NCBI GenBank assembly: GCA_023246755.1
Contig: JAHFHU010000004.1
Coordinates: forward strand, 4,214 to 68,213
Direction of reading: 5' to 3'
DNA length: 64,000 nucleotides
DNA from: Candidatus Magasanikiibacteriota bacterium
GTDB lineage: Bacteria; Patescibacteriota; Patescibacteriia; Magasanikbacterales; 2-02-FULL-50-9b
The notes under the pieces were generated by a model, which saw nothing but the letters and a program-made list of their open reading frames with translations, had not been told where the DNA came from and ran no database searches. This document shows, in pieces, positions 1 through 64,000 of this stretch. Numbering within the stretch: the first letter of the stretch is position 1; each line of letters starts with the position of its first letter. The position numbers were made by a program, and so were the translations under genes.

Positions 1-204
1 GCGTACCTGTGGCGCCCATGTTACCTTCCCCTGTGTCGGGGTCAAATCAAGCAACGCCTTCATCAATGTAGTTTTCCCCGCGCCGTTGGGACCAACAATT
101 GCGACCACTTCGCCACGGTTTACGGTAATTGACACATCGTGAACAAGATCAACGCTCGAACGCGCGACAGTGATGTGTTCTGCGGTTAAAATGATATCGT
201 TCAT
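1..204 (-). CDS. ABC transporter ATP-binding protein, metal (Znu/Mnt-like) type; N-terminal part only, gene continues beyond window start
   Basis: Reverse-strand translation MNDIILTAEHITV...VAIVGPNGAGKTTLMKALLDL shows a Walker A motif GPNGAGKTT. ATG is the reverse complement of cat at 202-204. Confidence 0.8.
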   Translation of the reverse strand, partial: MNDIILTAEHITVARSSVDLVHDVSITVNRGEVVAIVGPNGAGKTTLMKALLDLTPTQGKVTWAPQVR

Positions 205-271
205 AATTTGCGCTGACGAGAAGGGCCACGCGTGATGCGTGGCCCTTAGTATATCACGGTGCGGTATCGTT

Positions 272-733
272 TTATTTTGTTTTCACAACCGGTTCAACCG
301 CAACGTCGACGATACGAATTCGTGTTGCGATGATCGTGCGTTTTTTTGTGTTGTAGGATCCTTCAACTTCGATCCGATACCCAATATCTATGTCATTAAA
401 TGTTTTATCTTCCCCATCTTCGGTGATAATTTTTGTATCACCATCAACGATGATGTTGCGCTGTTGAAATGCTTTGATGTGATCGAGCTTATTCGCTTCG
501 GTAATAATAATATCGTGCGAACCAAGATTTATTCCAATCACGAGCCCTGACCATTCACGCGCCTTACTTGCCTTGCTGGTATCAATGCCTTCAGCAAGTG
601 AACGGCACCGAATGCATGCTGCCGCGGACACGAAATTTGTTGTTTTTGACTTAGTCGTTGCTGCTGCCGTAACGGTAGTTGGCGTCATGATGAGGCCTGC
701 CACGAGAACTGCTTTCAAAAACGAGTGGTTCAT
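272..733 (-). CDS. secreted hypothetical protein (signal peptide, Thr/Ala-rich linker, beta-rich C-terminal domain)
   Basis: 153-aa ORF. N-terminal hydrophobic signal MNHSFLKAVLVAGLIMTPTTVTAAATT. No recognisable catalytic motif. Confidence 0.5.
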   Translation of the reverse strand: MNHSFLKAVLVAGLIMTPTTVTAAATTKSKTTNFVSAAACIRCRSLAEGIDTSKASKAREWSGLVIGINLGSHDIIITEANKLDHIKAFQQRNIIVDGDTKIITEDGEDKTFNDIDIGYRIEVEGSYNTKKRTIIATRIRIVDVAVEPVVKTK

Positions 734-824
734 ATGTGGGGACCACCTTACACTTTTTGCTATTTTTCGTCAAGGGTTTAAGCAAGATTTTTGCTGTATT
801 TAGCCAAAAATTTAGATGATTGTC

Positions 825-1541
825 TCACGCCCATCCAAACCATAAAACTACCACCCACATGGCAGGCAGAAGGAACGCGCCCATGGGGACAGGATCGCCT
901 AATTGACGTTTTTTTGCGAGCAACAAGGCGATTGCGACGATCGCGCCAAGCACATGCGCCACCAGCAATGCGATTCCAAGTTGTGCGGGTTTGCCAACAG
1001 CCGCCCCGACGATAAATCCGAGTGCGACATCGCCGTCGCCGACCCAACGGCCTTGCGATATTGCGTACAAGAAAAAATAAAAAATTGCACCGAGCAAACC
1101 GGACAATAACACGAGCGCGATCGTCTCCGGCGACCATGTCGCGAGAACGGCGACAAATGCAACAACGACTGAAAACGAACGCGGTACTACCATCCATCGA
1201 ACATCGATGTAAAAAAGTAAAAGCGTTCCGAATGAAAGCACGCACCACCACAAAAGATCGCGCGGCGCGGTAAATCGATATGCTCCCAGGCCAAATAAAA
1301 GCGCGCCGATAATTTCAACTGACCAATCCGTCAACACAATTCCGATGCCACACGAACGACAGCGGCCACCGAGACCAATATATGAAAATATGGGAATCAA
1401 TTCCCACCACGCGAGCGTTCGACGACAGGCGTCACACGCGGAACGTGCTTTGAATCCCGGTCGATCCATGAGTTGACGCCCGAGCCATGCTAAAAAAGAA
1501 CCGAGAAGCGCTCCGAGTACTGTATAAAAAAGGACGTGCAC
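825..1541 (-). CDS. pilD: type IV prepilin leader peptidase (A24 family, PilD/ComC-like)
   Basis: N-terminal CDAC...CRSC zinc-binding tetracysteine. Polytopic membrane profile. Conserved DGDV / GKPAQ region typical of A24 prepilin peptidases. Confidence 0.8.
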   Translation of the reverse strand: MHVLFYTVLGALLGSFLAWLGRQLMDRPGFKARSACDACRRTLAWWELIPIFSYIGLGGRCRSCGIGIVLTDWSVEIIGALLFGLGAYRFTAPRDLLWWCVLSFGTLLLFYIDVRWMVVPRSFSVVVAFVAVLATWSPETIALVLLSGLLGAIFYFFLYAISQGRWVGDGDVALGFIVGAAVGKPAQLGIALLVAHVLGAIVAIALLLAKKRQLGDPVPMGAFLLPAMWVVVLWFGWA

Positions 1542-1585
1542 AAAATTTTGAGATGAAAGATTAATATCCTGATTATAGCATATTC

Positions 1586-2353
1586 GTGTATAATCATTGC
1601 ATGAAATTTTTTATCGCGTCGTATCTGTTGATCGGGGCAGTTATTTTTCCACACACGGTACAGGCGCGAGCAACAGACGCGCCAAAATTGTATGTCCCGA
1701 TACTCACCTATCATCACATCGCACCGCACACTCCGCACAACCCCTACTTTGTTTCTCCAAAAATTTTTGAGGAGCAGATGCGGTGGTTGAAAAAAAATAA
1801 TTACCACGTCATTTCATACGCTGATTTTTATCACGCAATGACAACTGACGAGCAACTTCCCCGCAAATCCGTTGTTTTAACTTTTGATGATGGTCATCGC
1901 GATCAATTTATCAACGCGTTTCCAATTTTAAATGCACTCGGGTTTCACGCGATGTTTTACGTTGTTGGAGGATACATCGAACGTGAAACGAGTATGACGT
2001 GGGATATGCTCAAAAAAATGCGTGACGCACAGATGGAAATCGGCGCTCATTCCATGACGCATCCGAACTTAACGCGACTGACGAATGCACAACGCATAGC
2101 AGAAATTTCGGAAAGTAAATTGATCCTCGAAAAAAATCTCGGGATTCCGATTAATTTTTTTGCATATCCGGGTGGTGCGTATAATGATGCGGTCATTCGC
2201 GATGTTATCGATGCACATTTTTTGTCCGCAGTATCTGTGCGACACAGTGTTTATCACAAAAAAAATGAAAATCTCTTTGCGGTTGCGCGCATGCACATTG
2301 ATGATGACATGGAGTCGTTTACTGGATTTGTAACCGGCGCGCGTTTGCGTTAA
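1586..2353 (+). CDS. polysaccharide deacetylase (NodB homology domain), secreted
   Basis: Signal peptide, then VVLTFDDGHRDQF...FHAMFYVVGGYI...GAHSMTHPNL...FFAYPGG, the classic NodB motifs (TFDDG, H-x-x-H region). Confidence 0.85.
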   Translation: MYNHCMKFFIASYLLIGAVIFPHTVQARATDAPKLYVPILTYHHIAPHTPHNPYFVSPKIFEEQMRWLKKNNYHVISYADFYHAMTTDEQLPRKSVVLTFDDGHRDQFINAFPILNALGFHAMFYVVGGYIERETSMTWDMLKKMRDAQMEIGAHSMTHPNLTRLTNAQRIAEISESKLILEKNLGIPINFFAYPGGAYNDAVIRDVIDAHFLSAVSVRHSVYHKKNENLFAVARMHIDDDMESFTGFVTGARLR

Positions 2354-2379
2354 TGTGACGCGTGCGCTAGGCTAAATAC

Positions 2380-3633
2380 ATGAAAATTGGAATAATCGGC
2401 GGTGGCGCAGCTGGATTGATGGCGGCCGCAACAATTTGTGAAAATGCTTCCGCTGCAACGGAAATTTTTTTAATCGAACGCAATCTTGAGCTCGGAAAAA
2501 AAGTTTTAATCTCGGGCGGCGGCCGCTGTAATGTTACCACAGGAATTCGCGATATGCGCGCGCTTTTTGAAAAATACCCGCGTGGCGCAAAATTTTTATC
2601 AAGCGCGCTCTATCAATTCACACCCGAAGATGTTTACGCATGGTTTGAATCAAATGGGGTGCCGCTTAAAATCGAAGATGATCTTCGTGTATTTCCGGTT
2701 TCTGATAATGGACATGACGTTGTTTATGCGCTGGAAAAAAAGTTTACAGAACCCGCACGCGTTAAAATTTTATTAGGCCACACCGCGACATCGATCCGTC
2801 GCACGGAAAAAAAGTTTGTGATTGATTTCAAAACGCAACCGAAAATTATTGTTGACAAACTCATCATCACCACCGGAGGACAAGCGTATCGCCACACCGG
2901 ATCAACGGGCGATGGATACACATTCGCCGAATCATTGGGGCACACCGTCACCCCATGCGCGGCAAGTTTGAGTTCATTTATTTCGCGCGATGCATGGGTA
3001 AAATCTCTCGCCGGGGTTTCATTCGATCGCGTTAGTGTCTCAACGGATCGGTCAACGCCGATAGCTCGCGCGGCACGCATCACCGGCCCCCTGATGTTCA
3101 CCCATCATGGCATCACCGGCCCCGCAATTTTTGCTTTTTCCGCGCATATTGCGTATGAGCCCGTCACACCCGCAACGCCACTCAATATTTTTTTAAATTT
3201 TTTTCCTGACAAAAACTTAGAAGAGGTCACTCACATGGTCCACGATGCATGCGCGCTCAATGGCAAGCGAACAATTGTGAATGTCATTGCGACGTTTATT
3301 CCAAAATCGGTCGCTGAAATTATTTGTACACTCGCTGAAATATCCGCTGAAAAACGCGCGGGTGACATGAATAAAAAAGAAATTTTACGTGTGAGCGAAA
3401 CCCTCCGCGCGCTCTGTGTGTGCGCAATCGGGCGCGGCGCGGGAGATGAATTTGTTACAGCCGGCGGCGTCGCATTAAATGAAGTAAATCCAAGCACCAT
3501 GGAATCTTGTGTAACACCCGGACTTTTTTTCGCCGGTGAAATTCTCGATGTCGATGGATTCACGGGTGGCTTCAACTTGCAAGCATCGTGGGCAACCGGA
3601 AGGCTTGCGGGGAAAGCAGCGCTATCATCTTAA
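2380..3633 (+). CDS. HI0933/YhiN/BaiN-family FAD-dependent flavoprotein (aminoacetone oxidase-like)
   Basis: N-terminal MKIGIIGGGAAGLMAA dinucleotide-binding motif. SGGGRCNVT motif characteristic of the HI0933 family. About 417 aa. Confidence 0.8.
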   Translation: MKIGIIGGGAAGLMAAATICENASAATEIFLIERNLELGKKVLISGGGRCNVTTGIRDMRALFEKYPRGAKFLSSALYQFTPEDVYAWFESNGVPLKIEDDLRVFPVSDNGHDVVYALEKKFTEPARVKILLGHTATSIRRTEKKFVIDFKTQPKIIVDKLIITTGGQAYRHTGSTGDGYTFAESLGHTVTPCAASLSSFISRDAWVKSLAGVSFDRVSVSTDRSTPIARAARITGPLMFTHHGITGPAIFAFSAHIAYEPVTPATPLNIFLNFFPDKNLEEVTHMVHDACALNGKRTIVNVIATFIPKSVAEIICTLAEISAEKRAGDMNKKEILRVSETLRALCVCAIGRGAGDEFVTAGGVALNEVNPSTMESCVTPGLFFAGEILDVDGFTGGFNLQASWATGRLAGKAALSS

Positions 3634-4818
3634 TTGTTGAACACGGATGTGCCGTGGCATAACCCCCCACAAAACAATCACCAAAAACATCGCAGCAACA
3701 CCCACAACTCCAAACGTTCGAATAGGACCGAAATAATGCATGCTAAATCCAGCGGCAATTGGACCAATCACATATCCAAAATTAGTAAACGCATCTTGTA
3801 CGGTTTCAATATCTAATCCATATTCTGGGGCTTCCGAAACAAAATCAGCATACGTTCCGCTAATTGCAGGCCATGTCATCGCTATACAAAGCGAAGAACA
3901 AAATCCAATGATGAGTAGTAATGCCGGAGACGTTATGACGAAAAACAACGCAAGAAAAAGTGATCCGAGAAATAATGTGAGCAAGGCGAATCGTTTTTTT
4001 GAGTACCCCTGCAAAATTTTCCCAATATACCACGCAAAAATAATGCCCGGAATTTGATGAACAAACATTAATATTCCCCCGAATTCAAAAATCTCGCCGA
4101 TTGGAATTGCAACTAACGGAGCCGCTGTCCAATAAACTGATTCGATACTATTGAGCATCATCGAGACCAACAACACGGGAAACATTTTCTTGATTAAAAA
4201 AATATGCCCACGCAAAGATACATGTTTATGCGTCTCAATCGAAGAAAGTATGCCGGTAAGTAATCGAGTCTTTTTTCGAAGAAAAAAATATACCATCATC
4301 GCGCAGCCCAAAAAAATCCACGCGATGATAAATGGTGTTCCTGATTTTAATTGTGTGACGAACACTGACGCGATGACTGGTGCTACCATATAGGCACATG
4401 CAACCGCGCCGGCGATAATTCCATAGTTTGAAGCGTGCTCCTCTTTTTTTGAAACACGTCCGATAAAATCTAATGTTCCACAATTATATAAATCGTAGTA
4501 AACACCCCAAATGATCATGCCCATTAAAAACAGAATGACCGAGGACGATTTCCAGATTAAAAAAGGAAACAGCAAAGCCAGCACTATCATGTAGAAGAAA
4601 AGTCGACGAAACGTAGTGCGTCCAAACAATTTAGCCAAAATTGCATCGAATAAGATGCCCGCAACAGATGATGTTGCCATGAGCCAGCCGCGCCAAACAT
4701 CTGAAATTCCAGCATTTTGCATTGCAATTGGAACAAAAAAACCCACGATCCCATCACACAGCAAGAAAAAGAAAATCATGCTTGCGGCAAGGTAAATTAA
4801 CCGATTTTTATTTGCCAT
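3625..4818 (-). CDS. MFS transporter
   Basis: 397 aa with about 12 predicted TM helices. Loop between TM2 and TM3 LAKLFGRTTFRRLFF resembles the MFS signature. Confidence 0.7.
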   Translation of the reverse strand: MANKNRLIYLAASMIFFFLLCDGIVGFFVPIAMQNAGISDVWRGWLMATSSVAGILFDAILAKLFGRTTFRRLFFYMIVLALLFPFLIWKSSSVILFLMGMIIWGVYYDLYNCGTLDFIGRVSKKEEHASNYGIIAGAVACAYMVAPVIASVFVTQLKSGTPFIIAWIFLGCAMMVYFFLRKKTRLLTGILSSIETHKHVSLRGHIFLIKKMFPVLLVSMMLNSIESVYWTAAPLVAIPIGEIFEFGGILMFVHQIPGIIFAWYIGKILQGYSKKRFALLTLFLGSLFLALFFVITSPALLLIIGFCSSLCIAMTWPAISGTYADFVSEAPEYGLDIETVQDAFTNFGYVIGPIAAGFSMHYFGPIRTFGVVGVAAMFLVIVLWGVMPRHIRVQQLR

Positions 4819-4823
4819 AGAAA

Positions 4824-6272
4824 CTATTTTAGGCTGCTTTTTTCAGAACGATCAAATGCTGGCGCAACGAGTATCACATCCGTCGCATCTCGATATAACT
4901 CTTTCCATCCAGCTTTAATAAATGACTGCGCAATTGCTTTATTTTGAAACGATGCTGTTGGCAACATCGCGGTATTAATGTCATATTTTTTAAAAATTTC
5001 CGTCGCAACAGGTGCTCCTCCCGCCATAATTCGAAGCGACTCCGGGTAGGGCGCATTACCTTTCGCGTCTGCCCATTGTGGCATGTGTCCATCAACAAAA
5101 ATTGGAAGGCCGGGCACAAACCATTCAATGTAACCCCCCGTCTCAAATTCATTATATAACCGGATCTGCGGCTGTTTTTCAAAAAGACTCGCCAAAAAAA
5201 TAGTTGCACCGACGGGATAGGTAACTCGTGAATGCAATGCAAATAAACTCCACACTGCAACAAAAATTATTTCCATGCTGATAACCCACGAACCGATGCG
5301 TTTAATTTTTTCGTGTGACAAACGCAACCGCGTCATTAACCATGCGAACTCTGACGATGCCTCTAGCACACACTCGAAACCAATAATGGCAAAGTATGGC
5401 CAAAATTTAACAGCATGCCCATATGCATAAAGAAAAAATAGTGTTGCCGCAATCAGACCCCATGCACGTGCGCGGACGAGCAATGCGCACGCACAAACAA
5501 CAAAAATAATCACCAAGATTGAAATATATTCAAGCCGCGTAAAACCAGAAACCATTTCAGAAATATTTTTCATGTACGGCGATGCTTGCGTTCGATAAAT
5601 TTCGGAATATAAATGTATGCCAAATGGATTCACCAGTGTCGCTAAACAGCAAAGTCCGATAATTGTCGCATGGATACGTGAACACGTTCGTTGAACAATT
5701 GAAAAAAAACCAACGATTGCAATAAAGATTATTCCAAACACAACACCGCCATACATGTTTGCCCATAACAAAAAAATAAGCGGGGCCGCATATAAAATAT
5801 TTTTATGCTGAACTCGATGCTGCCATGCGTAGACAATGAAAGCAAAGAACAAAAATGAAATTACCTGTGGACGTAAACCTAAAAATGAACGTGTCGATGC
5901 AAGAAATAAAAATCCGAGACTCTGTTGAAATAGCGTCTGCGCTCGAAAAGCAAATGTCGCACCGATCAAACCTATGGCGAGACAGAAAAATGGTAGCAGC
6001 GCTGATCGCCCTCCTATCATCCATAATTTTGCCATGAGAACATTTGTGAACCACTCATGATCATACCAAATGAAACCCGGTAGCGTCAGCGAGAGCGTAT
6101 CAACCCGCATCAATGTGTGATGCTCCAAAATCCACCGACCGACACTTAAATGCCACCAAAAATCATACTCATACAAAATCGAGGTACAATAACTCAATAA
6201 CGCGACGTTGGCGATTGCAAAAAAAATCTTAAGCAATAAATCTTTATTTCGTGTAAAAAAATTCCAGCTCAT
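4824..6272 (-). CDS. polytopic integral membrane protein with C-terminal soluble domain (GT-C-like glycosyltransferase fold suspected)
   Basis: 482 aa with more than 10 hydrophobic helices and a hydrophilic C-terminal 120 aa. No specific motif recognised. Confidence 0.45.
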   Translation of the reverse strand: MSWNFFTRNKDLLLKIFFAIANVALLSYCTSILYEYDFWWHLSVGRWILEHHTLMRVDTLSLTLPGFIWYDHEWFTNVLMAKLWMIGGRSALLPFFCLAIGLIGATFAFRAQTLFQQSLGFLFLASTRSFLGLRPQVISFLFFAFIVYAWQHRVQHKNILYAAPLIFLLWANMYGGVVFGIIFIAIVGFFSIVQRTCSRIHATIIGLCCLATLVNPFGIHLYSEIYRTQASPYMKNISEMVSGFTRLEYISILVIIFVVCACALLVRARAWGLIAATLFFLYAYGHAVKFWPYFAIIGFECVLEASSEFAWLMTRLRLSHEKIKRIGSWVISMEIIFVAVWSLFALHSRVTYPVGATIFLASLFEKQPQIRLYNEFETGGYIEWFVPGLPIFVDGHMPQWADAKGNAPYPESLRIMAGGAPVATEIFKKYDINTAMLPTASFQNKAIAQSFIKAGWKELYRDATDVILVAPAFDRSEKSSLK

Positions 6273-6365
6273 ATTTATGATATTTTACAGCGCTTACACC
6301 TAAACAGCAATCGCACAATTGCGAAAAAAGTTTTTGGCTGATAAAATAAGTCTAAACTAATTTTT

Positions 6366-6914
6366 ATGACTAAAAAATACACTCTCTTTGTCATTGGTGG
6401 AATTTTAATGTGTGGTGGCGCAGGATGTGCGTCCGAGGCAGCGCCGGCCCCCGCACCTGTTGCTGCACCTGCGCCAGCCGCTCTGATGCCGACGCCTGTT
6501 GTCGCTCTTCCAACGCCCACTGTCGAGACGCCGCCGCCCGCACCTACCGTCGACCAAGCCGACGGAGGAACACCTGTTACATCAATTTTTAAGGCGGGCG
6601 ACAAAGTCGTTGCGCGTTGGAATGGCGGAAATACGTGGTGGGATGCGCAGGTAACCAAGGCATCAGGAGATGAGGTTTTTGTTAAATATACCGATGGTTC
6701 GAGTCAAACGTTGCCACCACTCGACGTCGCACATCTGCATCAACCAAATAGTTCGGTCCATGTTGGCCAAGAAGTTCTTGCATTATGGAATGGTACATCA
6801 TATTACAGCGCCTTCATTAAGAAAATTACGGACACTGCGGTGACGGTAAAATGGAAAGATGGCAGCGGTGTCGCAGAATTGCCGTACGCAGCGATCGAAG
6901 TGCCGGGTAAATAA
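6366..6914 (+). CDS. lipoprotein with Pro/Ala-rich linker and two tandem Tudor/agenet-like (SH3-like barrel) repeats
   Basis: Lipobox LMCGGAGCAS. The linker APAPAPVAAPAPAALMPTPVVALPTPT. Two repeats: GDKVVARWNGGNTWWDAQVTKASGDEVFVKYTDGSSQTLP and GQEVLALWNGTSYYSAFIKKITDTAVTVKWKDGSGVAELP. Confidence 0.6.
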   Translation: MTKKYTLFVIGGILMCGGAGCASEAAPAPAPVAAPAPAALMPTPVVALPTPTVETPPPAPTVDQADGGTPVTSIFKAGDKVVARWNGGNTWWDAQVTKASGDEVFVKYTDGSSQTLPPLDVAHLHQPNSSVHVGQEVLALWNGTSYYSAFIKKITDTAVTVKWKDGSGVAELPYAAIEVPGK

Positions 6915-6999
6915 GAATTTTAAAAAATATCCACAGATAAATCGACGGTGGTCTTGACAAAAATTTCATTGTATGGAACCCAGTATATAGCTCCGCCTG

Positions 7000-7725
7000 A
7001 TGCGGATGCTGGAGGCCCTCGTGAAGAATCTGTTTCATAATGCGATCATCGCGCGCTTGTTTTTGTTCGTGTTCATGCAGGTGTGTGCCTGCACGTGCGA
7101 CGATCATCTCGACCCTGACACCTACAACTGGAATTTTTCCGAATCAGTTTTTGTCGACTCACACCCCACCGAGTCTGACACATTCGTATATTTTGGATCT
7201 CCAGACTCTCAAACGTCTTTGCCGGTCACGTCGGTCGAAGCCGTCGATTTTGACCAAGACAACTTTCCTGCCGGCACTGATTGTGATGACGCGGACGACA
7301 CGGTTTATCCGGGAGCGTATGAGTACTGCGATTTCAAGGACAACGACTGCGACGGTGAAATCGACGAAACATGGAAGATCATCTGGCCAGAATTCTACGG
7401 CATGTCGTGCAAAGTTATCGCCGACAACGACTGCGTGAGTTACGGCACGTGGGTCTGTGACATGGATCATGATTGGTTGGTGTGCTCGGCCCCACCGGTA
7501 CGCCAAGCAATTGTCGAAAAATGCAATGGACTCGACGACGATTGCAACGGCATCACGGACACCGACCGGTGGCCGGAATTAGGAACCGCGTGTTCCATCG
7601 TGGCCGACGCCTGCGTGATGACGGGTGTCTGGAAGTGTTCAGATTACGGCGAGGCGATTCAATGCAGCGCCGAAGATTTAGTGCCGCCAAAAAATTGTGT
7701 TGCGACGCAAAAAAAGAGTAAATAA
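7000..7725 (+). CDS. secreted Cys-rich protein with MopE-type putative metal-binding repeats (DCDDxDxxxxPGAxExCDxxDNDCDGxxDE)
   Basis: Motif DCDDADDTVYPGAYEYCDFKDNDCDGEIDE and a second degenerate copy EKCNGLDDDCNGITDTD. 20 Cys in 241 aa. Hydrophobic N-terminus. Terminator follows. Confidence 0.55.
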   Translation: MRMLEALVKNLFHNAIIARLFLFVFMQVCACTCDDHLDPDTYNWNFSESVFVDSHPTESDTFVYFGSPDSQTSLPVTSVEAVDFDQDNFPAGTDCDDADDTVYPGAYEYCDFKDNDCDGEIDETWKIIWPEFYGMSCKVIADNDCVSYGTWVCDMDHDWLVCSAPPVRQAIVEKCNGLDDDCNGITDTDRWPELGTACSIVADACVMTGVWKCSDYGEAIQCSAEDLVPPKNCVATQKKSK

Positions 7726-7730
7726 GAAAG

Positions 7731-7775
7731 CCTACACAGAGCAAACCTGTTCTGTGTAGGTGCTTTATTGTTTTA
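7731..7775 (+). terminator. Rho-independent terminator after Cys-rich protein gene
   Basis: cctacacaga-gcaaacctgt-tctgtgtagg forms a perfect 10-bp stem, followed by tgctttattgtttta. Confidence 0.7.
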
Positions 7776-7833
7776 TAATATGAAATGCGGTATATTTTGT
7801 AGGTAAAATTACGATCATTATATTATTGTTTCT

Positions 7834-8676
7834 ATGAAAAATATTCACCAATTTTTATTCATGAGCGCATTCGTTGCTTTGTGGGCACCAAATCTCGCAT
7901 TTGCTTATCCTGCGGGCTACGACACAACCGATCGTTGTAACAAAAAAGATCCACAATACGATGCGGTTTCCGCAGATGCATACAAAAAAGCACATGATGC
8001 TGGATTTGATGCATATTACAAAATCGAAAAACCCGCGCTCGCGCAATTGGGCGTCGAAACCGAAGCCTGCAACAAAAATATGTTTTCGTTTCAGTTTGTT
8101 GATGCTGCCGCAGAAGCAAACAAAAATACAAACCCCGAATATCTCGCAAAGAAAAAAGTGTGGGAGACCTCGCTTGCAGGATGCAAAGAGAGCGCGTTTA
8201 AAACGTACGTTGCCGCAAAAGATGGCGCGAATGAAATTTTAAAACAGGCACTCGCTGACGCATATCAACAATTTTGTTGGCCAAAAAATGCAGACGGCGG
8301 GAATATGAGTAAGAAAAATAGCGTGTCTTGCGCGGCCCCGCTCGTAACACAAGCCAAGGCTGAATATGCTGAAGTTTTGAAAAAAGCAAAACAAGAACAG
8401 CAGTACACGAAAGCTGAGGCGCTTAAAACATATCAGGCAGCGCTTAAAGATGCGGCTGCAACATACAAAAAATCTGTTTTGATGACAAAAAGCAGTGATG
8501 CGCCAAAAACAAATTTGCTCGCCGCAAAGAAGGCGTACACGCAGGCGGTAAAAACCGCAAAATCTGCATACACAGATTCAGTAAAAAATGCGAATTCTAC
8601 GTACGCTGACGTCGCACTTAATGCAAAAAAGGAATACGGACAAACCGTGGAAGAGGCAAAAGCGGCGTGTAAATAA
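7834..8676 (+). CDS. secreted Lys/Ala-rich alpha-helical repeat protein
   Basis: Signal peptide MKNIHQFLFMSAFVALWAPNLAFA. C-terminal half is built of degenerate approximately 11-residue units: KKAYTQAVKTAKSAYTDSVKNANSTYADVALNAKKEYGQTVEEAKAA. Confidence 0.55.
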   Translation: MKNIHQFLFMSAFVALWAPNLAFAYPAGYDTTDRCNKKDPQYDAVSADAYKKAHDAGFDAYYKIEKPALAQLGVETEACNKNMFSFQFVDAAAEANKNTNPEYLAKKKVWETSLAGCKESAFKTYVAAKDGANEILKQALADAYQQFCWPKNADGGNMSKKNSVSCAAPLVTQAKAEYAEVLKKAKQEQQYTKAEALKTYQAALKDAAATYKKSVLMTKSSDAPKTNLLAAKKAYTQAVKTAKSAYTDSVKNANSTYADVALNAKKEYGQTVEEAKAACK

Positions 8677-8815
8677 AAGCGTCAAAAATCAAGACTAATT
8701 TGTCAAAAAATGTGAATGCTGGTAAGGTTTATTGAGTTCCCTCAACAACCACACGCAACAGTCCCTGTTCGCCACGCCCCTTGTGCGTGCGATTAGTCCT
8801 GTGGAGAAGAAAATA

Positions 8816-9043
8816 ATGAACAAATACGAAGGCTTCACAGAAGTCGTTTCTGGTCGCGCAGATGAAACATGGCAAGCAGTTCTCAAGACACCATTGATCG
8901 GCGATCCCGCTGAAGTTGGCCGCATCGTTCACGGCCGCCACATCGCAAACGCGCAGCCTGCGCAACCAGATGAGGTTCCTCAACCCCCACAATGCTGCAG
9001 CGATCAGCCCGCCTCGCCCATGCGAGGACGTTCAGGAGGCTAG
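8816..9043 (+). CDS. small hypothetical protein (about 75 aa)
   Basis: ATG at 8816 preceded by ggagaag. Coding-like composition. Followed by a strong terminator at 9102-9139. No homology recognised. Confidence 0.3.
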   Translation: MNKYEGFTEVVSGRADETWQAVLKTPLIGDPAEVGRIVHGRHIANAQPAQPDEVPQPPQCCSDQPASPMRGRSGG

Positions 9044-9101
9044 CCGCATTTCAAAGGTACTTCGATCAGTTGTCTGCACTTGTGAAAAACAGGTAGAGAC
9101 G

Positions 9102-9139
9102 GCGATGCCAGCACCACGCTGGCATCGCTCATTTTTTTA
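9102..9139 (+). terminator. Rho-independent terminator
   Basis: gcgatgccagc-accac-gctggcatcgc forms an 11-bp perfect stem, followed by tcattttttta. Confidence 0.75.
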
Positions 9140-9236
9140 TAAAACTTTGACGAAGCATTCAACACTTTTTCCCCGGCACATAAACTTTATTAAAATACCA
9201 ACGAAGTTCAGGCATTTCCTGCGATATGGTAATTTA

Positions 9237-10466
9237 TTAAATGCCAAGTGCGCGATATAACTTCTCTATTTTTTCCTGTGCTCGCATGTGCAACTTGTCA
9301 ACTATTTTGGCGCTTTTAAGTAGTTTTTGAAAAAACTCTTCTGCGTTCATCTCAGAATGCTCACGATAAAATTTAGGAAATTCATCAACAAAACGAGCAG
9401 CATCTGGATCACGAACAACACCTGTTTTTGCAAGTGTTGTTCGTATTTCTTCATCACTCATCGTGGTTTTTAGATCCTCAAAGCCTTTTTTTATAGTGGG
9501 TGCGTAGCGCTGTAAAATCCGTTCGGGTTCATTTTTAAAAACACCATCAAGCATAAGTATATCAGCCGCTGTCAAATGCTCTTTTAAGAGCGTAATGTCT
9601 GTCAAATCATAGTTACGTCCTGTTTCGATCTTATGGTAAGCAACTAACGCAGGATGCGAAAGATTTACGAGTCGACCACTTGTGGTTGTATATATGCGCC
9701 CGTGAGCAAAATATTCTGCGGGAAACGTTGTGCCGCTGTAAGGAATGGTTTTTGTGCCGTCTTCATTTGATACGATAATATGGAGATCAATAAAATTCAA
9801 TTTATCGTGCTCATTATTTATCATCCCATTAGGATTGATCCGTGCAATTTGCAGTTCACTCAAAGCACGCTCTGCAATCTCGACAGCAGATACAACCTCA
9901 ACACACCGCTGCGTCTCTGTGTAACGAGTACGGTCAGAAAAAATAATTGTGTACCCACGAGTTGCCAACTGTTTTTCTAATGCGGGCAAATTTTCAACAG
10001 AAATACTCATGTCAACATCCTTGTGATCACGAATGAATGAGCCGTCACCTTGTAAAAGTGAAATATTAATTGCGCCATCAAGCCACCAACCGAATTCAGC
10101 CCCTTCCATCAGTTCTCCTAAATCATTCAAACGTTTTTCAATTTCAATTTTTCGTTCTGTGGTTGGTCCCTGATATTTTTTTATTGTTTCATCAAAATTC
10201 GCACCGCTAAAATCATCAAATTTTTTAAGAAACTGGGTTTTAAAGTTCTGTCCCGAATGCTCCAAGGCACGCCGCACACGTTCAGAATTTGCTTGTTCGG
10301 ATAAACCTACCGGATCAATTTGCACAACACTCTCAACGGCTTCGACTTCACTAGCTATTCCATCAAAATTTTTTGGATCCTGTGTCATATAATAAAACAA
10401 AATATTTGTGTCATCGTACGCTCTACACCCCAATTTTCCAAACCCCCTTCTCCAAAAATGCTTCAA
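9237..10466 (-). CDS. nucleotidyltransferase-fold protein with ANT(2'')/Lnu-like core domain flanked by N- and C-terminal extensions; start codon uncertain (10466 or an internal ATG near 10390)
   Basis: Central segment FGWWLDGAINISLLQGDGSFIRDHKDVDMSI parallels the ANT(2'')-Ia region W-I-GGGWAIDARLG...RKHDDIDL (Gly-rich nucleotide loop plus the h-D-h-D metal motif). Lies immediately downstream of the Fic gene in the same orientation. Confidence 0.55.
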   Translation of the reverse strand: MKHFWRRGFGKLGCRAYDDTNILFYYMTQDPKNFDGIASEVEAVESVVQIDPVGLSEQANSERVRRALEHSGQNFKTQFLKKFDDFSGANFDETIKKYQGPTTERKIEIEKRLNDLGELMEGAEFGWWLDGAINISLLQGDGSFIRDHKDVDMSISVENLPALEKQLATRGYTIIFSDRTRYTETQRCVEVVSAVEIAERALSELQIARINPNGMINNEHDKLNFIDLHIIVSNEDGTKTIPYSGTTFPAEYFAHGRIYTTTSGRLVNLSHPALVAYHKIETGRNYDLTDITLLKEHLTAADILMLDGVFKNEPERILQRYAPTIKKGFEDLKTTMSDEEIRTTLAKTGVVRDPDAARFVDEFPKFYREHSEMNAEEFFQKLLKSAKIVDKLHMRAQEKIEKLYRALGI

Positions 10467-11295
10467 TGGTTTGACGATGCGCTTTGTTGATCAAGTTGGA
10501 ATGAGAAATTTTTTGTATTTTTGCAAAATCAACAAGTGTTATGATTTTTTTGCCTTCCAAATAGGCGAGCCGCTTATGGTAACTATTTGTTAGTGCTTTA
10601 CCAACAATTTCTTCCATAATCGTGGTCATGCCTCCTTGATCAAACTCCTTAAACGCATCATAATATTTTGTTCGATCAATAAATTTGATATTGATCGGCA
10701 CAAATCCCTCTCGGATCAGCTGGTAGTTATTAATCACGCGCCCAATACGACCATTCCCGTCGTTGAAGGGATGCAGATTTTCAAAAGTGAGGTGCAATTG
10801 CGCAATACGTTTAACAATGTTTTCATGCGCGCTGGCATGATACTGCGAAAACATTTTTACAAGACCGCTTTCAATTTCTTTTGGGGCCGGTGCAATGTGA
10901 CTACCAACACGAACAAATTCATTGCCGCGACGAAATCGCCCCGCAATATCATCCTGAATGTTTGAAATGAGCATTTTGTGGAGTGACAAAAGTGTGTCAG
11001 AATTCAACTCCTGCTCCTTGGCGCGTTTTTCAATATACGAAACGACGCGTGCCAAATTTTTTGCTTCAAATAATTCGCGCTCCGAAATATACCGATCCAA
11101 ATCAATTTGCAACAAAATCTTTTCGGTTTCTTCGAGCGTCAGCGTGCTATTTTCAATTGCATTCGAGTTATATACCTGTTCGGAAACTTCCGCCTCGCTC
11201 ACCAGTGCAATAAGCGCCTCTTTTCCAGCAGCCGCACGGTAATACCGCTCTCGCAATGCATTGATTTTATTAAAAACTGCAGAAATTTTTGCCAT
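10423..11295 (-). CDS. fic: Fic family protein (AMPylase) with N-terminal inhibitory helix and C-terminal winged-helix DNA-binding domain
   Basis: Fic motif HPFNDGNGRIGR. Inhibitory motif SNAIEN matching [ST]xxxE[GN] at residues about 50-55, as in class II Fic. C-terminal ITLVDFAKIQKISHSNLINKAHRQTIEAFLEKGV is wHTH-like. I prefer ATG at 11295 (MAKISAV...) over the upstream GTG at 11319. Confidence 0.8.
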   Translation of the reverse strand: MAKISAVFNKINALRERYYRAAAGKEALIALVSEAEVSEQVYNSNAIENSTLTLEETEKILLQIDLDRYISERELFEAKNLARVVSYIEKRAKEQELNSDTLLSLHKMLISNIQDDIAGRFRRGNEFVRVGSHIAPAPKEIESGLVKMFSQYHASAHENIVKRIAQLHLTFENLHPFNDGNGRIGRVINNYQLIREGFVPINIKFIDRTKYYDAFKEFDQGGMTTIMEEIVGKALTNSYHKRLAYLEGKKIITLVDFAKIQKISHSNLINKAHRQTIEAFLEKGVWKIGV

Positions 11296-11376
11296 ATGTC
11301 TTAGTATAGCAGTTTTCACGGTTTTGTCAATATAATCGTGAAAAACTAGAAATTAATGACATTTTTCACGGTTTTG
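11296..11376 (-). promoter_or_regulatory. sigma70-type promoter of fic (-35 TTGACA at 11325-11330, -10 TATACT at 11303-11308, 16-nt spacer) embedded in an array of TTTTCACG operator-like repeats
   Basis: Minus-strand read: TTGACAaaaccgtgaaaactgcTATACTaagacATATG. The 14-mer ttttcacggttttg is exact at 11313-11326 and 11363-11376. An inverted copy cgtgaaaa sits at 11337-11344. The start codon is only about 7 nt after the -10 element, implying a leaderless mRNA. Confidence 0.6.
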
Positions 11377-11379
11377 GCC

Positions 11380-12297
11380 CTACCCACCACAAAGCAGCCG
11401 ATGAATCTGTTTTCTTTGTGTCAAAGGAACGACAACAAAGTTATCAGCTTCTTCTAAAATTTCATGAAAAAACGGTTTAATGATTGTGGAAAACCATGCC
11501 GCGTTGTTTGAGTACAAAATTGATGTACCTGAATCAATATCTGCAATATTTACCAAACAGTTATAGTTCGGGTATTTTTTAAAATATTCATCAATCTGTT
11601 GTTTGAATGTATGAAAAAAAACTTTCCCATCGCTCAACATTTCAAATTGAGAAAAAACCAAATTCAGATCATTAAAAATTTTGGTATCGTTTTGCATGGT
11701 CTCATTAAATTTTAGTGCGAGCTCTTCTGCCATGTCAGCGTAATAGCGTTGCTGCCAGTTCGTCGGCAAATTAGTACGCTCGCCCAATTGCTCAAACGCA
11801 ATTCTATCTCGATCAACTGTTTCACCAGATTTAAAATTAAGTGTATTTTGAAGTATTGCAAAGGACAACAAATTTGCAGCTTCAGACAATATTTGTTTTT
11901 CAAAACCACGTTTTTCATACTCTTCCCAAATCAATGTTGCTGCAGCACCAACTCGTTCGATGTGAGCATTTTTTCCAATACGTGTTTCCCAAAACGCTTC
12001 CCATCCGTAATGGTGATCAAAAATTTCATGTACTCGAGTAGTCCCTTCCGTGTAATATGCAAACTGATGTGGATCCGATATATCCACGTAAATAAATTGA
12101 TCGTCAGGCTGCGCCTCGTAGATTATTTTAAAATCAGTTGTTTGCTCGCGCACAAATTGCGACACACTATGATTAAGCGGCCCCTCAAATACTGCAAGCG
12201 CCTGCTTCCCCTCCAATCTCAAAAGTTGTGCGTACGCAACCGCGCACGCAAAGGCATCGATGTCATTAAAAGCTTTTCCTGCGGTTACAATAAACAT
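11380..12297 (-). CDS. DHH family phosphoesterase (family II inorganic pyrophosphatase-like)
   Basis: N-terminal FNDIDAFACAVAYAQL (DxD), then YVDISDPHQ and IFDHHYG (DHH motif). Order and spacing as in the PpaC/DHH superfamily. Confidence 0.65.
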   Translation of the reverse strand: MFIVTAGKAFNDIDAFACAVAYAQLLRLEGKQALAVFEGPLNHSVSQFVREQTTDFKIIYEAQPDDQFIYVDISDPHQFAYYTEGTTRVHEIFDHHYGWEAFWETRIGKNAHIERVGAAATLIWEEYEKRGFEKQILSEAANLLSFAILQNTLNFKSGETVDRDRIAFEQLGERTNLPTNWQQRYYADMAEELALKFNETMQNDTKIFNDLNLVFSQFEMLSDGKVFFHTFKQQIDEYFKKYPNYNCLVNIADIDSGTSILYSNNAAWFSTIIKPFFHEILEEADNFVVVPLTQRKQIHRLLCGG

Positions 12298-12298
12298 A

Positions 12299-13153
12299 TT
12301 ATTTAATCATGAGCAACAAACCAGCCACCGCAACGCCCGCGCCAACAAATTTTCTTGGCAAATCCTCTCGCTCATCCAGCAGCCACGCGCCCGCAATGAA
12401 CATGAGAACAACTTTGAACGTGGTGACTGCAGACACGACACTTAAATTCCCCACAACAAACACCAAGCTTACCCATGATACATTTTGTGCAAATCTTAGT
12501 ACACCCGTGATCGCCACATCTTTTTTTGAATAACTATATTTATTTTTGGTAAAAAGAGCGGCAACTCCAAGACAAAAACAAGTCGCCCACCACGAAAGAA
12601 GCGCGCCAGCAGTAAAGCCCGATGTTTTTTGCAAATACCTTTCTGCTGTAATCAAAATACCTAAAAAGATTCCCGACAAAAGCACGCATAAAAAATATTT
12701 GTCGAACGTGTATTTTCCAATTTTATGTTTCCCAGAAATAATAACCATGGCGATGCACAATAATGTCGCGCCAAAAATTTGTGTGTTTGTTAATTTTTCG
12801 TTTAACAGAACAAATGACAAAATAATTGTAACGGGTGTGTAGATGTTACTCACGACGCTCGTCACACCCGCCTCAACATGTTTTTGCGCACTATATAAAA
12901 ACACATAGCTCAACGCTCCCGAAATTCCACACAAAATTGTTGCGGTCGCGAGCATCACATAATCCCCTGAAATACGGAACGGCTCAAATAGCAACAAACC
13001 AAATCCCAACATCGAGATAATGAGCGACACATGAAATGCAAATAAAATTTGATTGTCTGCTGTCGTGTGTTGTGTTTTTGCGAGCCACCGTCGCTGCAAT
13101 GGCGACGCGGTTGATGCAATAAAATAAAAGAGGTATGCCAAAAAACTATTCAT
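12299..13153 (-). CDS. DMT superfamily (EamA-like) transporter
   Basis: 284 aa, 10 TM helices in two 5-TM halves, typical of EamA duplication. Confidence 0.65.
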   Translation of the reverse strand: MNSFLAYLFYFIASTASPLQRRWLAKTQHTTADNQILFAFHVSLIISMLGFGLLLFEPFRISGDYVMLATATILCGISGALSYVFLYSAQKHVEAGVTSVVSNIYTPVTIILSFVLLNEKLTNTQIFGATLLCIAMVIISGKHKIGKYTFDKYFLCVLLSGIFLGILITAERYLQKTSGFTAGALLSWWATCFCLGVAALFTKNKYSYSKKDVAITGVLRFAQNVSWVSLVFVVGNLSVVSAVTTFKVVLMFIAGAWLLDEREDLPRKFVGAGVAVAGLLLMIK

Positions 13154-13332
13154 ATCGCGTCAATATTTTTCATTTGTTTTAAAGTATACGTATCGTCATA
13201 GCAGCGGTCAATGCTTCTAACCATTTTATCGTGACCACGTAGATTACCTTGACAAAATGACAAAAATTAGTCAAAATAACACCTGCCATTGGTTTTTCAG
13301 CTCCTTTTACTCTACACAAAAAGAGGGTTAAG

Positions 13333-13956
13333 ATGTTTCTCGAACTGCAGAATATCGGGTGGAACCTCCTCAGCCTGAGTCTGGTGGCGACGATCTCCTT
13401 TAGCATGACGGGTGCATGGGGCATTGCCAAACAAGCAAAAAACATCCTCGCAACTAGATCAGGCGCTTCCGTGAACACAAAGTGGAACATTGTGTTTGCG
13501 ATCATGTACGCAACGTGGTTCGTGTATGGCGCCGAAACACACAGCATGGCTATTATGGTGCAGAGCATCATGCGTGTACCCTTCATTGCGATCGTACTCG
13601 TACGGTTGTGGCAATTCAAGGGCTATACGCGAAGTGAAATCAGCATGGTCGTGTTGTTTACAAGCGCGTTCCTCGTCGTTAGCACCACTGTTTACATTGA
13701 CACCGCCTTCACCATCGTTTCATATCTCGGTGCCGCAGCGGCTAGTTTGCAGCCACTTGAGATTTGGAAAAAACGCTCTGTTGGGGTTGTCTCGATCGAA
13801 ATGATGTGGATTTACCTAGCGAGCGTCATGTTTTGGCTCTTCTACGGACTGGTTGCTCACGACATGCGCGTGTTTGGGATGTCAATTCCTTACATCACAA
13901 TCTATAGCACAACAATTGGCTTGTACTACCATTTCCGCAACAATCCAAACAACTAA
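13333..13956 (+). CDS. membrane protein with internal duplication, possible PQ-loop/SWEET-like transporter
   Basis: 207 aa, about 7 TM. Two related halves each ending in a Q-containing loop followed by W..Y-rich helices (KQAKNIL...WFVYG and LQPLEIWKK...WLFYGL). Confidence 0.35.
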   Translation: MFLELQNIGWNLLSLSLVATISFSMTGAWGIAKQAKNILATRSGASVNTKWNIVFAIMYATWFVYGAETHSMAIMVQSIMRVPFIAIVLVRLWQFKGYTRSEISMVVLFTSAFLVVSTTVYIDTAFTIVSYLGAAAASLQPLEIWKKRSVGVVSIEMMWIYLASVMFWLFYGLVAHDMRVFGMSIPYITIYSTTIGLYYHFRNNPNN

Positions 13957-13996
13957 CCGCCCGCGCTGATGTCACATCTTTGCGGGTGTTTTTTAT
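13957..13996 (+). terminator. Rho-independent terminator after 13333-13956 gene
   Basis: cccgc...gcggg stem with inner gatgtcacatc palindrome, followed by tgttttttat. Confidence 0.6.
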
Positions 13997-14088
13997 GTTT
14001 GGCACGACGTAGTGAACGACGTCGTGAAGGAAGTCAGAACCATTTGTGCAGAGAATTTATACTCGCGCACGAGGGTGGAAAAAATTAA

Positions 14089-15483
14089 TTAATGCATTTC
14101 TGCCTCTGTTTTCGCAGCAAGTTCTAATATTTTTTTACTGTACTCAACCGGATATTGTTTTCCATCTTTCTCATCTATTTTTTTAAGATAAGCAGGCAAC
14201 TTTTCAATTTCGAGTAAGCAATACTTTCGAATATCACTGAGTTCGGGGAGAGGTTTTACCAGTTTTCCATGACGTAACATCTCTATCAAAAGGGGTTCAC
14301 CGGACATTGCTTCTCCATCTAATCCAATAACGTCTTTTACCATGAAGCCGTCTTTGTCATAGATACGAAAAACTTGTTTTTTTCCCGGAAAACTTCTTTT
14401 ATTTTTTGCAAGCTTCATTACAGGTCTTATCTTTGTACCATCTTGTAATTCTGCAAGCTTGTAAACAACCTCCAGTTTAGGCGCATCAGGAGATGTGACT
14501 AATTCTGTAATAAGTAGAAAGCCATCGCATGGCGTCTTTTTTTGAATAATCTTACTAATTTCTTGTTCATCCAAATTCCCTGAAAGCAGTATTTTAATAT
14601 CTTTGAACCCCTTTGAATCCAACCTGCTGCGTGCATACTTTGTACGCTTAATCAAATCACCACTATCAATATACAACATTGCAACTTTTCCACCACTCTT
14701 GCGCATTTCCTCTGAGACGATAATAAGATTATCAACACCTTTCTCAAAATCATAGGTGTCTACAAGAACCACAGCCTCATCATTTGGAAACTCACTAATA
14801 AATGCCCGCATTGCTTCTATTTCACTCGGAAATGATTTAATGAATGCATGTGTCAAGGCGTTTAATACTTTTTTTGGTGCTTCAAGTCCATACTTTTTCC
14901 AAAAAAATAGCTGCGATGAAGATGGATTGCCGCCAACCATGTAGAGGCCACGCATGCACTTTAAACTTGATTCAAATCCTTGAGAACGAGTTACAGGTAA
15001 AATAACCGGTTTACCTTGAGCAGCTAAAACGACACGAATATTTTTAGATGAAAATGTTGTATTGGAAGAAACAGCATTCACTAAATACGCATAAAATAAT
15101 TCCAACTGCCAAAGCGGCCCTGTAAATCGCATCACCGTTTCCCCTGGAAAAAATGGCGTCCCTTCTCTCAACGCAAAAATGTCAGATAAAAACTTGAACT
15201 TTTTTAGTCGCTCAGCCATGTGTTTATCAATGAGTCTATGCTTTTTGAGCGCAGCGATGTCTTCTTTTGAATATACCCAATGTGTCAAATCAGACAAAAC
15301 CTCTTCCAAACCCGAAAATATAAGAAACTTTCTTTTTGATGACATCTCTCTGACGGTCAAGTCATATGTTGCCACAATATTTTCCATACCCGCTTTCCGC
15401 CATGCCTTCCACATAGCAAAAGCACCAGCTTGTGTTAGTAGCGGAAGATCTGTTTCGTAAAACTTACTACTTTTTTTTGTCAT
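14089..15483 (-). CDS. nicotinate/nicotinamide phosphoribosyltransferase family protein (NAPRTase/NAMPT superfamily)
   Basis: N-terminal KFYETDLPLLTQAGAFAMWKAW parallels the TDxYxxTM motif of the family. AMLYIDSGDL and KILLSGNLDE correspond to the conserved RxDSGD and SGxLDE/GG-L-x-E blocks. Start placed at MTKKSS (15483), giving a 17-nt overlap with the upstream LOG gene. Confidence 0.7.
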   Translation of the reverse strand: MTKKSSKFYETDLPLLTQAGAFAMWKAWRKAGMENIVATYDLTVREMSSKRKFLIFSGLEEVLSDLTHWVYSKEDIAALKKHRLIDKHMAERLKKFKFLSDIFALREGTPFFPGETVMRFTGPLWQLELFYAYLVNAVSSNTTFSSKNIRVVLAAQGKPVILPVTRSQGFESSLKCMRGLYMVGGNPSSSQLFFWKKYGLEAPKKVLNALTHAFIKSFPSEIEAMRAFISEFPNDEAVVLVDTYDFEKGVDNLIIVSEEMRKSGGKVAMLYIDSGDLIKRTKYARSRLDSKGFKDIKILLSGNLDEQEISKIIQKKTPCDGFLLITELVTSPDAPKLEVVYKLAELQDGTKIRPVMKLAKNKRSFPGKKQVFRIYDKDGFMVKDVIGLDGEAMSGEPLLIEMLRHGKLVKPLPELSDIRKYCLLEIEKLPAYLKKIDEKDGKQYPVEYSKKILELAAKTEAEMH

Positions 15484-16231
15484 AAAATTCGTTAAGCACA
15501 CCTCTTTGTTGATCAATAACTTCTGAAAGGCGTGGCAATAATTCGCTTAGTGTAGTAAAATGCACGGCTTCTGATTCACCACGCACATTCTGCTGAGAGC
15601 CGGAGAGAACTTGGCTCTTACGGATGGCCATTTCTATGATCCGTCGATCATCCTCAGGCCAATCAATAAAAAATGCCACCGGGATAACTGGGTACTGAAT
15701 CGCATTGTCTGGTGTTTTTTTAGCCGCAGCAAGTGTTCTTTTCGCTGTTTCAATGTGCGCAAGCCCTTGAATGGCTTCTGCAATTGTGCCCAAAGTTGTA
15801 GCGGAAGACGGGACAAACAAATAAACGGCAACATGTGGGCGCTCAAGTTTATTTGTTATGTTAGGCACACCCTCAGCAAGAACATGCATGCTTTTTGTCA
15901 GATGACCCGTATTTTCAGTTGCTTCTTTGATGAAAGAAGGGCGCTGTGCAACATGAAACTCGACAATACCTCCATTTCTTCTACGCTCCCTTTGCTTTTT
16001 AGAAAAACCATTGGCTATTTCACCTGTATAAGTGCTAGCTAGTGCTGGTCCGGTATATAACACAGCATGCTTACTGCTTAAAAAACTACCAAGCTCTTGT
16101 AGTTTTTGACGGTAAGACCCATCAAGCTCATTAAAACTGCCCCCAAACATAGATATCGGAATGAGGCGTTTTTTTTCAAGAGGCTCTCTTGATTCCGAAA
16201 CTTCTGAGTTATTTACAAATTTTTCATGCAT
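15467..16231 (-). CDS. LOG family protein (TIGR00730-like nucleotide 5'-monophosphate nucleosidase / Rossmann SLOG)
   Basis: IPISMFGGSF...AVLYTGPA (GGS...YGGG-like N-terminal Rossmann), NGGIVEFHV, and HVAVYLFVPSSATTLGTIAEA matching the PGGxGTxxE LOG signature. Confidence 0.65.
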   Translation of the reverse strand: MHEKFVNNSEVSESREPLEKKRLIPISMFGGSFNELDGSYRQKLQELGSFLSSKHAVLYTGPALASTYTGEIANGFSKKQRERRRNGGIVEFHVAQRPSFIKEATENTGHLTKSMHVLAEGVPNITNKLERPHVAVYLFVPSSATTLGTIAEAIQGLAHIETAKRTLAAAKKTPDNAIQYPVIPVAFFIDWPEDDRRIIEMAIRKSQVLSGSQQNVRGESEAVHFTTLSELLPRLSEVIDQQRGVLNEFYDKKK

Positions 16232-16239
16232 AGAGTGAA

Positions 16240-17142
16240 TTAATCATAAATACTCTGTTCAATTATTTTTGATGCATCAACAAGCGTAATTCGTAATTTG
16301 TTAAGCACACTCTCAGGCAAATCAATTGTATTTGAAACTAGGATGCGTTCAAAACCGATATCTCGAATAATCGATACCGCAGAAAGCGAAAACAGTGCAT
16401 GAGTTACACATAAGTAAAACCGTGTAAAACCATGATCACGTAGTAGTTTGACAGCCTCAGAAATTGTGCCTCCTGTGTCGAGAATATCATCAACAATGAC
16501 CGCTGTAAAGCCGCGGACCTTGCCATTCAGCCCTGCAGCCTTGACATTACCCATTTCATCCCTCTTTTTGTCTAATACTACAATATTTTTGGTTTTAAGC
16601 TCCTTGCAAAAAAGCTGTGCCTGCTTTATCCCCCCAGTATCTGGTGATACAACGGTATACTCAGTATCAGTTAATTCTGACTTTAACTCTTGTGCAAAGA
16701 GTGGCATCATTGAAATATCGCTTATTTCAATAGGGCTGTCTTCAATTATTCGCTCACTGTGTAAATCAATCGTGATGATTTTTTGGCAGCCATTGCAAGC
16801 AAATGTCCGTAAAATCATCTGCACGGTGACCGGATCACCTTCTTTTTTCAAACGATCTTGTCGACTATAACCAAAATATGGAAGTACCAGCAGGATTCTT
16901 TCCGATCCAGAACGACGTAGCGTGTCTAACAGCAGATTGGTTGCAAAAAAATTTTCATTCGGCGGCCCTGCGTGACCCAAAACAACAGCATTTTTGTTAG
17001 TATGGTTCAGACTAACGAATAATTCTCCATTCGAAAACATCCTCCATTCTGTCGAGCTTAACCCGTTACCACCATTATCAACGATTTTTTTCTCGAGTGT
17101 GGTAGGTTTTTGTAAACAATAAAGTTTAGGACTCTCTCTCAT
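16240..17142 (-). CDS. prs: ribose-phosphate pyrophosphokinase (PRPP synthetase) family
   Basis: LPYFGYSRQDR (conserved in Prs as PYFGYARQDR). VIVDDILDTGGT is a PRPP-binding type I PRTase motif. 300 aa. Confidence 0.8.
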   Translation of the reverse strand: MRESPKLYCLQKPTTLEKKIVDNGGNGLSSTEWRMFSNGELFVSLNHTNKNAVVLGHAGPPNENFFATNLLLDTLRRSGSERILLVLPYFGYSRQDRLKKEGDPVTVQMILRTFACNGCQKIITIDLHSERIIEDSPIEISDISMMPLFAQELKSELTDTEYTVVSPDTGGIKQAQLFCKELKTKNIVVLDKKRDEMGNVKAAGLNGKVRGFTAVIVDDILDTGGTISEAVKLLRDHGFTRFYLCVTHALFSLSAVSIIRDIGFERILVSNTIDLPESVLNKLRITLVDASKIIEQSIYD

Positions 17143-17285
17143 ATTTATTGTATTTTATCACAGTAGTAAAACCTTTGCGAATTAATTTGGCTCTATAAAA
17201 CTTGGAAACCCAGATTTTTGCTTTGAGTAGAATGGATGACGTTATTAACGCGAAAACCGAGGCATTAACCTCGGTTCTTTCACGC

Positions 17286-17359
17286 TGGCACGGGCGGATG
17301 GAATCGAACCAACGCCAAAGGTTTTGGAGACCTTCGTTCTACCATTAAACTACGCCCGC
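17286..17359 (-). tRNA. tRNA-Trp (anticodon CCA)
   Basis: Reverse complement GCGGGCGTAGTTTAATGGTAGAACGAAGGTCTCCAAAACCTTTGGCGTTGGTTCGATTCCATCCGCCCGTGCCA. 7-bp acceptor stem (one G-U pair), anticodon loop CTCCAAA, T-loop GTTCGATTC, encoded CCA. Confidence 0.85.
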
Positions 17360-17360
17360 A

Positions 17361-18191
17361 TTATTTTTTAACATCTTCTTGCGATGGCCCCGTCGGCGGC
17401 GCAAGGACACCCGCGAATCGGAGGCCGAGAGTACTGTACACGACTAACGCAATAACTTCAACTAGCGGCGCAGGGCCGATGCCGAAAATAATACACAGAC
17501 CCCACAAAACGAGCGGCCCGGTTATCGCGGCCATGTGCAGCGCGAGCGCATCGCGAAACGACATCTGATCGTGGTATACAAATCGCTGCATCACCATGGC
17601 GAGCACACTCCATACGGAAATAAGCAATGTCGAAAATACCACGCTGCTCACAAAAAAATAAAGAAAAATCATGATGGTCACAACCGTGATTGCGGCCGCT
17701 TCATGATCAACGACGATCCCGCGAACATCGTCGAGATTAAATTTAAAATCGCCTCCATCGCGCCACAACATGCGCTCAACTTCCATTTCTTTTTTGTCTG
17801 CACTGGGCTGCGTCGCCCGTGCCACTACAATTTCAAGCGCCTCTTTTGAAATAAAAACCTGCGCCTGTGCCGGACGTGTTGGCGTCGAACTCACCGTATC
17901 AACCATCAAAACGAAATCACCATCAACCAAAGAATATGGCTGATCGACGCCGCTCACGGAAAAATCAGCCCCCTTTTTTTCAATCGTCACCCCGCGTGGA
18001 ATTTGCGCAAGCTTGTGACCCGCTGACCGAACCACGTCCGTTATATCCGGCGTGAACGCTAACGCCAAAAAAAACGCGACAAAAATATGCAGCTGAAAAA
18101 AATAGGAAAACTTAAGCGGCTCGCGTCGAGCTCCCGCGAGTGCCTGAATATTTGCAATGTACCCACGAAACTGACGTGGAAATTGCATCAT
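17361..18191 (-). CDS. hypothetical integral membrane protein
   Basis: 276-aa ORF with hydrophobic N-terminal segment and 4-5 C-terminal TM helices. Sits between rpmG and tRNA-Trp, where secE-nusG is found in many bacteria. Confidence 0.45.
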   Translation of the reverse strand: MMQFPRQFRGYIANIQALAGARREPLKFSYFFQLHIFVAFFLALAFTPDITDVVRSAGHKLAQIPRGVTIEKKGADFSVSGVDQPYSLVDGDFVLMVDTVSSTPTRPAQAQVFISKEALEIVVARATQPSADKKEMEVERMLWRDGGDFKFNLDDVRGIVVDHEAAAITVVTIMIFLYFFVSSVVFSTLLISVWSVLAMVMQRFVYHDQMSFRDALALHMAAITGPLVLWGLCIIFGIGPAPLVEVIALVVYSTLGLRFAGVLAPPTGPSQEDVKK

Positions 18192-18200
18192 ACGAAACGG

Positions 18201-18356
18201 CTATTTCGTTTCCTTGTGCGGCGTGTGCTTTGCGCAATACTTGCACAACTTTTTGAGCTCGAGACGATTTTTGAGCTTTTTCTTATTGCGTGATGTGTAG
18301 TGCGTAACGCGCTTGCAGACCGTGCATTCCATTTTGGCGAGATTGTCTTGTGACAT
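18201..18356 (-). CDS. rpmG: 50S ribosomal protein L33
   Basis: Not in the ORF track (51 aa). Translation MSQDNLAKMECTVCKRVTHYTSRNKKKLKNRLELKKLCKYCAKHTPHKETK has CxxC...CxxC zinc ribbon and the KETK C-terminus typical of L33. Confidence 0.85.
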   Translation of the reverse strand: MSQDNLAKMECTVCKRVTHYTSRNKKKLKNRLELKKLCKYCAKHTPHKETK

Positions 18357-18361
18357 AGTAG

Positions 18362-18622
18362 TTAATATATTTCTGTATAATCTTTTGCGAAATGTACTTT
18401 TGTGTGTTGATTGTTTTTCGGGACAGCAACCCGTAAATTAATGACACACTTTTCTTTTGCTTCCTCGATCGAAACGAAGAAAATCATCTGACTCATCGGA
18501 TCATAAACCGCAAAGTAATCGATCTCTTCTGCAGCACCCGCCAACCCTTGCGCATCAAACACGTTGCAACAGCTAATTCTCCTATCGCACCCTTCTCCTT
18601 TTTGTGCATAGAACCCATCCAT
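18362..18622 (-). CDS. hypothetical small protein (86 aa), 5 nt upstream of rpmG
   Basis: ORF only. No TM (so not SecE). Placement suggests co-transcription with rpmG. Confidence 0.3.
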   Translation of the reverse strand: MDGFYAQKGEGCDRRISCCNVFDAQGLAGAAEEIDYFAVYDPMSQMIFFVSIEEAKEKCVINLRVAVPKNNQHTKVHFAKDYTEIY

Positions 18623-18637
18623 TAATTTTGCTTCGAA

Positions 18638-18709
18638 AGCCGAAGGTGGGATTCGAACCCACGGTCTACGGTTTACAAAACCGTTGCATTACCGCTATGC
18701 TACTTCGGC
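18638..18709 (-). tRNA. tRNA-Thr (anticodon UGU)
   Basis: Reverse complement GCCGAAGTAGCATAGCGGTAATGCAACGGTTTTGTAAACCGTAGACCGTGGGTTCGAATCCCACCTTCGGCT. Anticodon loop TTTGTAA, T-loop TTCGAAT. CCA not encoded. Confidence 0.8.
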
Positions 18710-18789
18710 ATTTTACTTGCACATAGTATCATAGAACTCCCCATTTGGTCAATATAAAGTAGATCCACCCGCGTCGCTACTCAAACAAA

Positions 18790-18822
18790 TCAAAAATTAC
18801 CACCCCTTCGGGTGGTAATTTT
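18790..18822 (-). terminator. palindromic hairpin / terminator downstream of the minus-strand tRNA cluster
   Basis: aattaccaccc-cttcg-ggtggtaatt forms a perfect 11-bp stem, with T/A-rich flanks on both sides. Confidence 0.5.
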
Positions 18823-18825
18823 GTT

Positions 18826-18908
18826 TGGGTGGAGAAGGATTCGAACCTTCGAAGGCGAAAGCCAACAGATTTACAGTCTGCCGTGTTTGACCGCTTCACT
18901 ATCCACCC
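18826..18908 (-). tRNA. tRNA-Tyr (anticodon GUA), long variable arm
   Basis: Reverse complement GGGTGGATAGTGAAGCGGTCAAACACGGCAGACTGTAAATCTGTTGGCTTTCGCCTTCGAAGGTTCGAATCCTTCTCCACCCA. Anticodon loop CTGTAAA, class II variable arm. Confidence 0.8.
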
Positions 18909-19071
18909 ACATTTAATTTTTCTGTGGTTTCTGGTTATTTTTTGTGAGACTGCGCAGGCGCTGCGGGCCAGTGTCGCGCAGAGCGCGACGAGCAGCGCCG
19001 AGGAAGTTCTGAAATTTCTGCTGAGAAATTTCAGGTTGGTCTCACAAAAAATAACCAGAAACAGACACTGG
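18909..19071 (-). ncRNA. GC-rich highly structured spacer between tRNA-Thr(GGU) and tRNA-Tyr; candidate small RNA or processing element of unknown class
   Basis: 24-bp perfect long-range stem (gtttctggttattttttgtgagac at 18924-18947 pairs with gtctcacaaaaaataaccagaaac at 19038-19061) closes an 88-nt GC-rich interior. The interior holds nested hairpins gcgctgc..[gtcgcgc-aga-gcgcgac]..gcagcgc and ctgaaatttc-tgctga-gaaatttcag. Confidence 0.3.
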
Positions 19072-19144
19072 AGCCGTTGATCGGATTTGAACCGATGACC
19101 TACTCCTTACCATGGAGTTGCTCTACCAACTGAGCTACAACGGC
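19072..19144 (-). tRNA. tRNA-Thr (anticodon GGU)
   Basis: Reverse complement GCCGTTGTAGCTCAGTTGGTAGAGCAACTCCATGGTAAGGAGTAGGTCATCGGTTCAAATCCGATCAACGGCT. Anticodon loop ATGGTAA. Confidence 0.8.
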
Positions 19145-19152
19145 GAATTCTA

Positions 19153-20058
19153 TCACATCCCTTCAATTCGCGCCTCCCATTCCCCCAACTTCTGATTTTC
19201 TGGATTTGCCTCTCGAAGTTGTAAAAACGCCTCGCGCGCCAAACGCTTATCGCCTGATATTATACTAATTTCTACGAGTTGGTCAAGCACCTTCGGATTA
19301 TGAGGTTCGATTTCGACCGCTTTTTTAAAAGCACCGATCGCTTCAGCGACGCCGCCCATCTCACGATAGCAATCGCCCAAATCAATCCATCGCTTCGCTA
19401 AGTGCGGATTAACCTTTAACGCGTGCTTGAATGCTGCCGACGCTTCAGCCCATTTAGCTTGCGCTTTGAGCGCGCGCCCCAAAAATGCCCACGCAAGTTC
19501 GACGACCGCATCAAGATGTTCGACCACATGTCGCATCGCCTCTTCCGCCTCATTCCACCGATCTTGATTAAAATATGTTTTACCAAGCCCGATATATGCA
19601 CTCACATTTTTTGGATCTAACGAAATAATTTCAACATAAATTTTTTCTGATTCTGTGTAACGTCCCGCACGCCGATGTTCGTCACCTTGCTCTAATAATT
19701 TGAGCAGGTGTGCACGTCGATCGTGGCGGCTTCTGCTTTTCCATTCGGTCCATTTTTGTTTCCATTCTTGATGTCGCACGTGATCAGCGATGTTGTTCGC
19801 AAAATTTCTAAATGAGCGTTGAAAAAATTCCCAACCACGCGCGATGGGACCAAAATATTCGCGCGCTCGCAAACCAAATTTTTTCAAATTTCGTTGAATG
19901 CGACCAACAACAAGCGCGTGCTTCGTCGTTTTTTCATGCGCCCGCGGAATAGAAGCCTCGTCAAAACCAGCGAGCGCTTCAAAATGACGCGTAACTAAAA
20001 TGGCTACCGCGGCCAACGATGCAAAAAACGTGATGATAAAAAAAATTAACCATGTCAT
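19153..20058 (-). CDS. membrane-anchored tetratricopeptide (TPR) repeat protein
   Basis: N-terminal TM helix MTWLIFFIITFFASLAAVAILV, then repeated A..Y..G/LG..Y 34-residue units (AYIGLGKTYF, WAFLGRALKAQAKWAEA, DLGDCYREMGGVAEA). Confidence 0.65.
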   Translation of the reverse strand: MTWLIFFIITFFASLAAVAILVTRHFEALAGFDEASIPRAHEKTTKHALVVGRIQRNLKKFGLRAREYFGPIARGWEFFQRSFRNFANNIADHVRHQEWKQKWTEWKSRSRHDRRAHLLKLLEQGDEHRRAGRYTESEKIYVEIISLDPKNVSAYIGLGKTYFNQDRWNEAEEAMRHVVEHLDAVVELAWAFLGRALKAQAKWAEASAAFKHALKVNPHLAKRWIDLGDCYREMGGVAEAIGAFKKAVEIEPHNPKVLDQLVEISIISGDKRLAREAFLQLREANPENQKLGEWEARIEGM

Positions 20059-20801
20059 ATCGCTTTCGCCTGAATTATTTTTGACATTCGACCGAGCATC
20101 TCACTGCATCCAACAAACGTTGTTGATGCAGATCCAACCAACACGCCACGCGTATTTTCAAGATTGATAAATGCGGCGATATTTTTTTCATTCACACTGC
20201 CACCATAACAAATTGGCACACCGCGCACCTCACGCGCAATCGACGCGTGCATGTGTTCGGCCTCGTGCGGCTCAATCGCAAGCCCTGTTCCGATCGCCCA
20301 TCGTGGCTCATACGCAATGAGTGCGGGTGTCACGCCCTGCACCACACGAAGTTGCTCGCGCACAACCTCGCCCGCCCGCGCCGCGTGTCGCTCATCCTGC
20401 GTTTCACCAACGCAATAAATAATCCCCAACCCCGCCTTATGTGCGGCAGAAATTTTTTTCGACAGCATCATGGCGTCTTCATTAAAAAATTGCCTGCGCT
20501 CCGCGTGTCCAATAATCACGTATCGCGCACCCATTTTTTTTAACTCACTCGACGAGATTCCACCCGTAAACGCACCCGCATCTGCTATTCCACAATCTTG
20601 TGCCGCAATTTTTATCTTTGATCGTGACTGTTTCACGAGCGCGCTGACCGACGACAACGCAAGCATCGATGGCGCCACGATAATTTCGATGTCGCGCAAA
20701 ATTTTATTGCCCCGTTCGTAGCGAATTAATTGACGGATCAATTGCTCGCTTTTTGCAACGGACAAATACATTTTCCAGTTCGCAACAAAATATCGTTTCA
20801 T
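20055..20801 (-). CDS. tpiA: triosephosphate isomerase
   Basis: VANWKMY (GNWKMN motif), IIGHAERR (catalytic His/Glu region), YEPRWAIGTG (AYEPVWAIGTG). 248 aa. Confidence 0.9.
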   Translation of the reverse strand: MKRYFVANWKMYLSVAKSEQLIRQLIRYERGNKILRDIEIIVAPSMLALSSVSALVKQSRSKIKIAAQDCGIADAGAFTGGISSSELKKMGARYVIIGHAERRQFFNEDAMMLSKKISAAHKAGLGIIYCVGETQDERHAARAGEVVREQLRVVQGVTPALIAYEPRWAIGTGLAIEPHEAEHMHASIAREVRGVPICYGGSVNEKNIAAFINLENTRGVLVGSASTTFVGCSEMLGRMSKIIQAKAI

Positions 20802-20810
20802 ACGTCGATA

Positions 20811-22112
20811 TTATTTTGGTAACCAGGGCAACCGCGCGGCCTTAAGAAATTCAGCGCCACTCTTGTACGGGCCGATGACCCCCATCTTTGCATTTTTGAA
20901 ATTAATAACTTCGCGAGCAACCGCATTGACGTCGGCAACCGAAACTTTCATGATGCGCTTAAACTTCTCTTCGGGAGTCTCAACTTTTTTCATCAACAAT
21001 TTTTGCTGTCCAAAAAAATCTGCAACGCGTGCAGAATCTTCAAACTGCAAAATCATTTTCCCCGCAAGATGATCTTTTGCCATCTTAACTTCCGTTTCAG
21101 TCACCCCTGTTTTCAGCAGCGTTTGCAACTCTTCATACATAACGGACATCGCCTCATTTAAACGCGATTTATCAAGCCCTGACGTGATCGTAAACGCACC
21201 GGCATCAGAATAATTTGTTACGCCGGTACGAATAATATAGCAGAGACCACGTCGCTCGCGAACGCCAATAAATAAGCGCGAGCTCATCGAACCACCCAAA
21301 ATTACATGGAGCAATAACAGCGCTGCATTTCGCGGATCATCATAATTAAATGCGGGAAATCCAAGCACCATGTGCATCTGATCCGTTTGTTTGAACATGA
21401 CTTTGACAGGATCCGGCGATGCTTTGCGTGCAGCAGTCCACGAAAACTTTTTGTGGGTGAGCTGTTTAACCCCATGCGTTTTTTCTGCACCAAAATATTT
21501 TTTGATGAGCGGACGAACTTTTTTTTCAACTTTCCCCGCAAGGACAAGAACGAGATGTTCCGGCGCGTAAAATCGTTTTTTGTATGCGATGAGCGCGCCG
21601 AGGTCCATTGATTTAATATTTTCAACCGGTCCGCCAATGCGCGCGCCGAGCATATTCCCCGCAAACATGTGCTCCTCAAACAACTCCTCAACTTTCATCG
21701 ACGGATTATCTTCGTACATGTTCAGCTCCTCAACAATCACGCCACGCTCACGCTCAAATTCCTCAGCATCAAATTTCGATTTATACAACATGTCGGACAA
21801 CAAATCGAGCGCGAGCTCTGTATGGCGCGCGGCAATCTTTACATAATACGCCGTGTGATCTTTGCTCGTAAACGCGTTGTAATCCGCACCAACAGCATCC
21901 AGTTGTTTCGATAAATCCTCTGTCTTCGGACGTTTCTCCGTTCCCTTGAACATCATGTGTTCGATAAAATGCGAACCACCCCAGAGCGGCATCGGTTCAT
22001 AACGACTACCAACTGCAAAATATGCAAGCGCGGTCACCGCCTGCGTGTCGTGGCTTGGCGCGATGATGATCCGCGTGCCGTTGCTCAGCTTATATTGCTC
22101 GAATGCAGGCAT
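20811..22112 (-). CDS. M16 family zinc peptidase (pitrilysin/insulinase-like)
   Basis: Inverted zinc motif HFIEHMMFKGT (HxxEH), downstream E in ...EELNMYEDN. 433 aa, two-domain size. Confidence 0.8.
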   Translation of the reverse strand: MPAFEQYKLSNGTRIIIAPSHDTQAVTALAYFAVGSRYEPMPLWGGSHFIEHMMFKGTEKRPKTEDLSKQLDAVGADYNAFTSKDHTAYYVKIAARHTELALDLLSDMLYKSKFDAEEFERERGVIVEELNMYEDNPSMKVEELFEEHMFAGNMLGARIGGPVENIKSMDLGALIAYKKRFYAPEHLVLVLAGKVEKKVRPLIKKYFGAEKTHGVKQLTHKKFSWTAARKASPDPVKVMFKQTDQMHMVLGFPAFNYDDPRNAALLLLHVILGGSMSSRLFIGVRERRGLCYIIRTGVTNYSDAGAFTITSGLDKSRLNEAMSVMYEELQTLLKTGVTETEVKMAKDHLAGKMILQFEDSARVADFFGQQKLLMKKVETPEEKFKRIMKVSVADVNAVAREVINFKNAKMGVIGPYKSGAEFLKAARLPWLPK

Positions 22113-22117
22113 AAAAT

Positions 22118-23488
22118 TTATTTTACTAAACGTTTTTTGATCTCATCAGCCAACTCCGTAATCGAAACCCGCGTCTGTTCCATCGTGTCGCGATCGCGAA
22201 TTGTTACACATCGATCTTCAAGCGAATCAAAATCAAACGTCACACAAAGCGGCGTTCCAATTTCGTCCTGTCGACGATATCGCTTTCCGATTGATTGTGT
22301 TTCATCGTATTCAACTGTGATGTCCGCGTTACGCAACGCTTGCGCAAGCGCACGCGCAGGCACAGACAACTCTTCTTTTTTCGAGAGCGGCAAAATTGCA
22401 ACTTTCACCGGCGCCATCCAATACGGAAATCGCATCACCACGCGCACATCCTCGTCACCAACCTCTTCGTCATACGCTTCAAGCATCGCCACCAGCACCG
22501 TTCGGTCAACACCAAACGACGGTTCGATCACATGCGGAACAATTTTTTCTTTCTGATCGTCCGGATTCGCAAATTTTAACTCCGCGCCGCTGTGCTCCTC
22601 GTGTTTACTCAAATCATAGTCCGTGCGATATGCCAATCCGTACAATTCTTTTTGCCCAAACGGATAATCATATTCAACATCAATCGTGCGTTTGGAATAA
22701 AATGCACGATCTTCGTCGGAAATTTCAACGTAATGCACGCGCTCTGATTTGATGCCAAGCAGTGCGACCCATTTTTTCATCTGCTCGAGCCACAATTCAA
22801 AATGTTCCTGCCATTCTTCGGCACGAATAAAATATTCGATCTCCATTTGTTCAAACTCGCGCTGACGAAAAATAAAGTTACCCGGGGTGATTTCATTTCG
22901 AAACGCTTTTCCAATTTGCGCGACGCCAAATGGCAACCGCCGACGCGATGTTTCCACAATATTTTTAAAATCAACAAACATCGCTTGCGCCGTTTCCGGA
23001 CGCATGTACACAACCGCGGAATCGTCCTGTACCGGCCCCAGCCATGTTCGAAGCATCATGTTAAATTGATGGGGCACAGAAAAATTTTGTTTGCCGCACA
23101 CCGAACATTTCGCTGCCAAAATATTCCAACCGCCCTCTGCGCCCGCGTCCTGCACCGCGCCATCCAGATTATCAACTCGCAATCGCGCGTGACATGATTT
23201 ACATTCGACCATGGGATCGCTAAACGTCGCAACATGACCCGTCGCCTCCCACACTTTCGGATTCATCAAAAGCGCCGCGTCAATCCCAACCATATCACCG
23301 CGCCGCGTCACAAACAATTTCCACCACATCTGTTTGATATTGTTTTTGAGCTCAACGCCGAGCGGCCCGTAATCCCATGAATTCGCGAGGCCCCCATAAA
23401 TTTCAGAACCCGGATAAATAAATCCGCGCCGTTTACACAGCGAAACCAATTTTTCCATGAGTTCTGGCCCGCGCGAAAATTCACCCAT
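22118..23488 (-). CDS. glyQS: glycine--tRNA ligase (class II, alpha2 dimeric type)
   Basis: N-terminal RRGFIYPGSEIYGGLANSWDYGPLGVELKNNIK is the hallmark of dimeric GlyRS. Class II motifs. C-terminal anticodon-binding domain VAILPL. Start may be the internal MEKLV (23458). Confidence 0.85.
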   Translation of the reverse strand: MGEFSRGPELMEKLVSLCKRRGFIYPGSEIYGGLANSWDYGPLGVELKNNIKQMWWKLFVTRRGDMVGIDAALLMNPKVWEATGHVATFSDPMVECKSCHARLRVDNLDGAVQDAGAEGGWNILAAKCSVCGKQNFSVPHQFNMMLRTWLGPVQDDSAVVYMRPETAQAMFVDFKNIVETSRRRLPFGVAQIGKAFRNEITPGNFIFRQREFEQMEIEYFIRAEEWQEHFELWLEQMKKWVALLGIKSERVHYVEISDEDRAFYSKRTIDVEYDYPFGQKELYGLAYRTDYDLSKHEEHSGAELKFANPDDQKEKIVPHVIEPSFGVDRTVLVAMLEAYDEEVGDEDVRVVMRFPYWMAPVKVAILPLSKKEELSVPARALAQALRNADITVEYDETQSIGKRYRRQDEIGTPLCVTFDFDSLEDRCVTIRDRDTMEQTRVSITELADEIKKRLVK

Positions 23489-23498
23489 ACGATCAAAA

Positions 23499-24047
23499 TT
23501 AAATTTTCATGATCTCCGCTTCCTTATCCGCTGCAACCGATTTCAATCTATCATTATATTCTTTACACAGATGATCAAGCGACTCCATATCCGCAAATTT
23601 TTGATCTTCCGGAATTTCGCCAGAGTCTTCGGCTCTGATGATCATCGTGCGCACTTCTTCACGCGATTGACGAATTCGGATGCGCGCCTCTTCTTCTTTT
23701 TGGCCCACAATTTTAACCAAACTCCGTCGATTTTCCTCGGTCATCGGCGGCATCACGATGCGAACAACTTTACCATCGTTGACCGGATTAATGCCGAGCC
23801 CCGCATTTCGAATTCCCTCTTCAATTGCCTTCATTAAAGATTTATCCCACGGCTCAACGGCGAGTGATTTTGCATCCGTCACCGAAATCGATGCGACGCC
23901 TTTGACTGCCATCGGTGCACCATACGCATCAACAATAATATTTTCAACCAACGCTGGCGACGCGCGGCCCGTTCGCAGCTGCGACAACTCACCTTTCAAA
24001 AATTCAACCGTTGCCATCAATTCTTCCTGTGCTGTTTCGAGATACAT
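23499..24047 (-). CDS. frr: ribosome recycling factor
   Basis: LSQLRTGRASPALVENIIVDAYG ... RIVMPPMTEENRRSLVKIV ... ARIRIRQSREE. Start placed at MYLETAQ by alignment with RRF N-termini. The longer ORF start at 24077 would overlap the upstream gene. Confidence 0.85.
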   Translation of the reverse strand: MYLETAQEELMATVEFLKGELSQLRTGRASPALVENIIVDAYGAPMAVKGVASISVTDAKSLAVEPWDKSLMKAIEEGIRNAGLGINPVNDGKVVRIVMPPMTEENRRSLVKIVGQKEEEARIRIRQSREEVRTMIIRAEDSGEIPEDQKFADMESLDHLCKEYNDRLKSVAADKEAEIMKI

Positions 24048-24055
24048 AAATTTTT

Positions 24056-25165
24056 TTATTGTTGTGGTGGTCGCCATCCGCCGAACCAGACGAATTCTGT
24101 GTCGACTCCGTTAACGAGCCCTGAATTAACCCACAGTGTTTTAATGATGCGCGCAGTCGGAACACGTTTCGTCGCCCATGATTTTCCGCCGTCATCCGTG
24201 CGATAGAACCCTTTCGGCGTGCTGTAATAAATTCGATTTGAATTTTTTGGACTCACGGCAAGCGACAAGATTTGCGTCTCTTGTGGGCCGGTCAAGAGCT
24301 CAAGCGCTGTCCACGCAGTTCCCAAATCATCGGACCGCAAAATACCATATTTTGTTCCGATAAGCAAGCTAGTGCTCTTCGCGGGATCGAGCGCAATTGC
24401 ATAAACTTCTTCAGCGCCTGCAAACTTTTTTAGATCAACAGCTCCCCATGTCGTTCCCCCATCAAAACTCGCGCGCAACCCACCGCGCGACGTTCCCACA
24501 AAAACAGTCTGACCATTTGGATGCGCCACAATTGTTCGCACCGCGCGATCCTCAAAACGAGCGACATTTTCCCACGACGCTCCCGCATTACTACTTCGAT
24601 ACACGTTGCCTACCGTATCGCCGAGAAATAATTGTTTTGAATTTGCGGGATTAATCGCAACCGATCGTAACTGCGCATCTTTAAGATCCGTGAGCGTGTA
24701 CACAACTCCCCAATTTCGGCTGCAATCTGCGGTGCGAATCAGATAACTTTTTCCCGTCGGCGCGATGACCGTTGCGTAGACAAGACATTTATTTTCTGGA
24801 TCAACCGCGATGTTGTTAACCGAGGCTGTTGTCAATTGTAATTCCGCCGGCGCAAAATTTTTCGCCTGCTGCCATCCTTCGCCACCATCAAACGAATAAA
24901 AAATGCCATTGGCGCTCGTCCCAACCCACATCGATTTTGGATCTTTTGGATCAACGGTAAACGTGTTGACATCAAAACCACCAAACGAGAGCGGAGTTGC
25001 CGCCGTTGTCAAAACACGACTCTGCGCGGTCCATGTATTGCCCCCATCAACCGAACGAAACAGACCACCATCCGGGCCTTGCGATCCGGACGAGGCGCCA
25101 CAGCCCGCACCAAGAACGGTGAGCGCCGCACCGATGACTAAAATCTTGCCAAGAGTTGTTTGCAT
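24056..25165 (-). CDS. lipoprotein with BNR/Asp-box beta-propeller repeats (Ycf48/sialidase-like fold)
   Basis: Lipobox VLGAGCGASSGS. Repeated S-x-D-x-G-x-T-W units: SVDGGNTW, SFDGGEGW, SSNAGASW, SFDGGTTW, SDDLGTAW, TDDGGKSW. Confidence 0.7.
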   Translation of the reverse strand: MQTTLGKILVIGAALTVLGAGCGASSGSQGPDGGLFRSVDGGNTWTAQSRVLTTAATPLSFGGFDVNTFTVDPKDPKSMWVGTSANGIFYSFDGGEGWQQAKNFAPAELQLTTASVNNIAVDPENKCLVYATVIAPTGKSYLIRTADCSRNWGVVYTLTDLKDAQLRSVAINPANSKQLFLGDTVGNVYRSSNAGASWENVARFEDRAVRTIVAHPNGQTVFVGTSRGGLRASFDGGTTWGAVDLKKFAGAEEVYAIALDPAKSTSLLIGTKYGILRSDDLGTAWTALELLTGPQETQILSLAVSPKNSNRIYYSTPKGFYRTDDGGKSWATKRVPTARIIKTLWVNSGLVNGVDTEFVWFGGWRPPQQ

Positions 25166-25189
25166 AGCATGTAAAAAGTTACCCCCAGT

Positions 25190-26074
25190 TTAGCACGAAA
25201 CAAGCTCGATTACAATTCGCTCAATCAAAAGCCGCGGGTGCATATTTTCAAACAGAAGGGGGATCGTTTTTGCGATCTGTCGGATCGCGGGATGGCTCGG
25301 CTGATCGATTGCAAGCCACGTCGCCCACCATTCGAGAATTTCCGCGAGCTCAGCGCGCGCTTCGATGTGCCGATCTTTTTTTGCAAAAAAATCCGTGATT
25401 AATTTTTCAACCGCACTCGTTGTACGACAGCGGCGAATTTCGGCGAATCGTATTCGCTCAGCAATAACGCGTTCACGAAACGTCGCGTCACGGATATAGG
25501 CAATCGCAATCCCCGGACGACCTCGTCCAATTTCGAGCGCGCTCTTAATTTCTGTTTCGTGCGCGCCACGCGATGCAAGTTCATGTCGAATCAGTGCATC
25601 GGGCACCGCCGAGAGATGCAGCCGTGCCGCACGCGATTTGATCGTCGCAAGAACACTCTCCTCATTCCGCGCAAGAATGATAAAAAAAAGGTTCGTGCCC
25701 GGCTCTTCCATGATTTTGAGCAGCGCATTGCTTGACTCTTGTTGCAACTCTTCAGCTCGTTCAATCAAAATAATCTGTGGACCCGCGTGTTGAATATGAA
25801 ACAGCGAACGAATTTCTCGAATCGCTTGAACAGGAATGACGGCGCGCGGCGCACCTGTTTTAGGATCGACGCCAGCGGTCAACCGAATAATATTGGGGTG
25901 CGTCTCGGCTCGCTCCGACGCACATCCAAGCAAGCGCGCCGCGGCAAAAAGCGCAACGGTTGTTTTCCCGACATGCGCAGGACCCGTGATGAGCAGTGTG
26001 TGGGGAAACTGCTCGAGCGCAATCGCATCAAGATAGTTCACCACGCGTTCATGTCCGATTATTTTATGTTCCAT
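25190..26074 (-). CDS. holB: DNA polymerase III subunit delta'
   Basis: HTLLITGPAHVGKTTVA Walker A-like clamp-loader box. Size 294 aa. AAA+ lid region LHLSAVPD. Confidence 0.7.
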   Translation of the reverse strand: MEHKIIGHERVVNYLDAIALEQFPHTLLITGPAHVGKTTVALFAAARLLGCASERAETHPNIIRLTAGVDPKTGAPRAVIPVQAIREIRSLFHIQHAGPQIILIERAEELQQESSNALLKIMEEPGTNLFFIILARNEESVLATIKSRAARLHLSAVPDALIRHELASRGAHETEIKSALEIGRGRPGIAIAYIRDATFRERVIAERIRFAEIRRCRTTSAVEKLITDFFAKKDRHIEARAELAEILEWWATWLAIDQPSHPAIRQIAKTIPLLFENMHPRLLIERIVIELVSC

Positions 26075-27167
26075 ATAAAACCGCGCGTGTTAATTCGGCT
26101 GTGTGTTTCCATGAAAATAGTGCGGCGCGCGCATAGCCGGACGTAATCAACGCCCCACGAAAATTTTCATCGGTGGTCGCGCGCGCGAGCAGGGCAAAAA
26201 ATTCTTCTTCGTCGTGCGCCAAAGCTGCTCCGTCGCCCGCAACTTCAGCAACCGATCCGTGCGCAAAACCAACGACCGGCAATCCGCGGGCCATGCCTTC
26301 CAAAAAATTAAATCCAAACCCTTCGTAACGCGTCGGGAGCGCGAGCACGCGCGCGTGTCGGTAAAGATTCTCCAACACTTCCGGCGACGTGAATCCGAGC
26401 AGATGAATGTCTTGGATAAATTCCGAACGCGAAACCTGCGCTAAAATTTTCTCAAACCCAACGCCGTGCGCGCCCGCAAACACGAGATCAACCGCGTGCC
26501 CCTGTTCACGCATGTGCTCAAACGCGCGAATCAAAATATCAGAACCTTTTTTGTATTCAACACGGCCAACCGCGAGAATAAACGGGTGTGAAAACGGCGG
26601 CGTTTGTGCTCCCGTACTCGTTTGCTGCTGTGCGCCCCGCGGCAACGCAAACGGCGTTACAACAATTTTTTCGACTGAAATTTTGTAGCGCGCGACGAGT
26701 TGTGATTGCGTCTCAACCGACGGCACGATAATTTTTCTTGCACGCACAGCATTGATCCGCGTCATCACACGCGCGAACATCCGTTCACGCCACGAAAATG
26801 CTTCGGGTAAAAATTCAAACGCAATATCATGAATCACCACAACTGAATTTTGGGGTGAAAAAAATGGTGCGACGTGTGCCGGTGAAAAAAACACGGCATC
26901 TTTTTTCGACGCGCGCGCCCATGCCCACGCGAGACACGCTTGTGTCCACAAAAATTTCGGTGGCCACCGCAAAATTTTCCATGTCACCCGATCTGTCGCG
27001 ACTAATTGAGGAAAAACTTCAGCGATGCGATGTGCAGCGTAATTCGGCGCATACAATACAAATTCTCCACCTCCCGCAACAAGATGTTCGATAATTTCTC
27101 GCGCATAAACGTTCACACCCGTTGGTTGCGCATCGAGCGCGCGCGACGCATCAATATGCACGATCAT
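26064..27167 (-). CDS. glycosyltransferase family 4 (GT-B, retaining)
   Basis: C-terminal EGFGFNFLEGMARGLPVV is an E-x7-E GT4 signature. 367 aa. Confidence 0.8.
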   Translation of the reverse strand: MIVHIDASRALDAQPTGVNVYAREIIEHLVAGGGEFVLYAPNYAAHRIAEVFPQLVATDRVTWKILRWPPKFLWTQACLAWAWARASKKDAVFFSPAHVAPFFSPQNSVVVIHDIAFEFLPEAFSWRERMFARVMTRINAVRARKIIVPSVETQSQLVARYKISVEKIVVTPFALPRGAQQQTSTGAQTPPFSHPFILAVGRVEYKKGSDILIRAFEHMREQGHAVDLVFAGAHGVGFEKILAQVSRSEFIQDIHLLGFTSPEVLENLYRHARVLALPTRYEGFGFNFLEGMARGLPVVGFAHGSVAEVAGDGAALAHDEEEFFALLARATTDENFRGALITSGYARAALFSWKHTAELTRAVLYGT

Positions 27168-27176
27168 AATTAAAAA

Positions 27177-28190
27177 TTATCTTGTCGCTAAAATACTTCG
27201 CTTGTACGCATCCAGATTTTCAAGCGCGATCCCCGTGCCTTTAACCACACAAAGAAGCGGCTCTTCGGCTACGTGCGCCGGCACACCCGTACTTTCGGTG
27301 AGCAAAACATCGAGGTTACGCAACGCGCTTGTTCCGCCGGACAACACCATCCCTTTTTCAATCACGTCCGCTGACAATTCAGGCGGCGTGCGATATAAAA
27401 CGTCTTTGACCGCCTGAATCAGCCCCTCGAGTTCGTGTTGAATTGCGTCCGTCACATCATCCGACGTCACGCTTAAAACGCGTGGCAATCCAGAAATCAT
27501 ATCGCGCCCACGAATTTCAATCGTTAATTTACTTTCCAAATACATTGCCGACCCCACTTCGATTTTAATTTCTTCAGCCGTCCGCTCACCAATCGCCAAA
27601 CCATACTTACGACGAATATATTCGGTGATTGCGGTGTCCAATTTGTTGCCACCAATGCGAACAGATCCGCTTGAAACGATGCCCCCCAAGGAAATCACCG
27701 CAATTTCCGATGTGCCGCCACCGATATTCACAATCATGTGGCCGCTCGCCGAACCAATCGGGATGTCTGCTCCAATTGCTGCAACGATCGGCTCTTTGAT
27801 GATATAGGCCGCTTTTGCCCCGGCGGCCATCGTCGCGTCGATTACCGCGCGGCGCTCGGTCGATGTAATTCCACCCGGCACCGACACCATCACCTCGGGA
27901 CGAAACAATCGGACGCCGCCGAGCGCCTTGTTGATAAAATATCGGAGCATCGCCTCCGTCACCCGATAATCCGCAATCACCCCGTCTTTGAGTGGGCGCA
28001 GCGCGACAATGGTATCCGGCGTGCGACCCAACATGTCTTTTGCCTCTTTTCCAACGGCCAAAACTTTTTTGTCATGTTTTGAAATTGCAACAACGGACGG
28101 TTCATTGATAACAATTCCCCGCTTCGGAACGTACACCAAAATATTTGTCGTCCCCAAATCAATGCCGATCTTCGGATTCAAACTCATCAT
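27177..28190 (-). CDS. mreB: rod shape-determining protein MreB
   Basis: IGIDLGTTNILVYV phosphate-1 motif, NEPSVVA, IVNIGGGTSEIAVISLGG, DRGGGKLD-like region RIGGNKLD, LSGGTSALRNLD. 337 aa. Confidence 0.9.
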   Translation of the reverse strand: MMSLNPKIGIDLGTTNILVYVPKRGIVINEPSVVAISKHDKKVLAVGKEAKDMLGRTPDTIVALRPLKDGVIADYRVTEAMLRYFINKALGGVRLFRPEVMVSVPGGITSTERRAVIDATMAAGAKAAYIIKEPIVAAIGADIPIGSASGHMIVNIGGGTSEIAVISLGGIVSSGSVRIGGNKLDTAITEYIRRKYGLAIGERTAEEIKIEVGSAMYLESKLTIEIRGRDMISGLPRVLSVTSDDVTDAIQHELEGLIQAVKDVLYRTPPELSADVIEKGMVLSGGTSALRNLDVLLTESTGVPAHVAEEPLLCVVKGTGIALENLDAYKRSILATR

Positions 28191-28202
28191 ATCAACCCGT
28201 CG

Positions 28203-29654
28203 TTAATGCAAACTCTCAAATGAAATATCAAACATTGTGTCTTTCGTCACCATCGCATTCCAATCATACGCGCGATCACCAAAATTTTTTGATGATTCGG
28301 ATGGCGTGGCTGTTCGTACGTTTGTACCAAAATCAGCGTGAACCGTCAACTCAAATCCGTGCGTGCCGAGTTGTTTTTGAACAAGAAGGCCATAACGATG
28401 GTTCAAAATCTCCGCAACAACGGACGGTGCGAGCGCAATATCGATGGTCACCGTCGTGGTCTCACCCGGCTCGGTAAGAATAAACGATCCAATCACCGTG
28501 TGGCCGTCTTCTTGCGTCACATCCCACGCGCCCGGCGTTTTATCTTTGTGACTTTTCACCGAACCGGTCGCGTCCAAAAATTTTGTGTCAGCCGGAAAAT
28601 ACCACCGAGTGTACGTTCCATATCGCGTCGTACGCCAATCCAGCGTGCCTGTATTTTTATAGCGCATCGTTACCCGCCCGCGCCACTCGCCACTCGCAGC
28701 ATCCCGAAATACATCATATCGCATCGCGCGCTCCATCACCCGATCCGTTTTAAGACTGGCGAGATTTGCATCAACAAACATGACGCTGTCCGGCGTTCCT
28801 GATTTAAGTCGTCCACTCCACCCGAGCATGTCGAGATTGTTTTGAATTTTTGAATCACGATCGAAAATAATCACATGTCGTTCGTCGATGAGGCGCTCAA
28901 AATCACCAAGAACATTCCCCCATTGAAGTGGCGAAATGTGTTTGATACGCGAAACAAGTTCACTCGCGATCGCACCAATCACCGCCTTGCGCTCCGTTTT
29001 CGGAATACCTTGTTTGTGAAAATCAACCTCAACAGTCTGTTCGAGCAGGTCAGTAATATTTTCAGCAGTAAAAACTTTTCCGCCCGCAGTGACCGACCCC
29101 GTGTATTTCATAAGTGTTGTCAAAACTTCCGGCGTCACCCCAACAACCGTTTGAATCGCAGTCGCCTGCTGCCCATTCTCAAGTGTGTAAAAAGTAAGCG
29201 CATCTTGGCTCGCACGTGCAAAATCAGGCGACCAATTCGAATCACGAAAAAACCAGCGATCGATTAAATGATCTTTGATCGGTTGCGGCGCCGCGATCGG
29301 CGCAAGCGCGATTGCAGCACGATCAAGATTTTCGGTTCCATCGGTAAAAAGTGAAACCACCGCGCCATGATCAACGGTAACGACTCCGTACGAACCGATA
29401 AATCCGCCGCCCGGACGAATCTCGGTGTTATTGAGAAATAAAATGAGTATCGTGCGCGGCGTTTCCATCCCGAGCAATGCAGGGATCACCGCCGAACTCG
29501 CACCACTTCCACGGTGATCAAACGCTTTTGTTGCAACAAAATTCAACGCAGCAACATCGACGCGCGCCTGACGCACCAACCACCACGTACCATAGCCAAA
29601 TAATAAAAGTGCCCCGATGATACTACACAAAATTGTCGTGGTTCTCCGTGTCAT
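28203..29654 (-). CDS. DUF4012 domain membrane-anchored protein
   Basis: N-terminal TM, then ILILFLNNTEIRPGGGFIGSYG matches the DUF4012 core (LlqNnaElRptGGfiGsyg). Paired with GT2 as is typical. Confidence 0.75.
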   Translation of the reverse strand: MTRRTTTILCSIIGALLLFGYGTWWLVRQARVDVAALNFVATKAFDHRGSGASSAVIPALLGMETPRTILILFLNNTEIRPGGGFIGSYGVVTVDHGAVVSLFTDGTENLDRAAIALAPIAAPQPIKDHLIDRWFFRDSNWSPDFARASQDALTFYTLENGQQATAIQTVVGVTPEVLTTLMKYTGSVTAGGKVFTAENITDLLEQTVEVDFHKQGIPKTERKAVIGAIASELVSRIKHISPLQWGNVLGDFERLIDERHVIIFDRDSKIQNNLDMLGWSGRLKSGTPDSVMFVDANLASLKTDRVMERAMRYDVFRDAASGEWRGRVTMRYKNTGTLDWRTTRYGTYTRWYFPADTKFLDATGSVKSHKDKTPGAWDVTQEDGHTVIGSFILTEPGETTTVTIDIALAPSVVAEILNHRYGLLVQKQLGTHGFELTVHADFGTNVRTATPSESSKNFGDRAYDWNAMVTKDTMFDISFESLH

Positions 29655-31150
29655 AAATTTGTTTTAAATGCAGCACGTTTTTTTTGCGAAACATTAAACC
29701 CGAGATAGCGGCCAAACATGAGGCGCGTCGATGCATCGATCGCCGGCACCGCAGAAAAACAGATGAGTGAGATCGGCACAAGCACCCACTGAAGCAACAT
29801 GTAGACCCACGCGCGGCGTTTTGTTGCGTGCGGCGGACGCGGCAGCAAACGAAGCGACAGTATCATGCTACACACAAGCCCGCACATCGACGCAAACATC
29901 AGCCACTCCAAAATGTGCGGTGTATTTTGAAACAGCACCGTGCTGCGAACCGAGTCTCCCGCAACGAGTAGCGGCAATCGGCCCAGCACCAAAATAAAAA
30001 TTGATGTGGTGCACCACGAAAATTTTCCCTCCCACTGACTCCATAATCGATGCAACCGCTTGCCAAGCGGAATTTCAGGATGCAGCGGTAAATTCCAGAG
30101 CAGAAACGGAATATGCTCAACGCCCCACGCCCATCGACGCTGTTGTTTGTATAAATTGATGATGCTTTTTTTGAGTGACGGATCATTCACCGTGTCCATC
30201 GACACCGGAATATACATCGGCACGACTTCGTAGTTGCCGCCATATTTTAACCAGCACTGAAAAAAAATTCGCGAATCTTCGCTGACGATATTTTTCTGCC
30301 AAAAACCAACATCAACGAGCGCTTGGAAACTCATGCTGTGCGACGAAAATGTTACCACGAGTTCGGGACGCCCAAATCGAAATAACATAAAAAAAGTCGT
30401 ACCAAACGCCATGATGCGAAGCGGCGCCGCAGACTCCCAAATATTATTGTTATACAGCGCGACAGGTTGGAATGATGCGCGCGTTGGGTTCGGATGGTTT
30501 GCGTATAGATAGGTAAGATGTGCAAAATAATGGGGGTGAACAATCGTGTCGATATCAAACGCAGAAACAATGACGTTACGATATGAAATTCCGCGCGCAT
30601 CAAGCCATGCCTTCACGACATAACCCGCATAATGCAAGTTCGAACCCTTGCCCGGAATTTCGTCCGGCACATCTTTGGGATGCACGGTAATTATGAATGA
30701 ATAAAAAAAGTGTTCGAACTCTTTTTGTAAACGCTTTGCAAATGAATTGAAATGTTCCTGCTGTCGCTCCTCACCCGCGAGTACGATAATCATCCGCTGT
30801 GCGGGAAATGAAGAAGTCGCGAGCGCCTCAATCGTTGTCCGAACAACCGCCTCATCTTCGTTGTACACTGGTAAAAAAACGCAATGCAAATACGAATTCG
30901 ATTTTTCACCGAGTGTTGCTAATTTATCCATCCAGTTCGTTCGCAAGGTCAGGCGAAATGAACGCCAAGAAAATAATAAATAGAGAATAAAATATCCAAC
31001 ACGAAACACCCAGTACAAATCAAAAAGGATGATAAAATAAATCACCCAGAGCGGCCGAATAAAACTCAATATGGTCGCGCTTAAAAGCACGGTCCACACC
31101 AAAGCTCCGGGTAAAATTTCATAGATTCGATAGCGTGTGTAGTTGTTCAT
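29651..31150 (-). CDS. processive family 2 glycosyltransferase (cellulose/chitin synthase-like, QxxRW)
   Basis: VFLPVYNEDEAV (DXD region), QQRRWAWG (QxxRW), multiple N- and C-terminal TM helices. 499 aa. Confidence 0.75.
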   Translation of the reverse strand: MNNYTRYRIYEILPGALVWTVLLSATILSFIRPLWVIYFIILFDLYWVFRVGYFILYLLFSWRSFRLTLRTNWMDKLATLGEKSNSYLHCVFLPVYNEDEAVVRTTIEALATSSFPAQRMIIVLAGEERQQEHFNSFAKRLQKEFEHFFYSFIITVHPKDVPDEIPGKGSNLHYAGYVVKAWLDARGISYRNVIVSAFDIDTIVHPHYFAHLTYLYANHPNPTRASFQPVALYNNNIWESAAPLRIMAFGTTFFMLFRFGRPELVVTFSSHSMSFQALVDVGFWQKNIVSEDSRIFFQCWLKYGGNYEVVPMYIPVSMDTVNDPSLKKSIINLYKQQRRWAWGVEHIPFLLWNLPLHPEIPLGKRLHRLWSQWEGKFSWCTTSIFILVLGRLPLLVAGDSVRSTVLFQNTPHILEWLMFASMCGLVCSMILSLRLLPRPPHATKRRAWVYMLLQWVLVPISLICFSAVPAIDASTRLMFGRYLGFNVSQKKRAAFKTNL

Positions 31151-31503
31151 GTGATGTTGGGAGGGCGCTCGTACTCAAATTTTGTATTTCGTTGTTGGGC
31201 GATTGCCGCCATCACCGCGTCGGGTGTTTCAAGATTCGCGTCAACGATATAGAGCGGCACCCCACGCGTCGCGCTTAAAACACGCGCCACAACGAGCGCG
31301 GATCGGCTCGCGGAAAAACTCCCGATACGTTCGCGCAAAAGAATTGCATCCATGTCGGCGAAACCACGTTTAATTTTTTGAAGCGCGACAACGATATCTT
31401 GCCCGTGTTCCAACAGGCATTCGATGGCGAACGACCCGTCACGCATCACCCGAATCCGCATTCCCCGCTCAAGCAGTGGCTCAAGAATTAATATTTTTTT
31501 CAT
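31147..31503 (-). CDS. tsaB: truncated TsaB/YeaZ-like protein (tRNA t6A complex dimerisation subunit, N-terminal half only)
   Basis: MKKILILEP...GSFSASRSALVVARVLSATRGVPLYIV parallels TsaB ...[29 protein letters not shown]. Only 118 aa. Confidence 0.55.
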   Translation of the reverse strand: MKKILILEPLLERGMRIRVMRDGSFAIECLLEHGQDIVVALQKIKRGFADMDAILLRERIGSFSASRSALVVARVLSATRGVPLYIVDANLETPDAVMAAIAQQRNTKFEYERPPNIT

Positions 31504-32108
31504 ACCGCGCGCTTCATTTTATCAAACGGAATTTGATGCGGCGCATCGAGCACTGAATATAAAAAACGATCCATCAATTGACGGCGTTCTTGAAATTCGT
31601 GTACGGTCAAAACGGTATATCGCAGTGCGGTGCCGTGTTCATGCTCAAAATCTGCAACAATTTTTGCCACGTGACGATCTGAAATATCGCCGACGACCAA
31701 AATATCAATCGGCGTCTCGCGCGCATTGGTAAAAATTCCGGTGAACAACAGAAGCTGAACTTCGCCGGTTGCGGTGAATGCAGAAACAAGGGATTGCTCG
31801 CCGAGCATGTGCGATTTCATGAGCAACGCATGCAGCTCCGGATACAAAACTGAGTTTTCGTTGAGTCGATAGTATTTTCGTTTTGTTTCATGCGGATCGT
31901 CGGACAACGCAGAAAGCGACTCGTCGACAATAACGCTAATAATCCCCGCGTTTGTGAGGTGTGCAAGTTCGCGCCGAACAGCATTAATTTGTACATCAAG
32001 CAAACGAGTCAGCTCACGGACATAAAACCGCTTCTCGGCATCGCGAAAAAAAATCCGCAAAAGCTTCACCCGCGTCCTTGAACCAAAAAGGTGTTCAAGC
32101 ATAATCAA
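31500..32108 (-). CDS. winged-helix transcriptional regulator with C-terminal uncharacterised domain
   Basis: N-terminal RVKLLRIFFRDAEKRFYVRELTRLLDVQINAVRRELAHLTNAGII is a wHTH (ArsR/MarR-like). First gene of the minus-strand envelope operon. Confidence 0.55.
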   Translation of the reverse strand: MIMLEHLFGSRTRVKLLRIFFRDAEKRFYVRELTRLLDVQINAVRRELAHLTNAGIISVIVDESLSALSDDPHETKRKYYRLNENSVLYPELHALLMKSHMLGEQSLVSAFTATGEVQLLLFTGIFTNARETPIDILVVGDISDRHVAKIVADFEHEHGTALRYTVLTVHEFQERRQLMDRFLYSVLDAPHQIPFDKMKRAV

Positions 32109-32163
32109 TATTGTAGTCAGTCTCGCGATTTAGTATAATCGGTGAGGCCCTTCTGGTCAATGT

Positions 32164-34266
32164 ATGAGCGAACGCATCGAGCTCCGCGTCCACGACTTCC
32201 TTGCTGAAGGCCGTGACGAATCAAAATCCCATGTTTTACTAGAAATTACACAGCCCGCTGCGAATGAGGTCGCAACGCATGGTCATTTTTTTGCCATCGC
32301 CGAGCTTGTGGGCGCAACTCCAAAAACCATACAAATGGTCCGCTCGTGGATCGAATTTGCAATTGAAAGTTACTACAAGAGCACCCCGACAAACATTGAA
32401 TCCCATTTTGAAACGATTCTCGGGCAACTCAACACACAAAGCTCGCTCTATTTAAAACAACACGCACACGAAGAAATTAACATTGCCGTTGCCGCAACAT
32501 GCAACTCGACGCTTTACCTCGCAACGCATGGCCGCCCGGCTGCGCTGCTCTTCTACAAAAAAAATGAGGGGTGGCAGTCACTGGACATGATTGATCCGGA
32601 TGCGGCTGATATTCCCGGCCAGCTTTTTTCAAATGTTATCAACGGTGTAATGCGTGTCGATGATCGATTTTTACTTGCGACACCGCGTGTCACCGAATTT
32701 TTTACGGCGGATCGGCTCGCGAAAATTTGTGAGGGCAAATCAATGCAAGAAGTCAATGATCACATGCTCAGAATTTTAAGCGATCTTTCGTCGGAATATT
32801 CATTTGGTGGCGTATGGCTTCGACTTGTGCGCGCATTTGATGAAACAAAAGAGATCATGCAACAAAAAATCCCGGCAGGCTCGATTGTACGACCCGAAAA
32901 AAAATCCGATGTTTCAATGGATGATCTCATGAAAAAAACGAGAACGACCGCTGAAATTCTCGCGCCCCCAATTCTGACGATTCCAAAAGATAAAATTATC
33001 ACCAACTCGTTGATGCTCATCCAATCAAACGCAATTCGCGCTGGAAAATTTCTCACGAGTGCTGTGCGTTCTACGACTCACGCGATTTCGTCAAAAAAAA
33101 GTTCACCGACCACAGAACGCATCACGCCAAAACAATTTTTAAATACAACAAAAAATAGTCTTGGTTTGCGTTTCAGTGCGATGCCAAAAAAACGAAAATA
33201 TGTTTTGGTCGCAGCAATTACGACGATGCTGCTTGCGGTAATTATCGTCGGAATCATCGCCTACTCACGATCTCGCACCGCGCAAACACAAAGTGTTCAA
33301 ACGCAACTGACGGTGATTCGCGATACACTACGCTCCGCAAATGAATCGTTCACCTATCAAAATGAATCGGCCGCACGCACGACGCTCAGCCAAGCGAAAA
33401 ATCTTTTGAGCGCACTTCCAGAATCTACCAAAACAGCGCCCGATGGCACCGCACTACAAACCGAAATAACCGATGCGACCAATAAAATTTTGCACATTAC
33501 GTCAGTCACACCCATTACTCCAGCTTTTGCATCCGCACTCACTATTCGAGATATCACGACAATGGGAACGAGCGCGATCGCACTTTCAACAACCGGTGAT
33601 ATCGTTTATTTAAAAGATGGTCTCAAAAAAATAGCGACGGTTGATGCGGCGACAGAAAAAATTTTTTCCGATGAATCGAGCAAGCGTCTGTTCGTCATGA
33701 CAAAAAATCACACATTTAAAACAATCGCGCTCGATGGAAATAAAACGACGGATGTCGTGGTAAATTTCACACCTGAAAATACTCACACAAAAATTGCAAA
33801 CATTTATTCAGACCGTCTGTATACCTATGACAGCGAAACGAATATGATCTATCGCTATGAACATGCGGGCGATGCGTATACGAACGGTAAGCGCTGGATC
33901 GTCGACAAAAGTGGAAATCCGACAAATATAGCTGATTTTGTTGTTGATAATTCGATTTGGATGCGTTCGACGACCGGTGGAATTCTTAAATATACTGCGG
34001 GAAAATTGCAAACATTTAAAATTAGTAATCTCGAACCAGACACAACACACATTGATCAAATTTTGACGAGTGCCTCAGATAAAATTTATTTTCTCGATTC
34101 ACAAAATCATCGCATCGTGCAGACCGAACGCGATGGAAAACTTATCACACAATTTGTCTATCCAGAATCCACGCACATAACGCGCATCGCTCTTGATAAA
34201 ACCGAAACGACCGCCACCGGAATTTCCGATGACGGTCGCGTCGTACAATTTGCTTTGAGCAAATAA
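32164..34266 (+). CDS. large single-pass membrane protein: cytoplasmic N-terminal domain, TM at about residue 345, extracytoplasmic beta-rich C-terminal domain
   Basis: 700 aa. TM segment YVLVAAITTMLLAVIIVGIIAY. N-terminal FFAIAELVG...LYLATHGRPAALLF...VMRVDDRFLLATP weakly resembles a PP2C/SpoIIE-like phosphatase fold. Confidence 0.45.
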   Translation: MSERIELRVHDFLAEGRDESKSHVLLEITQPAANEVATHGHFFAIAELVGATPKTIQMVRSWIEFAIESYYKSTPTNIESHFETILGQLNTQSSLYLKQHAHEEINIAVAATCNSTLYLATHGRPAALLFYKKNEGWQSLDMIDPDAADIPGQLFSNVINGVMRVDDRFLLATPRVTEFFTADRLAKICEGKSMQEVNDHMLRILSDLSSEYSFGGVWLRLVRAFDETKEIMQQKIPAGSIVRPEKKSDVSMDDLMKKTRTTAEILAPPILTIPKDKIITNSLMLIQSNAIRAGKFLTSAVRSTTHAISSKKSSPTTERITPKQFLNTTKNSLGLRFSAMPKKRKYVLVAAITTMLLAVIIVGIIAYSRSRTAQTQSVQTQLTVIRDTLRSANESFTYQNESAARTTLSQAKNLLSALPESTKTAPDGTALQTEITDATNKILHITSVTPITPAFASALTIRDITTMGTSAIALSTTGDIVYLKDGLKKIATVDAATEKIFSDESSKRLFVMTKNHTFKTIALDGNKTTDVVVNFTPENTHTKIANIYSDRLYTYDSETNMIYRYEHAGDAYTNGKRWIVDKSGNPTNIADFVVDNSIWMRSTTGGILKYTAGKLQTFKISNLEPDTTHIDQILTSASDKIYFLDSQNHRIVQTERDGKLITQFVYPESTHITRIALDKTETTATGISDDGRVVQFALSK

Positions 34267-34267
34267 T

Positions 34268-34657
34268 TTATTTAAGTACCGCTTTACCACCCGCTTCCTC
34301 AATTTTCTTCTTGATTTCTTCAGCTTCTGCTTTTGGTGCATTTTCTTTAACCATTTTTGGCGCGCCATCAACAACTGCTTTTGCTTCTGCAAGACCGAGA
34401 CCGGTAATTTCGCGAACAACCTTAATCACCGCAATCTTGTTTGCACCCGCTTCAGTGAGCTCAACATTGAACTCTGTTTTTTCTTCTGCTGCGGGAGCTG
34501 CTGCGCCTGCTGCAGGGCCCGCCATCATCATAGCTGGAGCTGCTGCTGAAACGCCGTAGTGATCTTCAAGAGTTTTTACCAATTCTGAAAGATCAAGAAC
34601 TGACATCTTATCGATTTCAGCGATAAGTGATTGGAACTTTGCTGGAATATCTGACAT
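34268..34657 (-). CDS. rplL: 50S ribosomal protein L7/L12
   Basis: MSDI...[25 protein letters not shown]...[23 protein letters not shown]...[18 protein letters not shown]. Confidence 0.95.
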
Positions 34658-34669
34658 AGTAATTAATAA

Positions 34670-35191
34670 TTATTGTGCTTTCTTTTCTTGAACCTGACTC
34701 AAGGCGGTAACAAAACCGCGTGTGATACCTGACAATGTCGTAACCAAACCAACACGCGGCGCATTGAGCACCTGTGCGAGCTGAGCGAGTAACTGCTGCT
34801 TGCTTGGAAGTGCGGCGAGCGCCTTAACTTGCGCTGCGTCGATGAAGCGACCCTCAAGAGTTCCGCCCACGATTTTAACCTGTTCAACCTCTTTGCTCAT
34901 GAGCGCAATGACGTTTGCTGCACCAACTTCGTCGGCACCGAATGCGACGGCGATGTTGCCATCGATCTCTTTTGTGTTCAGCTCAAAGCCAGCTGCGCGT
35001 GCCGCTAAATTGATCAACGTCTTTTTTGCGACCATGTATCCAACGCCAGATTTCTCAGCCGTTCGGCGAAGTTTATTGACGTTTTTTACGGTGATTCCTT
35101 TATAATCAACGAAAACCGAGCTTTTTGATGCCTTAAAGGCATCTGTCAAGCGAGCGAGATCTGCTGATTTTTGTGCTTTTGTTTTTGCCAT
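34670..35191 (-). CDS. rplJ: 50S ribosomal protein L10
   Basis: Start at MAKTKAQKSADLARLTDAFKASKSSVFVDYKGITV (ATG is the reverse complement of cat at 35189-35191). The longer ORF N-terminus is non-homologous. Followed by rplL. Confidence 0.85.
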   Translation of the reverse strand: MAKTKAQKSADLARLTDAFKASKSSVFVDYKGITVKNVNKLRRTAEKSGVGYMVAKKTLINLAARAAGFELNTKEIDGNIAVAFGADEVGAANVIALMSKEVEQVKIVGGTLEGRFIDAAQVKALAALPSKQQLLAQLAQVLNAPRVGLVTTLSGITRGFVTALSQVQEKKAQ

Positions 35192-35330
35192 ACAAAAAAT
35201 TACGGCTATCAACCGTAAACAATTAAGGGCCCTCGACCTGAAATTCCTGCGTATTCGCAAGAATTAAGTGGGCGACCTCGGCAGGATTTATTGGAATTTT
35301 TGATACCAAACCTGCTGTCTACGGTAGTTG
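35192..35330 (-). promoter_or_regulatory. rplJ 5' leader (probable L10 autoregulatory leader)
   Basis: About 140-nt untranslated region upstream of rplJ, with several short complementary segments (e.g. caaccgtaaac and ctacggtagttgg) that could pair. No other coding potential. Conserved location of the L10(L12)4-binding leader. Confidence 0.4.
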
Positions 35331-35391
35331 GACTATTGTAATAAATCGGGGCACGCTTGTCAAGCGATTGGGGCGTACTCGTCAAAATTGT

Positions 35392-36024
35392 TCAAACTAT
35401 TTTTGAGCCTGCCCATTTTTTTTCATGTAAAACGCGTGACAAATCAGACAGATTTTGCCCTCCAACAAATGATACGCTCATCTGATTTTTTTGTGCGAGC
35501 CGCGCCGCAGTCGGATCAAATGGTGCGTGCATCCCGGGCGTCCATTGCGTCCCCACAATTTCTCGATACTGTTTCCATGTCAGCTGATCGAACTTTCGGG
35601 CGTCCGGATTTTTTTCAGGATCTGAATCAAACACGTACGCGGTTGAAGAAATATTTATGATTGATTGAGCGCCACGCGTGATGGCGTGACGCGTCGCGAT
35701 GCCATCAGATGACTCGCCGGGCTTGCCGCCAAACGCAACTTCAACGCCCCGAATCCCTTTGAGCGCTGCTTTCAAAAATTCACCGTTTACCCGACACACA
35801 CCGATTCCGATCGTATCGAGTTCAACATCACTAAATTTAAATTGACGTCCCGCTGCTTGATAAACGCGACACGTGTTACCACCTCCCGCGATGATGACGA
35901 ACTTAAAACCTTTTTTTGATTCAGCCGCAATGATGCTTCTGAATTTTTTTATAAATTCGACGTGAACTCCCGTACCATTAATGATCATCGAGCCGCCCAA
36001 CGAAATTACTACAGTTTTTTTCAT
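35392..36024 (-). CDS. pyrH: amino-acid-kinase family protein, probable UMP kinase (short archaeal-like form)
   Basis: VVISLGGSMI (kinase N-terminal Gly loop), FVIIAGGGN (GGGN nucleotide site). 210 aa. Confidence 0.55.
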   Translation of the reverse strand: MKKTVVISLGGSMIINGTGVHVEFIKKFRSIIAAESKKGFKFVIIAGGGNTCRVYQAAGRQFKFSDVELDTIGIGVCRVNGEFLKAALKGIRGVEVAFGGKPGESSDGIATRHAITRGAQSIINISSTAYVFDSDPEKNPDARKFDQLTWKQYREIVGTQWTPGMHAPFDPTAARLAQKNQMSVSFVGGQNLSDLSRVLHEKKWAGSKIV

Positions 36025-36236
36025 ACATTAAATTTTTTTTTCATATCGATAACCCGCTGTTCAACATGCGCAAGATATGTTTGGAGCTCGTCAGCCAATG
36101 CGAGTCCCCGTTCAAATTTATTAAGCGCGTCCTCGATTGATACATCACCCTTTTCAAACCACTGCGTGATTTCTTCAAGCTCGGCAAACTGCTCGGTAAA
36201 CGTTTTTTCTTTTTTATTTTTTTGTGCAGCAGACAT
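36021..36236 (-). CDS. xseB: exodeoxyribonuclease VII small subunit
   Basis: 71 aa. FAELEEITQWFEKGDVSIEDALNKFERGLALADELQTYLAHVEQRV matches the XseB helical hairpin consensus. Confidence 0.75.
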   Translation of the reverse strand: MSAAQKNKKEKTFTEQFAELEEITQWFEKGDVSIEDALNKFERGLALADELQTYLAHVEQRVIDMKKKFNV

Positions 36237-36239
36237 AGT

Positions 36240-37778
36240 TTATTTACGTGGTTCGATATGCAACAAGCAAAGATCTCGCGAGCATTGAATCACCTTATAC
36301 ATTTGATTTTTAAAAATCGATGTTCGTGATAATGCTTCTGCGCGCTCCAATACACGCTGATTGCCAATCATAACATATTGAAAATCGAACGGTATTTCGG
36401 GACTTTTTTGAACACGAATCTGTCTCCCTGCATAATATTCAATATTAGGATTATCGAGCCACGAGTCCATACCAACCGTTCCATCAACCATAATTACCTT
36501 TTCAGTGGGTGGGATCGTATAAATTACCTTGATAAGATCAATCTCGCCTCCAAATCCAAATCCAGCGCTCTTGTCTTGATACAACCGTGTCAAACCAAAA
36601 TAAATAAATAACCAAAACACAATGACCAGAGCAAACGGGACTGCAATCGATGCAATTTGCTTACGAGAAATATATGATTGAAAAAAATCAATGAAGAGAA
36701 CACAACCGAATGCCACAGCAATTGAATAATAATACTGGTAGTAAATATGGATAAATGTTGCTTGTGGAATGATCAGCGCATAAAGAAAAGTGCCGACAAA
36801 AAAAACTATTGCAAGATGTTTGAGCTGTAAACCAGTTGTTGTAATATCCTGTTTGATCTGCTTCCAATTTCCTAACGCGCGCACAGAAAAAAACGTGGCA
36901 ATGTATCCAACCACTGAGCCATAGCTGAGCCAAAAGTGTTCGAGCTGGTGCCGCGTCCAATTAAGCCAAAACCCATGTTGGCCTGATCCACTTCGATATG
37001 CATACAATCCCTTAAAACCCGATACCGCCTCATTCGTTGAAGTTGATTGAAGGATGGTCTGTCCAACGACAACGGTGACTCCGGCGACTCCGGCGGGGAC
37101 ACAAGCCACCATCAATTTTTTCGATGGCGCGTGCAGTCGGCTCGCGCATATTTGCGCGATGAAAAGCAAACCACCAAAAATAAAACCGGACCAGTCCGAC
37201 CACATCATTCCAAAAATTGCGATCGCCCAGAGCCATGGAACCGAATCCTTTTTTGTATGAAACCGCTCGTGGCCGAGCATTGCAAGCGCTGCAAAAAAAA
37301 TTACAAACGGCTCCTGATCAAGTTTACGACAAAAAATAATAATGATCGGCGTCAGTGACCAAAAAAATGAAAATAGCGTCGCTTCTTTTAGCGTATGTCG
37401 TTCACGCCACGCAAACCAAAAAATAATCGTCGTTAAAATTGTTACGAAACCCGCAAGTGACCGAACCGACCACTCTTTAAACCCAAATAATCCTGTCCAC
37501 AAATAGAGGGGTATCGCGATAAATTGTGGATGACTCGTGTACCAACCCGTCGCAATCTTGCCACCATGTCCATCATCCGCAGTTCCTGCAACAGCACCAA
37601 AATATGCATGAGCAAAATTAACTTCATGCATATTTTGTGCTTTGAGTAACCAAAACGGCGGGGCCCAATTTATATGAAAACGCCCGTCAACAAAGGGGTC
37701 TGTGAGACGAAGCGATAAAATTGCAATCTGCAATAAAATTACACCAACAAAAAATCGTTTCCAAAAATGATCATTCAT
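36240..37778 (-). CDS. GT-C fold membrane glycosyltransferase-like protein (ArnT/PMT family-like)
   Basis: 512 aa with about 12 TM helices and a C-terminal soluble domain. N-terminal loop DPFVDGRFHINWAPPFW resembles the GT39/83 first-loop acidic motif. Inserted between xseA and xseB. Confidence 0.45.
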   Translation of the reverse strand: MNDHFWKRFFVGVILLQIAILSLRLTDPFVDGRFHINWAPPFWLLKAQNMHEVNFAHAYFGAVAGTADDGHGGKIATGWYTSHPQFIAIPLYLWTGLFGFKEWSVRSLAGFVTILTTIIFWFAWRERHTLKEATLFSFFWSLTPIIIIFCRKLDQEPFVIFFAALAMLGHERFHTKKDSVPWLWAIAIFGMMWSDWSGFIFGGLLFIAQICASRLHAPSKKLMVACVPAGVAGVTVVVGQTILQSTSTNEAVSGFKGLYAYRSGSGQHGFWLNWTRHQLEHFWLSYGSVVGYIATFFSVRALGNWKQIKQDITTTGLQLKHLAIVFFVGTFLYALIIPQATFIHIYYQYYYSIAVAFGCVLFIDFFQSYISRKQIASIAVPFALVIVFWLFIYFGLTRLYQDKSAGFGFGGEIDLIKVIYTIPPTEKVIMVDGTVGMDSWLDNPNIEYYAGRQIRVQKSPEIPFDFQYVMIGNQRVLERAEALSRTSIFKNQMYKVIQCSRDLCLLHIEPRK

Positions 37779-38950
37779 ACATCGATTCGAATTGGCACAT
37801 CACCATCATAATAAATCTGTCGGGCTGAACCGGCGGCTCGCAAAGCGGCAGCGCTGGCGATAATAGTACCATCTTTTGCTTGCGTATAGGAATAGCCCCG
37901 CGTCAATAACCGTTTTGGATCAAGCGAGCGAATCATTCGCGCCGCATGATCAACGGATTCGTGCACTCGACGAATTTTTTGTTCGAGCAAATCACGTCGC
38001 ATGAGCAGCTGACGATGCGTTCCATTAATGCGCTCTTTGATCGAACGCAACCATCGCTCCGCAGCATACGTTATGTGTGCTGTATGTGCGCGCTCACGGC
38101 TCAACCGCGCGTCGATCGCATACGCGTATTGCGCGACCACATGACGAATGCCGCGCGCAACATCATCTCGATCAGGAAAAACAAGTTCCGCAGCATTACT
38201 CGGCGTCGCTGCGCGTATATCTGCAACTAAATCAATGATCGTCACATCACGCTCGTGACCGACACCGCTTACCACCGGCACCCGCGACGCGTAACACGCA
38301 CGCGCAACTGCTTCCGTATTAAATACATGCAGATCTTCAAGTGAGCCCCCACCGCGTGTGACAATGATTACATCAAATTCCATTGTCCGAGCACCCGCAT
38401 GTTCAAGTGCGGCGACAACTTCGGCAACCGCGGCGTCACCCTGCACACCGACATGATAGTGCGTGATCTCCGCCGCAGGCCACCGCGTGCCTGCAACACG
38501 CAAAAAATCAGTATATGCCGCCGCTTCACGCGAGGTGATGAGCGCAACACGCGACGGAAACCTCGGCAACGATCGTTTTCGCGCACTGTCGAACAACCCC
38601 TCAATTTCCAACTTTTTTTTAAGTAAATCAAACGAACGCCGCAAACTCCCCTCACCCGATAATCGAATTGATTGCACGACAAAACTGAATTTTCCGTATT
38701 TTGGATATAATTTTCCAACGCCGGTCACCGCAATTTTCATTCCGTCCGCAAGCTGCTCTTTCAGCTGCCACACCGTCAAAAAACAGTTCACGACCGCAGC
38801 ACCATCTTTCAAGTCAAAACGCACCCATTGCCCGCCCGAAATCGCAAACGAAGAAACTTCGCCTTCAATTTCAAAAGCGCCGGACGGAGTCGTCACGGCA
38901 AGTGTTTCATTAATTAACTCAACAAACTGAGAAACAGAGAGTGTGTTCAT
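37775..38950 (-). CDS. xseA: exodeoxyribonuclease VII large subunit
   Basis: N-terminal OB fold LSVSQFVELINETL...GEVSSF...VRFDLKD, central catalytic region, C-terminal coiled segment. 391 aa. Confidence 0.8.
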   Translation of the reverse strand: MNTLSVSQFVELINETLAVTTPSGAFEIEGEVSSFAISGGQWVRFDLKDGAAVVNCFLTVWQLKEQLADGMKIAVTGVGKLYPKYGKFSFVVQSIRLSGEGSLRRSFDLLKKKLEIEGLFDSARKRSLPRFPSRVALITSREAAAYTDFLRVAGTRWPAAEITHYHVGVQGDAAVAEVVAALEHAGARTMEFDVIIVTRGGGSLEDLHVFNTEAVARACYASRVPVVSGVGHERDVTIIDLVADIRAATPSNAAELVFPDRDDVARGIRHVVAQYAYAIDARLSRERAHTAHITYAAERWLRSIKERINGTHRQLLMRRDLLEQKIRRVHESVDHAARMIRSLDPKRLLTRGYSYTQAKDGTIIASAAALRAAGSARQIYYDGDVPIRIDV

Positions 38951-38987
38951 ATTTTATATCGGCTATGCATCAGTATAACACGGCTAC

Positions 38988-40106
38988 TTAAAACCGACAC
39001 CGCGCGGCAACTCGGTTTATGCTGTAAATGATGAGGGTACTATAGGCCGCAACGACCACTGTCCAACCTGTTTCGACCTGCGCCAAACTACCCGGAATAC
39101 GCGCAATAAATTCAAGAGTTTTCAAAAAAATAAATGCAACCACATACGCACCATACGCAACGGGTGTAATTACAAAGGGTGCAAAAAAATGTGCAGCAAG
39201 CGTCGTGATTCCGAGACACATAAGTAGCGGAACAAACGGCGTGACAATAATATTCGCGATCAGCGCACTCATTGACATCACATGAAAATAAAATATTTCA
39301 AGCGGCAGCACAAACAATGTTGCCGCAATTGTTTCTGATACGACAGAAAAAAAACTCCCTTCCGGTTTTTCAAAAATAATGAGTCCCAATGTCGCAAGAC
39401 AAGAAAACTGAAACCCGACATCGCATGCAACGGTTGGGTTAATGAGAACCATACATGCAGCGGCCGCGCCGAGTGCATGCAGCGCGGAAGGACGACGGCC
39501 GACGAGTGGTGAAAAATACATAATACACCCCATAATTCCGGCTCGTATCACGCTTGCCGGCGCACCAGTGATAAAAATAAATATGGCGATACCGGTTGCG
39601 ATAATATAAAACCGCATGTGTGGCGCACACGGAATCCGATTAAGCGCCCATTCGATCCATCGAACCACGAAAGAAACGTTTGATCCCGAAACTGCGACGA
39701 TGTGCATCGTACCCGTTGCTCGAAAAATATACCTCCAATCTGCATCAAATCCCGACGTCCCACCAAATAAAATACCGGAGATGAGAGTCCGATACGGATT
39801 TTCAAGATACACTGCAAAAACACGGTCACAGACGTCGCGCACGTCAGTAAAAAGTGTGTGCTCCGGAATTCTGATGATATTTCCAAAAAAAGTTCGCGCG
39901 ATTCCACAAATAAATCCAAAAATAACTAATGTTGCCCACGTATATTTTCGATAGAGCGCGAAAAAAGATACAACAAGCGCAACCAAAATGATAAAAAAAT
40001 GTTGTCGCGCAAATGGCCCACACAAAATACCTGCTATAAAAGCTACGGCCCACACCGGCAACGCAAAAATGTATACGAAAATAGATCCCCCTCCTTTTTG
40101 AACCAT
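38988..40106 (-). CDS. comEC: ComEC/Rec2 family DNA internalisation channel protein (competence domain only)
   Basis: Polytopic. MHIVAVSGSNVSFVV corresponds to the conserved ComEC ISGLHV/SG-N-V motif region. 372 aa, without the C-terminal metallo-beta-lactamase domain. Confidence 0.65.
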   Translation of the reverse strand: MVQKGGGSIFVYIFALPVWAVAFIAGILCGPFARQHFFIILVALVVSFFALYRKYTWATLVIFGFICGIARTFFGNIIRIPEHTLFTDVRDVCDRVFAVYLENPYRTLISGILFGGTSGFDADWRYIFRATGTMHIVAVSGSNVSFVVRWIEWALNRIPCAPHMRFYIIATGIAIFIFITGAPASVIRAGIMGCIMYFSPLVGRRPSALHALGAAAACMVLINPTVACDVGFQFSCLATLGLIIFEKPEGSFFSVVSETIAATLFVLPLEIFYFHVMSMSALIANIIVTPFVPLLMCLGITTLAAHFFAPFVITPVAYGAYVVAFIFLKTLEFIARIPGSLAQVETGWTVVVAAYSTLIIYSINRVAARCRF

Positions 40107-40115
40107 ATTTTTTAA

Positions 40116-40898
40116 TCACCACGCACGCACCGCTCGAATAAATGTTTTTAAAGACTCTTGCCCACCGATCGTAATACGTGGCAACGCGAGTGTGTTAGTA
40201 TAATTTTTTCCATGACTCTCGTCTGCAGCAAATGCAAAGCTCATGCCCGCTTCTGCGACCATTTTCTCCTCGCGCACACCAAATTTTCCAAATGGATATG
40301 CAAATGCCCTGACTGGTTTACCCGTTATCATCTCCAATCGATTTTTTGAATATATAATTTCTTCACGTGCATCATCATCGGAAATTTCTTGCAATCGCAC
40401 GTGCGTCATCGTGTGCGCACCAATTTCAACTAATCCCGATTCAGATAATTCGCGCAATTGTGCGTACGACATGCGCCCATTCGTTCCATCAAAGCCCGGA
40501 TTCGCAAAAACAGTAATTTTGATATTATATTTTTTAAGCAGTGGCAAAACGACGCTGTACACATCCTCTGTTCCATCATCAAAGGTGAGCATTACCGTTT
40601 TTTGAGGATACACCCCATCACCACGCTCACGTGCTACAAAAAAATCAGAGACAAACGGCGTGTTATAGTTGTTATCGGATAGATATTTGAACTCATCTTC
40701 CAATAATTTCGGGCTGATCGAAAAAGCTTTTAAATTTGGACCGCTATTTTCATCGGTCTCCATGACTTCGTGATACATTAATATCGAAGGCGTCGTCACA
40801 TTTCGTGGCGTCGCACTATTTTTTTTCGCATACACAAAAAACGGCGTTGTAACAAACACGAAACTCAACACGATAATTGCAGTTATTTCACGTTTCAC
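40116..40898 (-). CDS. polysaccharide deacetylase (NodB homology domain), secreted
   Basis: Signal peptide. VMLTFDDGTEDVYSVVLPLLKKYNIKITVFANPGF, GAHTMTHVRL, FAYPFG. Confidence 0.85.
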   Translation of the reverse strand: MKREITAIIVLSFVFVTTPFFVYAKKNSATPRNVTTPSILMYHEVMETDENSGPNLKAFSISPKLLEDEFKYLSDNNYNTPFVSDFFVARERGDGVYPQKTVMLTFDDGTEDVYSVVLPLLKKYNIKITVFANPGFDGTNGRMSYAQLRELSESGLVEIGAHTMTHVRLQEISDDDAREEIIYSKNRLEMITGKPVRAFAYPFGKFGVREEKMVAEAGMSFAFAADESHGKNYTNTLALPRITIGGQESLKTFIRAVRAW

Positions 40899-43800
40899 AA
40901 AACGATATTTACTAATCTGCCTTTAATCACGATCACGTTAGTTGGCTCCTCCCCCGCGAGCCACTCGCGTATTTTAAAAGAATTAAGCGCGAGCGTTTTC
41001 AGATCTTCTTCGGACAGAGACGCTGCGACAATAATTCGATCACGAACCTTACCATTAATCTGTACCACGAGTTCGAATGTTTCGTCAACAACCAAATCGC
41101 GATCAAACGACGGCCACCATTGCTCACACACCAATCCGTCGCCCGATATCACCGACCACACCTCTTCCGAAACATGTGGCGCCACGACATTGAGTGCGCG
41201 CACAAAAAGTTTGAGCGTGTCTTTCGTAATCGCATTCGCGCTATACACCGAATTAACAAAAGTCATGTAGTGCGCAACCGCCGTGTTAAAACTCATCCGA
41301 TCATAGTCCTCGGACACTGCTTTGATTAATTTATGAACGCCACGCGTCACCGCTTCCGGCTCCGTTTCCGCAATAAGATTTGGCAATCGCATCACGCGAT
41401 CCAAAAATCGTTTGACACCAGACACCCCTGAAACACTCCACGGCGCCGGTTCGCTAAATGGTCCGATAAATAGTTCGTAGAGTCGAAGTGTGTCAGCGCC
41501 CTGCCCCCGCACAATTTCGTCCGGATTCACCACATTCCCTTTTGATTTCGACATCTTCGTCCCATCTTCCGACATGATAAGGCCATGCGACACACGCCGC
41601 GCATACGGCTCAGACGTTGGCACAAAGCCCGCGTCGTACATAAATTTATTCCAAAAACGCGAGTACAGCAAATGCAATGTTGTGTGCTCCATGCCACCGT
41701 TGTAAAGGTCAACCGGCATCCAATATTTCAGTTTGTCCGCGGCTGCAAACGCTGTTTCGTTGTGCGCATCGCAGTATCGCAAAAAATACCAACTCGAACC
41801 CGCCCAGTTTGGCATTGTGTCTGTTTCGCGCTTTGCGGGGCCGCCACAACGTGGACATTCCGTATTCACAAATTCCGGAATCAACGCGAGTGGCGATTCG
41901 CCATTGTCTGTTGGTTCGTACTTTTCAATGTGCGGAAGTGTGAGCGGGAGTGCAGAATCAGGCAATGGGTTCCAGCCTGAAATACGCGCTGACTCAAGAA
42001 TTACCGGCTCAACGGATGCACAAAAATGTTCATCATGTGGTCGTACGATCTGCACCGCAGCTTTGTAAAATTGTCCCATCTCGCGATGGTTGTCGAGCTT
42101 AAAAATCGATTCAGTTTCATCGCCAAGCAACAACAATTCGTCAGTTGCGCCGCGCACACGCGCTGCATCAAATTTCCAGTCGCAACTCACTTCTACTTCG
42201 GGCCGTGCATGATCTCGAAATTTTGCATTCATGAACCCGTCAACAAAAATTGCTTTACGAATTTTCACCGAAAGTTTTGGTAATAATTTCTGCGCAACAA
42301 CGGTTCCCAAACTGTGTGCGACAATAATCGTGTCTTCGGTAAAATTCACCGAACGTTCTAAAAATGCAACCTGCTCATCGATGTTTGGCTGGTCAGCGCT
42401 TGGTAAATCATGCGCGACAACAGAATGACCATCGGCCTCTAGTTTTTGTTTCAGCCACGGAAAAAAATTCGTGTTAACCGATCCTTTAAATCCGTGAATA
42501 AATACATACTGATACTTTTTTGCCGCACACGCTTCGCAATGCACCAGTGGAATCGGTTCGCCCCAATAACGCTGACGCGAAAAAACCCAATCACGCAATT
42601 TGAACGTAACTTTGCGCGCGCCGCACCCCTGTTCCTCAAGCCACGCAACCATTTTTTGTTGTGCTTGCAACGTGGCAAGGCCATTCAAAAACTCTGAATT
42701 TGTATTTACACCATCTTCGATCCATAGTTCTGCTTCAACACAAACATCTTCAGCTTCTTTTGTTGCAGGATTGCTAAACACAAGCGATCCAAGTTTTGGT
42801 GGAAGCACAACTTTTTTTATTGGTAACCCAAACTTTTTCGCAAACTCGAAATCGCGTTCATCGTGCGCCGGCACTGCCATCACCGCACCCGTGCCATAGC
42901 CCGCCAAAACATAGTCAGAAATCCAAATGGGCACGCGCTCGCCATTCGCCGGATTCACCGCATACGCGCCCGTGAACACACCGGTTTTTTCGCGTGTTGC
43001 ATCTGTGCGCTCCATTTCAGTTTTGCGCGCAACCGCGGCGCGATAATCTGCTACCGCAAGATATCGCTCAAGGTGTTCCACCTGCACAACACTTTTTCCA
43101 AATATTTCAGACACTGTACACAACTTTTCTTTTACTTCGGCGATAGGCAACCACATGAAATCCGTTTTTTCAATTTCCGTTTCATCACGTGGCAATGGCT
43201 CATCACTTCCAATAACAACCAAGAAAATGGTGTCGGTGCTTCGGATATTTTTTTTACGTGTGTGATAATAGTTATGTTTAAATGTGCCCAAATTTTTTAT
43301 GATCTTCACGTTGGTGTAACCCGTTTCTTCGCGCAGTTCGCGGAGCACTGCTTGCTCAGGTGTTTCACCTTCGTCAACGCCACCGCCCGGCAAAATATAT
43401 TGTTGCGTGGGCTTATCAAATGTAATCAGCATTTTGCCATCACGCACGCACATCGCGCGAACAGTCGCACGCGGCGAACTATCTGGCAACAAATCACCAA
43501 GCTCTTGGTCGTGTGCAATTACAAGCTCATCCACCAACGCATGCTCAGGCGCAAGCGTTACGTACGTCACGCCAAACAACGTATCCGGCCGCGTCGTAAA
43601 CACACGAATTTTTTTGTCCGCGAAGCCCTCAACCGCAAAATCAACTTCCGCGCCCTCACTTTTCCCAATCCACTCCTCTTGTTGCTTTTTAATCTTCGGC
43701 AAATAATTCACGGTGTCCAAATCAGCAAGCAAACGATCCGCATACTTCGTAATTCCGATCATCCACTGTTCTTTTTCTCGTTTTTCAACCGCGCCGCCAC

Positions 43801-44329
43801 ACCGCTCACACACACCACCTGCCGCTTCTTCATTGGCCAAACCAATTTTATCTTTCGGGCACCAGTTGATCATCGTCTTTGCTTTATATGCCAAACCTGC
43901 CTTAAAAAATTGCAAAAACTGCCACTGCGTCCATTTATAATACCCCGCATCCGTCGAATTAATTTCGCGCGACCAATCAAACGACAACCCAAGCGATTGA
44001 ATCTGGCGCTTAAATGTCGCGATATTTTCATCCGTTATTTCCGCAGGCGCGCGACCGGTTTTGATCGCATAATTTTCCGTCGGCAACCCAAACGCGTCCC
44101 AACCCATGGGATATAAAACGTTTTTGCCTTGCATGCGAGCGCGCCGCGCAAGTGCGTCAAGCGCAACATACGAACGCGGATGCCCGACGTGCAGCCCCGC
44201 GCCCGACGGATACGGAAACTCAACTAAAAAATACTGTTTTGGTTTTTCTGAAAAATCTTCTGCCTTAAAAACTCCAGCCACAAGCCAGCGATCCTGCCAT
44301 TTTTTATCTATCTCGCCGTGATTGTACAT
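40895..44329 (-). CDS. leuS: leucine--tRNA ligase carrying two in-frame inserted enzyme domains: a NUDIX hydrolase inside the CP1 editing domain and a YdeN/RBBP9-type alpha/beta serine hydrolase inside the zinc-knuckle region
   Basis: LeuRS core: HIGH as PSGAGLHVGH, editing-domain TTRPDT and YGTGAVMAVPAHDERDFEFAKKFGLP, KMSKS as KMSKSKGN, and ECPRCGGPAKRETDTMPNWAGSSWYF. The protein is 1144 aa, whereas typical LeuRS is 800-880. Insert 1 spans aa about 285-410: GGGVDEGETPEQAVLRELREETGY fits Gx5Ex7REUxEExGU exactly. Insert 2 spans aa about 603-790: YVFIHGFKGSVNTNFFPWLKQKLEADGHSVVAHDLP...IIVAHSLGTVVA carries a GxSxG nucleophile elbow in a PF06821-like fold. Confidence 0.85.
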   Translation of the reverse strand: MYNHGEIDKKWQDRWLVAGVFKAEDFSEKPKQYFLVEFPYPSGAGLHVGHPRSYVALDALARRARMQGKNVLYPMGWDAFGLPTENYAIKTGRAPAEITDENIATFKRQIQSLGLSFDWSREINSTDAGYYKWTQWQFLQFFKAGLAYKAKTMINWCPKDKIGLANEEAAGGVCERCGGAVEKREKEQWMIGITKYADRLLADLDTVNYLPKIKKQQEEWIGKSEGAEVDFAVEGFADKKIRVFTTRPDTLFGVTYVTLAPEHALVDELVIAHDQELGDLLPDSSPRATVRAMCVRDGKMLITFDKPTQQYILPGGGVDEGETPEQAVLRELREETGYTNVKIIKNLGTFKHNYYHTRKKNIRSTDTIFLVVIGSDEPLPRDETEIEKTDFMWLPIAEVKEKLCTVSEIFGKSVVQVEHLERYLAVADYRAAVARKTEMERTDATREKTGVFTGAYAVNPANGERVPIWISDYVLAGYGTGAVMAVPAHDERDFEFAKKFGLPIKKVVLPPKLGSLVFSNPATKEAEDVCVEAELWIEDGVNTNSEFLNGLATLQAQQKMVAWLEEQGCGARKVTFKLRDWVFSRQRYWGEPIPLVHCEACAAKKYQYVFIHGFKGSVNTNFFPWLKQKLEADGHSVVAHDLPSADQPNIDEQVAFLERSVNFTEDTIIVAHSLGTVVAQKLLPKLSVKIRKAIFVDGFMNAKFRDHARPEVEVSCDWKFDAARVRGATDELLLLGDETESIFKLDNHREMGQFYKAAVQIVRPHDEHFCASVEPVILESARISGWNPLPDSALPLTLPHIEKYEPTDNGESPLALIPEFVNTECPRCGGPAKRETDTMPNWAGSSWYFLRYCDAHNETAFAAADKLKYWMPVDLYNGGMEHTTLHLLYSRFWNKFMYDAGFVPTSEPYARRVSHGLIMSEDGTKMSKSKGNVVNPDEIVRGQGADTLRLYELFIGPFSEPAPWSVSGVSGVKRFLDRVMRLPNLIAETEPEAVTRGVHKLIKAVSEDYDRMSFNTAVAHYMTFVNSVYSANAITKDTLKLFVRALNVVAPHVSEEVWSVISGDGLVCEQWWPSFDRDLVVDETFELVVQINGKVRDRIIVAASLSEEDLKTLALNSFKIREWLAGEEPTNVIVIKGRLVNIVL

Positions 44330-44436
44330 ATGCGCAAATTTTAACGAATTTCCCGCAAATGCGCAAGATTAAAAATACCCCGATGCCCTTGCTCACCTAG
44401 CGCAAGTTCATCGAGGTTTCTCTTTTGATCGTTCAG

Positions 44437-44991
44437 TCACCCACCATCCCGTTCAATTGTATCAAATTCCAGTTGGCCCTCCACCACGTGAAGAACACTA
44501 TCTGGCGACACAGGCGCGGCCATGTGAGCAATCGGCGAACGCGGACAGGTAAACACGATTTTTAAATCGGTACCCACCCGATCAGTCAAATCATCATGAT
44601 AGGCCGAAACCTGCCAATAATTCTGCCGGGCAATCTCCGTGAGCGCATCAAGTACAATGCCCGGACGATATTCTGTTTGCACATGCGGCTCGCAACAAGC
44701 ACGATCACCAACCCGCCCAAGTGTGAATAAGACTACGTGGAGATTGCGCACCCGACGATTGGGGCGCATCAATCGAATCGCCCGACGGACAACCCATCCG
44801 TCGTCAAATAGTTCATCAGGCAACAAACTTGCGTCAAGGGCACGCGCCGAAAGCTCTGTCAATCGCGCTCCGCCCACCCCACCCTTGGGGATTCTGCGTT
44901 TCGATACAAGATTGATTTTGTTGCCAACATCGCTCAAATCATGGACCAAAAACTGCAGAGTTATGGTCCGAATCGTCTGGTCAACAGCCAT
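44437..44991 (-). CDS. hypothetical protein (184 aa)
   Basis: Long ORF with coding-like composition. No confident family. Two LHVV motifs 73 aa apart (NLHVVLFTLG, SVLHVVEGQL). Confidence 0.4.
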   Translation of the reverse strand: MAVDQTIRTITLQFLVHDLSDVGNKINLVSKRRIPKGGVGGARLTELSARALDASLLPDELFDDGWVVRRAIRLMRPNRRVRNLHVVLFTLGRVGDRACCEPHVQTEYRPGIVLDALTEIARQNYWQVSAYHDDLTDRVGTDLKIVFTCPRSPIAHMAAPVSPDSVLHVVEGQLEFDTIERDGG

Positions 44992-45080
44992 GTTTCCACC
45001 CCCATTTTCTGTTGTGGTTAAAAGAACCGAACCTCATTACACCACAGTCAAAAAAATCTGTCAACTAGCTGGACAAAATA

Positions 45081-45392
45081 CTATTTAAACATCGCCTTAA
45101 GCTGTTCAATCGTTTGAACACCCGCGCTTTGGGCTGCTGGCTTACCATCTTTAAAAACAATAAACGTTGGGATGGACATAATATTAAACTTGCTCGCTGT
45201 CTCGGAATTTTCGTCGACGTTCATTTTCCCAATTTTGACACCCGCGCCTTCCATTTCATGCGCAAGATTTTCGATAACAGGGCTCATCATGCGACACGGA
45301 CCACACCATGGCGCCCAAAAATCAACGAACACAGGCTCACTCGATCCTAAAACTTCTGTTTCAAAATTTGCATCGGTAAATTCGATTTCCAT
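45081..45392 (-). CDS. trxA: thioredoxin
   Basis: FWAPWCGPCR active site. 103 aa. Confidence 0.95.
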   Translation of the reverse strand: MEIEFTDANFETEVLGSSEPVFVDFWAPWCGPCRMMSPVIENLAHEMEGAGVKIGKMNVDENSETASKFNIMSIPTFIVFKDGKPAAQSAGVQTIEQLKAMFK

Positions 45393-45461
45393 AAAAAGAT
45401 TATTGAAAGTAAATGATACGTTCTAACGAAAAAAACGTCAAATGCGCGTCGCTCCGAAAAA

Positions 45462-47486
45462 TTATTTTGCGAAAACAACTTTCTTCTTGTGCTCCTCTTT
45501 TGTATACGCCTCAAGCACGTCACCCTCTTGCAACGGCTCTTTGCCTTCGTATTTAATACCACATTCGTGGCCCGCCGGAATTTCCTTAACATCAACTTTA
45601 CCCATTTGTGTTGAGGTGATTTTTCCGTCGGCGATATATTCGCGATTGCGATATACCCGCACAAACGAACCATTCGGAATTTTACCCTGATCAACACGCC
45701 CACCAACAACCTGCACTTTTTTATCCGTGCGAAAAACCGCGAGCGTTTTAAACGTCCCGTGTTCGGTGATCACGACTTCAACAGGAACCAACGCCTGCAA
45801 ACGCTCTTCAATCAAATGAAACATGTCGTAAATTACTTTGAACAAATGGACTTCAACACTTTTCGCACTTGCAATCAGCTGTGCGCTTGGAATCGGCTGC
45901 ACGTGAAATCCGAGCACAAGCGCATGTGAACTTTCTGCGCGCAAAATATCTGGCTCCGTAAAATTACCAAGTCCGCGCCCAACAATTTTCACCCCAACTT
46001 CGTCGCTCTGATATTTTTCAAGCGACTGAATAATCGCTTCAAGCGAACCGAGCACATCAGCCTTAACAACAACATTGAGCCATTGTTTTTTCTGCTCGCC
46101 CTCGTCGCCCTCCGCATCTTCGCCAACACCACTTGTTTGCTGCACGACCGGCGCGGTCATGCCCGATGTACGGACGCGCTTCACTTTTGTTGCTTCACCA
46201 AGTTTTGCAACATCCAAAATATCGCCAACTTCCGGCGCGCTCTTGAAACCCAAAATTTTAACCGGCATCGACGGGGCAGCTTCATCAACATACACCCCTG
46301 CATGATCTTTCATCGCACGCACTGTTCCATAAATTCCGCCATTCACCACGAGCGGATCACCTTTGTGGAGCGTGCCACCCTGCACGAGCAATGTTGCAAC
46401 GGGCCCCTCGCCCTTGTCAACGTGCGATTCGATAATTGTGCCAATCGCTTTTCGATTTGGATTCGCGCGAATTTTCTCCGCATCTACTTCAGACACGAGC
46501 AGAACCGTTTCGAGTAATTTTTCAACACCAAGACCCGTCTTTGCTGAAATTGGAACGAGCGGAACGCTGCCACCCCACTCTTCAATTAAAACATTATTCG
46601 CCGACAATTCTGTTTTTGCCTTATCAATATTTACGCCCTCTTTATCCATTTTATTGAGCGCAACGACAACCGGAATTTTTGCAGCCTGAATAATTTTAAT
46701 CGCTTCAACCGTTTGCGGCATCACGCCATCGTCCGCCGCAACAACCAAAATCGCGATATCCGCGATACGCGCGCCACGCGAACGCATGACGGTAAACGCT
46801 TCGTGACCCGGCGTATCAATAAATGTAATAAGCCGATTATTTTTAATAACTTGATACGCACCAATATGTTGCGTGATACCGCCCGATTCGCCGCCCATGA
46901 CGTTCGTTGCCCGAATTGCGTCGAGCAGTTTTGTTTTCCCGTGATCAACGTGACCCATCACAACCACAACCGGCGGGCGCGCAACCAAATCTTCCGAGCG
47001 CTCGGCGTCGAGCTGCTGTTTCATCTCAACAACTTGCGATGTCGAAACCTCCGCTTCGGGCGCCGCGCCCGCTTCTTGCTGAATATTGAAACCCAAATCT
47101 TCCGCAATCACCTGCGCAGTTTCATAATCGATACGCTCATTCAAACTCGCAAGAATTCCATTTTTCATGAGCTCGGAAATAATCGTCGTCACCGGCAAGG
47201 TGAGCGCGGCCGCAAAATCGCGCACGGTCATCACCGGCGGCAACGTTGCACTCTTGCCTTCTGCCTTGCGTGCTTCTTTTTCCGCAATGCGTTGCTGCTC
47301 TTTGGCGCGACGCTGCTTTTCTTTCCAGTCCGCGTACATTCGGCGCCATTCACGAATGATGCTATCCGCAATTTTATCATCAACCTTCACCGCTTTCCGA
47401 CCAATATCAAAACCATAGTTCGGAAGAACTTCATACATTTCTTTGACACTGACGCGCAATTTACGAGCTAATTCGGAAACGTTCAT
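45462..47486 (-). CDS. infB: translation initiation factor IF-2
   Basis: G domain VVVMGHVDHGKTKLLDAIR, DTPGHEAF, NKMD. C-terminal beta-barrel domains. 674 aa. Confidence 0.95.
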   Translation of the reverse strand: MNVSELARKLRVSVKEMYEVLPNYGFDIGRKAVKVDDKIADSIIREWRRMYADWKEKQRRAKEQQRIAEKEARKAEGKSATLPPVMTVRDFAAALTLPVTTIISELMKNGILASLNERIDYETAQVIAEDLGFNIQQEAGAAPEAEVSTSQVVEMKQQLDAERSEDLVARPPVVVVMGHVDHGKTKLLDAIRATNVMGGESGGITQHIGAYQVIKNNRLITFIDTPGHEAFTVMRSRGARIADIAILVVAADDGVMPQTVEAIKIIQAAKIPVVVALNKMDKEGVNIDKAKTELSANNVLIEEWGGSVPLVPISAKTGLGVEKLLETVLLVSEVDAEKIRANPNRKAIGTIIESHVDKGEGPVATLLVQGGTLHKGDPLVVNGGIYGTVRAMKDHAGVYVDEAAPSMPVKILGFKSAPEVGDILDVAKLGEATKVKRVRTSGMTAPVVQQTSGVGEDAEGDEGEQKKQWLNVVVKADVLGSLEAIIQSLEKYQSDEVGVKIVGRGLGNFTEPDILRAESSHALVLGFHVQPIPSAQLIASAKSVEVHLFKVIYDMFHLIEERLQALVPVEVVITEHGTFKTLAVFRTDKKVQVVGGRVDQGKIPNGSFVRVYRNREYIADGKITSTQMGKVDVKEIPAGHECGIKYEGKEPLQEGDVLEAYTKEEHKKKVVFAK

Positions 47487-47592
47487 GGAGAGGGAGATTA
47501 AAGTATTGCAATACTAACGCAAAAACTGACATTCGTCAAACCGGCCGCGTTGACATGAGCGGCACAATACGATAAACTGCTTTATTCGACTT

Positions 47593-48564
47593 ATGCAAGC
47601 ACTTGCCCAGCAAATTCATATGCACCTGACGACACGCGCGCGGCGTGTTGTTGTGGTGCCACACAAGAGTCCGGATGGCGACACACTCGGCGCCGCAACT
47701 GCATTTGTCCACTACTTGCGTGCGTCTGGAGTTGCGGCAACACTGTGGTGCAAAACCGGTGTGTCAAACGCGCTCGCATTTTTACCACACGCAGACGAGG
47801 TGCGTTCGGATCCCGCGCTGTGGGTCGAGCATCAATTTGACACGGTGTGTATTTTTGATTCCGGCGATCCCATCTTTGCTGGCGCGCAGGAGTGCATCGA
47901 CGCGCTTGCCGCAAAGCCACTCATCATCAATTTTGATCATCACTTTACCAACACACATTTTGGCGCATACAATTTTTTGCAACTCGACGCTGCATCAACC
48001 ACACAAGTTTTATTTAATTATTTTAATTTTGTCGGCGTCGACATCGATCCATCGATCGCAACATCGCTCCTCACCGGCCTCATGACCGACACCGGAAATT
48101 TTTCAAATCCCGCGACGAGCGAATCCGCTCTGCACGTCGGTGGAGAGCTGATGCGCCTCGGCGGAAATTACGCCGCGATTTTAAATTACACGTATCGCAA
48201 CAAAAGTCCGGACACGCTCCGTTTGTGGGGTGTTGCCTTGTCGCGCCTCACGATAAAAAAAGATTTGGATTTGGCGTACACGGTTTTGACACGCGATGAC
48301 ATCACGCGCCTCAAAGTTGCAGACGGCGACGTCGAGGGCGTTGCAAATTTTTTAAACTCAATCGGCGAAACAAAAATTTCGTTAGTTCTCAAAGAAACGC
48401 AGGATGGCATGGTCAAGGGGTCGCTCCGTACGACACATAATGATGTTGATGTCTCCGCGATCGCCGCAACATTTGGTGGCGGCGGCCACAAAAAGGCCGC
48501 CGGTTTTGCGGTGCGCGGACGTTTGGTTGAGCACGACGGGGAATGGAATATTGTACGGGAGTGA
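47593..48564 (+). CDS. nrnA: DHH/DHHA1 phosphoesterase, NrnA-like (nanoRNase / pAp phosphatase)
   Basis: HKSPDGDTLGAATAF (DHH motif I), FDSGD, NFDHHFTN (DHH), C-terminal GGGHKKAAG (DHHA1 GGGH). Confidence 0.8.
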   Translation: MQALAQQIHMHLTTRARRVVVVPHKSPDGDTLGAATAFVHYLRASGVAATLWCKTGVSNALAFLPHADEVRSDPALWVEHQFDTVCIFDSGDPIFAGAQECIDALAAKPLIINFDHHFTNTHFGAYNFLQLDAASTTQVLFNYFNFVGVDIDPSIATSLLTGLMTDTGNFSNPATSESALHVGGELMRLGGNYAAILNYTYRNKSPDTLRLWGVALSRLTIKKDLDLAYTVLTRDDITRLKVADGDVEGVANFLNSIGETKISLVLKETQDGMVKGSLRTTHNDVDVSAIAATFGGGGHKKAAGFAVRGRLVEHDGEWNIVRE

Positions 48565-48699
48565 CTACGGTTTAGTCAGGCTCACGCGTCAAAATTCCCA
48601 GCGTGAATTTTGCGCTGTCTCTCGGGCTCGCTCGTTTCGCTTCGCGAAACACCTGCCCGCTCGCCCTGCGAGACGAGCCTTCGTGAACCGTAGTCACTC
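48559..48699. repeat. 141-bp element bounded by perfect 14-bp terminal inverted repeats (gagtgactacggtt / aaccgtagtcactc) with GC-rich nested hairpins; MITE-like or structured RNA
   Basis: Left inverted repeat at 48559-48572 overlaps the nrnA stop codon. Right inverted repeat at 48686-48699. Internal hairpins include gtttcgc-ttcg-gcgaaac and gcgtcaaaattc...gaattttgcgc. Confidence 0.5.
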
Positions 48700-48743
48700 G
48701 CTATAACAAACTAATATTACACCTCTGTAACAATACCAATGCT

Positions 48744-49445
48744 TTAGATGTCGCTGTGAAACTTGCCCACCCGCATTCGATAAAATTTTTCTTTACCATT
48801 TTTTCCATCAACAAGTTCAACAGCAAAATCATCAATGATAATTTTACCTCTCATAGTTGGTGCAGCGGTAACAAATGATTGATATTCACCGCCCTCTGCG
48901 GCAGCGTCAATACCCATTGCGTGTAATTCCTTAATCAGAGTATTATCAATTTTTCTCCCAACAAGATTTTCAGATAAATTACCCTGACGCACACTTATAA
49001 TCACTGACTCAATTCCACTTACGATTATTTTTTCCATATATGCAACATCAAATTCGCGTGCAGTGCATTCCTCTCGTGCGGGTCGCAACATCTTTACACC
49101 AAGTGCGCCCGCAAGCATGTCGCCGATACCACCCGTATATGGGTGCCACAAATCGCCAGTTGCCAAATGAGTAATCTTATTTTTTTTAAAAATTTCATTA
49201 AGCCCTAAAAACAATTCGTGCAAATAATTTTCATCCGAGCCAATTATGAGCTGTTCAAAGGGTAGCCCTAATAAACCAAGTTGGGCTTTGCGCATCTCCC
49301 TGCTTACTTCTGGTCCTGCATGCAACTGAGTGTCACCCAATTTTGACTGGATACTCACCACAACCCCGACCGAGCTACTTTCTAAAATTTTTTGTAACGC
49401 AAAAAAACTATCTTTGCCCCCACTGAACAGCATAGCGATTTTCAT
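48744..49445 (-). CDS. PP-loop ATP pyrophosphatase domain protein (diphthine-ammonia ligase N-domain / MJ0570-like)
   Basis: MKIAMLFSGGKDSFFAL (SGGxDS PP-loop). 233 aa. Confidence 0.65.
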   Translation of the reverse strand: MKIAMLFSGGKDSFFALQKILESSSVGVVVSIQSKLGDTQLHAGPEVSREMRKAQLGLLGLPFEQLIIGSDENYLHELFLGLNEIFKKNKITHLATGDLWHPYTGGIGDMLAGALGVKMLRPAREECTAREFDVAYMEKIIVSGIESVIISVRQGNLSENLVGRKIDNTLIKELHAMGIDAAAEGGEYQSFVTAAPTMRGKIIIDDFAVELVDGKNGKEKFYRMRVGKFHSDI

Positions 49446-49611
49446 ATAAAAATATCGTAATACAAAACTGTTCTAGCGTAAACATGTCCAACTAGGCTCG
49501 CGCGTCAAATAATTTAAGCACCTGTTTTCGCTGGACCAACGGAACAACAATCAAATCTTAACGTGTCTTCCAAAATGTTTTGCCCACAGTAACGACGAAC
49601 ATCTAAAAAAA

Positions 49612-49869
49612 TTAAATTGAATTTTTAAACCGTGCAACTAACTCATCTCCGCCCATCGCGCGCAATTCCGAAATAATCAAACGCTGACATCGCAACTCAT
49701 GGTGACGTGGAACCATGATGAAATGCGATTGTGCAGCACCTAGTTTTTTCCCTATCTCATCGGGCGGATAAAATTTATCATGCTGCCCACTGCGTTTATT
49801 CCCCAAATAAAATCCCAATCTCATGAGCGCCCTCACACATTCGCGTGTATTAAAATTCCACTCCCCCAT
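49612..49869 (-). CDS. hicA: HicA family toxin (mRNA interferase)
   Basis: 85 aa. CVRALMRLGFYLGNKRSGQHDKF...MVPRHHELRCQRLIISELRAMG fits the HicA dsRBD-like fold with a catalytic His. Confidence 0.7.
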   Translation of the reverse strand: MGEWNFNTRECVRALMRLGFYLGNKRSGQHDKFYPPDEIGKKLGAAQSHFIMVPRHHELRCQRLIISELRAMGGDELVARFKNSI

Positions 49870-49878
49870 AGTAGTATT

Positions 49879-50202
49879 TTATGCAACGCACGCCTCGAGA
49901 CTGCCCTCGTACTTTATTTCTTGATGACCCAAAATGATTTTATCAAAAATAATATCTGCCTCGCGTCGGGGCACATCAAAATAGGTGAGCACCGCGTCAT
50001 TGATCATCTCAAGTAATTCTTGTTGCGAGGCGGCTTGCGTGATCAATCCGGGCAAGTCAGGCGAACTCGCACAAAACCACCCATCTGGAGTGAGTTCGAT
50101 ATGCAGTCGCACGTTTGATGGGATATGATATTTTTGAAGCAATTCGCCCACAGGTTTGTGGGGGAAAAATGACCGAAACAAACGGTGAGATAATTTGCTC
50201 AT
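49879..50202 (-). CDS. hicB: HicB family antitoxin (UPF0150)
   Basis: MSKLSH...LTPDGWFCASSPDLPGLITQAASQQELLEMINDAVLTYF is the HicB signature. Start chosen at 50202 rather than the longer 163-aa ORF. A -35 TTGACA about 40 nt upstream. Confidence 0.65.
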   Translation of the reverse strand: MSKLSHRLFRSFFPHKPVGELLQKYHIPSNVRLHIELTPDGWFCASSPDLPGLITQAASQQELLEMINDAVLTYFDVPRREADIIFDKIILGHQEIKYEGSLEACVA

Positions 50203-50290
50203 AGCTATAATTAAAATACCGCTTATAAAAACTTTTGTCAATTCCACGACCACTTGAAATTTTCCCCCATCTGCGCTAAGCTTTCTCCAT

Positions 50291-50887
50291 ATGACCACTC
50301 CGCGCAACTCAACATTTCTTATCCCAACCGTCATCGAAAAATCTGCGCACGGCGAACGCGCGTATGACATTTACTCGCGCCTCCTCAAGGATCGCATCAT
50401 TTTTCTTGGTACACCAATCGACGACGACGTTGCGAATTCAGTGATCGCGCAACTTTTATTTTTGGAAAGTCAGGACAAAACCAAGGACATCAAAATTTAT
50501 ATCAACTCACCGGGCGGTTCTGTGACATCCGGCTTTGCGATTCTCGATACGATGAATTACATTGCGCCGGATGTGTCAACGATTTGTGTTGGAATGGCGG
50601 CTTCGATGGGTGCGGTGCTCCTTGCTGCCGGCACGCGCGGTAAGCGATTTGTGTTGCCAAACTCTGAAGTGATGATCCACCAAGTTTTGGGTGGCGCCGA
50701 AGGTCAGGCGTCAGATGTTAAAATTCGCGCCGAACGCATCATAAAAATGAAGGATCAACTCAACAAAATTCTGGCGCTCTCGACCGGTCAACCCTACGAA
50801 AAAATTGAACGCGATACGGATCGCGACTATTTCATGGACGCGCATGAAGCGGTTGCATACGGACTCGTCGACAAAGTTATCGAGTAA
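50291..50887 (+). CDS. clpP: ATP-dependent Clp protease proteolytic subunit
   Basis: [26 protein letters not shown], catalytic [11 protein letters not shown] (Ser), MIHQVLGG (His), EAVAYGLVD. 198 aa. Confidence 0.95.
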
Positions 50888-50904
50888 TTTTTCACAAAAC
50901 AAAA

Positions 50905-51024
50905 ACTCCTCCCGAATAATTCGCGCTCAAGAAGACTTCTTATAGATGGATTCGAGCCGGAGCCCGAATTCCCCTTCTAAGAAGTCCCCATGCTTGTCGT
51001 GAGCGCGAGTCACTGGGGAGGAGC
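50905..51024. repeat. nested inverted-repeat element in the convergent clpP/VanW intergenic region
   Basis: Outer stem ctcctccc + ttcgcgctca (50907-50929) pairs with tgagcgcga + gggaggag (50999-51022). Inner stem gacttctta (50934-50942) pairs with taagaagtc (50977-50985). The centre is an imperfect gaattc-containing palindrome. Confidence 0.45.
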
Positions 51025-51107
51025 CTTGGACGAACAAATATACCGCTAAACACAAATTCTGTCAAGTCACCCCTATGGGGATAACATGCAATGCTGTCAA
51101 ATAAATG

Positions 51108-52940
51108 TCAATTTCCCGTTGCCCCCGCCGCGTCAGGACTTATAATTGCAGGCGCGGGAGCTCCCCCAACGGGCTCGCTTATTTGAGCAACGCCCACTAA
51201 ACACACCTCTGCCCATGGTTTATAAAAACTTGAAAAATCCTGTTTTTTAGTAATTCCATCGGCATAAGCAACGGTGTACGTAAAAATCGTTGACGCTCCG
51301 GCATGCGCCTTTTCCGTACATTTAATTTTTCCAACCGGCAAATCTGTTGTTTGAATTAACTGCTTCGGCGGCGCAGGTTTCGTTGATAAAATCTTTGGAA
51401 TGGTACGCGACGCAAGACGCCCGTCTCGCGTTCCCCAAAATCGAAATTCGAGTTTACGCTCTGATTTAATCAAACGTGTCTCCAACAAAACCCAATGTGC
51501 CATGTCATTCTTAAAACGAAAGTCCGGTTTTGGATCATAAATAGTCGCATCGGTTCCTGAAACACCATTCTCAAAATAATAGTGCACCTGATAGGAGTGA
51601 TTACGACGCTCTAAAATCGGAAATCCCGCGCCCATCGCCGCACGAAACGTCGTTGTTCCAATTTGACACAAACCGCCACCATATTCGGGTTGTGTTTTAT
51701 TATCTTTGATGACAAGTTCTTGTGTATATCCCGTCGTGCCATCAATTTTCCCCAGTGTCTTCATCAAAGAAAATTCTTCACCCGGTGCGATGAGCACACC
51801 GTTAATTGCGGCCATTCCCGTTTCTATGTTATGAATTCGATTTGCCGTTGATCCGGAAAAATCAGACGTACCCGTACCAATCAACTCATTGATCCCGAGC
51901 GTATTCGTGCTCGCTAATTTTATCGCTGGTTCCGCATCTTTCGTCGCAACGATTACCAGATTTTTATCGGTCGACAATGATGCAAACAAATCTTGTGCGA
52001 GCGCGTCCCAATCAATGGCAATCCCCATCTGTGGCGCGACAAATTTAATCGCGCGCGATCCTTTATATTCAAAAACTGCATCTTTCGCCTCTTGTTCAAA
52101 CGGCGCAAGTTGCTTACTCAATGTTTTTTTCAATTGATCCGGGTCAAATCCGATCGTCGGCGCGCCCTGTTCAAGTCGTGGCTGCAGCAATGTTGCAATA
52201 TCCGTTGCCGCAAGCGTAACTGTTTTATCTTTAATTTTAAGTGCACGGCCCTTACTGATTTCACCCACAAGCGCGCTCGCCCGTGGTTGCAATTGCATCG
52301 CCATGGGCGTCGTAATTTCCGGAACCGCTTCGATGAGCGTTGCGGTCAAATCAGTTTGTCCGCGCGCGAGTTTTGTTGCGAACTGTTTTTTCAAATCTTT
52401 ACCGTCAATTTTTTGACCATTCACCGACGGAATGATCGTTCCACCCATCGATGAGATTTCAAATCGCGCATTCGTCGCTACGGCGAGCGGAACATGCAAC
52501 CCGTCGATAACCGCGTCAGAAATATTTTCTTCTGCGCCGCGCGCAAGAACAAAATCAACGTCAACGCGTCGCGCGAGCCCCAACCAATCGCGAATACGTT
52601 TTGTTACGATCCCCCGCTCATCAACAGTTTTTGCGCGTGCAACCGTATCATCGAGTGCGATGACATCTTGATGCGGAACAATGGTACGCACACCGTGGCC
52701 CGGTATATTTATCCGCACGCCCTGCCTAATTTTTTCAACGCTCTTTGCCAAAATTTCACGCGCTTCAATCGTTGTTTTCCCCGCGACTGAAACACCTCCG
52801 ATAAAAAATTCATCAGAAAATTTTGTAAACGTTGCAGCCGATGCGAGCGATGCCCCAACGCCAAAAGCCACGATCAAAAAAACAACGACGCCTGCCGCTA
52901 TAAAAAAGTTTTTCGAACCTGCCGCTTTGTTATTCTTCAT
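51108..52940 (-). CDS. VanW domain protein with N-terminal membrane anchor
   Basis: N-terminal TM. C-terminal GGGLCQIGTTTFRAAMGAGFPILERRNHSYQVHYY is the VanW core. 610 aa. Confidence 0.75.
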   Translation of the reverse strand: MKNNKAAGSKNFFIAAGVVVFLIVAFGVGASLASAATFTKFSDEFFIGGVSVAGKTTIEAREILAKSVEKIRQGVRINIPGHGVRTIVPHQDVIALDDTVARAKTVDERGIVTKRIRDWLGLARRVDVDFVLARGAEENISDAVIDGLHVPLAVATNARFEISSMGGTIIPSVNGQKIDGKDLKKQFATKLARGQTDLTATLIEAVPEITTPMAMQLQPRASALVGEISKGRALKIKDKTVTLAATDIATLLQPRLEQGAPTIGFDPDQLKKTLSKQLAPFEQEAKDAVFEYKGSRAIKFVAPQMGIAIDWDALAQDLFASLSTDKNLVIVATKDAEPAIKLASTNTLGINELIGTGTSDFSGSTANRIHNIETGMAAINGVLIAPGEEFSLMKTLGKIDGTTGYTQELVIKDNKTQPEYGGGLCQIGTTTFRAAMGAGFPILERRNHSYQVHYYFENGVSGTDATIYDPKPDFRFKNDMAHWVLLETRLIKSERKLEFRFWGTRDGRLASRTIPKILSTKPAPPKQLIQTTDLPVGKIKCTEKAHAGASTIFTYTVAYADGITKKQDFSSFYKPWAEVCLVGVAQISEPVGGAPAPAIISPDAAGATGN

Positions 52941-53328
52941 CGATAATCACGATAGGAATGTGATGACTCTTCGTCTGTTTTGGAATCACGAGCGTCAACA
53001 TTCCATTTTTAAATTGCGCGTGCGCCTCGTCTGATTTAACTTCAACGGGCAAAATGACACTGCGCGAAAAATTTCCCCAGAAACATTCTTCCGAAAAAAA
53101 ATGATCCGCTGTCCGCACCAACTCACGATCGCGCGTTCCTCGAATGGTCAAAATATCACCATCCAAATGAATCGAAATATTTTCCGGATCCGCTCCCGCA
53201 ACCGGTGCCATGATAATTAACGCATCTGCCGTTTCGGCAATATCAACCGGTAACTCCCCTTCGCCGGCAATATCTGCTGATAGTTGATCCGTCTGTTCCG
53301 CATTGTCAAATAAGTATGTGTTGGCCAT
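52930..53328 (-). CDS. Hsp20/alpha-crystallin family small heat shock protein
   Basis: 132 aa. ADALIIMAPVAGADPENISIHLDGDILTIRGTR...FSRSVILPVEVKSDEAHAQFKNGMLTLVIPK is an alpha-crystallin domain. Confidence 0.8.
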   Translation of the reverse strand: MANTYLFDNAEQTDQLSADIAGEGELPVDIAETADALIIMAPVAGADPENISIHLDGDILTIRGTRDRELVRTADHFFSEECFWGNFSRSVILPVEVKSDEAHAQFKNGMLTLVIPKQTKSHHIPIVIIDEE

Positions 53329-53384
53329 ACGCTTGCCGCTAGTATACGTTGCTCACATACGAAATGCAATATCGGACGCACCCA

Positions 53385-53828
53385 TTATTTCGCCCTGCAT
53401 TCCTTAATCGAAACAAGCCCAAAAATAACGGAGAGCATACCCGTCACGACATACGATCCGATGCACGTCGGACACCACGCACCAATTTTTACATGACTCA
53501 CCCACGCGAGGTATATGGTAAACAAAACTGCACCCGCAAGACTAACGGCGAACAAATGAAAGATATTTTTTCGAGGCCGTCGTAGCATTTCGTGTGCCAG
53601 CACATGAAGCCAAAGGTAGCCGAGAACTCCGAGCACCGCCACCGGCACACCAAAAATTTCAGAATAAGCGCCGCGATTCACCGTATCGCAATTAAACTGG
53701 GCGTTGACATTACAAAATGACGCGCCTGATGAAAAATGTTGATACACCGCGTAACCGGATATTAAAATCCCCGCGCCCGTAAGAAAAACCAGCGCACGCA
53801 CCATTCGTTGTTTGACGATTTCATTCAT
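53385..53828 (-). CDS. vitamin K epoxide reductase (VKOR) family protein
   Basis: Start at MNEIVKQ (53828). Four TM helices. Loop cysteines CNVNAQFNC and active-site CPTC (CxxC). Confidence 0.7.
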   Translation of the reverse strand: MNEIVKQRMVRALVFLTGAGILISGYAVYQHFSSGASFCNVNAQFNCDTVNRGAYSEIFGVPVAVLGVLGYLWLHVLAHEMLRRPRKNIFHLFAVSLAGAVLFTIYLAWVSHVKIGAWCPTCIGSYVVTGMLSVIFGLVSIKECRAK

Positions 53829-53867
53829 GATTGTTATTCTACGCTTCTGTCGCACGGGAGGCAATAG

Positions 53868-54380
53868 ATGGAAGCATACATTGATCCTGACTTTTTCGAC
53901 CGCTTCACAGAACTTCACAACGAAGTACTCAACACGATAGTCATACGATTCAACGAACTGCACACACCAAGCTTCGAAACAAAATCTGCCCAGATCACAC
54001 TTAAAACGTGGGGAGAAATCAGCGCCGAGGATAAAGACGGGCGCGTTCGATTCGATTTCGTCGGCCTCCACCATTTGCGCAAACAAATCCAAGGCGCAAC
54101 ACCGAGTCGAGACGGCTATGAGGGATTTCTGGCGGGCCAAGTTAACATTGTCGGCGCGACACAGTCGGGTAGAGTCTCATGGATTAGATTTCGATTTGAC
54201 GGAAAAAATCTATCTGGTTATCGCGGTGGCCCCATCGACATGACGCATCCGGCGCGTCGATGGAAAACGGAGGAGGAATTCCTGCTCGAACAGGATAATT
54301 ATCCGTTTTTGCTCGGAGCCTATGCATGGCTCGATACGCTCAAGCGGGAAGTTCTCGACGCAACGAAACAGAGCGTGTAA
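53868..54380 (+). CDS. hypothetical protein (170 aa)
   Basis: ORF followed by a strong terminator. No family recognised. Confidence 0.45.
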   Translation: MEAYIDPDFFDRFTELHNEVLNTIVIRFNELHTPSFETKSAQITLKTWGEISAEDKDGRVRFDFVGLHHLRKQIQGATPSRDGYEGFLAGQVNIVGATQSGRVSWIRFRFDGKNLSGYRGGPIDMTHPARRWKTEEEFLLEQDNYPFLLGAYAWLDTLKREVLDATKQSV

Positions 54381-54394
54381 CGCGTACCCACTGC

Positions 54395-54428
54395 CCGCCC
54401 CACACACAGGTGTGCGGCGGCTTTTTTA
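54395..54428 (+). terminator. Rho-independent terminator
   Basis: ccgccccaca-cacagg-tgtgcggcgg (10-bp stem, one mismatch), followed by cttttttat. Confidence 0.7.
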
Positions 54429-54503
54429 TGCAGTAATTGACGATGTCGATGTAAAATGATATTCTGTTGTGGCATTCACGCGTGCACCAGACGATCGACG
54501 TTC

Positions 54504-54575
54504 GGCCTCATCGTCTAACGGTTAGGACATTTGGTTTTCATCCAAAAAACAGGGGTTCGATTCCCCTTGAGGCTA
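54504..54575 (+). tRNA. tRNA-Glu (anticodon UUC)
   Basis: GGCCTCATCGTCTAACGGTTAGGACATTTGGTTTTCATCCAAAAAACAGGGGTTCGATTCCCCTTGAGGCTA. Anticodon loop TTTTCAT. Followed by the hairpin aataagaccaccc-atttc-gggtggtcttatt (54578-54612). Confidence 0.8.
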
Positions 54576-54577
54576 AT

Positions 54578-54612
54578 AAATAAGACCACCCATTTCGGGT
54601 GGTCTTATTTAT
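54578..54612 (+). terminator. Rho-independent terminator after tRNA-Glu
   Basis: 13-bp perfect stem, followed by tatttattag. Confidence 0.65.
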
Positions 54613-54647
54613 TAGGTCGCGCACCGCGCTCGGCCATCTTCAAATAA

Positions 54648-55280
54648 TCAAACCACGCCCTGCCGCTTTAGTTGAAAAAACACGAACCCACATGCCGCTG
54701 AAATTGTCATCAGCTGAACATACGTTGACATATCCGGCGTTGTTGCTGTGGTCGAAATTAAAAAGCTACTGCTCGCATCAAGCGTGTTCGATGCATTATA
54801 TTGTTCGACGGTCACCGTATAACTACCGACAGTCGAAGGATTGACATATTGTTTGTCTGCGGTCTGTCCTGTTTGGCCCGCGGCCGTTCCTAAATAAATT
54901 GTAGTGGGAAGGTCTGACGCAATCGTAACATCGTATGGCATCGTAATCACGGTTTGAGAATCAGACACCGTTATACCGAGTGTTTGTGTCAGTGCAGATG
55001 AACCATCTGACAGCTCAACACCATTTTTGACAACCTTCACATCGGTGTAATCCATTCCGGATTGCGCAGTAAACCCGCTCGGCCACAAAATTTTTATCTT
55101 CCCATTTGCAGGAACAGAAACTGTACTCGAAAACGAAATCGCATGATTCGCCGCAACGCTCACAACCGTTGTTGATGCTGAATCACTGACCGTCATGCCC
55201 GCAAACACAGGCGTCACTTGGCCAAATAAAACCAAAAATAGCACGAGGTATACAAAACCATTTCTGTAGACAAATTTCAT
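54648..55280 (-). CDS. cell-surface protein with signal peptide, Thr/Ser-rich beta domain and C-terminal hydrophobic anchor
   Basis: Start at MKFVYRNGFVYLVLFLVLFGQVTPVFA (55280). C-terminus LMTISAACGFVFFQLKRQGVV (TM plus basic tail). Confidence 0.5.
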   Translation of the reverse strand: MKFVYRNGFVYLVLFLVLFGQVTPVFAGMTVSDSASTTVVSVAANHAISFSSTVSVPANGKIKILWPSGFTAQSGMDYTDVKVVKNGVELSDGSSALTQTLGITVSDSQTVITMPYDVTIASDLPTTIYLGTAAGQTGQTADKQYVNPSTVGSYTVTVEQYNASNTLDASSSFLISTTATTPDMSTYVQLMTISAACGFVFFQLKRQGVV

Positions 55281-55425
55281 AATTTGATAAAAAACGCAAC
55301 ACATTAATTGAGCAGCATTATACAACAAACTCTCGGAATTGACAAAATTCCAGATATATGTTAGAATTTCACTTTGAAAATTTACAGCAAATTTAAAGCG
55401 GTAAAGGCAAAAATAATCTCATACT

Positions 55426-55626
55426 ATGCAAGGTACAATCAAGTCCCTTCTCACAGACAAAGGTTTCGGTTTCATCGCACCTGAAGATGGTGGTAAGGAC
55501 GTGTTCTTCCACACCTCAGAAGTGATCGGCAACCAGTTCTCAAACCTCAAAGTTGGTGATCTCGTTTCATTCGAAATCAGCGATTCACCAAAAGGCCCAA
55601 AGGCAACCGGTGTTTCACGCGCGTAA
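55426..55626 (+). CDS. cspA: cold shock protein (CspA family)
   Basis: MQGTIKSLLTDKGFGFIAPEDGGKDVFFHTSEV (RNP1 KGFGFI, RNP2 VFFHT). 66 aa. Followed by the terminator hairpin aatccgcc-gcaa-ggcggatt + ttttgtttc. Confidence 0.95.
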   Translation: MQGTIKSLLTDKGFGFIAPEDGGKDVFFHTSEVIGNQFSNLKVGDLVSFEISDSPKGPKATGVSRA

Positions 55627-55648
55627 TAACCGCTGAGCACAAATCATT

Positions 55649-55678
55649 AATCCGCCGCAAGGCGGATTTTTGTTTCTA
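55649..55678 (+). terminator. Rho-independent terminator after csp
   Basis: 8-bp GC-rich stem with gcaa loop and a T-tract. Confidence 0.75.
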
Positions 55679-55787
55679 TAGCCCAACCCTTGACAGCATC
55701 ACGAATTTTATCCACTACTCGCCAAACACGGCGTTTTCGTGCTATTATGTTCGCAATTATTAATTGTCTAACTTTTATATGGCAAAG

Positions 55788-56060
55788 ATGACCAAATCAG
55801 CTATCCTCGCTGCATTATCAGAAGTAACGAGCATGAGCAAAAAAGATGTCGAAACGGTAATGAGCGCGATGGCGACATTGGCGTACAAAGAGGTTAAGAA
55901 AAATGGCGAGTTCGTTGTTCCAGGTCTTGGCAAACTCGTGAAGATCAACCGCAAAGCACGCGATGGTCGCAACCCAGCAACGGGCGAAACGATTAAAATC
56001 GCTGCAAAAACGGTCGTCAAATTCCGTGTTGCAAAGGCAGCTAAGGACGCAGTTCTCTAA
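55788..56060 (+). CDS. hup: DNA-binding protein HU
   Basis: MTKSAILAALSEVTSMSKKDVETVMSAMATLAYKEVKKNGEFVVPGLGKLVKINRKARDGRNPATGETIKIAAKTVVKFRVAKAAKDAV aligns to HU (RNPQTGEEI arm). Start could alternatively be ATG at 55779. Confidence 0.9.
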   Translation: MTKSAILAALSEVTSMSKKDVETVMSAMATLAYKEVKKNGEFVVPGLGKLVKINRKARDGRNPATGETIKIAAKTVVKFRVAKAAKDAVL

Positions 56061-56067
56061 AAATAAA

Positions 56068-56150
56068 AGCACATCACCTGTTCGCTACCACACGCGATGG
56101 CAATTAACGCCATCGCTCGCGGGAAACGCTCTGAGCTGATGTGTTTTTTT
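56068..56150 (+). terminator. compound terminator (two hairpins + T7) shared by hup and the convergent exonuclease gene
   Basis: Outer stem cacatca (56070-56076) with tgatgtg (56137-56143) closes the element. Internal hairpin gcgatggc-aattaa-gccatcgc. Then tttttttatt overlapping the stop of the minus-strand gene. Confidence 0.6.
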
Positions 56151-56865
56151 ATTGAGCGTAATGCCGCAATGTAAAAATCAGGTCCTCGTTTTGCTCGGCC
56201 GCGCTTTTTTGCGATTCGCTCCCGAGAAGCCATTGCAAATATGAGGCATCAACAGCCGCGACTTCAGCAAATGTCTTGCCGCGATATTTTCCAAAATTCA
56301 CGCTCGAGAGTAGCGTCGGCGTTTTCGTGAGTTCAACCATTTTTTGCAGCACCGCATCGTCGGTCGTGAGCAAAAATTTCGCGGCCGCGATTTCTTTGAG
56401 CTGTCCAAACAGCGCTTCTAAAACCAACACGTCCCCGAGCGCATCGTGTGCAGTCGCCGCAGCGCCAACATCAAGCCGCAAAAAATATCGCAAATATTGC
56501 AGCGCATATTGCTCGCTCTCAATGAGATGACGCGCAACGCGACAGGTATCGATATATTCCCCAACCTCGACGCCTTCATTTTTCAAAACTCCGATATCAA
56601 ACGGCGCGTTGTGTGCAACCGCGACGTTCCCCGCAAGCGCGACGATCAAATCCGCACGTGCCGCGCTCTCCACAAACGCTGGTTTATCCGCGACCATCTC
56701 GTTCGTGATGTGATGCACGGCCATGGACCCAAACGAGATTGCAACAGGCGGCTTAAAATATTCGTTGACTGTCGCGCCCGTCGCCGCATTTTTATACGCG
56801 AGCTGCACAAGCCGCCGCGTCGGTTCCAAATCCGTTGTTTCGGTGTCGAAAAAAATAATGTTCAT
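56149..56865 (-). CDS. DnaQ-like 3'-5' exonuclease (DEDDh; DNA pol III epsilon-like) with C-terminal extension
   Basis: MNIIFFDTETTDLEP (Exo I), HNAPFDIGVL (Exo II), HDALGDV (Exo III, DEDDh). Confidence 0.75.
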   Translation of the reverse strand: MNIIFFDTETTDLEPTRRLVQLAYKNAATGATVNEYFKPPVAISFGSMAVHHITNEMVADKPAFVESAARADLIVALAGNVAVAHNAPFDIGVLKNEGVEVGEYIDTCRVARHLIESEQYALQYLRYFLRLDVGAAATAHDALGDVLVLEALFGQLKEIAAAKFLLTTDDAVLQKMVELTKTPTLLSSVNFGKYRGKTFAEVAAVDASYLQWLLGSESQKSAAEQNEDLIFTLRHYAQ

Positions 56866-56873
56866 AATTTAAT

Positions 56874-59288
56874 TTAGCGCACAACAGCTCCGCATTTTTT
56901 CTCAAGCGCGCCCGTGACCGCGCGATGTGCCGCATCCAATTCTTCGCCGCTCAATGTATGATCATCAGCGCCATACACCACGTGAACGGCAACCGCTTTT
57001 TTATCGTCCCCGATTGCCGCGCCGCGAAAAATATCGAAAACTTCTGCGCCACGCACAAGCGGATGAGAACCGCGCGCCGCATCAAGCAATTGATGCGCCG
57101 AAATTTTTTCCGCGACCACAACCGCAACATCGCGCACCGACAATTGATACGCAGATGTCGGTCGATACACCGGTGCAGCCGCAGCCCCGGACAACAATTT
57201 CGTCAGATCAATTTCCGCAATCACCACATCGTGTTCGATTCCCATTTTGCCGCGCACGCTCGCATCAACACGCGCAACATACCCAACCGTCGTGCCCTCA
57301 CACAGCAACTCCGCAGCCGCACCACCCTGCCACCATGGCATGTAATCGTCCGGCGCACGAACTTCGATCGCATAACCCAACTCCGTGCACACACGCACCA
57401 TCGCGTCGCGCGCACGCCCGAACGCATTCTCCGCGCCCGATGATTTCCCGCCAAGCGCAATCGCTAAATGTGTTGATTGACTCGGAGCCGCGCGCTCAAA
57501 AACTTTTGCAATCTCAAACACCGCAACCTCCGCACACGTGCGTTGATTTTTTTCAACAACCTCAGCCAAATTCATCGCAAGCGTTGATGCCAAAAATGGC
57601 CGCTCGCTCGACAACGGATTCGCGAGTTCAATCAAATTATTCGGCGCGATCCCAAACAGCGCCGCGACATGCGGCCGCACATACGCATACGTGTTCACCT
57701 CGATGAGCCCCTGTCGATACGCGCACAACGTTTTAATTTTGAATTGCATGGCAACAACCGCATCTTCTTTTATGTCGTGGATCTGAATCGCGGGCAACGT
57801 GCTTGCGATATTTTCATATCCATAAATGCGCGCAACTTCTTCAACCAAATCATGCACGCCACCCATATCCTTCAAGCGAAACGCCGGAACCGTCACGCGT
57901 ATTTTTTTCGCATCCCCCTTACACACAAACCCGAGCTGCTCCAAAATTTTTTTCGCCACCGACAACTTCACGCCGACGCCAAGTGCGCGATCCATATCTT
58001 CTTGCGAAAAATCAATCACGCGCAACTTCGGCAGCGAACGTTTCACGTCGACAACCGTGCTGACGACACGCGCCGCGGGAAAAATTTCACACAGCAACTC
58101 AATCGCGCGCGCCAAACCCCACTCCGTGTTGTTCGGATCCAACCCTTTTTCAAAACGACTCGAACTTTCTGTGCGCACATGCAGCGCGCTCGATGTTCGC
58201 CGCACCGAACCTGCCGAAAAATTCGCGGATTCAATTACAATCGTGCGCGTCGCGTCACCGATCGAATGCATCGCTCCCCCGATCACCCCCGCGACCGCAA
58301 TCGCATCTGTTTTTGTCGCAACCACGAGCGCGCCCGATGGCAACTCATGTGTTTTCCCGTCGAGCGTCGCAATTTTTTCGCCGGGCTGCGCACCGCGCAC
58401 AAAAATGCTCGCGCGCCGATCGTCCACTTTCACTAAATCAAAATCAAATGCATGGAGCGGCTGCCCACCCTCAAGCATCACAAAATTGGTGACATCCACA
58501 ATTGCGCTCACCGGCCGCACGCCCGCCGCCACCAATCGCTTCTGCATCCACACAGGCGACGGCGCCGCGCCGTCAACCCCCGCCATCACCACCGCCTCAT
58601 ATCGCGGACACAATTCCGCGTCTGCAACTTTCACTTCGAGTGAAATATCTGATTTTGTTTTGATCGCCCGCGGCGCTGGCAAATTAATTTTCGCACCCAA
58701 AACCGCCCCAAATTCCCGTGCCAACCCGCGCACACCCCACAAGTCCGGCCGGTTCGACAGCGCTTTGTTATCCAATTCAAACAACACACCATTTTTCCCG
58801 AGCGCCTCGGCAAGCGGCGTCCCCGCGCGCGACGACAAACTCGATAAATCCAAAATTTCTTTTTCGCCGCCCTTGGGAAACTCGGCCGCCAACCCAATTT
58901 CATCCGCGCCACAAATCATCCCATCGCTTTTCACCCCGCGAATTTCCGTTGGCTCAAGCGTGACCAACTCGCCCGCGCCATGCCACTGCACCCGCGCCCC
59001 CACACGCGCGAGCGCAATTTTTTGCCCGACAACCACGTTTGATCCACCGCACACCACCTGCACCGGCACATGTTCTCCCGCATCAACCGAAACCACGCAC
59101 AATCGATCCGCGTTCGGATGCGGCGCAACCGCGACGATCGCGCCCAAAACCATGTGCTGGAACGCATCCGCCTCCCGCACCATGCCCTCAACTTCTGCAA
59201 CGCGCAGCGTAAATTCACGCGCAATATCTTCATCGCGCCGCCCGCCAAGATCAACAAATTCAGACAACCACTCTTTTGAAATCACCAT
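56874..59288 (-). CDS. pheT: phenylalanine--tRNA ligase beta subunit
   Basis: N-terminal MVISKEWLSEFVDL (tRNA-binding), B3/4, B5 and C-terminal anticodon-binding FDIF/VYGADD..LSGEE regions. 804 aa. Confidence 0.9.
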   Translation of the reverse strand: MVISKEWLSEFVDLGGRRDEDIAREFTLRVAEVEGMVREADAFQHMVLGAIVAVAPHPNADRLCVVSVDAGEHVPVQVVCGGSNVVVGQKIALARVGARVQWHGAGELVTLEPTEIRGVKSDGMICGADEIGLAAEFPKGGEKEILDLSSLSSRAGTPLAEALGKNGVLFELDNKALSNRPDLWGVRGLAREFGAVLGAKINLPAPRAIKTKSDISLEVKVADAELCPRYEAVVMAGVDGAAPSPVWMQKRLVAAGVRPVSAIVDVTNFVMLEGGQPLHAFDFDLVKVDDRRASIFVRGAQPGEKIATLDGKTHELPSGALVVATKTDAIAVAGVIGGAMHSIGDATRTIVIESANFSAGSVRRTSSALHVRTESSSRFEKGLDPNNTEWGLARAIELLCEIFPAARVVSTVVDVKRSLPKLRVIDFSQEDMDRALGVGVKLSVAKKILEQLGFVCKGDAKKIRVTVPAFRLKDMGGVHDLVEEVARIYGYENIASTLPAIQIHDIKEDAVVAMQFKIKTLCAYRQGLIEVNTYAYVRPHVAALFGIAPNNLIELANPLSSERPFLASTLAMNLAEVVEKNQRTCAEVAVFEIAKVFERAAPSQSTHLAIALGGKSSGAENAFGRARDAMVRVCTELGYAIEVRAPDDYMPWWQGGAAAELLCEGTTVGYVARVDASVRGKMGIEHDVVIAEIDLTKLLSGAAAAPVYRPTSAYQLSVRDVAVVVAEKISAHQLLDAARGSHPLVRGAEVFDIFRGAAIGDDKKAVAVHVVYGADDHTLSGEELDAAHRAVTGALEKKCGAVVR

Positions 59289-60304
59289 ATCGTCTGCTGT
59301 AAAAAATTTAAATCGCCCGCGTTAAATTCACGCACATCGCCCACCCCAAATTTCAACATCGCGATGCGCGTCAAACCCAATCCAAACGCAAAACCCGAAA
59401 CTTTTTCCGGATCCAATTTTGCCGCGCGCAACACTTCCGGATGAATCATGCCGCATCCAAAAATTTCAAGCCATCCCGTCCCTTTGCATAACGTGCACCC
59501 CGCGCCGCCGCACATCGAGCAGGTCACCTCGCCATTCACACCCGGCTCAACGAACGGATAAAATTTCGGGCGCAAACGCACGCGCGTCGACGGCCCATAC
59601 AAATGCGTCGCGCACGCTTCAAGCACGCCTTTCAAATCGCCGAGTGTCACCCGCTCACCTACCACAAAACCTTCGAACTGATAAAACGTGTGTTCGTGCC
59701 GCACGTCAGTCGCTTCGTTTCGAAAACATCGTCCGGGCACCACTGCCGCAAGCGGCGCGCCATACGTTTCGAGTGCACGCACCTGCATCCCGCTCGTGTG
59801 TGTGCGCATAACGAGCGACGGATGGTCTTTGATGTAAAATGTGTCCTGCATGTCACGCGCCGGATGGTCCGCCGGAATATTAAGCACCTCAAAATTATAG
59901 AATTCCGACTCAAGCTCGGGTCCATCCAAAACCAAAAAACCTTTTGACCGAAAAAACTTTTCTAAATCTTCGCGTACAATCGAAATCGGATGCAACGCGC
60001 CGTAATTTTGTTTTGGCAACACCGGCTCAGAAATATCGATCAACCCCGCGCCGCTCACCGCTTCCAATTCTGCGCGCCGCGCCGCGATGAGGATCTCGAT
60101 CTCAATTTTAACTTTTTGCGCCCGCGGGCCGACGATTTTTTTTTCTTCTATCGAAAGTCCGCCGAGTGTTTTTAAAATCGCGGTCAAGCGCCCCTGCTTA
60201 CGACCGACCACATTAATTTCAACACTGTCCAGGTCGGCGAGCGAATCCGACGCCGCAATCGCCGCAGCAACACTCGTCAAAATTTCATCAAGTTGTTTCA
60301 ACAT
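59282..60304 (-). CDS. pheS: phenylalanine--tRNA ligase alpha subunit
   Basis: Class II motifs: FRNEATDVRHEHTFYQFEGFVVGE (motif 2), GFAFGLGLTRIAM (motif 3). 340 aa. 7-nt overlap with pheT. Confidence 0.9.
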   Translation of the reverse strand: MLKQLDEILTSVAAAIAASDSLADLDSVEINVVGRKQGRLTAILKTLGGLSIEEKKIVGPRAQKVKIEIEILIAARRAELEAVSGAGLIDISEPVLPKQNYGALHPISIVREDLEKFFRSKGFLVLDGPELESEFYNFEVLNIPADHPARDMQDTFYIKDHPSLVMRTHTSGMQVRALETYGAPLAAVVPGRCFRNEATDVRHEHTFYQFEGFVVGERVTLGDLKGVLEACATHLYGPSTRVRLRPKFYPFVEPGVNGEVTCSMCGGAGCTLCKGTGWLEIFGCGMIHPEVLRAAKLDPEKVSGFAFGLGLTRIAMLKFGVGDVREFNAGDLNFLQQTIW

Positions 60305-60360
60305 ATCCGTGCAATATATGTACGGATTTTACATGATACACCACCATTTTACAAATCAAC

Positions 60361-63300
60361 CTATTTTTTATCCGTATGCGGGCCGACCATTTTTTTCGCG
60401 CGCAAATACGTCATCACCACGGTCGCGATTCGATACTCAACCGGGTCCATTTGTGCCCGAATTCCGTCAAATACGTGTTCGAGCACTGCAAACATTTCGC
60501 TCGCAGATGCTGCGGGATAGCGTCGATGGAATTTTTCGGAAAATTTCATAAATGCATCCATGATTGCGGTGCCGGGCGATTTTTTCATATCAATTTTCGT
60601 ATGCAGCGACCGCTCACGCGTAAGTTCGTCATCGATAAAATGCAAAACCGCAACTTTTTCATGAATATTTTTCCAATCAATTCGATCGAGCGACGCGGGC
60701 GAATACAAAAGCACATCAAGCACATGTTCGATAATCCGCGCGTGCTGCGGGCCGGCTTCCGTATGCAAAATCGCATTTACAGCGCGCTCAACCATGCCAT
60801 TGGTCATGGCTTTAATTTCTGCAGGATTTTTTTCACGAAGCGACTGAACGATCGCCTCAAATTCCGCAGCATGCTCCGCATCAAACGTGTAGGCAATTTT
60901 TTTCGCCTCTTCAGCGCGCGCAACAAGCGATGGCTGCTGAATATGTTTCAAACGCTCTTGCTCCTCTGCGGTTTCGCCACCCGGCGTGCCGTCGAGCCCA
61001 ATCACGCGATATGCACTGCCCGCTTTATCAGCGCCTGCAGAAGTTGGCCACAAAACAAACGCAGTGCCATGCATGTTCCTCGAGTTTGCAGACAGGCCAC
61101 GCACATTAAAACCACTTGTTACGCCACTTACAAAACCGGCTGCACGCAGCATCGCTGCAACAACCAGTGCAAAATCCGCGCACACACCCGTGAATAATTT
61201 TCCGCCTAAAAATTTCGCTTTTTCTGGATCGTTGTGCGCAATCGCTGCAACACGCGATCGCATAAACGTAAACCGATCGGTGTTTGAAAGCCCATCTTTC
61301 GCATACTTCACCTCACCATTTTCAAAATCATAGTATGATTTTTCTCGAACAAACGATTCGATGCGTTCAATCTGTTCGCGCGGCGATTTTTTTTCTATGG
61401 ATCGAAGAAATGCAACACATTCGAGCGGTAAAGCGCCAATCGGAAGTTCCGGCTGCGCCTGTGCATCAGCGGCGCGCCGCGCATGTGCCCACTGCCGGCC
61501 AAGTCCGTCACGCTCGGCTGCTGAAATGTCTTGCGGCACTGCAGACACCGCGCTTCTGCGCAGTGAATACACAATTTTAGCCGCGCCCTTTGGCGGCATC
61601 ACTGTTGGAATGCCGCCATGCATCGTAACCAAAAGCGGCTCCGCGGATTCTACCCCATATGAATCAATTGCTTTAACACGCGCCGCAATAATCTCTGATC
61701 CGATCCTAAATGGTAACACGATTCGACCATTAGCCCCGTTGTGTAGATGAACGGTCATCGTTGTTTCAACAACAGGTTCTTCAAGCTCAGGCGCGATTTC
61801 AAATGCTTGTTTTGGTGTTTTCCATATTTTATCCACCTGATCATATTCAGTGTACAAACCCGTTGCGAAAAATCCATGCGTTGGTTCCCGAAACGAAACT
61901 AAATCTTTGCCACCACCATCTTTTGGGTCTCTACCCCAATAATTGGTGTCGCTCGAAAAATCAACTGCATCATCGCTACCGTGTGCCCGATCCTGCCACG
62001 CTCTCTGCTTCTTCGCTGCTTCCTGCAGTCGAATTGCTGCAACTTCTGGGGCAATGAGATTCACGATTCGCTCTGCAAGTTGATGATCTCTTCCCACAGA
62101 TTTTGCGGGCATTGTTCGAAACAATTCTTTTGCAAGCGGAACATTGCGCGCAGCAGAACGAACCACATCCATAATCCGCCTCACAAACACATGATTTGTT
62201 TCAAGCTGACCGGTAAATTCATCGATCCGCGCTTGCAAGGACATGTTCGATCGATCCTGCTCCGGATGCACGCGATTGAACTCCTCAATAAATCCGGTAA
62301 CATTCGCTTTCGTTGGTTTAAGCGCTGTGTTGAGCAAATCCAATTTTTCTTGTTCCTGCGGCGTGAGTTCTGATTTTGCATCTTCTACATTTTCAAATTC
62401 GTCGAGTGTTGCGATGCGCCACCTGCGTCTTCCGCCATTCCCGAGCTGTTTCAAAAAAACACTACACCGAGTAACCTCCAAAGAAATTAAATCTTTATCG
62501 TCAAGCACACTTTTGATATGCTTTACCACAGTTGCTCCATCTTTCTCAAACGTAACCACGAAGCCTTTTTGTGAACTATCATTTGCTAGAGTTAAAAACC
62601 CACCCCCAAAAAACACAGACCGACCAAAAGATGTATGTTGGACCCCATCTGCAGATAATGTACAATTCAAACCACCGCGATCAGAATTCACAGACCATGC
62701 AACAAAGTCATCTATTGAATCTGGTATGCACAACGAAGTGTACCAAAAAAAGTTGAATTCAAGCATAGTCTCAAACGCTGTCGACTGTACGCGTGTGCGA
62801 TAATTTTTTTTGTCGCCCATTTCAACACACACACAATTCACGACCCCTTGTTGATTTTTATTGTTGTAATCATAAAAAACAAACACGACAACATTTCCTT
62901 TTTGTTCAGATTTAACATAATTACCCAAATTTTTATTCTCGAGAGGAATGTCGTACTCGTTCGCGTACACATGCTGACCATCTGACAAATTCCTAACCAA
63001 AAAATCGGTCTCTCCATAACGCACAACACCCTTCACACCCCTTTGTTCTTCCAATTTCAACCTCAGCAAATCCTTTTTTTGGCCAGTTTCTAGATCGTAT
63101 GCTCTTAACATGCCCCCGTCGCCGATCTCGTAAAACACAGAATTGATAACCTGTTCGTACACGTATTTGTGCGTCTCAGGCACCGTTGTTTTTTTTTGAT
63201 TCTCGAGATCAAAAATAAAACTTGAATACCTGTTGGGGTTGTCCGAGTAAAACTTGAGTAGCGTGTTACTTTGTTCTAGTCGTTCTATGTGAGGACGCCC

Positions 63301-63981
63301 TACGTCTCTGGTCATTACTTCATTCACCACAGGCCTATCACCATGGCGACAATCAAATGCATACCACCCGTGTTCACCAACGATAATTCCGCAAGGAACT
63401 TTGTATGACACCTGCAGCACTTTTGAGTAATCGCCGGGAATTAACCCATCCAGTACGAACCGTGTTCCGTCGCGCAAAATAATTTCAGGTTTTGGTAGTT
63501 CTGACCCACCTCCTTCATAAAAAAAACCATAATCCGCTACTTTGTATTCAACGAATTCCGAAACATCCTGAATCTCAAATTTCACCCCACCTTGATGAAA
63601 CACCTCTCCCTCAACACCACCCTCTTTTTTCTTGAATTCGATCAAACCTGTTTTTTTGTTTTTTTCAAACTCAAATTTCGCTGCGTCCACGCCGCGCCGC
63701 TCCAAACTAGTTCGCAACTCTTCGGTAATAAATTTCTGCGCATTTATTTGCGCTGCCGCAACAACAATGTTGAGTGGCCGCCGACGCTGCGCAAAAAATT
63801 CTTTTAAAAACTCGGCTCGCTGCTCCTCGGTGATCGCGGGCAAGCAGTCCAAAATATGATGCATGTCGTCGGGCGTGATGTACTCGTCAAAAAACGCGGA
63901 CTGCGCGCGCTCGTCGAGCTGCTTCCACACAAAATCATGGACATAAAATCCAACATCATCTTCGTTTTTACACTGATCCAA
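60361..63981 (-). CDS. giant cytoplasmic protein (1206 aa) with C-terminal transglutaminase-like cysteine-protease core
   Basis: No signal peptide or TM. Residues about 880-960 GVCADFALVVAAMLRAAGF ... MHGTAFVLWP ... RVIGLDGT give the Cys-His-Asp order and spacing of the transglutaminase-like superfamily. The N-terminal 850 aa have no recognised domains. Confidence 0.6.
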   Translation of the reverse strand: MDQCKNEDDVGFYVHDFVWKQLDERAQSAFFDEYITPDDMHHILDCLPAITEEQRAEFLKEFFAQRRRPLNIVVAAAQINAQKFITEELRTSLERRGVDAAKFEFEKNKKTGLIEFKKKEGGVEGEVFHQGGVKFEIQDVSEFVEYKVADYGFFYEGGGSELPKPEIILRDGTRFVLDGLIPGDYSKVLQVSYKVPCGIIVGEHGWYAFDCRHGDRPVVNEVMTRDVGRPHIERLEQSNTLLKFYSDNPNRYSSFIFDLENQKKTTVPETHKYVYEQVINSVFYEIGDGGMLRAYDLETGQKKDLLRLKLEEQRGVKGVVRYGETDFLVRNLSDGQHVYANEYDIPLENKNLGNYVKSEQKGNVVVFVFYDYNNKNQQGVVNCVCVEMGDKKNYRTRVQSTAFETMLEFNFFWYTSLCIPDSIDDFVAWSVNSDRGGLNCTLSADGVQHTSFGRSVFFGGGFLTLANDSSQKGFVVTFEKDGATVVKHIKSVLDDKDLISLEVTRCSVFLKQLGNGGRRRWRIATLDEFENVEDAKSELTPQEQEKLDLLNTALKPTKANVTGFIEEFNRVHPEQDRSNMSLQARIDEFTGQLETNHVFVRRIMDVVRSAARNVPLAKELFRTMPAKSVGRDHQLAERIVNLIAPEVAAIRLQEAAKKQRAWQDRAHGSDDAVDFSSDTNYWGRDPKDGGGKDLVSFREPTHGFFATGLYTEYDQVDKIWKTPKQAFEIAPELEEPVVETTMTVHLHNGANGRIVLPFRIGSEIIAARVKAIDSYGVESAEPLLVTMHGGIPTVMPPKGAAKIVYSLRRSAVSAVPQDISAAERDGLGRQWAHARRAADAQAQPELPIGALPLECVAFLRSIEKKSPREQIERIESFVREKSYYDFENGEVKYAKDGLSNTDRFTFMRSRVAAIAHNDPEKAKFLGGKLFTGVCADFALVVAAMLRAAGFVSGVTSGFNVRGLSANSRNMHGTAFVLWPTSAGADKAGSAYRVIGLDGTPGGETAEEQERLKHIQQPSLVARAEEAKKIAYTFDAEHAAEFEAIVQSLREKNPAEIKAMTNGMVERAVNAILHTEAGPQHARIIEHVLDVLLYSPASLDRIDWKNIHEKVAVLHFIDDELTRERSLHTKIDMKKSPGTAIMDAFMKFSEKFHRRYPAASASEMFAVLEHVFDGIRAQMDPVEYRIATVVMTYLRAKKMVGPHTDKK

Positions 63982-64000
63982 AACGCGCTCACGAAAAATT

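Follow-up and report, generated by a model that had tools for sequence, protein, structure and literature searches.

A conserved Fic cassette and a rare nucleotidyltransferase-fold gene are probably chance neighbors in a probable Patescibacteria genome

We analyzed a stretch of 64,000 nucleotides (the window) in which a protein with a nucleotidyltransferase fold (NTase) is encoded downstream of a Fic protein gene, on the same strand. The combined results from homolog searches, structure prediction, and comparison of genomic neighborhoods suggest that Fic and NTase are probably functionally independent genes, neighbors by chance, in what is probably a Patescibacteria (CPR) genome, since the two were found side by side in the window genome only. 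A sequence-only reading of this DNA had proposed a two-component modification system, acting as a toxin/immunity or defense pair or through sequential nucleotidylation, and had named co-occurrence of the genes in relatives beforehand as its test. This co-occurrence was absent from approximately 35 NTase loci and 7 Fic loci. The proposal would have meant a new two-enzyme modification system, and the evidence is against it. The locus contains the following main features:

10423..11295, minus strand: Fic gene, class II-type Fic/AMPylase of 290 aa (ATG start, PF02661, homologs)
9237..10388, minus strand: NTase-fold protein gene, 383 aa (ATG start, PF10706, LnuA profile, fold)
9101..9129, no strand assigned: G+C-rich 12-bp hairpin, about 110 nt past the NTase stop, with a T-run on the plus-strand side only

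The Fic open reading frame extends to a GTG at 11319 (10423-11319), and the ATG at 11295 is most likely the start, as about 120 close homologs share the 290-aa length. The NTase frame, read from a TTG, spans 9237-10466 and encodes 409 aa; its likely start is the ATG at 10388 because the same MxxDPK opens the homologs. With this start, the gap between the Fic stop codon and the NTase gene is 34 nt. The 409-aa neighbor of the sequence-only reading, placed on the same strand and overlapping Fic or within 35 nt of it, thus keeps its strand and spacing, loses the overlap, and is likely 383 aa long. The 34 nt contain no ORF, and the minus strand in this interval has no called site resembling a promoter or a terminator. 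Given the short gap free of such sites, NTase is probably read through from the Fic promoter, and co-expression of the two genes in this genome is probable, which would leave room for a lineage-specific functional link. Inspection by eye revealed a weak promoter-like site matching at 8 of 12 positions (TTGGAA, 17 nt, TACGAT) within the 3′ end of Fic, so that separate transcription of NTase is also possible. The hairpin beyond NTase is likely the end of the converging plus-strand unit and possibly also that of the Fic-NTase transcript. Of the long, non-overlapping ORFs in the window, approximately four fifths lie on the minus strand, and given this bias the co-orientation of Fic and NTase is little informative. 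No direct repeats marking a mobile-element insertion flank the NTase gene.

Judged by its motifs, Fic is a class II-type enzyme carrying its own inhibitory motif. Three parts of the protein are of particular relevance:

11149..11166, minus strand: inhibitory-helix motif SNAIEN, residues 44-49, which fits (S/T)xxxE(G/N) (sequence)
10738..10773, minus strand: active-site motif HPFNDGNGRIGR, residues 175-186, which fits HxFx(D/E)GNGRxxR (sequence)
10426..10548, minus strand: C-terminal ~41 residues, putative helix-turn-helix (homolog conservation, low-confidence model)

Fic matched PF02661 at 76 bits (cut-off 24) and the PADLOC models PDC-S04 (6e-34) and SoFic (2e-26), whereas its score with the NCBIfam SoFic equivalog was 38.7 bits (cut-off 550). 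Its best PDB sequence matches were FICD (E 4e-18) and bacterial Fic structures (E to 1e-10). Both HPFNDGNGRIGR and SNAIEN were invariant across 25 Fic homologs; SNAIEN is N-terminal to the Fic core in the same polypeptide, at a position that corresponds in the alignment to the inhibitory helix region of FICD. These results confirm that the protein is a Fic protein with its active site and bear out the class II architecture with an N-terminal SNAIEN, both of which had been read from the sequence earlier. The C-terminal ~41 residues are near-invariant among the homologs, and an AF2 model of low confidence (pLDDT 46) places three short helices there; the low score reflects an alignment that was too shallow, every sequence being ~80% identical. 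Neither Pfam nor the PDB gave a match to the final 70 aa of Fic. The winged helix that the sequence-only reading had described at the C-terminus was not confirmed.

Upstream of Fic lies a promoter with a set of repeated boxes:

11303..11373, minus strand: Fic promoter, -35 TTGACA (11330-11325) and -10 TATACT (11308-11303) (consensus match, conserved in Fic loci)
11363-11373 (minus strand), 11334-11344 (plus strand, inverted), and 11313-11323 (minus strand): three AAYCGTGAAAA boxes (CGTGAAAA) within the Fic promoter

The promoter elements (TTGACA, 16 nt, TATACT with a preceding TG) match the consensus at 11 of 12 positions, and 7 nt separate the -10 from the ATG. The three CGTGAAAA boxes fall within 60 nt, the box at 11313-11323 being located between the -35 and the -10. 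This three-box promoter was kept in 8 of 8 Fic loci (the window and seven other independent loci), indicating that it is Fic's own, and it is probably autoregulatory. Of the operator-rich promoter of a small operon described in the sequence-only reading, the operator-like boxes therefore stand, whereas its assignment to a Fic-NTase operon does not. We propose that Fic forms a self-contained cassette composed of a near-consensus promoter, the three boxes, and a class II enzyme. The SNAIEN helix should restrain AMPylation, and the near-invariant C-terminal tail may bind the boxes and autorepress the gene. The cassette is ancient, has been subject to strong purifying selection throughout Patescibacteria, and has neighbors that vary by genome.

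The Fic family is large, with at least 8000 homologs at E<=1e-20, the best 120 of which are 79-89% identical and ~290 aa long. Across Patescibacteria, Fic is ~80% identical, with dN of 0.06-0.17 and saturated dS. We compared the neighborhoods of seven independent Fic loci, out of thousands, and found seven different downstream arrangements. The genes 3′ of Fic were a convergent gene (twice), an ABC-F ATPase, a PLD nuclease, a 62-aa ORF with a MazG-like gene, a 94-aa ORF, and a 259-aa SWIM-like protein; NTase was absent downstream of Fic in all seven. The sister genome (locus L054), where Fic is 89% identical to that of the window, has the EamA gene in common with the window, together with the Fic promoter and Fic, at 83-85% nucleotide identity. 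The homology stops exactly at the Fic stop codon, and a hairpin and a convergent gene follow. A minority Fic-NTase arrangement elsewhere among the thousands of Fic loci is possible. We also considered the DHH/pyrophosphatase-like gene upstream as a third, PPi-removing member and rejected it, as the corresponding slot in the sister genome holds an unrelated 311-aa gene.

For NTase, the regions that define the fold and the predicted active site are the following:

9906..10121, minus strand: part matching PF10706, residues 90-161 (profile match, sequence)
10059-10076, minus strand: LDGAINIS (G105...S110), NTase G-S motif
10011-10019, minus strand: D124-V-D126, NTase DxD motif
9786..9788, minus strand: D201, third catalytic carboxylate, on the IDLH strand (aligned with LDIH of LnuA)
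9237..9653, minus strand: C-terminal all-helical domain, residues ~246-383 (AF2 secondary structure)

NTase matched PF10706 at 42.1 bits (cut-off 21), covering only profile positions 5-75 of 149, the N-terminal half, and the same profile was found in 57 of 58 family members (E<=0.01). None of the 58 matched the AbiEii family PF08843/DUF1814. A profile of the NTase family matched the LnuA structures 4WH5/4FO1 at E 4e-5. Across the 58 members, G105, S110, D124, and D126 were invariant and D201 nearly so, and these residues align to LnuA; P246, K253, R258, D261, and D264 of the helical domain were also invariant. The AF2 model (pLDDT 82) retrieved MenT1, LnuA, and ANT(2'')-Ia with Foldseek at E 1e-4 to 1e-3, with ~200-220 columns aligned to targets of 158-195 aa. 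The top match was MenT1 (8an5_B, E 9.6e-5, TM 0.65 on the target), and FKRP and LicD-type domains were, like ANT(2'')-Ia, among the fold matches. Together, these results place the NTase similarity beyond chance and agree with the ANT(2'')/Lnu NTase fold recognized earlier and with the terminal extensions noted at that time, which comprise ~75 aa at the N-terminus and a helical ~135 aa at the C-terminus. The only significant sequence matches were PF10706, the Lnu(A/AN2/E/D) models, and the LnuA structures. Scores with the NCBIfam resistance models were 24.6 bits for Lnu(AN2) (cut-off 340) and 24 bits for Lnu(A) (cut-off 300), and NTase had no match in PADLOC.

The NTase family is small, with members only in CPR bacteria and a single DPANN archaeon. 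Searches gave 6 close relatives among 5.8 billion proteins and, at E<=1e-30, 88 cluster representatives from a set of 1.84 billion. We recovered 44 loci, from Saccharibacteria, Moraniibacteriota, other Patescibacteria, and one Parvarchaeota genome. The loci L007, L008, and L009 share identical DNA, all from the same organism, and do not count as independent. In approximately 16 of the 35 assessable loci, an XRE ORF (~70 aa, helix-turn-helix) ends 2-6 nt upstream of NTase. About half of the loci have no XRE, among them the entire clade nearest the window copy. The 64-kb window contains no XRE homolog anywhere and no AbiEi or MenA-like gene. A tRNA gene, notably tRNA-Ala, is located immediately upstream in about one third of NTase loci. 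The closest NTase homolog directly follows a truncated AbiEii gene, and DNA methylases are present in the neighborhoods along with other island-type genes. Neighbors and fusions also comprised NUDIX (twice), HIT, nucleoside hydrolase, uridine-kinase-like fusions, and a methyltransferase fusion. Among 113 NTase-neighboring proteins classified with Pfam, none was a Fic, and across ~35 independent loci the Fic motif lay within ±6 kb of NTase only in the window and in one other locus (L001). L001 has an unrelated Doc-like RhuM/Fic gene (HPFVDGNKR) 2.3 kb from NTase with four genes between them; we rejected it as evidence of co-occurrence, since its similarity is limited to the motif. Our search of the literature on Fic in Patescibacteria, PF10706, and CPR NTases found nothing on a Fic-NTase pair or on the NTase family.

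These observations suggest that NTase is a rare accessory enzyme in which a LnuA/ANT(2'')-type catalytic core (G-S, DxD, D) is intact and is joined by a further helical domain at the C-terminus. In approximately half of the relatives, the gene forms a tight bicistron with that of the XRE protein, often just 3′ of a tRNA gene, and the window copy occupies the variable slot behind Fic, apart from any XRE partner. As a separate observation, NTase usually stands behind a DNA-binding partner and stands here behind a Fic with a putative DNA-binding tail, an arrangement that could exceed coincidence.

Several other explanations of the locus were weighed against independence. We consider it very improbable that Fic and NTase form a dedicated two-enzyme module, be it toxin and immunity, a defense pair, sequential nucleotidylation, or a writer and eraser of AMPylation. 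Such a module would be consistent with the shared strand, the short gap, the single strong promoter with no internal terminator, and the intact catalytic motifs in both proteins. The matches of Fic to the PADLOC defense candidates PDC-S04 and SoFic also point that way, and E. coli SoFic with its downstream 47-aa antitoxin AS1 offers a precedent (PMC12249575). However, the pair is missing from all of the NTase and Fic loci compared, including the sister genome, and no separate antitoxin is needed since Fic has its own inhibitory helix. In addition, NTase lacks a PADLOC match, the promoter is Fic's alone, and co-orientation is the default under the strand bias. A different link, in which the NTases are an undescribed toxic or conflict family of CPR and DPANN genomes, restrained by XRE and inserted by tRNA genes (notably tRNA-Ala), with Fic replacing XRE in the window, likewise seems most unlikely. 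Fic could take this role through its operator-controlled promoter and DNA-binding tail. Alternatively, Fic could AMPylate NTase, which would resemble a type VII toxin-antitoxin system, where the upstream enzyme chemically neutralizes the downstream one.

Two further readings concern the role of NTase. It may be a small-molecule transferase of the Lnu/ANT(2'') type (for example, in antibiotic detoxification) or LicD/FKRP-like, regulated by XRE in relatives and unrelated to Fic function. We regard this as possible but doubtful. The significant sequence matches point only to PF10706, Lnu models, and LnuA structures; ANT(2'')-Ia, FKRP, and LicD-type domains appear among the fold matches; and nucleotide-handling enzymes are plentiful among neighbors and fusions. 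In contrast, the scores are far under the resistance-gene cut-offs, as with Lnu(AN2), PF10706 is matched in its N-terminal half only, and NTase is twice the size of LnuA/ANT(2''), with a conserved helical domain that has no known counterpart. It appears rather unlikely that NTase is instead a toxic MenT/AbiEii-like effector, acting for example by tRNA nucleotidylation, with XRE as its antitoxin or controller; the window copy would then be an orphan toxin silenced only by a repressed Fic promoter. This agrees with the MenT1 toxin as the top Foldseek match (E 1e-4, TM 0.65), with the XRE-NTase bicistrons in about half of the family, and with the truncated AbiEii gene, DNA methylases, island-type genes, and tRNA genes found beside NTase homologs. 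However, the sequence affinity is with LnuA/ANT(2'') (PF10706 in 57/58 members, PF08843 in 0/58), and XRE is missing in about half of the loci, in the clade nearest the window copy, and in the whole window. A 70-aa XRE protein would also fit a plain transcriptional regulator equally well.

Two aspects of the locus are of broader significance. The Patescibacteria Fic cassette, comprising the three-box promoter and the gene, shows ribosomal-protein-like conservation in very different neighborhoods, which hints at an important, unexplained cellular role of AMPylation in these reduced symbionts. The XRE and NTase module is small, uncharacterized, specific to CPR and a DPANN archaeon, and often located just 3′ of tRNA-Ala. 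This module could represent a new element, toxin-antitoxin-like or resistance-like, in organisms where such biology is barely known.

Compared to MenT1/AbiEii systems (AbiE, MenAT), the NTase family gives its top structural match and, in about half of its members, the same tight order of a small DNA-binding protein followed by NTase. It differs in that PF08843 is unmatched, the partner is a 70-aa XRE protein and not AbiEi or MenA, and the window copy has no partner. With LnuA and ANT(2'')-Ia, NTase shares the core motifs (W/Y)-x-LDG...R-(D/E)-H-(K/R)-D-(V/I)-D and a third Asp on an hDhH strand. Those enzymes are compact two-domain proteins of 160-180 aa compared to the 383 aa of NTase, which has beyond them a core insertion, ~75 additional aa at the N-terminus, and a helical domain of ~135 aa at the C-terminus that carries invariant residues of its own. 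Unlike them, the NTase family is found in CPR and a DPANN archaeon only, with an XRE gene as the usual partner.

The E. coli SoFic-AS1 toxin-antitoxin pair, in which AS1 (47 aa) lies downstream of Fic (PMC12249575), resembles the window in that a Fic gene has behind it, in the same orientation, a second gene, which in E. coli modulates Fic. In contrast, the gap in the window has no ORF, the next gene encodes a 383-aa enzyme, and no downstream gene is conserved across the seven Fic loci. PDC-S04 is a defense candidate only, one test in its native host having shown no defense activity, and ~80% identity with saturated dS across Patescibacteria, as seen for the window Fic, is unusual for a defense gene. 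SoFic itself is longer (~370 aa) than the window Fic (290 aa), which scores far under the cut-off of the NCBIfam SoFic equivalog. Class II Fic proteins (human FICD/HYPE, Shewanella oneidensis SoFic, and PDC-S04) combine the active site and an N-terminal (S/T)xxxE(G/N) in one chain, as here, and the deposited name of the SoFic structure 3EQX is 'Fic domain containing transcriptional regulator', providing a precedent for a Fic enzyme with a DNA-binding tail.

The pairing of the Fic AMPylase-type gene with the ANT(2'')/Lnu-like nucleotidyltransferase-fold gene (NTase) downstream of it is specific to the window genome among the loci compared, since no co-occurrence was found on either the NTase side or the Fic side. 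The genes concerned are (window positions):

11380-12297, minus strand: DHH-family gene, directly upstream of the Fic promoter
10423-11319, minus strand: Fic ORF with a GTG start; the ATG at 11295 gives 290 aa
9237-10466, minus strand: NTase ORF with a TTG start; the likely ATG at 10388 gives 383 aa

All six frames were scanned for the Fic motif over 6 kb to each side of the NTase loci; apart from the window and its identical copies, only L001/L020 of the NTase family has it, and a Pfam census of 113 NTase-neighbour proteins contained no Fic. The L001 protein was rejected as a case of co-occurrence: this RhuM/Fic is Doc-like (HPFVDGNKR), shares nothing but the motif with the window Fic, and is encoded 2.3 kb from the NTase with four genes between. 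On the Fic side, seven independent loci gave seven different arrangements, with no downstream gene resembling the NTase or any of the others:

L054: hairpin and convergent gene
L055: convergent gene
L056: ABC-F ATPase
L058: PLD nuclease; the island also holds a resolvase and an MmeI-type enzyme
L060: 62-aa ORF and MazG-like gene
L063: 94-aa ORF
L066: 259-aa SWIM-like protein

The most telling of these contexts is L054, from a sister genome, whose nucleotide identity to the window is 83% in EamA and 85% over promoter plus Fic; homology stops at position 10424, the Fic stop codon. Between EamA and Fic, L054 carries an unrelated 311-aa protein instead of the DHH-family gene, so both Fic flanks are variable. 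The DHH-family protein itself matches family II inorganic pyrophosphatase weakly (66 bits against a cut-off of 283). The sequence-only reading had suggested that the two genes form a two-component modification system, and we set this aside because they are adjacent without recurring together in relatives, the outcome it had itself named as refuting. Its domain calls, the Fic C-terminal winged helix apart, were borne out (PF02661 and motifs for Fic; PF10706, LnuA and Foldseek for the NTase), as was its operator-rich promoter, which is near-consensus and holds three AAYCGTGAAAA boxes. At this locus a rare accessory NTase simply lies next to a conserved Fic cassette, which is nothing out of the ordinary.

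Searching for Fic homologues gave at least 8000 matches at E ≤ 1e-20, the best 120 of which are 79-89% identical; those with a named source belong to Paceibacterota, Zambryskibacteria and other Patescibacteria. Pairwise comparison puts dN at 0.06-0.17, with dS saturated except in the two closest pairs (dN/dS about 0.06 for the window versus L054 and about 0.02 for L055 versus L056). Low dN with saturated dS therefore marks Fic as an old, strongly constrained gene and not a recently spreading defence gene. Across many Patescibacteria lineages Fic stays about 80% identical while the flanking genes vary in every genome, and such conservation is unusual for a gene matching anti-phage candidates.

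The Fic promoter, between the DHH-family gene stop (11380) and the Fic start, matches consensus at 11 of 12 positions (TTGACA, 16 nt, TATACT with TG ahead of it; consensus scan). Its boxes run direct-inverted-direct, the last lying between -35 and -10, and this layout precedes Fic in all eight independent loci despite differing flanking genes; because it is kept while the flanks differ, the three-box promoter is part of the Fic cassette. The three-box CGTGAAAA promoter always accompanies Fic (window 10423-11373; L054-L058, L060, L063, L066). From -10 to the Fic ATG the distance is about 7-35 nt across loci, mostly 7-14, which gives the predicted transcript a nearly leaderless look in most of them. 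In the window, the ATG at 11295 is 7 nt past the TATACT box, and the resulting 290 aa equal the length of about 120 close homologues.

The Fic protein matches PF02661 with 76 bits against a cut-off of 24, and the solved structures nearest to it are those of human FICD (E 4e-18) and of several bacterial Fic proteins; the AF2 model, from a shallow alignment, reached a pLDDT of only 46. In the class II Fic layout, an inhibitory (S/T)xxxE(G/N) helix lies within the same chain. The active-site motif HPFNDGNGRIGR (residues 175-186) and SNAIEN (residues 44-49, ahead of the core), both read from the sequence, are invariant among 25 homologues, and with both present Fic is assigned by sequence to the class II group. 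The C-terminal winged helix named in the sequence-only reading found no support: the last 70 residues had no match in Pfam or PDB. The tail ITLVDFAKIQKISHSNLINKAHRQTIEAFLEKGVWKIG, almost invariant among homologues, looks by eye like a short helix-turn-helix. Autoregulation through this tail would be the simplest reading of the promoter boxes.

The NTase assignment is solid. PF10706 matches with 42 bits (cut-off 21) over its N-terminal half; several Lnu models match weakly; and the family profile finds the LnuA structures 4WH5 and 4FO1 (E 4e-5), where LDG...R(D/E)H(K/R)D(V/I)D and the hDhH strand align. AF2 gave a good model (pLDDT 82, pTM 0.76): the N-terminus is disordered (residues 1-33), the NTase core spans about 77-245, and 246-381 form a helical C-terminal domain. 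Foldseek matched it in the PDB to the MenT1 toxin (E 1e-4), LnuA (1.3e-4), ANT(2'')-Ia (1e-3) and FKRP, and among viral models to LicD/FKRP-type domains; AbiEii was ruled out by sequence. Across 58 family members G105, S110, D124, D126, P246, K253, R258, D261 and D264 are invariant and D201 nearly so, so the NTase is probably active as an enzyme. The ATG at 10388 is its likely start because P0002 and P0003, the homologues closest to it, share this MxxDPK beginning; it lies 34 nt from the Fic stop.

The NTase family is rare: a word-indexed search of 5.8 billion proteins gave six, and an exhaustive profile search of 1.84 billion gave 295 representatives at E ≤ 1e-3, 88 of them at E ≤ 1e-30. We compared ten genome loci (one from a Parvarchaeota archaeon and nine from bacterial MAGs, most of which carry the labels Saccharibacteria, Moraniibacteriota or Patescibacteria group, while three are named only as uncultured bacteria), 34 metagenome loci and the contexts of the closest homologues. 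The conserved partner, in about half of the family, is not Fic but a ~70-aa XRE gene, detected with an HMM built from the small protein that recurs upstream (Pfam HTH_3, XRE type). Of 35 assessable non-redundant loci, about 16 have its ORF ending 2-6 nt ahead of the NTase start (tight bicistrons in L011, L012, L025, L027, L029, L031-L035, L038, L040, L045 and L047), and in two more it lies ~120 nt downstream. Nowhere does the window contain a homologue of this partner, nor does the Fic tail fit the XRE profile.

A same-strand tRNA gene lies less than 1 kb upstream of the NTase in 12 loci, most commonly tRNA-Ala (nine loci; anticodons tgc and cgc). The NTase or XRE-NTase module directly follows a tRNA in L015, L016, L029, L034, L035, L040, L041 and L043, and also in L010, L014, L026, L036 and L044; no integrase was seen near these tRNA-adjacent modules. 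In one clade (L016, L034, L041) the order 16S rRNA, tRNA-Ile, tRNA-Ala, XRE, NTase places the module in the usual position of the 23S gene. The clade closest to the window NTase is without XRE, and what lies upstream differs from member to member: a truncated AbiEii (L001), NUDIX (L004), IscS (L005), a 196-aa protein of no known kind (L021) and, in the window, Fic. In L001 the gene of the closest homologue of the window NTase (53% identity) is immediately preceded by this fragment, a 58-aa ORF (5818-5994) that represents the N-terminal part of an AbiEii-type NTase toxin (GGTAL...RLSDDLDFF), which suggests that toxin-like genes turn over at this spot. Several features together hint at a link to nucleotide handling: NTase fusions to a uridine-kinase/PRK-like P-loop domain (two) or a SAM methyltransferase (P0035, P0132, P0087), a NUDIX gene immediately ahead of the NTase in L004 and L017, and, close by in L001, HIT and nucleoside hydrolase genes.

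We propose that Fic is an autoinhibited AMPylase whose own operator-bearing promoter would set its expression independently of the NTase, which would be an accessory enzyme in a variable slot behind it. In the gap between Fic and the NTase the consensus scan called neither a promoter nor a terminator, so the NTase is probably transcribed by read-through from Fic; alternatively, a weak 8/12 promoter-like site, seen by eye in the Fic 3' end, could drive it independently. As to the function of this accessory NTase, its sequence affinity to Lnu/ANT(2'') makes small-molecule nucleotidylation a tentative reading, while the XRE bicistrons, the island-like contexts and the MenT1 match of the predicted fold point, also doubtfully, to a toxin-like effector. 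We rate these two about equally, and both are compatible with the NTase not being a Fic partner.

The surroundings include:

9101-9129, plus strand: strong terminator hairpin
17286-19144, minus strand: four-tRNA cluster (Trp, Thr, Tyr, Thr)
35184-35342, minus strand: ribosomal protein L10 leader (Rfam, just above gathering score)

Both the L10 leader and the tRNA cluster mark the window as ordinary chromosome. Its GC skew is negative from end to end, and the minus strand carries about 80% of genes. Two neighbouring genes are odd for a bacterium: one (6366-6914, plus strand) encodes a probable lipoprotein containing two Tudor/Agenet/SH3-like repeats, the other (7000-7725, plus strand) a protein rich in Cys and Asp that has metal-binding motifs of the MopE type. 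The ~540 nt between a 280-aa gene and the NTase stop (8695-9236) hold doubtful ORFs only, one of which (103 aa, plus strand) has a gene call in a different assembly of this organism.

We rate two results above the original hypothesis in interest: how deeply the Fic cassette is conserved in Patescibacteria, and the XRE-NTase module beside tRNA-Ala in CPR bacteria and one DPANN archaeon. Compared with known systems, the NTase scores above the PF10706 cut-off and its catalytic residues are retained, but it fails the resistance-enzyme cut-offs and differs in size and architecture. Fic matches the PADLOC profiles PDC-S04 (6e-34), which is without verified defence activity of its own, and SoFic (2e-26), yet it is not a SoFic equivalog (NCBIfam, 38.7 bits against a cut-off of 550). 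The window Fic lacks a small downstream antitoxin such as that of E. coli SoFic (PMC12249575). SoFic, deposited as "Fic domain containing transcriptional regulator", offers a precedent for Fic autoregulation.

Follow-up and report, generated by a model that had tools for sequence, protein, structure and literature searches.

Three co-oriented genes on the chromosome of a member of the Patescibacteria (CPR), Candidatus Magasanikiibacteriota bacterium, are tentatively read as a housekeeping operon in which a genuine prs gene accompanies a conserved two-gene module and which would serve PRPP-centred salvage. The module couples a SLOG-fold, LOG-like protein with a divergent protein of the nicotinate phosphoribosyltransferase (NAPRT) family. 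We regard this reading as plausible, although a little short of probable. The clustering of the SLOG and NAPRT-like genes, on the other hand, is not due to chance.

Organisation of the locus

The three ORFs, already recognised by the initial annotation as a co-oriented and packed trio, were confirmed on the minus strand in the order prs, SLOG-fold ORF and NAPRT-like gene. They lie in a window of 64,000 nt, the whole stretch of DNA analysed, together with the following features:

13957..14088, no strand assigned: convergent intergenic region at the end of the operon (sequence read)
14089..15483, minus strand: NAPRT-like gene, 464 aa from the ATG at 15483, divergent NAPRT-family protein
15467..15483, minus strand: overlap of the SLOG-fold ORF and the NAPRT-like gene, with the SLOG stop TAG at 15469-15467 and the NAPRT-like ATG at 15483-15481 (sequence read)
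15467..16231, minus strand: SLOG-fold, LOG-like ORF, 254 aa, highly diverged
16240..17142, minus strand: prs, 300 aa, PRPP synthetase
17152..17181, minus strand: promoter-like site TTCGCA-18 nt-TAAAAT (9/12 matches), -10 element preceded by TG
17253..17276, minus strand: hairpin AACCGAGG-ttaatg-CCTCGGTT, then TT, directly after tRNA-Trp (sequence read)

The overlap measures 17 nt, as first annotated, with the ATG start taken by public gene calls for the NAPRT-like gene, and 50 nt with the alternative TTG start at 15516, which gives a product of 475 aa. The prs stop is separated from the middle ORF by a gap of 8 nt (16232-16239), previously given as 9 nt. A run of eight A residues (A8, 15471-15478) is located inside the 17-nt overlap, an arrangement which suggests translational coupling of the two genes; overlaps, or gaps of at most 10 nt, between SLOG and NAPRT-like genes are common to many related loci.

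A tRNA-Trp gene is present upstream (17286-17359), and the hairpin directly after it is likely to end the tRNA transcript and thereby to delimit the operon upstream. The terminator scan did not call this hairpin, the T tract being too short. The promoter-like site ends 10 nt ahead of the prs ATG and, if used, would make the prs mRNA near-leaderless, which is suggestive only; the number of promoter-like sites in the region was not above that of shuffles in the promoter scan, and promoter and terminator scans of the locus were no better than shuffles overall. The convergent intergenic region contains an 8-bp hairpin at 14003-14026 and, for the opposing plus-strand gene, a GC hairpin with a T6 tract after it; the scan found neither a canonical minus-strand terminator there nor an internal terminator within the three genes. 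The trio is probably co-transcribed. Its neighbours are housekeeping genes: no phage or mobile-element context was seen around the operon, no defence-system profile matched at the locus (no PADLOC hit), and no NAD or pentose-phosphate genes were found within the window.

The prs gene and the comparison with phage NARP1

The earlier identification of the first gene as a PRPP synthetase homologue holds, its product scoring 227.6 bits against TIGR01251 (ribP_PPkin; cut-off 113). Because it falls below the cut-off of all narrower subfamily and equivalog models (e.g. 203.7 against 297 for NF002320), profile scores place it as a diverged member of this family. Pfam matches comprise Pribosyltran_N, Pribosyltran and Pribosyl_synth, among PDB entries B. 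subtilis Prs (1DKR) matches best, with E 8e-41, and the motifs FSNGE, SRQDR, DLH, DKKR and DDILDTGGT align to the B. subtilis and E. coli enzymes. Moreover, the two-domain architecture, the K-R flexible loop (DKKR) and the DTGGT ribose-5-phosphate loop are kept. By these features the protein is an ordinary cellular, class-I-type ribose-phosphate diphosphokinase, predicted to form PRPP.

The adjacency of a Prs-family gene and a type II pyridine phosphoribosyltransferase (PRTase)-family gene had been likened to NARP1, the phage NAD-reconstitution system composed of Adps and Namat. On that reading, the Prs homologue would pyrophosphorylate ADP-ribose, the PRTase would join ADPR-PP to nicotinamide, and the SLOG protein would supply or process ADPR. 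The architectural match is superficial; in addition, the loss from the PRTase of the 5-phosphate-binding Gly loop and of the R171 equivalent could in principle open its pocket. The analogy nevertheless fails in every feature that could be tested, namely the type of Prs, homology to Namat, the core Arg and the genomic context. The Prs scores 144 bits against E. coli Prs and 153 against a Kuenenbacteria Prs, and only 56-71 against two phage Adps, which places it closer to cellular Prs by bit scores against these two proteins rather than by a full tree; it carries DDILDTGGT where the two Adps examined have DDICDGGxT. Namat is a NAMPT-family protein (PF18127 plus PF04095) which needs a core Arg, R306 (bioRxiv 10.1101/2024.02.11.579819; PMC12774641). 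Pfam matches to PF18127 and PF04095 are both absent from the NAPRT-like protein, comparison with two Namat proteins revealed no similarity (blastp, E>0.01), and the core Arg position (Namat R306, NAMPT R311) is occupied by Tyr. The third gene is thus NAPRT-derived rather than NAMPT-derived, and of its initial label as a NAPRTase/NAMPT-family enzyme only the first half can be retained. Of 50,697 phage records searched by tblastn, 24 matched, with no NARP1 operon among the matches listed, and no relatives of the divergent NAPRT-like clade were found in viral contigs. Furthermore, the locus differs from NARP1 in its extra SLOG gene and in its chromosomal housekeeping setting, where PADLOC gives no hit. 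The NARP1 reading, extremely improbable on these grounds, was rejected.

The SLOG-fold and NAPRT-like proteins

The middle ORF has no Pfam, NCBIfam (E<=1) or PDB sequence match, LOG, TIGR00730 and PF03641 included, and its relatives number only 4 among 1.84 billion representatives. An AF2 model (5 input sequences, pLDDT 79.7, pTM 0.83) retrieved from the PDB, through Foldseek, matches belonging entirely to the SLOG superfamily (best E 8e-6). The top matches, 1WEH, 1YDH, 1T35, 5ZBK, 5WQ3, 7W2I and 9HS2, have probability 1.0 and target TM 0.6-0.75; fold matches are limited to LOG, PpnN, MCP, DprA and TRPM proteins, the LOG proteins being the best structurally. Apart from structure, the only link to known SLOG families passes through an intermediate of SLOG cluster 4 (PF18306, LDcluster4): hhalign of the middle-ORF subfamily against a PF18306 member (L003:2967-3677) gave a probability of 96.2% (E 2e-9). 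PF18306 itself does not match the middle ORF; for the relatives P0122 and P0124 its score is 13 bits, below the cut-off of 26.3. The subfamily profile compared with PpnN gave a probability of 0.1%, i.e. no similarity by profile alone.

The likeness to LOG/PpnN N-ribohydrolases (PF03641, TIGR00730) consists of the SLOG Rossmannoid fold, the GGS after strand 1 (residues 30-32) and the candidate catalytic residues R131 and E152, the latter within GTIAE. These stand at the positions of the proposed Arg/Glu pair (CgLOG R99 and E122, with roles described in PMC4979012), and align to PpnN R241 and E264, respectively, in one MAFFT alignment (A3) on which the equivalence hangs. G61, G148, T149 and E152 do not vary among the 18 SLOG proteins encoded next to NAPRT-like genes. 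Unlike in LOG/PpnN, the Gly-rich loop GGxxGxM is replaced by G-P-A-L-A-S-T-Y, with TGP in place of TGG, and an insertion of ~50 residues is present. The PGGxGT phosphate loop becomes P-S-S-A-T-T-L-G-T, within the motif VPSSATTLGT (residues 140-149); the PGGxGTxxE region reads P141-SSATTL-G148-T149-IA-E152, with PGG replaced, a 3-residue insertion, and GTxxE invariant in 18/18. On the model and the motifs, the middle ORF is a very diverged SLOG-fold protein, LOG-like in fold and catalytic motif. The LOG-family label of the initial annotation therefore stands for these two aspects, whereas the LOG/TIGR00730 profile search, failure of which it had listed as a refutation, gave no match.

The NAPRT-like protein matches NAPRTase_N and NAPRTase_C above the Pfam cut-off, reaches E 1.5e-104 with NF006696 and aligns to E. 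faecalis NAPRT (2F7F, E 9e-41). It does not match PF04095, the catalytic barrel, which canonical homologues match in the same search, and all NCBIfam NAPRT equivalogs remain below cut-off (NF006696 350.2/503, NF009131 309.9/330, TIGR01513 289.6/297.4). Human NAPRT has the active-site residues Y21, L170, R171, H213, S214, R318 and K396 (PMC4442680), corresponding here to G20, V164, T165, H212, A213, Y271 and K342, so that only the His and the Lys of the seven are kept. Y20, R165 and R271 are 100% conserved in 111 canonical sequences. Human R318 is the residue binding both the carboxylate of nicotinate and the ribose of PRPP (PMC4442680); its equivalent, Tyr in this protein, varies across the divergent clade. 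Nor does this protein have the GT pair ahead of the His, the TSN motif or the GVG loop.

In a neighbour-joining tree the divergent sequences form an exclusive CPR/DPANN clade (62/62 sequences, no canonical sequence inside), which is widespread in these lineages, with several paralogous copies bearing different pockets per genome. Because of the sub-threshold NCBIfam scores, the unmatched Pfam catalytic domain and the loss of Y21, R171, S214, R318 and the Gly loop, the third gene cannot safely be named a nicotinate phosphoribosyltransferase. Given the missing contact residues and loops, the protein may not bind PRPP or nicotinate as known NAPRTs do, or may be no transferase.

A rival reading makes the NAPRT-like protein a dead or regulatory partner of the SLOG protein, either a pseudoenzyme or an ATP/nucleotide-sensing subunit. 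The SLOG protein would be the sole enzyme or itself a sensor, and adjacency to prs would reflect co-regulation of nucleotide metabolism rather than substrate channelling. More than 12 residues conserved at 90-100% in canonical NAPRTs are lost in the divergent clade with few clade-wide replacements, the start/stop overlaps suggest stoichiometric co-production, and non-catalytic SLOG binders (MCP, DprA and TRPM domains) occur among the fold matches; sensor roles for SLOG proteins have been predicted in the literature (PMC9503650, PMC6459960). However, the clade retains about 40 invariant residues, with H212, K342, DTY, DSG, E306 and PGKKQVFR looking like retained chemistry, and the catalytic Arg/Glu pair of LOG enzymes persists in the SLOG protein. 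Moreover, pocket positions are conserved within divergent subfamilies and differ between them, a pattern which fits active, diversified enzymes and not decay. A non-catalytic partner is for these reasons improbable.

Gene linkage and the proposed salvage route

In GTDB species genomes a SLOG gene adjoins 12/41 divergent NAPRT-like loci against 0/38 canonical ones, and in JGI metagenomes 7/16 against 0/63 (Fisher p=2e-4 and 4e-6); the two sets share at least three loci. Only about a third of divergent loci have an adjacent SLOG gene. The SLOG subfamily found in the window lies directly upstream of a NAPRT-like gene in 5/6 loci, and where other divergent NAPRT-like genes have a SLOG neighbour, it is a bona fide member of PF18306 (12/18) and/or PF03641 (8/18). 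The pair is found repeatedly, in varied gene order and also tandemly duplicated. Adjacency of prs is rare, being seen in the window and in a single Kuenenbacteria-like lineage, where the genes of one locus run prs, NAPRT-like, SLOG, NAPRT-like (L109) and another has prs adjoining a NAPRT-like gene (L026). Chance juxtaposition of three unrelated housekeeping genes in a compact genome could draw on the gene density of CPR genomes, on the restriction of prs adjacency to two lineages and on scans no better than shuffles. It is very improbable, and for the SLOG/NAPRT-like pair it is contradicted by the clade-confined adjacency in both locus sets, the recurrence in varied orders and duplications, and the overlapping start and stop codons.

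The closest canonical counterpart is PncA-PncB of the Preiss-Handler route, which likewise has a type II PRTase carrying NAPRTase_N and NAPRTase_C domains as well as the phospho-His and the K396-equivalent Lys, and a small co-oriented partner gene immediately adjacent which could supply the base substrate. Here the partner is SLOG/LOG-like instead of an isochorismatase-family amidase, and the PRTase lacks the Y21, R171, S214 and R318 equivalents and the GVG loop, and stays below the NAPRT equivalog cut-offs. Isochorismatase/PncA adjoins canonical NAPRTs in 13/38 GTDB loci and divergent ones in 0/41, and across 79 GTDB and 79 JGI loci the PncA and SLOG pairings are mutually exclusive. Coupling of YpsA-clade SLOG genes to PRTase or NAD-salvage genes is a theme described by Burroughs, Aravind and co-workers (PMC6459960). 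Those pairs combine a YpsA-clade protein with a generic PRTase domain, whereas here the SLOG protein is LOG-like (cluster 4 and a more diverged offshoot) and its partner a specific CPR/DPANN clade of the NAPRT family. No description of this pairing was found in the literature searched.

The scheme originally proposed was a self-contained NAD salvage route, in which a LOG nucleosidase frees ribose-5-phosphate from scavenged NMPs, Prs makes PRPP, and a bona fide nicotinate or nicotinamide PRTase yields NaMN or NMN. In its exact form it is unlikely. Full-length membership of the NAPRT family (by NF006696 and 2F7F), the phospho-His H212 with the K396-equivalent K342, and the linkage of prs in two lineages agree with it; CPR/DPANN, where the clade is widespread, also need a pyridine salvage enzyme of some kind. 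Against it stand the scores below every NAPRT equivalog cut-off without a PF04095 match, the Tyr at the R318 position, the loss of the Y21, R171 and S214 equivalents and the GVG loop, and the fact that the divergent clade, unlike canonical NAPRTs, is never beside PncA. Several paralogues with different pockets per genome would also be unexpected for one housekeeping NAPRT. What survives is the PRPP-linked logic of the operon, given the recurrence of prs beside the pair, and not a NAMPT-like third gene or its secure naming as NAPRT.

The preferred reading is the looser PRPP-centred operon. Because prs again adjoins members of the pair in the Kuenenbacteria-like loci, PRPP or ribose-5-phosphate is argued to be the shared metabolite. 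In a first step, the SLOG protein would act as a LOG/PpnN-type N-ribohydrolase and split a nucleotide into free base and ribose-5-phosphate. Prs would then turn ribose-5-phosphate and ATP into PRPP and AMP. Finally, the NAPRT-like enzyme, with the phospho-His, the K396-equivalent Lys, DTY, DSG and PGKKQVFR retained, would carry out an ATP-coupled phosphoribosyl transfer from PRPP to a base. This base is probably a pyridine but need not be nicotinate, because the canonical nicotinate/PRPP contacts are replaced by subfamily-specific residues. Hydrolysis by a LOG enzyme would be undone by a PRTase working on the same base, a futile cycle avoided only if the two handle different nucleotides. Furthermore, the loss of the Gly-rich phosphate loop from the window-type SLOG protein (TGP for TGG; PSSATTLGT for PGGxGT) counts against the PRPP-centred reading.

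Cofactors and nucleotides are obtained through salvage in CPR/DPANN organisms, and metabolic reconstructions read their NAPRT-like gene as the entry point of NAD salvage. It is possible, although on balance unlikely, that the CPR/DPANN "nicotinate phosphoribosyltransferases" are not NAPRTs but a distinct, diversifying family in which a LOG-like SLOG partner replaces PncA, with several pocket variants, often in several copies per tiny genome, serving an undescribed, Prs-fed and PRPP-dependent pathway of base/nucleotide salvage or exchange. Were this true, current reconstructions of NAD salvage in CPR/DPANN would be wrong at this step. The question is testable, since the SLOG/NAPRT-like pair comprises two small soluble proteins which can be directly expressed and assayed, and the findings speak against labelling the hundreds of detected homologues NAPRT by annotation transfer. 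If the residue loss, partner swap and pocket diversification of the clade hold, pyridine nucleotide supply and ribose phosphate recycling in ultra-small cells would need rethinking.

Operon layout and genomic setting

The window sequence confirmed the three co-oriented, tightly packed minus-strand ORFs of the initial annotation, and the trio was also found in other metagenomes, on identical contigs. Genes 2 and 3 share 17 nt, as originally described, while the gap between genes 1 and 2, first given as 9 nt, measures 8 nt.

Features of the operon
16240..17142, minus strand: gene 1, prs (PRPP synthetase), ORF of 300 aa
15467..16231, minus strand: gene 2, SLOG/LOG-like, ORF of 254 aa
14089..15516, minus strand: gene 3, NAPRT-like, 475 aa from a TTG start
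17152..17181, minus strand: promoter-like site, sole candidate upstream of prs, ending 10 nt before the ATG
15471..15478, minus strand: A8 run inside the overlap, exactly where the SLOG stop and the NAPRT-like start overlap

In public gene calls, gene 3 begins with ATG 15483 and is 464 aa long. We rejected programmed -1 frameshifting at A AAA AAG, as a -1 shift misses the NAPRT frame; the SLOG and NAPRT-like frames would fuse only if the mRNA lost one A of the A8 run.

On the 5' side of the operon, tRNA-Trp is followed by a hairpin and then by the promoter-like TTCGCA-18-TAAAAT. No Shine-Dalgarno sequence is visible upstream of prs, and the sequence suggests a leaderless or near-leaderless prs mRNA. 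A convergent gene lies on the 3' side, and the terminator scan revealed no internal terminator within the operon. Since the promoter and terminator scans gave output no better than shuffles, we can only infer co-transcription of the three genes.

The organism is a Patescibacteria bacterium, and the window neighbours include TIM, RRF, MreB, IF-2, aminoacyl-tRNA synthetases, ComEC and ClpP, which place the operon in a housekeeping chromosome context. Among the 44 other ORFs scanned in the 64-kb window, none was nadD, nadE, nadM, pncA or a pentose-phosphate gene.

Several neighbouring features deserve mention. The convergent gene (13333..13956, plus strand) encodes a 207-aa multi-pass membrane protein matching the MtN3/SWEET repeat PF03083 (25.4 bits, cut-off 23.7), which may transport small molecules; on its 3' side are a GC hairpin and a T6 terminator. 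Between 17286 and 19144 on the minus strand, four tRNA genes (Thr-GGT, Tyr, Thr-TGT and Trp) are interrupted by an 86-aa ORF (18362..18622) with a weak PD-(D/E)XK match and by a DUF1189 membrane protein (17361..18191). The leucyl-tRNA synthetase (40895..44329, minus strand, 1144 aa) has an unusual architecture, with a NUDIX insert at aa 288-401 (E 2e-18), an alpha/beta-hydrolase (Ser_hydrolase) domain at aa 609-712 and an editing domain. Pfam returned no match for the products of 60361..63981 (1206 aa), 32164..34266 (700 aa) and 29651..31150 (499 aa) at E<=1e-4, nor for that of 4824..6272 (482 aa) at E<=1e-3.

A cellular-type Prs and a divergent NAPRT-family protein

The product of gene 1 scores 227.6 bits against TIGR01251 (cut-off 113) in a profile search and contains all three Pfam Prs domains. 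Among solved structures it is closest to B. subtilis Prs (E 8e-41), with which its FSNGE, RQDR, DLH, DKKR and DDILDTGGT motifs align. For comparison, NARP1 operons from phages mistaenkt and vB_PaeM_B55 provided two Adps (ADP-ribose pyrophosphokinase) sequences, both with a shortened DDICDGGxT loop. Against E. coli Prs gene 1 scores 144 bits and against a Kuenenbacteria Prs 153, compared with 56-71 for the two Adps. Judged by sequence, it is a cellular-type PRPP synthetase, ordinary though diverged; between the two identities initially considered for this Prs homologue, the bit scores and the DDILDTGGT motif favour the cellular enzyme over phage Adps.

Gene 3 matches the Pfam NAPRTase_N and NAPRTase_C domains but not the catalytic PF04095, and falls below the cut-off of every NCBIfam NAPRT model. 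Among its best 120 homologues listed, the named ones are almost all Patescibacteria or DPANN, and most share its profile pattern. Motif inspection, with the few canonical NAPRTs in that list as baseline, revealed that the clade is without the first Arg of RRTQG, GTSN, the Arg of xRxDSGD and the GVGT loop. We then gathered 79 loci from species-level genomes, 80 from metagenomes and 14 from viruses, and in a neighbour-joining tree of 173 sequences all 62 of the 62 non-Arg sequences formed one exclusive clade. The genome locus closest to gene 3 belongs to Candidatus Komeilibacteria (60% identity).

Residues that 111 canonical sequences conserve at 90-100% and the divergent clade does not are D18, Y20, T23, M24, E131, R165, T189-S190-N191, G208-T209, R271 and G323-V324-G325. 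Mapped to human NAPRT through the 2F7F alignment and the human structure paper (PMC4442680), they include Y20, whose human counterpart Y21 stacks on the pyridine ring, R165, corresponding to the PRPP phosphate contact R171, and R271, corresponding to R318, a "major player" that touches the nicotinate carboxylate, ribose and ATP (PMC4442680). The position of human S214 is Ala in gene 3. Common to both classes are the phospho-His H212, K342 (human K396), D242-T243, D273-S274-G275, E306, T326 and P366-G367-K-K369-Q370-V-F-R373.

Inside each subfamily these lost positions are conserved, and from one subfamily to the next they differ; the window subfamily has G20, Y131, T165, S189-S190-Q191, A213 and Y271. 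They thus follow the pattern of specificity-determining positions and not that of decay, and random decay of the pocket was down-weighted on account of this conservation within subfamilies. It is possible that the NAPRT-like protein is a pseudoenzyme or a regulator.

The NARP1-like logic, raised as a question in the initial annotation, was rejected. In NARP1 both Adps and Namat fall into phage-specific clades, and Namat is a NAMPT-family enzyme that needs its core Arg (bioRxiv 10.1101/2024.02.11.579819; PMC12774641). Here, by the Adps bit scores, Prs is of the cellular type, the phosphoribosyltransferase has neither similarity to Namat nor the core Arg, and the setting is a housekeeping chromosome. 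A defence system was also discarded, as PADLOC gave no matches except a 14.9-bit PRTase match for Prs, and so was a phage origin of the divergent clade, since viral contigs carry canonical NAPRT only.

These viral loci are large phage contigs from IMG/VR (L090-L103, 47-424 kb) with canonical Arg-class NAPRT, and in 13/14 an isochorismatase/PncA-like gene lies <=3.5 kb from it (<=1.7 kb in 12). This phage-borne Preiss-Handler salvage pair is distinct from both NARP1 and NARP2.

The LOG-like SLOG protein and its conserved linkage

Gene 2 is nearly an orphan. Sequence searches of Pfam, NCBIfam and PDB (phmmer) gave no match beyond noise, a word-indexed search of 5.8 billion proteins recovered only gene 2 itself, and HMMER, run exhaustively over 1.84 billion representatives, added four relatives. 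Alignment A1 contained no conserved stretch fit for metagenome scan patterns, and scanning metagenomes with patterns from alignment A6 gave no confirmed match to window-type SLOG genes. The sole PDB match in a profile search with the subfamily alignment was a spurious 28-residue heptosyltransferase stretch.

Directly 3' of the nearest NAPRT-like relative (60% identity) lies a bona fide PF18306 "SLOG cluster 4" gene, whose product the gene 2 subfamily profile matches with a probability of 96.2% (E 2e-9). AF2 run on the single sequence was of no use (pLDDT 33), while a five-sequence alignment gave an AlphaFold model with pLDDT 79.7 and pTM 0.83. Foldseek of this model against PDB returned SLOG-superfamily structures only (best E 8e-6): LOG proteins, PpnN, the Moco carrier protein, DprA and TRPM N-terminal domains.

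An alignment of 18 SLOG genes adjoining NAPRT-like genes, 12/18 of which match PF18306 and 8/18 the LOG family in Pfam, has G61, G148, T149 and E152 invariant in 18/18, the last three forming the LOG GTxxE signature. As a query it retrieved just 6 proteins; against E. coli PpnN it gave a probability of 92.5%, with E152 aligned to PpnN E264 and R131 to R241. The proposed catalytic pair of C. glutamicum LOG is R99/E122 (PMC4979012), of which R131/E152 of gene 2 are the predicted counterparts. The gene 2 subfamily profile alone does not detect PpnN, and other residues stand in place of the Gly-rich phosphate loops, so gene 2 is tied to LOG proper transitively and, through the model, by structure. 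The motif by which gene 2 was first called LOG holds at the superfamily level. No LOG profile in Pfam or NCBIfam matches it, however, an outcome that the initial annotation had itself listed as refuting its reading.

The pairing is conserved. Among GTDB genomes, where adjacency meant <=134 nt and almost always the same strand, a SLOG gene adjoins 12/41 divergent and 0/38 canonical NAPRT genes (Fisher p 2e-4), whereas a PncA-like gene, an isochorismatase-family member with identity verified for one representative, adjoins 13/38 canonical and 0/41 divergent ones (p 2e-5). JGI metagenomes repeated the SLOG association (7/16 divergent, 0/63 canonical; Fisher p=4e-6), and the PncA difference there was not significant (9/63 canonical, 0/16 divergent; p=0.19); some loci of the two sets, e.g. 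L104/L008 and L109/L026, are probably the same lineages. In the window-type SLOG subfamily, the NAPRT-like gene is immediately 3' in 5/6 loci. Furthermore, prs adjoins again in a Kuenenbacteria-like lineage, directly 5' of the NAPRT-like gene at one locus (L026) and, at another (L109), in the one-strand order prs, NAPRT-like, SLOG, NAPRT-like. The difference between this order and that of the window suggests that prs was recruited for its function, and not that the arrangement was inherited from a shared ancestor.

Several genomes carry two or three divergent paralogues, often in tandem. Arrays occur at L109 (4050..8633, in the order just described) and L114 (2258..6305, SLOG/NAPRT-like/SLOG/NAPRT-like), doubled NAPRT-like genes at L033, L071 and L143, and up to three loci per MAG (JAUWOX01 with L009, L032 and L038; Buchananbacteria bin-902 with L078 and L086). 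Tandem copies in L033, L109 and L114 belong to different pocket subfamilies and may form heterodimers; the L071 and L143 pairs are each of the same group.

Other genes recur nearby. Split PPDK_N and PEP-utilizers (dikinase-like) genes lie <=3 genes from divergent NAPRT-like genes at about 7-10 loci (e.g. L013 5297..6379, L014 3818..4768, L018, L028 and L015 4621..5367), and TrmB-family regulators are near them at 10. A Fic-domain gene is located three genes 3' of the operon (10423..11319, minus strand) and another directly 5' of a window-type SLOG and NAPRT-like pair (L185, 155..1213), an association that may be recurrent. The one window-type SLOG gene without an adjoining NAPRT-like gene (P0125, within the region L186 1380..7156) lies between genes for a polytopic membrane protein of 679 aa and for a protein of 989 aa that carries a Rossmann motif (GxGxxG), both with no precomputed Pfam match on record and no similarity to NAPRT or Prs.

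It is known that YpsA-clade SLOG proteins pair with phosphoribosyltransferases or associate with NAD-salvage genes (PMC6459960), and for SLOG domains, processing of NAD and ADPR derivatives has been predicted (PMC9503650). In the literature covered, which did not extend to the founding SLOG paper, we found no account of a CPR/DPANN-specific NAPRT-family clade that has a cluster-4/LOG-like SLOG as partner, nor of the altered pocket of this clade.

A proposed PRPP-centred salvage module

The best-supported reading of the trio is a PRPP-centred salvage module. Gene 2, acting as a LOG-type N-ribohydrolase, would release a base and ribose-5-P, Prs would make PRPP, and the NAPRT-derived enzyme, which keeps the equipment for phospho-His/ATP coupling, would move the phosphoribosyl group onto a base. 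That prs recurs beside the pair speaks for PRPP or ribose-5-P as the metabolite they have in common. Three features speak against a plain nicotinate assignment for the accepting base: the carboxylate-binding Arg is lost, the partner has changed from PncA to SLOG, and the pockets are specific to each subfamily. A hydrolase and a transferase working on one nucleotide would run a futile cycle; if both are active, they would have to use different species. If gene 2 cleaves AMP, we ourselves infer that AMP from Prs would be recycled to ribose-5-P, in which case the net conversion would be of ATP to PRPP and adenine.

Follow-up and report, generated by a model that had tools for sequence, protein, structure and literature searches.

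Nudix and serine hydrolase modules embedded in the leucyl-tRNA synthetase of Candidatus Magasanikbacteria

The leucyl-tRNA synthetase (LeuRS) gene found in a 64,000-nucleotide stretch of DNA (the window) of Candidatus Magasanikbacteria (Patescibacteria/CPR, uncultured) encodes an essential, housekeeping bacterial-type enzyme with two inserted domains, a Nudix domain and a YdeN/RBBP9-type serine hydrolase. The LeuRS of Patescibacteria is a large mosaic family in which accessory enzyme domains have settled in at least four loops; designs of this kind are common in the lineage and apparently undescribed. The inserts are best explained as two self-contained hydrolase modules placed in permissive surface loops, the Nudix in CP1 and the serine hydrolase in the second zinc knuckle, which would work autonomously though tethered, with diffusible small molecules as targets of house-cleaning or metabolite repair and with LeuRS being mainly a constitutively expressed, insertion-tolerant scaffold. 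We consider the chances of this reading as a whole to be about even.

The leuS ORF (40895..44329, (-) strand, as for all features below) starts with ATG and is unbroken, and it codes for 1144 amino acids, which agrees with the single continuous frame described in the initial annotation. The whole protein scored 927.5 bits against the NCBIfam model leuS_bact TIGR00396 (cut-off 548.4). The HIGH-type motif of the synthetic site (LHVGH, residues 46-50; 44180..44194), the KMSKS loop (residues 925-929; 41543..41557), the CP1 editing site, two zinc knuckles, and the anticodon-binding and C-terminal domains are all intact. The editing site comprises the T-rich motif TTRPDT (residues 245-250; 43580..43597), invariant in a 50-sequence alignment, and the motif GTGAVMAVPAHDERD (residues 479-493, with D490 and D493; 42851..42895). 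When the full-length AF2 model (pLDDT 82.8, pTM 0.75) was compared with known structures by Foldseek, TMt reached 0.84-0.85 with the LeuRS-tRNA complexes of E. coli and A. radiobacter and 0.79 with T. thermophilus 2bte. The other aminoacyl-tRNA synthetase genes in the window (PheT and one class II enzyme) are insert-free.

For a sequence taken from a metagenome assembly, an assembly chimera, a frameshifted pseudogene or a mis-called ORF would be conceivable. However, the ORF is continuous, the identical protein is present on two contigs (NCBI, 68.8 kb, and ENA ERZ27279942), and a 77% identical relative (P0002), which shares both the architecture and the genes downstream, occurs in three independent assemblies. 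An assembly artefact is thus rejected, and the earlier argument from the continuous frame against an annotation artefact stands. With the two-insert architecture seen in five assemblies and two species-level lineages, with dozens of relatives and with purifying selection on the inserts, the probability of such an origin is negligible.

Insert boundaries were set by aligning the protein with the LeuRS of T. thermophilus and with close relatives that lack the inserts. Residues 2-272, 426-602 and 787-935 correspond to residues 4-274, 280-443 and 445-594 of the T. thermophilus enzyme, respectively. Insert 1 ('site A'), which consists of the Nudix module and its linkers, spans residues 273-420 (43070..43513), and insert 2 ('site C') spans residues 603-786 (41972..42523); the regions indicated previously were right, but their limits (~43100-43477 and ~41960-42523) had to be revised. 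Insert 1 lies in CP1 between TTRPDT and GTGAVMAVPAHDERD, and the alignment shows intact editing residues, in keeping with the view that CP1 was not replaced. Insert 2 separates the halves of the second zinc knuckle, HCEACA (residues 597-602, with C598 and C601; 42524..42541) and CPRCGG (residues 825-830, with C825 and C828; 41840..41857). This position had been recognized correctly, except that KMSKS is not just after the knuckle but about 100 residues downstream of it. Insert 1 is missing, with a short canonical linker instead, in the relatives L016 (85% identity) and P0003/L007 (76% identity). Neither direct or inverted repeats flanking the insert junctions nor intein-type splice junction residues were found in the sequence. 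Between the query and P0002, pN was 0.13-0.17 in the inserts vs 0.065-0.18 in segments of the core, and pS was saturated (0.62-0.76); both inserts are under purifying selection equal in strength to that on the core.

Scanned alone, insert 1 matched Pfam NUDIX PF00293 well above the cut-off (E 1e-19, 71.3 bits, cut-off 21.1; residues 288-401), as expected from its original assignment. The Nudix box GGVDEGETPEQAVLRELREETGY (residues 316-338; 43316..43384) contains the catalytic residues R330, E331, E334 and E335, and its G, E, RE, EE and G positions are invariant among 26 diverse LeuRS-embedded Nudix domains. Judged by its sequence, insert 1 is apparently a complete Nudix hydrolase that has kept all catalytic residues and is predicted to be active. 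It also has an X-loop aromatic pair in NYYH (residues 353-356; 43262..43273), with Y354/Y355 at +16/+17 from the box, in a column conserved in the alignment of the LeuRS-embedded domains. A Tyr in the Nudix X-loop correlates with ApnA hydrolases (PMC5389931); as a pointer to an ApnA substrate it is a lead only. The AF2 model of the module alone (pLDDT 85, pTM 0.80) had the Ap4A hydrolases 3i7u and 4mpo and BdRppH 3ees as nearest folds, with 2azw, a protein without known function, as the best match; 1f3y, an Ap4A hydrolase, was also among the best profile and fold neighbours. Assignment to an Ap4A-hydrolase/RppH-like subfamily is tentative, as generic MutT/Nudix entries score only about 1 bit lower, and the query is below every NCBIfam Nudix equivalog cut-off (MutT 36.9 vs 97.9; RppH 40.8 vs 116). 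If this likeness is followed, the substrate would most likely be a dinucleoside polyphosphate or a compound of the NTP type.

Insert 2 had been taken for a YdeN/RBBP9-type hydrolase, and this is borne out by the match of the insert alone to Pfam Ser_hydrolase PF06821 (E 1e-10, 42.3 bits, cut-off 22) and by the match of the insert profile to the full length of B. subtilis YdeN (1uxo; E 1.8e-33); human RBBP9 was matched with E 1e-20. Within the full-length AF2 model the insert has pLDDT values of 89-98. The Ser of the nucleophile elbow AHSLG (S673; 42305..42319) is invariant in 23 diverse inserts, and the predicted triad His, in DEHFC (H768; 42020..42034), is invariant in the aligned inserts. 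The predicted triad Asp is in the acid loop GDETES (D737; 42107..42124), where every aligned insert has an Asp inside a four-residue stretch, in a variable column. The predicted triad Ser673-Asp737-His768 is apparently complete and the hydrolase active. RBBP9 cleaves aminoacyl-AMC and N-terminal residues and requires that the alpha-amine be free (PMC8866121); its activation of valacyclovir, a nucleoside analogue esterified with L-valine, was reported by Shenoy 2020 (cited in PMC7730578). The family thus cleaves esters and amides of the alpha-aminoacyl type, and the most likely substrate of the query's hydrolase would be such an ester or amide whose amine is free.

Among the 120 closest LeuRS sequences, which were from Patescibacteria, 83 had at least one insert and 37 had none. 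The hydrolase was present in 52 and the Nudix in 51 relatives; 24 had both, vs 22 expected if the two were independent. Close relatives differ in a mosaic fashion in whether they have the inserts, and the same loops can house Ham1, SAM-methyltransferase, HAD, ASCH or DUF559 domains; P0003 (76% core identity) has a methyltransferase in place of the Nudix. Retention of inserts spans deep divergence (core identity down to ~45%). The three-enzyme fusion had been put forward as seemingly undescribed: full-text literature searches found no published account of a LeuRS with Nudix or alpha/beta-hydrolase inserts, but the fusion is not singular. Inserts are common in Patescibacteria LeuRS, and some hydrolase fusions already carry the name 'leucyl-tRNA synthetase/predicted alpha/beta hydrolase family esterase' given by the JGI pipeline.

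HGH and KMSKS are kept in 116 of the 120 relatives, and the zinc-knuckle CCCC is intact in all 47 relatives with a site-C hydrolase. The editing residues are intact in 119/120, with no complementarity to insert presence. Because the synthetic and editing residues are intact whatever the inserts, the modules are additions and not replacements. Taking into account the mosaic presence, the unrelated families at the same sites, the independence of Nudix and hydrolase and the intact editing site, tRNA-Leu charging and editing by LeuRS would need neither module. These observations also bear on a possible role in cis proofreading, in which either module would add a further editing site (the third or fourth) and act directly on LeuRS-bound mischarged tRNA-Leu or on an enzyme-bound non-cognate adenylate. 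The domains that carry the modules, CP1 and the zinc-knuckle insertion of the catalytic core, both move about the acceptor end of the tRNA, and the chemistry of the hydrolase family is compatible with an aminoacyl ester. On the other hand, the hydrolase is found at three sites (0, B and C) and the Nudix at four or more, depending on lineage, a spread that fits poorly with exact positioning along the path of the tRNA, and a Pfam scan gave no matches to tRNA_edit, tRNA_SAD, YbaK or Dtd. Together with the unaffected CP1 editing residues, this makes cis proofreading unlikely.

The Nudix of the query belongs to a clade residing mostly within LeuRS, which comprised 88 cluster representatives at E<=1e-30, and about 110 of the best 149 Nudix-profile matches were LeuRS. 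Site A holds the Nudix in just the query and one relative; elsewhere the same module with its linkers follows the editing motif (site B). The query module matched the site-B Nudix of related LeuRS with 129 bits (43-58% identity), and its best stand-alone match had 53 bits in a word-indexed search; alignment with the site-B module of L094 was end-to-end, linkers included (51%). As the same module and linkers sit after the editing motif in other relatives, the Nudix was relocated as a block within leuS in this lineage, leaving its usual position behind the motif for a new one ahead of it.

Such movement might suggest in-frame mobile cassettes, i.e. selfish or semi-autonomous DNA hopping between permissive leuS loops, with incidental enzymology. 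The occurrence of up to three Nudix copies in one LeuRS and the DUF559 (Vsr-like endonuclease) insert of one relative would fit as well. However, the junctions lack repeats and splice residues (see above), the catalytic residues are invariant, and insert divergence correlates with host divergence (Mantel r 0.60 and 0.64, p=0.001): the modules are inherited together with the leuS that carries them, and purifying selection maintains them. Where one protein has several copies, these share just 33-48% identity, which indicates that the duplications are old. A mobile origin is thus highly improbable.

A stronger competitor of the scaffold reading, possible but rather doubtful, is clearance of by-products, as proposed in the initial annotation: the Nudix would act on Ap4A/ApnA or on released (mis)aminoacyl-adenylate and the serine hydrolase on aminoacyl esters, so that tethering would provide local clearance and the fusion would be functional instead of historical. 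Aminoacyl-tRNA synthetases are a classical source of Ap4A. Modest support comes from the Ap4A hydrolases among the best profile and fold neighbours (1f3y, 3i7u, 4mpo) and from the free-alpha-amine aminoacyl chemistry of RBBP9, to which the conserved X-loop aromatic and the reported valacyclovir activation can be added. The Nudix clade is nearly restricted to LeuRS, and one stand-alone member (P0229) is immediately upstream of a leuS; these two observations could reflect real functional coupling instead of scaffolding, and retention over deep divergence is equally expected from coupled function. In contrast, the 37 insert-free relatives, the methyltransferase of P0003, the independent distribution of the two modules and the frequent degeneration of second copies argue against this explanation, as do clade members in other contexts, e.g. 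a stand-alone one 4 nt 3' of fpg/mutM, away from any leuS, and one within a GNAT/M17-peptidase protein. Also against it, the Nudix of L090, which adjoins a leuS, and that of P0195 were not members of the clade.

By analogy to MccF/MccE, which confer immunity to microcin C, the hydrolase or the Nudix might protect the enzyme from aminoacyl-adenylate-mimic antibiotics by cleaving leucyl-nucleotide mimics. LeuRS is a natural antibiotic target, as illustrated by its structure with the toxic moiety of agrocin 84 (PDB 3zgz) and by the immune AgnB2 LeuRS of the producer (5ah5); NCBIfam NF040702 describes an IleRS with an embedded GNAT domain, and the hydrolase family is cited as cleaving aminoacyl-nucleoside esters (in PMC7730578). 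Self-protection is nevertheless very unlikely, being based on analogy alone: the insert types (Ham1, methyltransferase, HAD, ASCH) are too diverse, and there are no immunity or biosynthesis genes near leuS.

Compared with canonical bacterial LeuRS (T. thermophilus 1h3n/2bte; E. coli 4aq7; phmmer E 8.5e-208, Foldseek TMt 0.79-0.85), the query has the same order of HIGH, first zinc module, CP1 (T-rich, GTG..HD..D), second knuckle, KMSKS, anticodon-binding and C-terminal domains, and the CxxC...CxxC of the second knuckle is as in the T. thermophilus enzyme. It differs by ~330 additional residues in two catalytic-domain inserts, and has no counterpart of T. thermophilus segment ~595-635 (leucine-specific domain). 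The serine hydrolase shares the HG oxyanion motif, the GxSxG elbow and the catalytic His with YdeN (1uxo) and RBBP9 (2qs9) of PF06821, whose free-standing homologues are present in Patescibacteria, but it is embedded in another enzyme between zinc-knuckle halves; its subfamily is without a ~15-residue segment found in many others and has the acid in a 'GD' and not an 'SxDD' context. The Nudix resembles the Ap4A hydrolase/RppH group (Aquifex 3i7u, Chlamydia CT771 4mpo, Bdellovibrio RppH 3ees) in its box, X-loop aromatic and fold (TMq 0.65-0.70, probability 1.0), although identity is only 20-25%, 2azw, whose annotation gives no function, is equally close, and the query copy is embedded in CP1. 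The trans-editing factors AlaX, YbaK/ProXp and Dtd are functional analogues only, sharing aminoacyl-ester hydrolysis if the hydrolase acts on aminoacyl-tRNA; they have no sequence or fold relation to the query, which is not matched by their Pfam families. NF040702 ('isoleucine--tRNA ligase, N-acetyltransferase domain-containing'), compared by family entry, likewise joins a class Ia synthetase to an unrelated small-molecule enzyme domain, but with a different synthetase and a different domain (63 bits for the query vs a cut-off of 1999).

The leuS gene (40895-44329, minus strand) is an unbroken reading frame encoding 1144 amino acids, and the whole protein scored 927.5 bits against the NCBIfam model leuS_bact (TIGR00396; equivalog cut-off 548.4). 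A Pfam scan detected the LeuRS catalytic, editing and anticodon-binding domains together with NUDIX (PF00293, residues 288-401) and Ser_hydrolase (PF06821, residues 609-701). The alignment with T. thermophilus LeuRS consisted of four blocks (2-272 with Tt 4-274, 426-602 with Tt 280-443, 787-935 with Tt 445-594 and 924-1143 with Tt 636-875), leaving two segments of about 150 and about 184 residues without a counterpart, each of which replaces few residues. By comparison with insert-free close relatives the first insert, a Nudix module, was placed at residues 273-420 (43070-43513, minus strand); the second, a YdeN/RBBP9-type hydrolase, occupies residues 603-786 (41972-42523, minus strand). The HIGH-type motif LHVGH is at residues 46-50, the T-rich CP1 motif TTRPDT at 245-250, the CP1 editing motif GTGAVMAVPAHDERD at 479-493 and KMSKS at 925-929. 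The Nudix box (316-338) lies between TTRPDT and GTGAVMAVPAHDERD, and the hydrolase between the zinc knuckle halves HCEACA (597-602) and CPRCGG (825-830). The insert coordinates and domain layout of the initial annotation proved accurate to within about 40 nt, and its assignment of both inserts held when these were scanned alone: insert 1 scored 71.3 bits against PF00293 (gathering cut-off 21.1), and insert 2 scored 42.3 bits against PF06821 (cut-off 22), covering profile positions 2-93 only. A 417-aa ORF antisense to leuS (42863-44116, plus strand) is a shadow of the mechanical ORF list and not a gene.

It had been argued from the continuous frame that the fusion is unlikely to be an annotation artefact. 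In agreement with this, the identical protein is present on a 68.8-kb NCBI contig and on one ENA contig, and P0002, a 77% identical LeuRS found in NCBI GCA_943355025.1, one ENA assembly and one Logan assembly, carries both inserts at the same positions and shares the downstream polysaccharide deacetylase and ComEC genes. In view of the continuity of the ORF and its recurrence in independent assemblies a pseudogene was rejected, and the chance that an assembly artefact or a pseudogene is the source of the fused leuS is next to nil. Between the query and P0002 the pN values of the inserts (0.13-0.17) were no higher than those of the LeuRS core segments (0.065-0.18); dN/dS was not used because synonymous sites were saturated (pS 0.62-0.76, with dS undefined in one segment). 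The pN comparison indicates that both inserts are under purifying selection comparable to that on the essential core. Splicing of the inserts was also considered and rejected: neither the junctions of insert 1 (...DELV/IAHDQ...VVQV/EHLER...) nor those of insert 2 (...CEACA/AKKYQ...SARIS/GWNPL...) have the residues of an intein (Cys/Ser/Thr; His-Asn followed by Cys/Ser/Thr), and the Pfam scan of the query gave no match to a Hint or intein domain.

The synthetase itself appears complete. In an alignment of 50 full-length LeuRS sequences the HxGH residues, KMSKS, TTRPDT and GTG...HD.RD were invariant, as were three of the four cysteines of the second zinc knuckle. The AF2 model of the full-length query (pLDDT 82.8, pTM 0.75) could be superposed on tRNA complexes of bacterial LeuRS, the TMt values reaching 0.84-0.85. 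Of the 120 best LeuRS relatives, 119 retain the CP1 editing residues regardless of which inserts they carry, and all 47 that have the hydrolase in the zinc knuckle retain its CCCC. As judged from these residues, the inserts supplement the functions of LeuRS and substitute for none of them. The conservation of the editing site argues against an obligatory role of the modules in LeuRS, and for the same reason the hydrolase was rejected as a replacement for a lost CP1 site. Proofreading in cis by the inserted modules is, in our judgement, improbable; the query had no Pfam match at E<=0.1 to the known tRNA trans-editing domains (YbaK/ProX, AlaX, Dtd; Pfam tRNA_edit, tRNA_SAD, Tyr_Deacylase). There is no second leuS within the 64-kb window. 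Two other synthetase genes in it, those of the PheRS beta chain (56874-59288, minus strand, 804 aa) and of a class II synthetase (22118-23488, minus strand, 456 aa), are canonical and without inserted domains, indicating that such insertions are not general to the aaRS of this genome.

The nearest genomes are MAGs of Candidatus Magasanikbacteria and Uhrbacteria, both Patescibacteria. The initial annotation had noted that such a three-enzyme fusion is not known to have been described and had proposed a survey of related genomes; the survey showed that the inserts are lineage-wide. The 120 best LeuRS matches range from 763 to 1366 aa, and 83 of them carry at least one insert. In their multiple alignment the inserts recurred at four sites: before the T-rich motif (site 0, 16 proteins), at the Nudix site of the query (site A, the query and P0002 only), after the editing motif at about query residues 510-526 (site B, 58 proteins) and in the zinc knuckle (site C, 48 proteins). 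All-against-all comparison defined a hydrolase family of 52 inserts (47 at site C, four at site 0, one at site B) and a Nudix family of 51 (49 at site B, two at site A). The two occur together in 24 proteins, where 22 would be expected if they were independent. The same loops also accommodate unrelated enzymes: a Ham1/ITPase-like domain of about 206 aa (PF01725) at site 0 in ten proteins (P0009, P0042, P0044, P0050, P0052, P0055, P0057, P0058, P0095 and P0111), a SAM-methyltransferase at site B in three (P0003, P0006 and P0007), and, in one protein each, a HAD phosphatase at site B (P0110), an ASCH domain at site 0 (P0088) and a DUF559/Vsr-like endonuclease domain at site 0 (P0063). Four more insert types (in P0045/P0053, P0090, P0018 and at site C of P0063) had no Pfam match. 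LeuRS bearing the Ham1-like domain often also have the Nudix and hydrolase modules, and these proteins of 1188-1366 aa contain three accessory enzyme domains. The mosaic of presence and absence among close relatives, the use of the same loops by unrelated enzymes and the statistical independence of the Nudix and hydrolase inserts all speak against the modules being mechanistically obligatory for LeuRS.

A few LeuRS (P0214, 1140 aa; P0215, 941 aa; P0216 and P0244) contain two or three Nudix copies or two hydrolase copies. Copies within a protein are only 33-57% identical; one Nudix copy in P0214, P0215 and P0216 is without the canonical box, and the second hydrolase of P0244 is without the nucleophile. 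These sequence features suggest that the duplications are old and that copies have since decayed into pseudo-enzymes, and such decay likewise counts against an obligatory role. Many of the species-representative MAGs encoding relatives (loci L008-L015, L017, L018, L021, L022, L027, L028 and L034) are titled 'uncultured Gammaproteobacteria bacterium' (TPA) despite their Patescibacteria-type LeuRS, which looks like a placeholder or wrong taxonomy.

The Nudix module of the query is 43-58% identical to the site-B modules of related LeuRS (up to 129 bits), and its nearest relatives sit in the nearest Nudix-bearing hosts of the query. Identity between inserts follows identity between the host cores (Mantel r 0.60 for Nudix and 0.64 for hydrolase, p=0.001). 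At site A a short canonical linker is present in two close relatives, P0003 (76% identity) and the LeuRS of locus L016, which is 85% identical across the first 332 aa. The metagenomic relative L094 has its module at site B, flanked by the same linkers ('EQLGDRLPES...' and '...IEKTDFMWLP...'), and this module aligns with that of the query end to end, with 51% identity and one gap; a scan of JGI metagenome contigs gave no further site-A Nudix. The simplest reading of these comparisons is that the Nudix module has been resident in LeuRS and passed down vertically, and that in the lineage leading to the query and P0002 the whole block would have shifted from site B to site A. That the modules are mobile cassettes we consider very unlikely; no repeats bracket either insert at its junctions, short chance-level repeats only being present.

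The Nudix box, with the consensus GX5EX7REUXEEXGU, spans query residues 316-338. Eight residues were invariant in 26 diverse LeuRS-embedded Nudix domains (G47, G48, E53, R61, E62, E65, E66 and G68 in alignment numbering), and the query counterparts of the invariant box columns are G316, E322, R330, E331, E334, E335 and G337. Modelled alone with AF2, the module reached pLDDT 85 and pTM 0.80 and matched many Nudix structures with Foldseek probability 1.0; the lower values of this region in the full-length model (pLDDT 34-69) are explained by only two sequences aligning at site A. By profile and fold the nearest group is Ap4A-hydrolase/RppH (1f3y, 3i7u, CT771 4mpo and BdRppH 3ees; TMq 0.65-0.70), with the top profile matches, 1f3y and 3i7u, being only about 1 bit above generic MutT/Nudix entries and the best fold match, 2azw, being an uncharacterised protein. 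The Nudix module was below the cut-off of every NCBIfam Nudix equivalog, including the MutT 8-oxo-dGTPase (TIGR00586, 36.9 bits against 97.9) and RppH (NF001938, 40.8 bits against 116). Y354/Y355 of the query, at +16/+17 from the box, belong to a conserved aromatic column in the X-loop. A Tyr in this loop marks ApnA hydrolases (PMC5389931), and the aromatic column is a lead pointing to possible ApnA hydrolase activity.

A word-indexed search with the Nudix insert alone returned 12 weak stand-alone matches only (best 53 bits) and missed the LeuRS-embedded relatives; it was superseded by a profile search run exhaustively over 1.84 billion cluster representatives, in which the clade comprised 88 representatives at E<=1e-30. 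Of the best 149 matches about 110 were LeuRS, complete or fragmentary, and about 25 were true stand-alone proteins, 143-207 aa long. A functional tie to LeuRS is favored by this near confinement of the clade to LeuRS and by its retention over deep divergence, even after relocation. A further point in favor is that one stand-alone member, P0229 (JGI 3300071358, 53-kb contig), lies directly upstream of a Nudix-bearing leuS with a 1-nt gap. Against an obligatory role, clade members also occur outside leuS contexts. P0252 (L088/L089) is encoded 4 nt downstream of fpg/mutM. Contexts of stand-alone members are mixed overall: one adjoins another Nudix, and P0256 (L090) is part of a cluster whose genes, all in one direction, encode MetRS, TatD, a Nudix, a YfbR-like HD protein, a second Nudix and LeuRS; the 145-aa Nudix adjoining leuS there scored 23.6 bits and was rejected as a clade member. 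The non-LeuRS host P0302 (1318 aa) combines GNAT, two Nudix-profile stretches (two by the clade profile, one by Pfam), a further GNAT and an M17 (leucyl) aminopeptidase catalytic domain.

The profile of the hydrolase inserts covered the full length of B. subtilis YdeN (1uxo, residues 5-171, E 1.8e-33) and also matched human RBBP9 (E 1e-20). The HG oxyanion pair (H612-G613), the nucleophile S673 in the GxSxG elbow and the catalytic His H768 were invariant in 23 diverse hydrolase inserts; the acid loop (D737 in the query) has an Asp in every aligned insert, in a column that is not fixed. With pLDDT 89-98 the hydrolase was the best-modelled region outside the core in the full-length model. RBBP9 is an aminopeptidase that needs a free alpha-amine (PMC8866121), and activation of valacyclovir by it has been reported (Shenoy et al. 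2020, as cited in PMC7730578). As far as these accounts go, such chemistry would fit alpha-aminoacyl esters and amides as substrates of the family. Genomic contexts of stand-alone YdeN-type hydrolases were uninformative. In P0195 (locus L005, 6001-6954), a separate protein of 317 aa, a YdeN-type hydrolase is fused to a Nudix domain; this fusion was rejected as evidence that the two cooperate, because its Nudix falls outside the LeuRS clade (20 bits against at least 123) and because the two inserts occur independently in LeuRS.

In the window the stop codon of leuS overlaps the GTG start of the polysaccharide deacetylase gene (40116-40898) by 4 nt (40895-40898), with ComEC and XseA coming next on that strand, an order shared at P0002; leuS is thus probably co-transcribed with the downstream genes. 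Between the thioredoxin gene and leuS there is a 184-aa ORF (44437-44991, minus strand) that has no Pfam match and was also called on the ENA contig. Large ORFs without a Pfam family at E<=1e-5 are located at 60361-63981 (minus strand, 1206 aa, ending close to the window edge), 32164-34266 (plus strand, 700 aa), 29651-31150 (minus strand, 499 aa) and 4824-6272 (minus strand, 482 aa).

Taking these observations together, the embedded modules may be autonomous, tethered house-cleaning or metabolite-repair hydrolases for which LeuRS would provide a permissive, constitutive scaffold, a reading to which we give about an even chance. Its main rival, clearance of by-products coupled to the chemistry of the synthetase, gains from the resemblance of the chemistries of both families to aaRS side-products, and we regard it as possible but doubtful. 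Self-protection against antibiotics by the modules seems very improbable. A broader proposal is that the LeuRS of Patescibacteria is a multi-active-site machine, in which the modules clear or proofread its own chemistry (Ap4A, aminoacyl-adenylate or adenylate-mimic toxins, aminoacyl esters) and are portable cassettes re-seated among the loops. We consider it rather unlikely; if true, such a LeuRS would mean that ultra-small bacteria have a layer of translational quality control that had gone unrecognised.

Full-text literature searches turned up no paper on a LeuRS with inserted Nudix or alpha/beta-hydrolase domains. Many such proteins are in the databases, with automatic names that are generic or misleading; the inserted domains explain why pipelines downgrade the genes to 'class I tRNA ligase family protein' and sometimes to 'alpha/beta fold hydrolase'. 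Should the modules act on by-products of the synthetase, they would represent a new kind of metabolite repair or quality control built into the enzyme. If they are house-cleaning enzymes unrelated to the synthetase, LeuRS would illustrate how streamlined genomes fit housekeeping enzymes into a single constitutive gene, and the map of insertion-tolerant LeuRS loops would be useful for protein engineering. The finding is lineage-wide rather than unique to the window, is directly testable and would surprise aaRS specialists. Extra domains on aaRS are well known, mostly from eukaryotes and mostly as non-catalytic appendages. The novelty here is that complete catalytic domains reside inside the editing domain and the zinc knuckle of an essential bacterial synthetase, kept under selection across much of the Patescibacteria, with the same module occupying different loops in different lineages.
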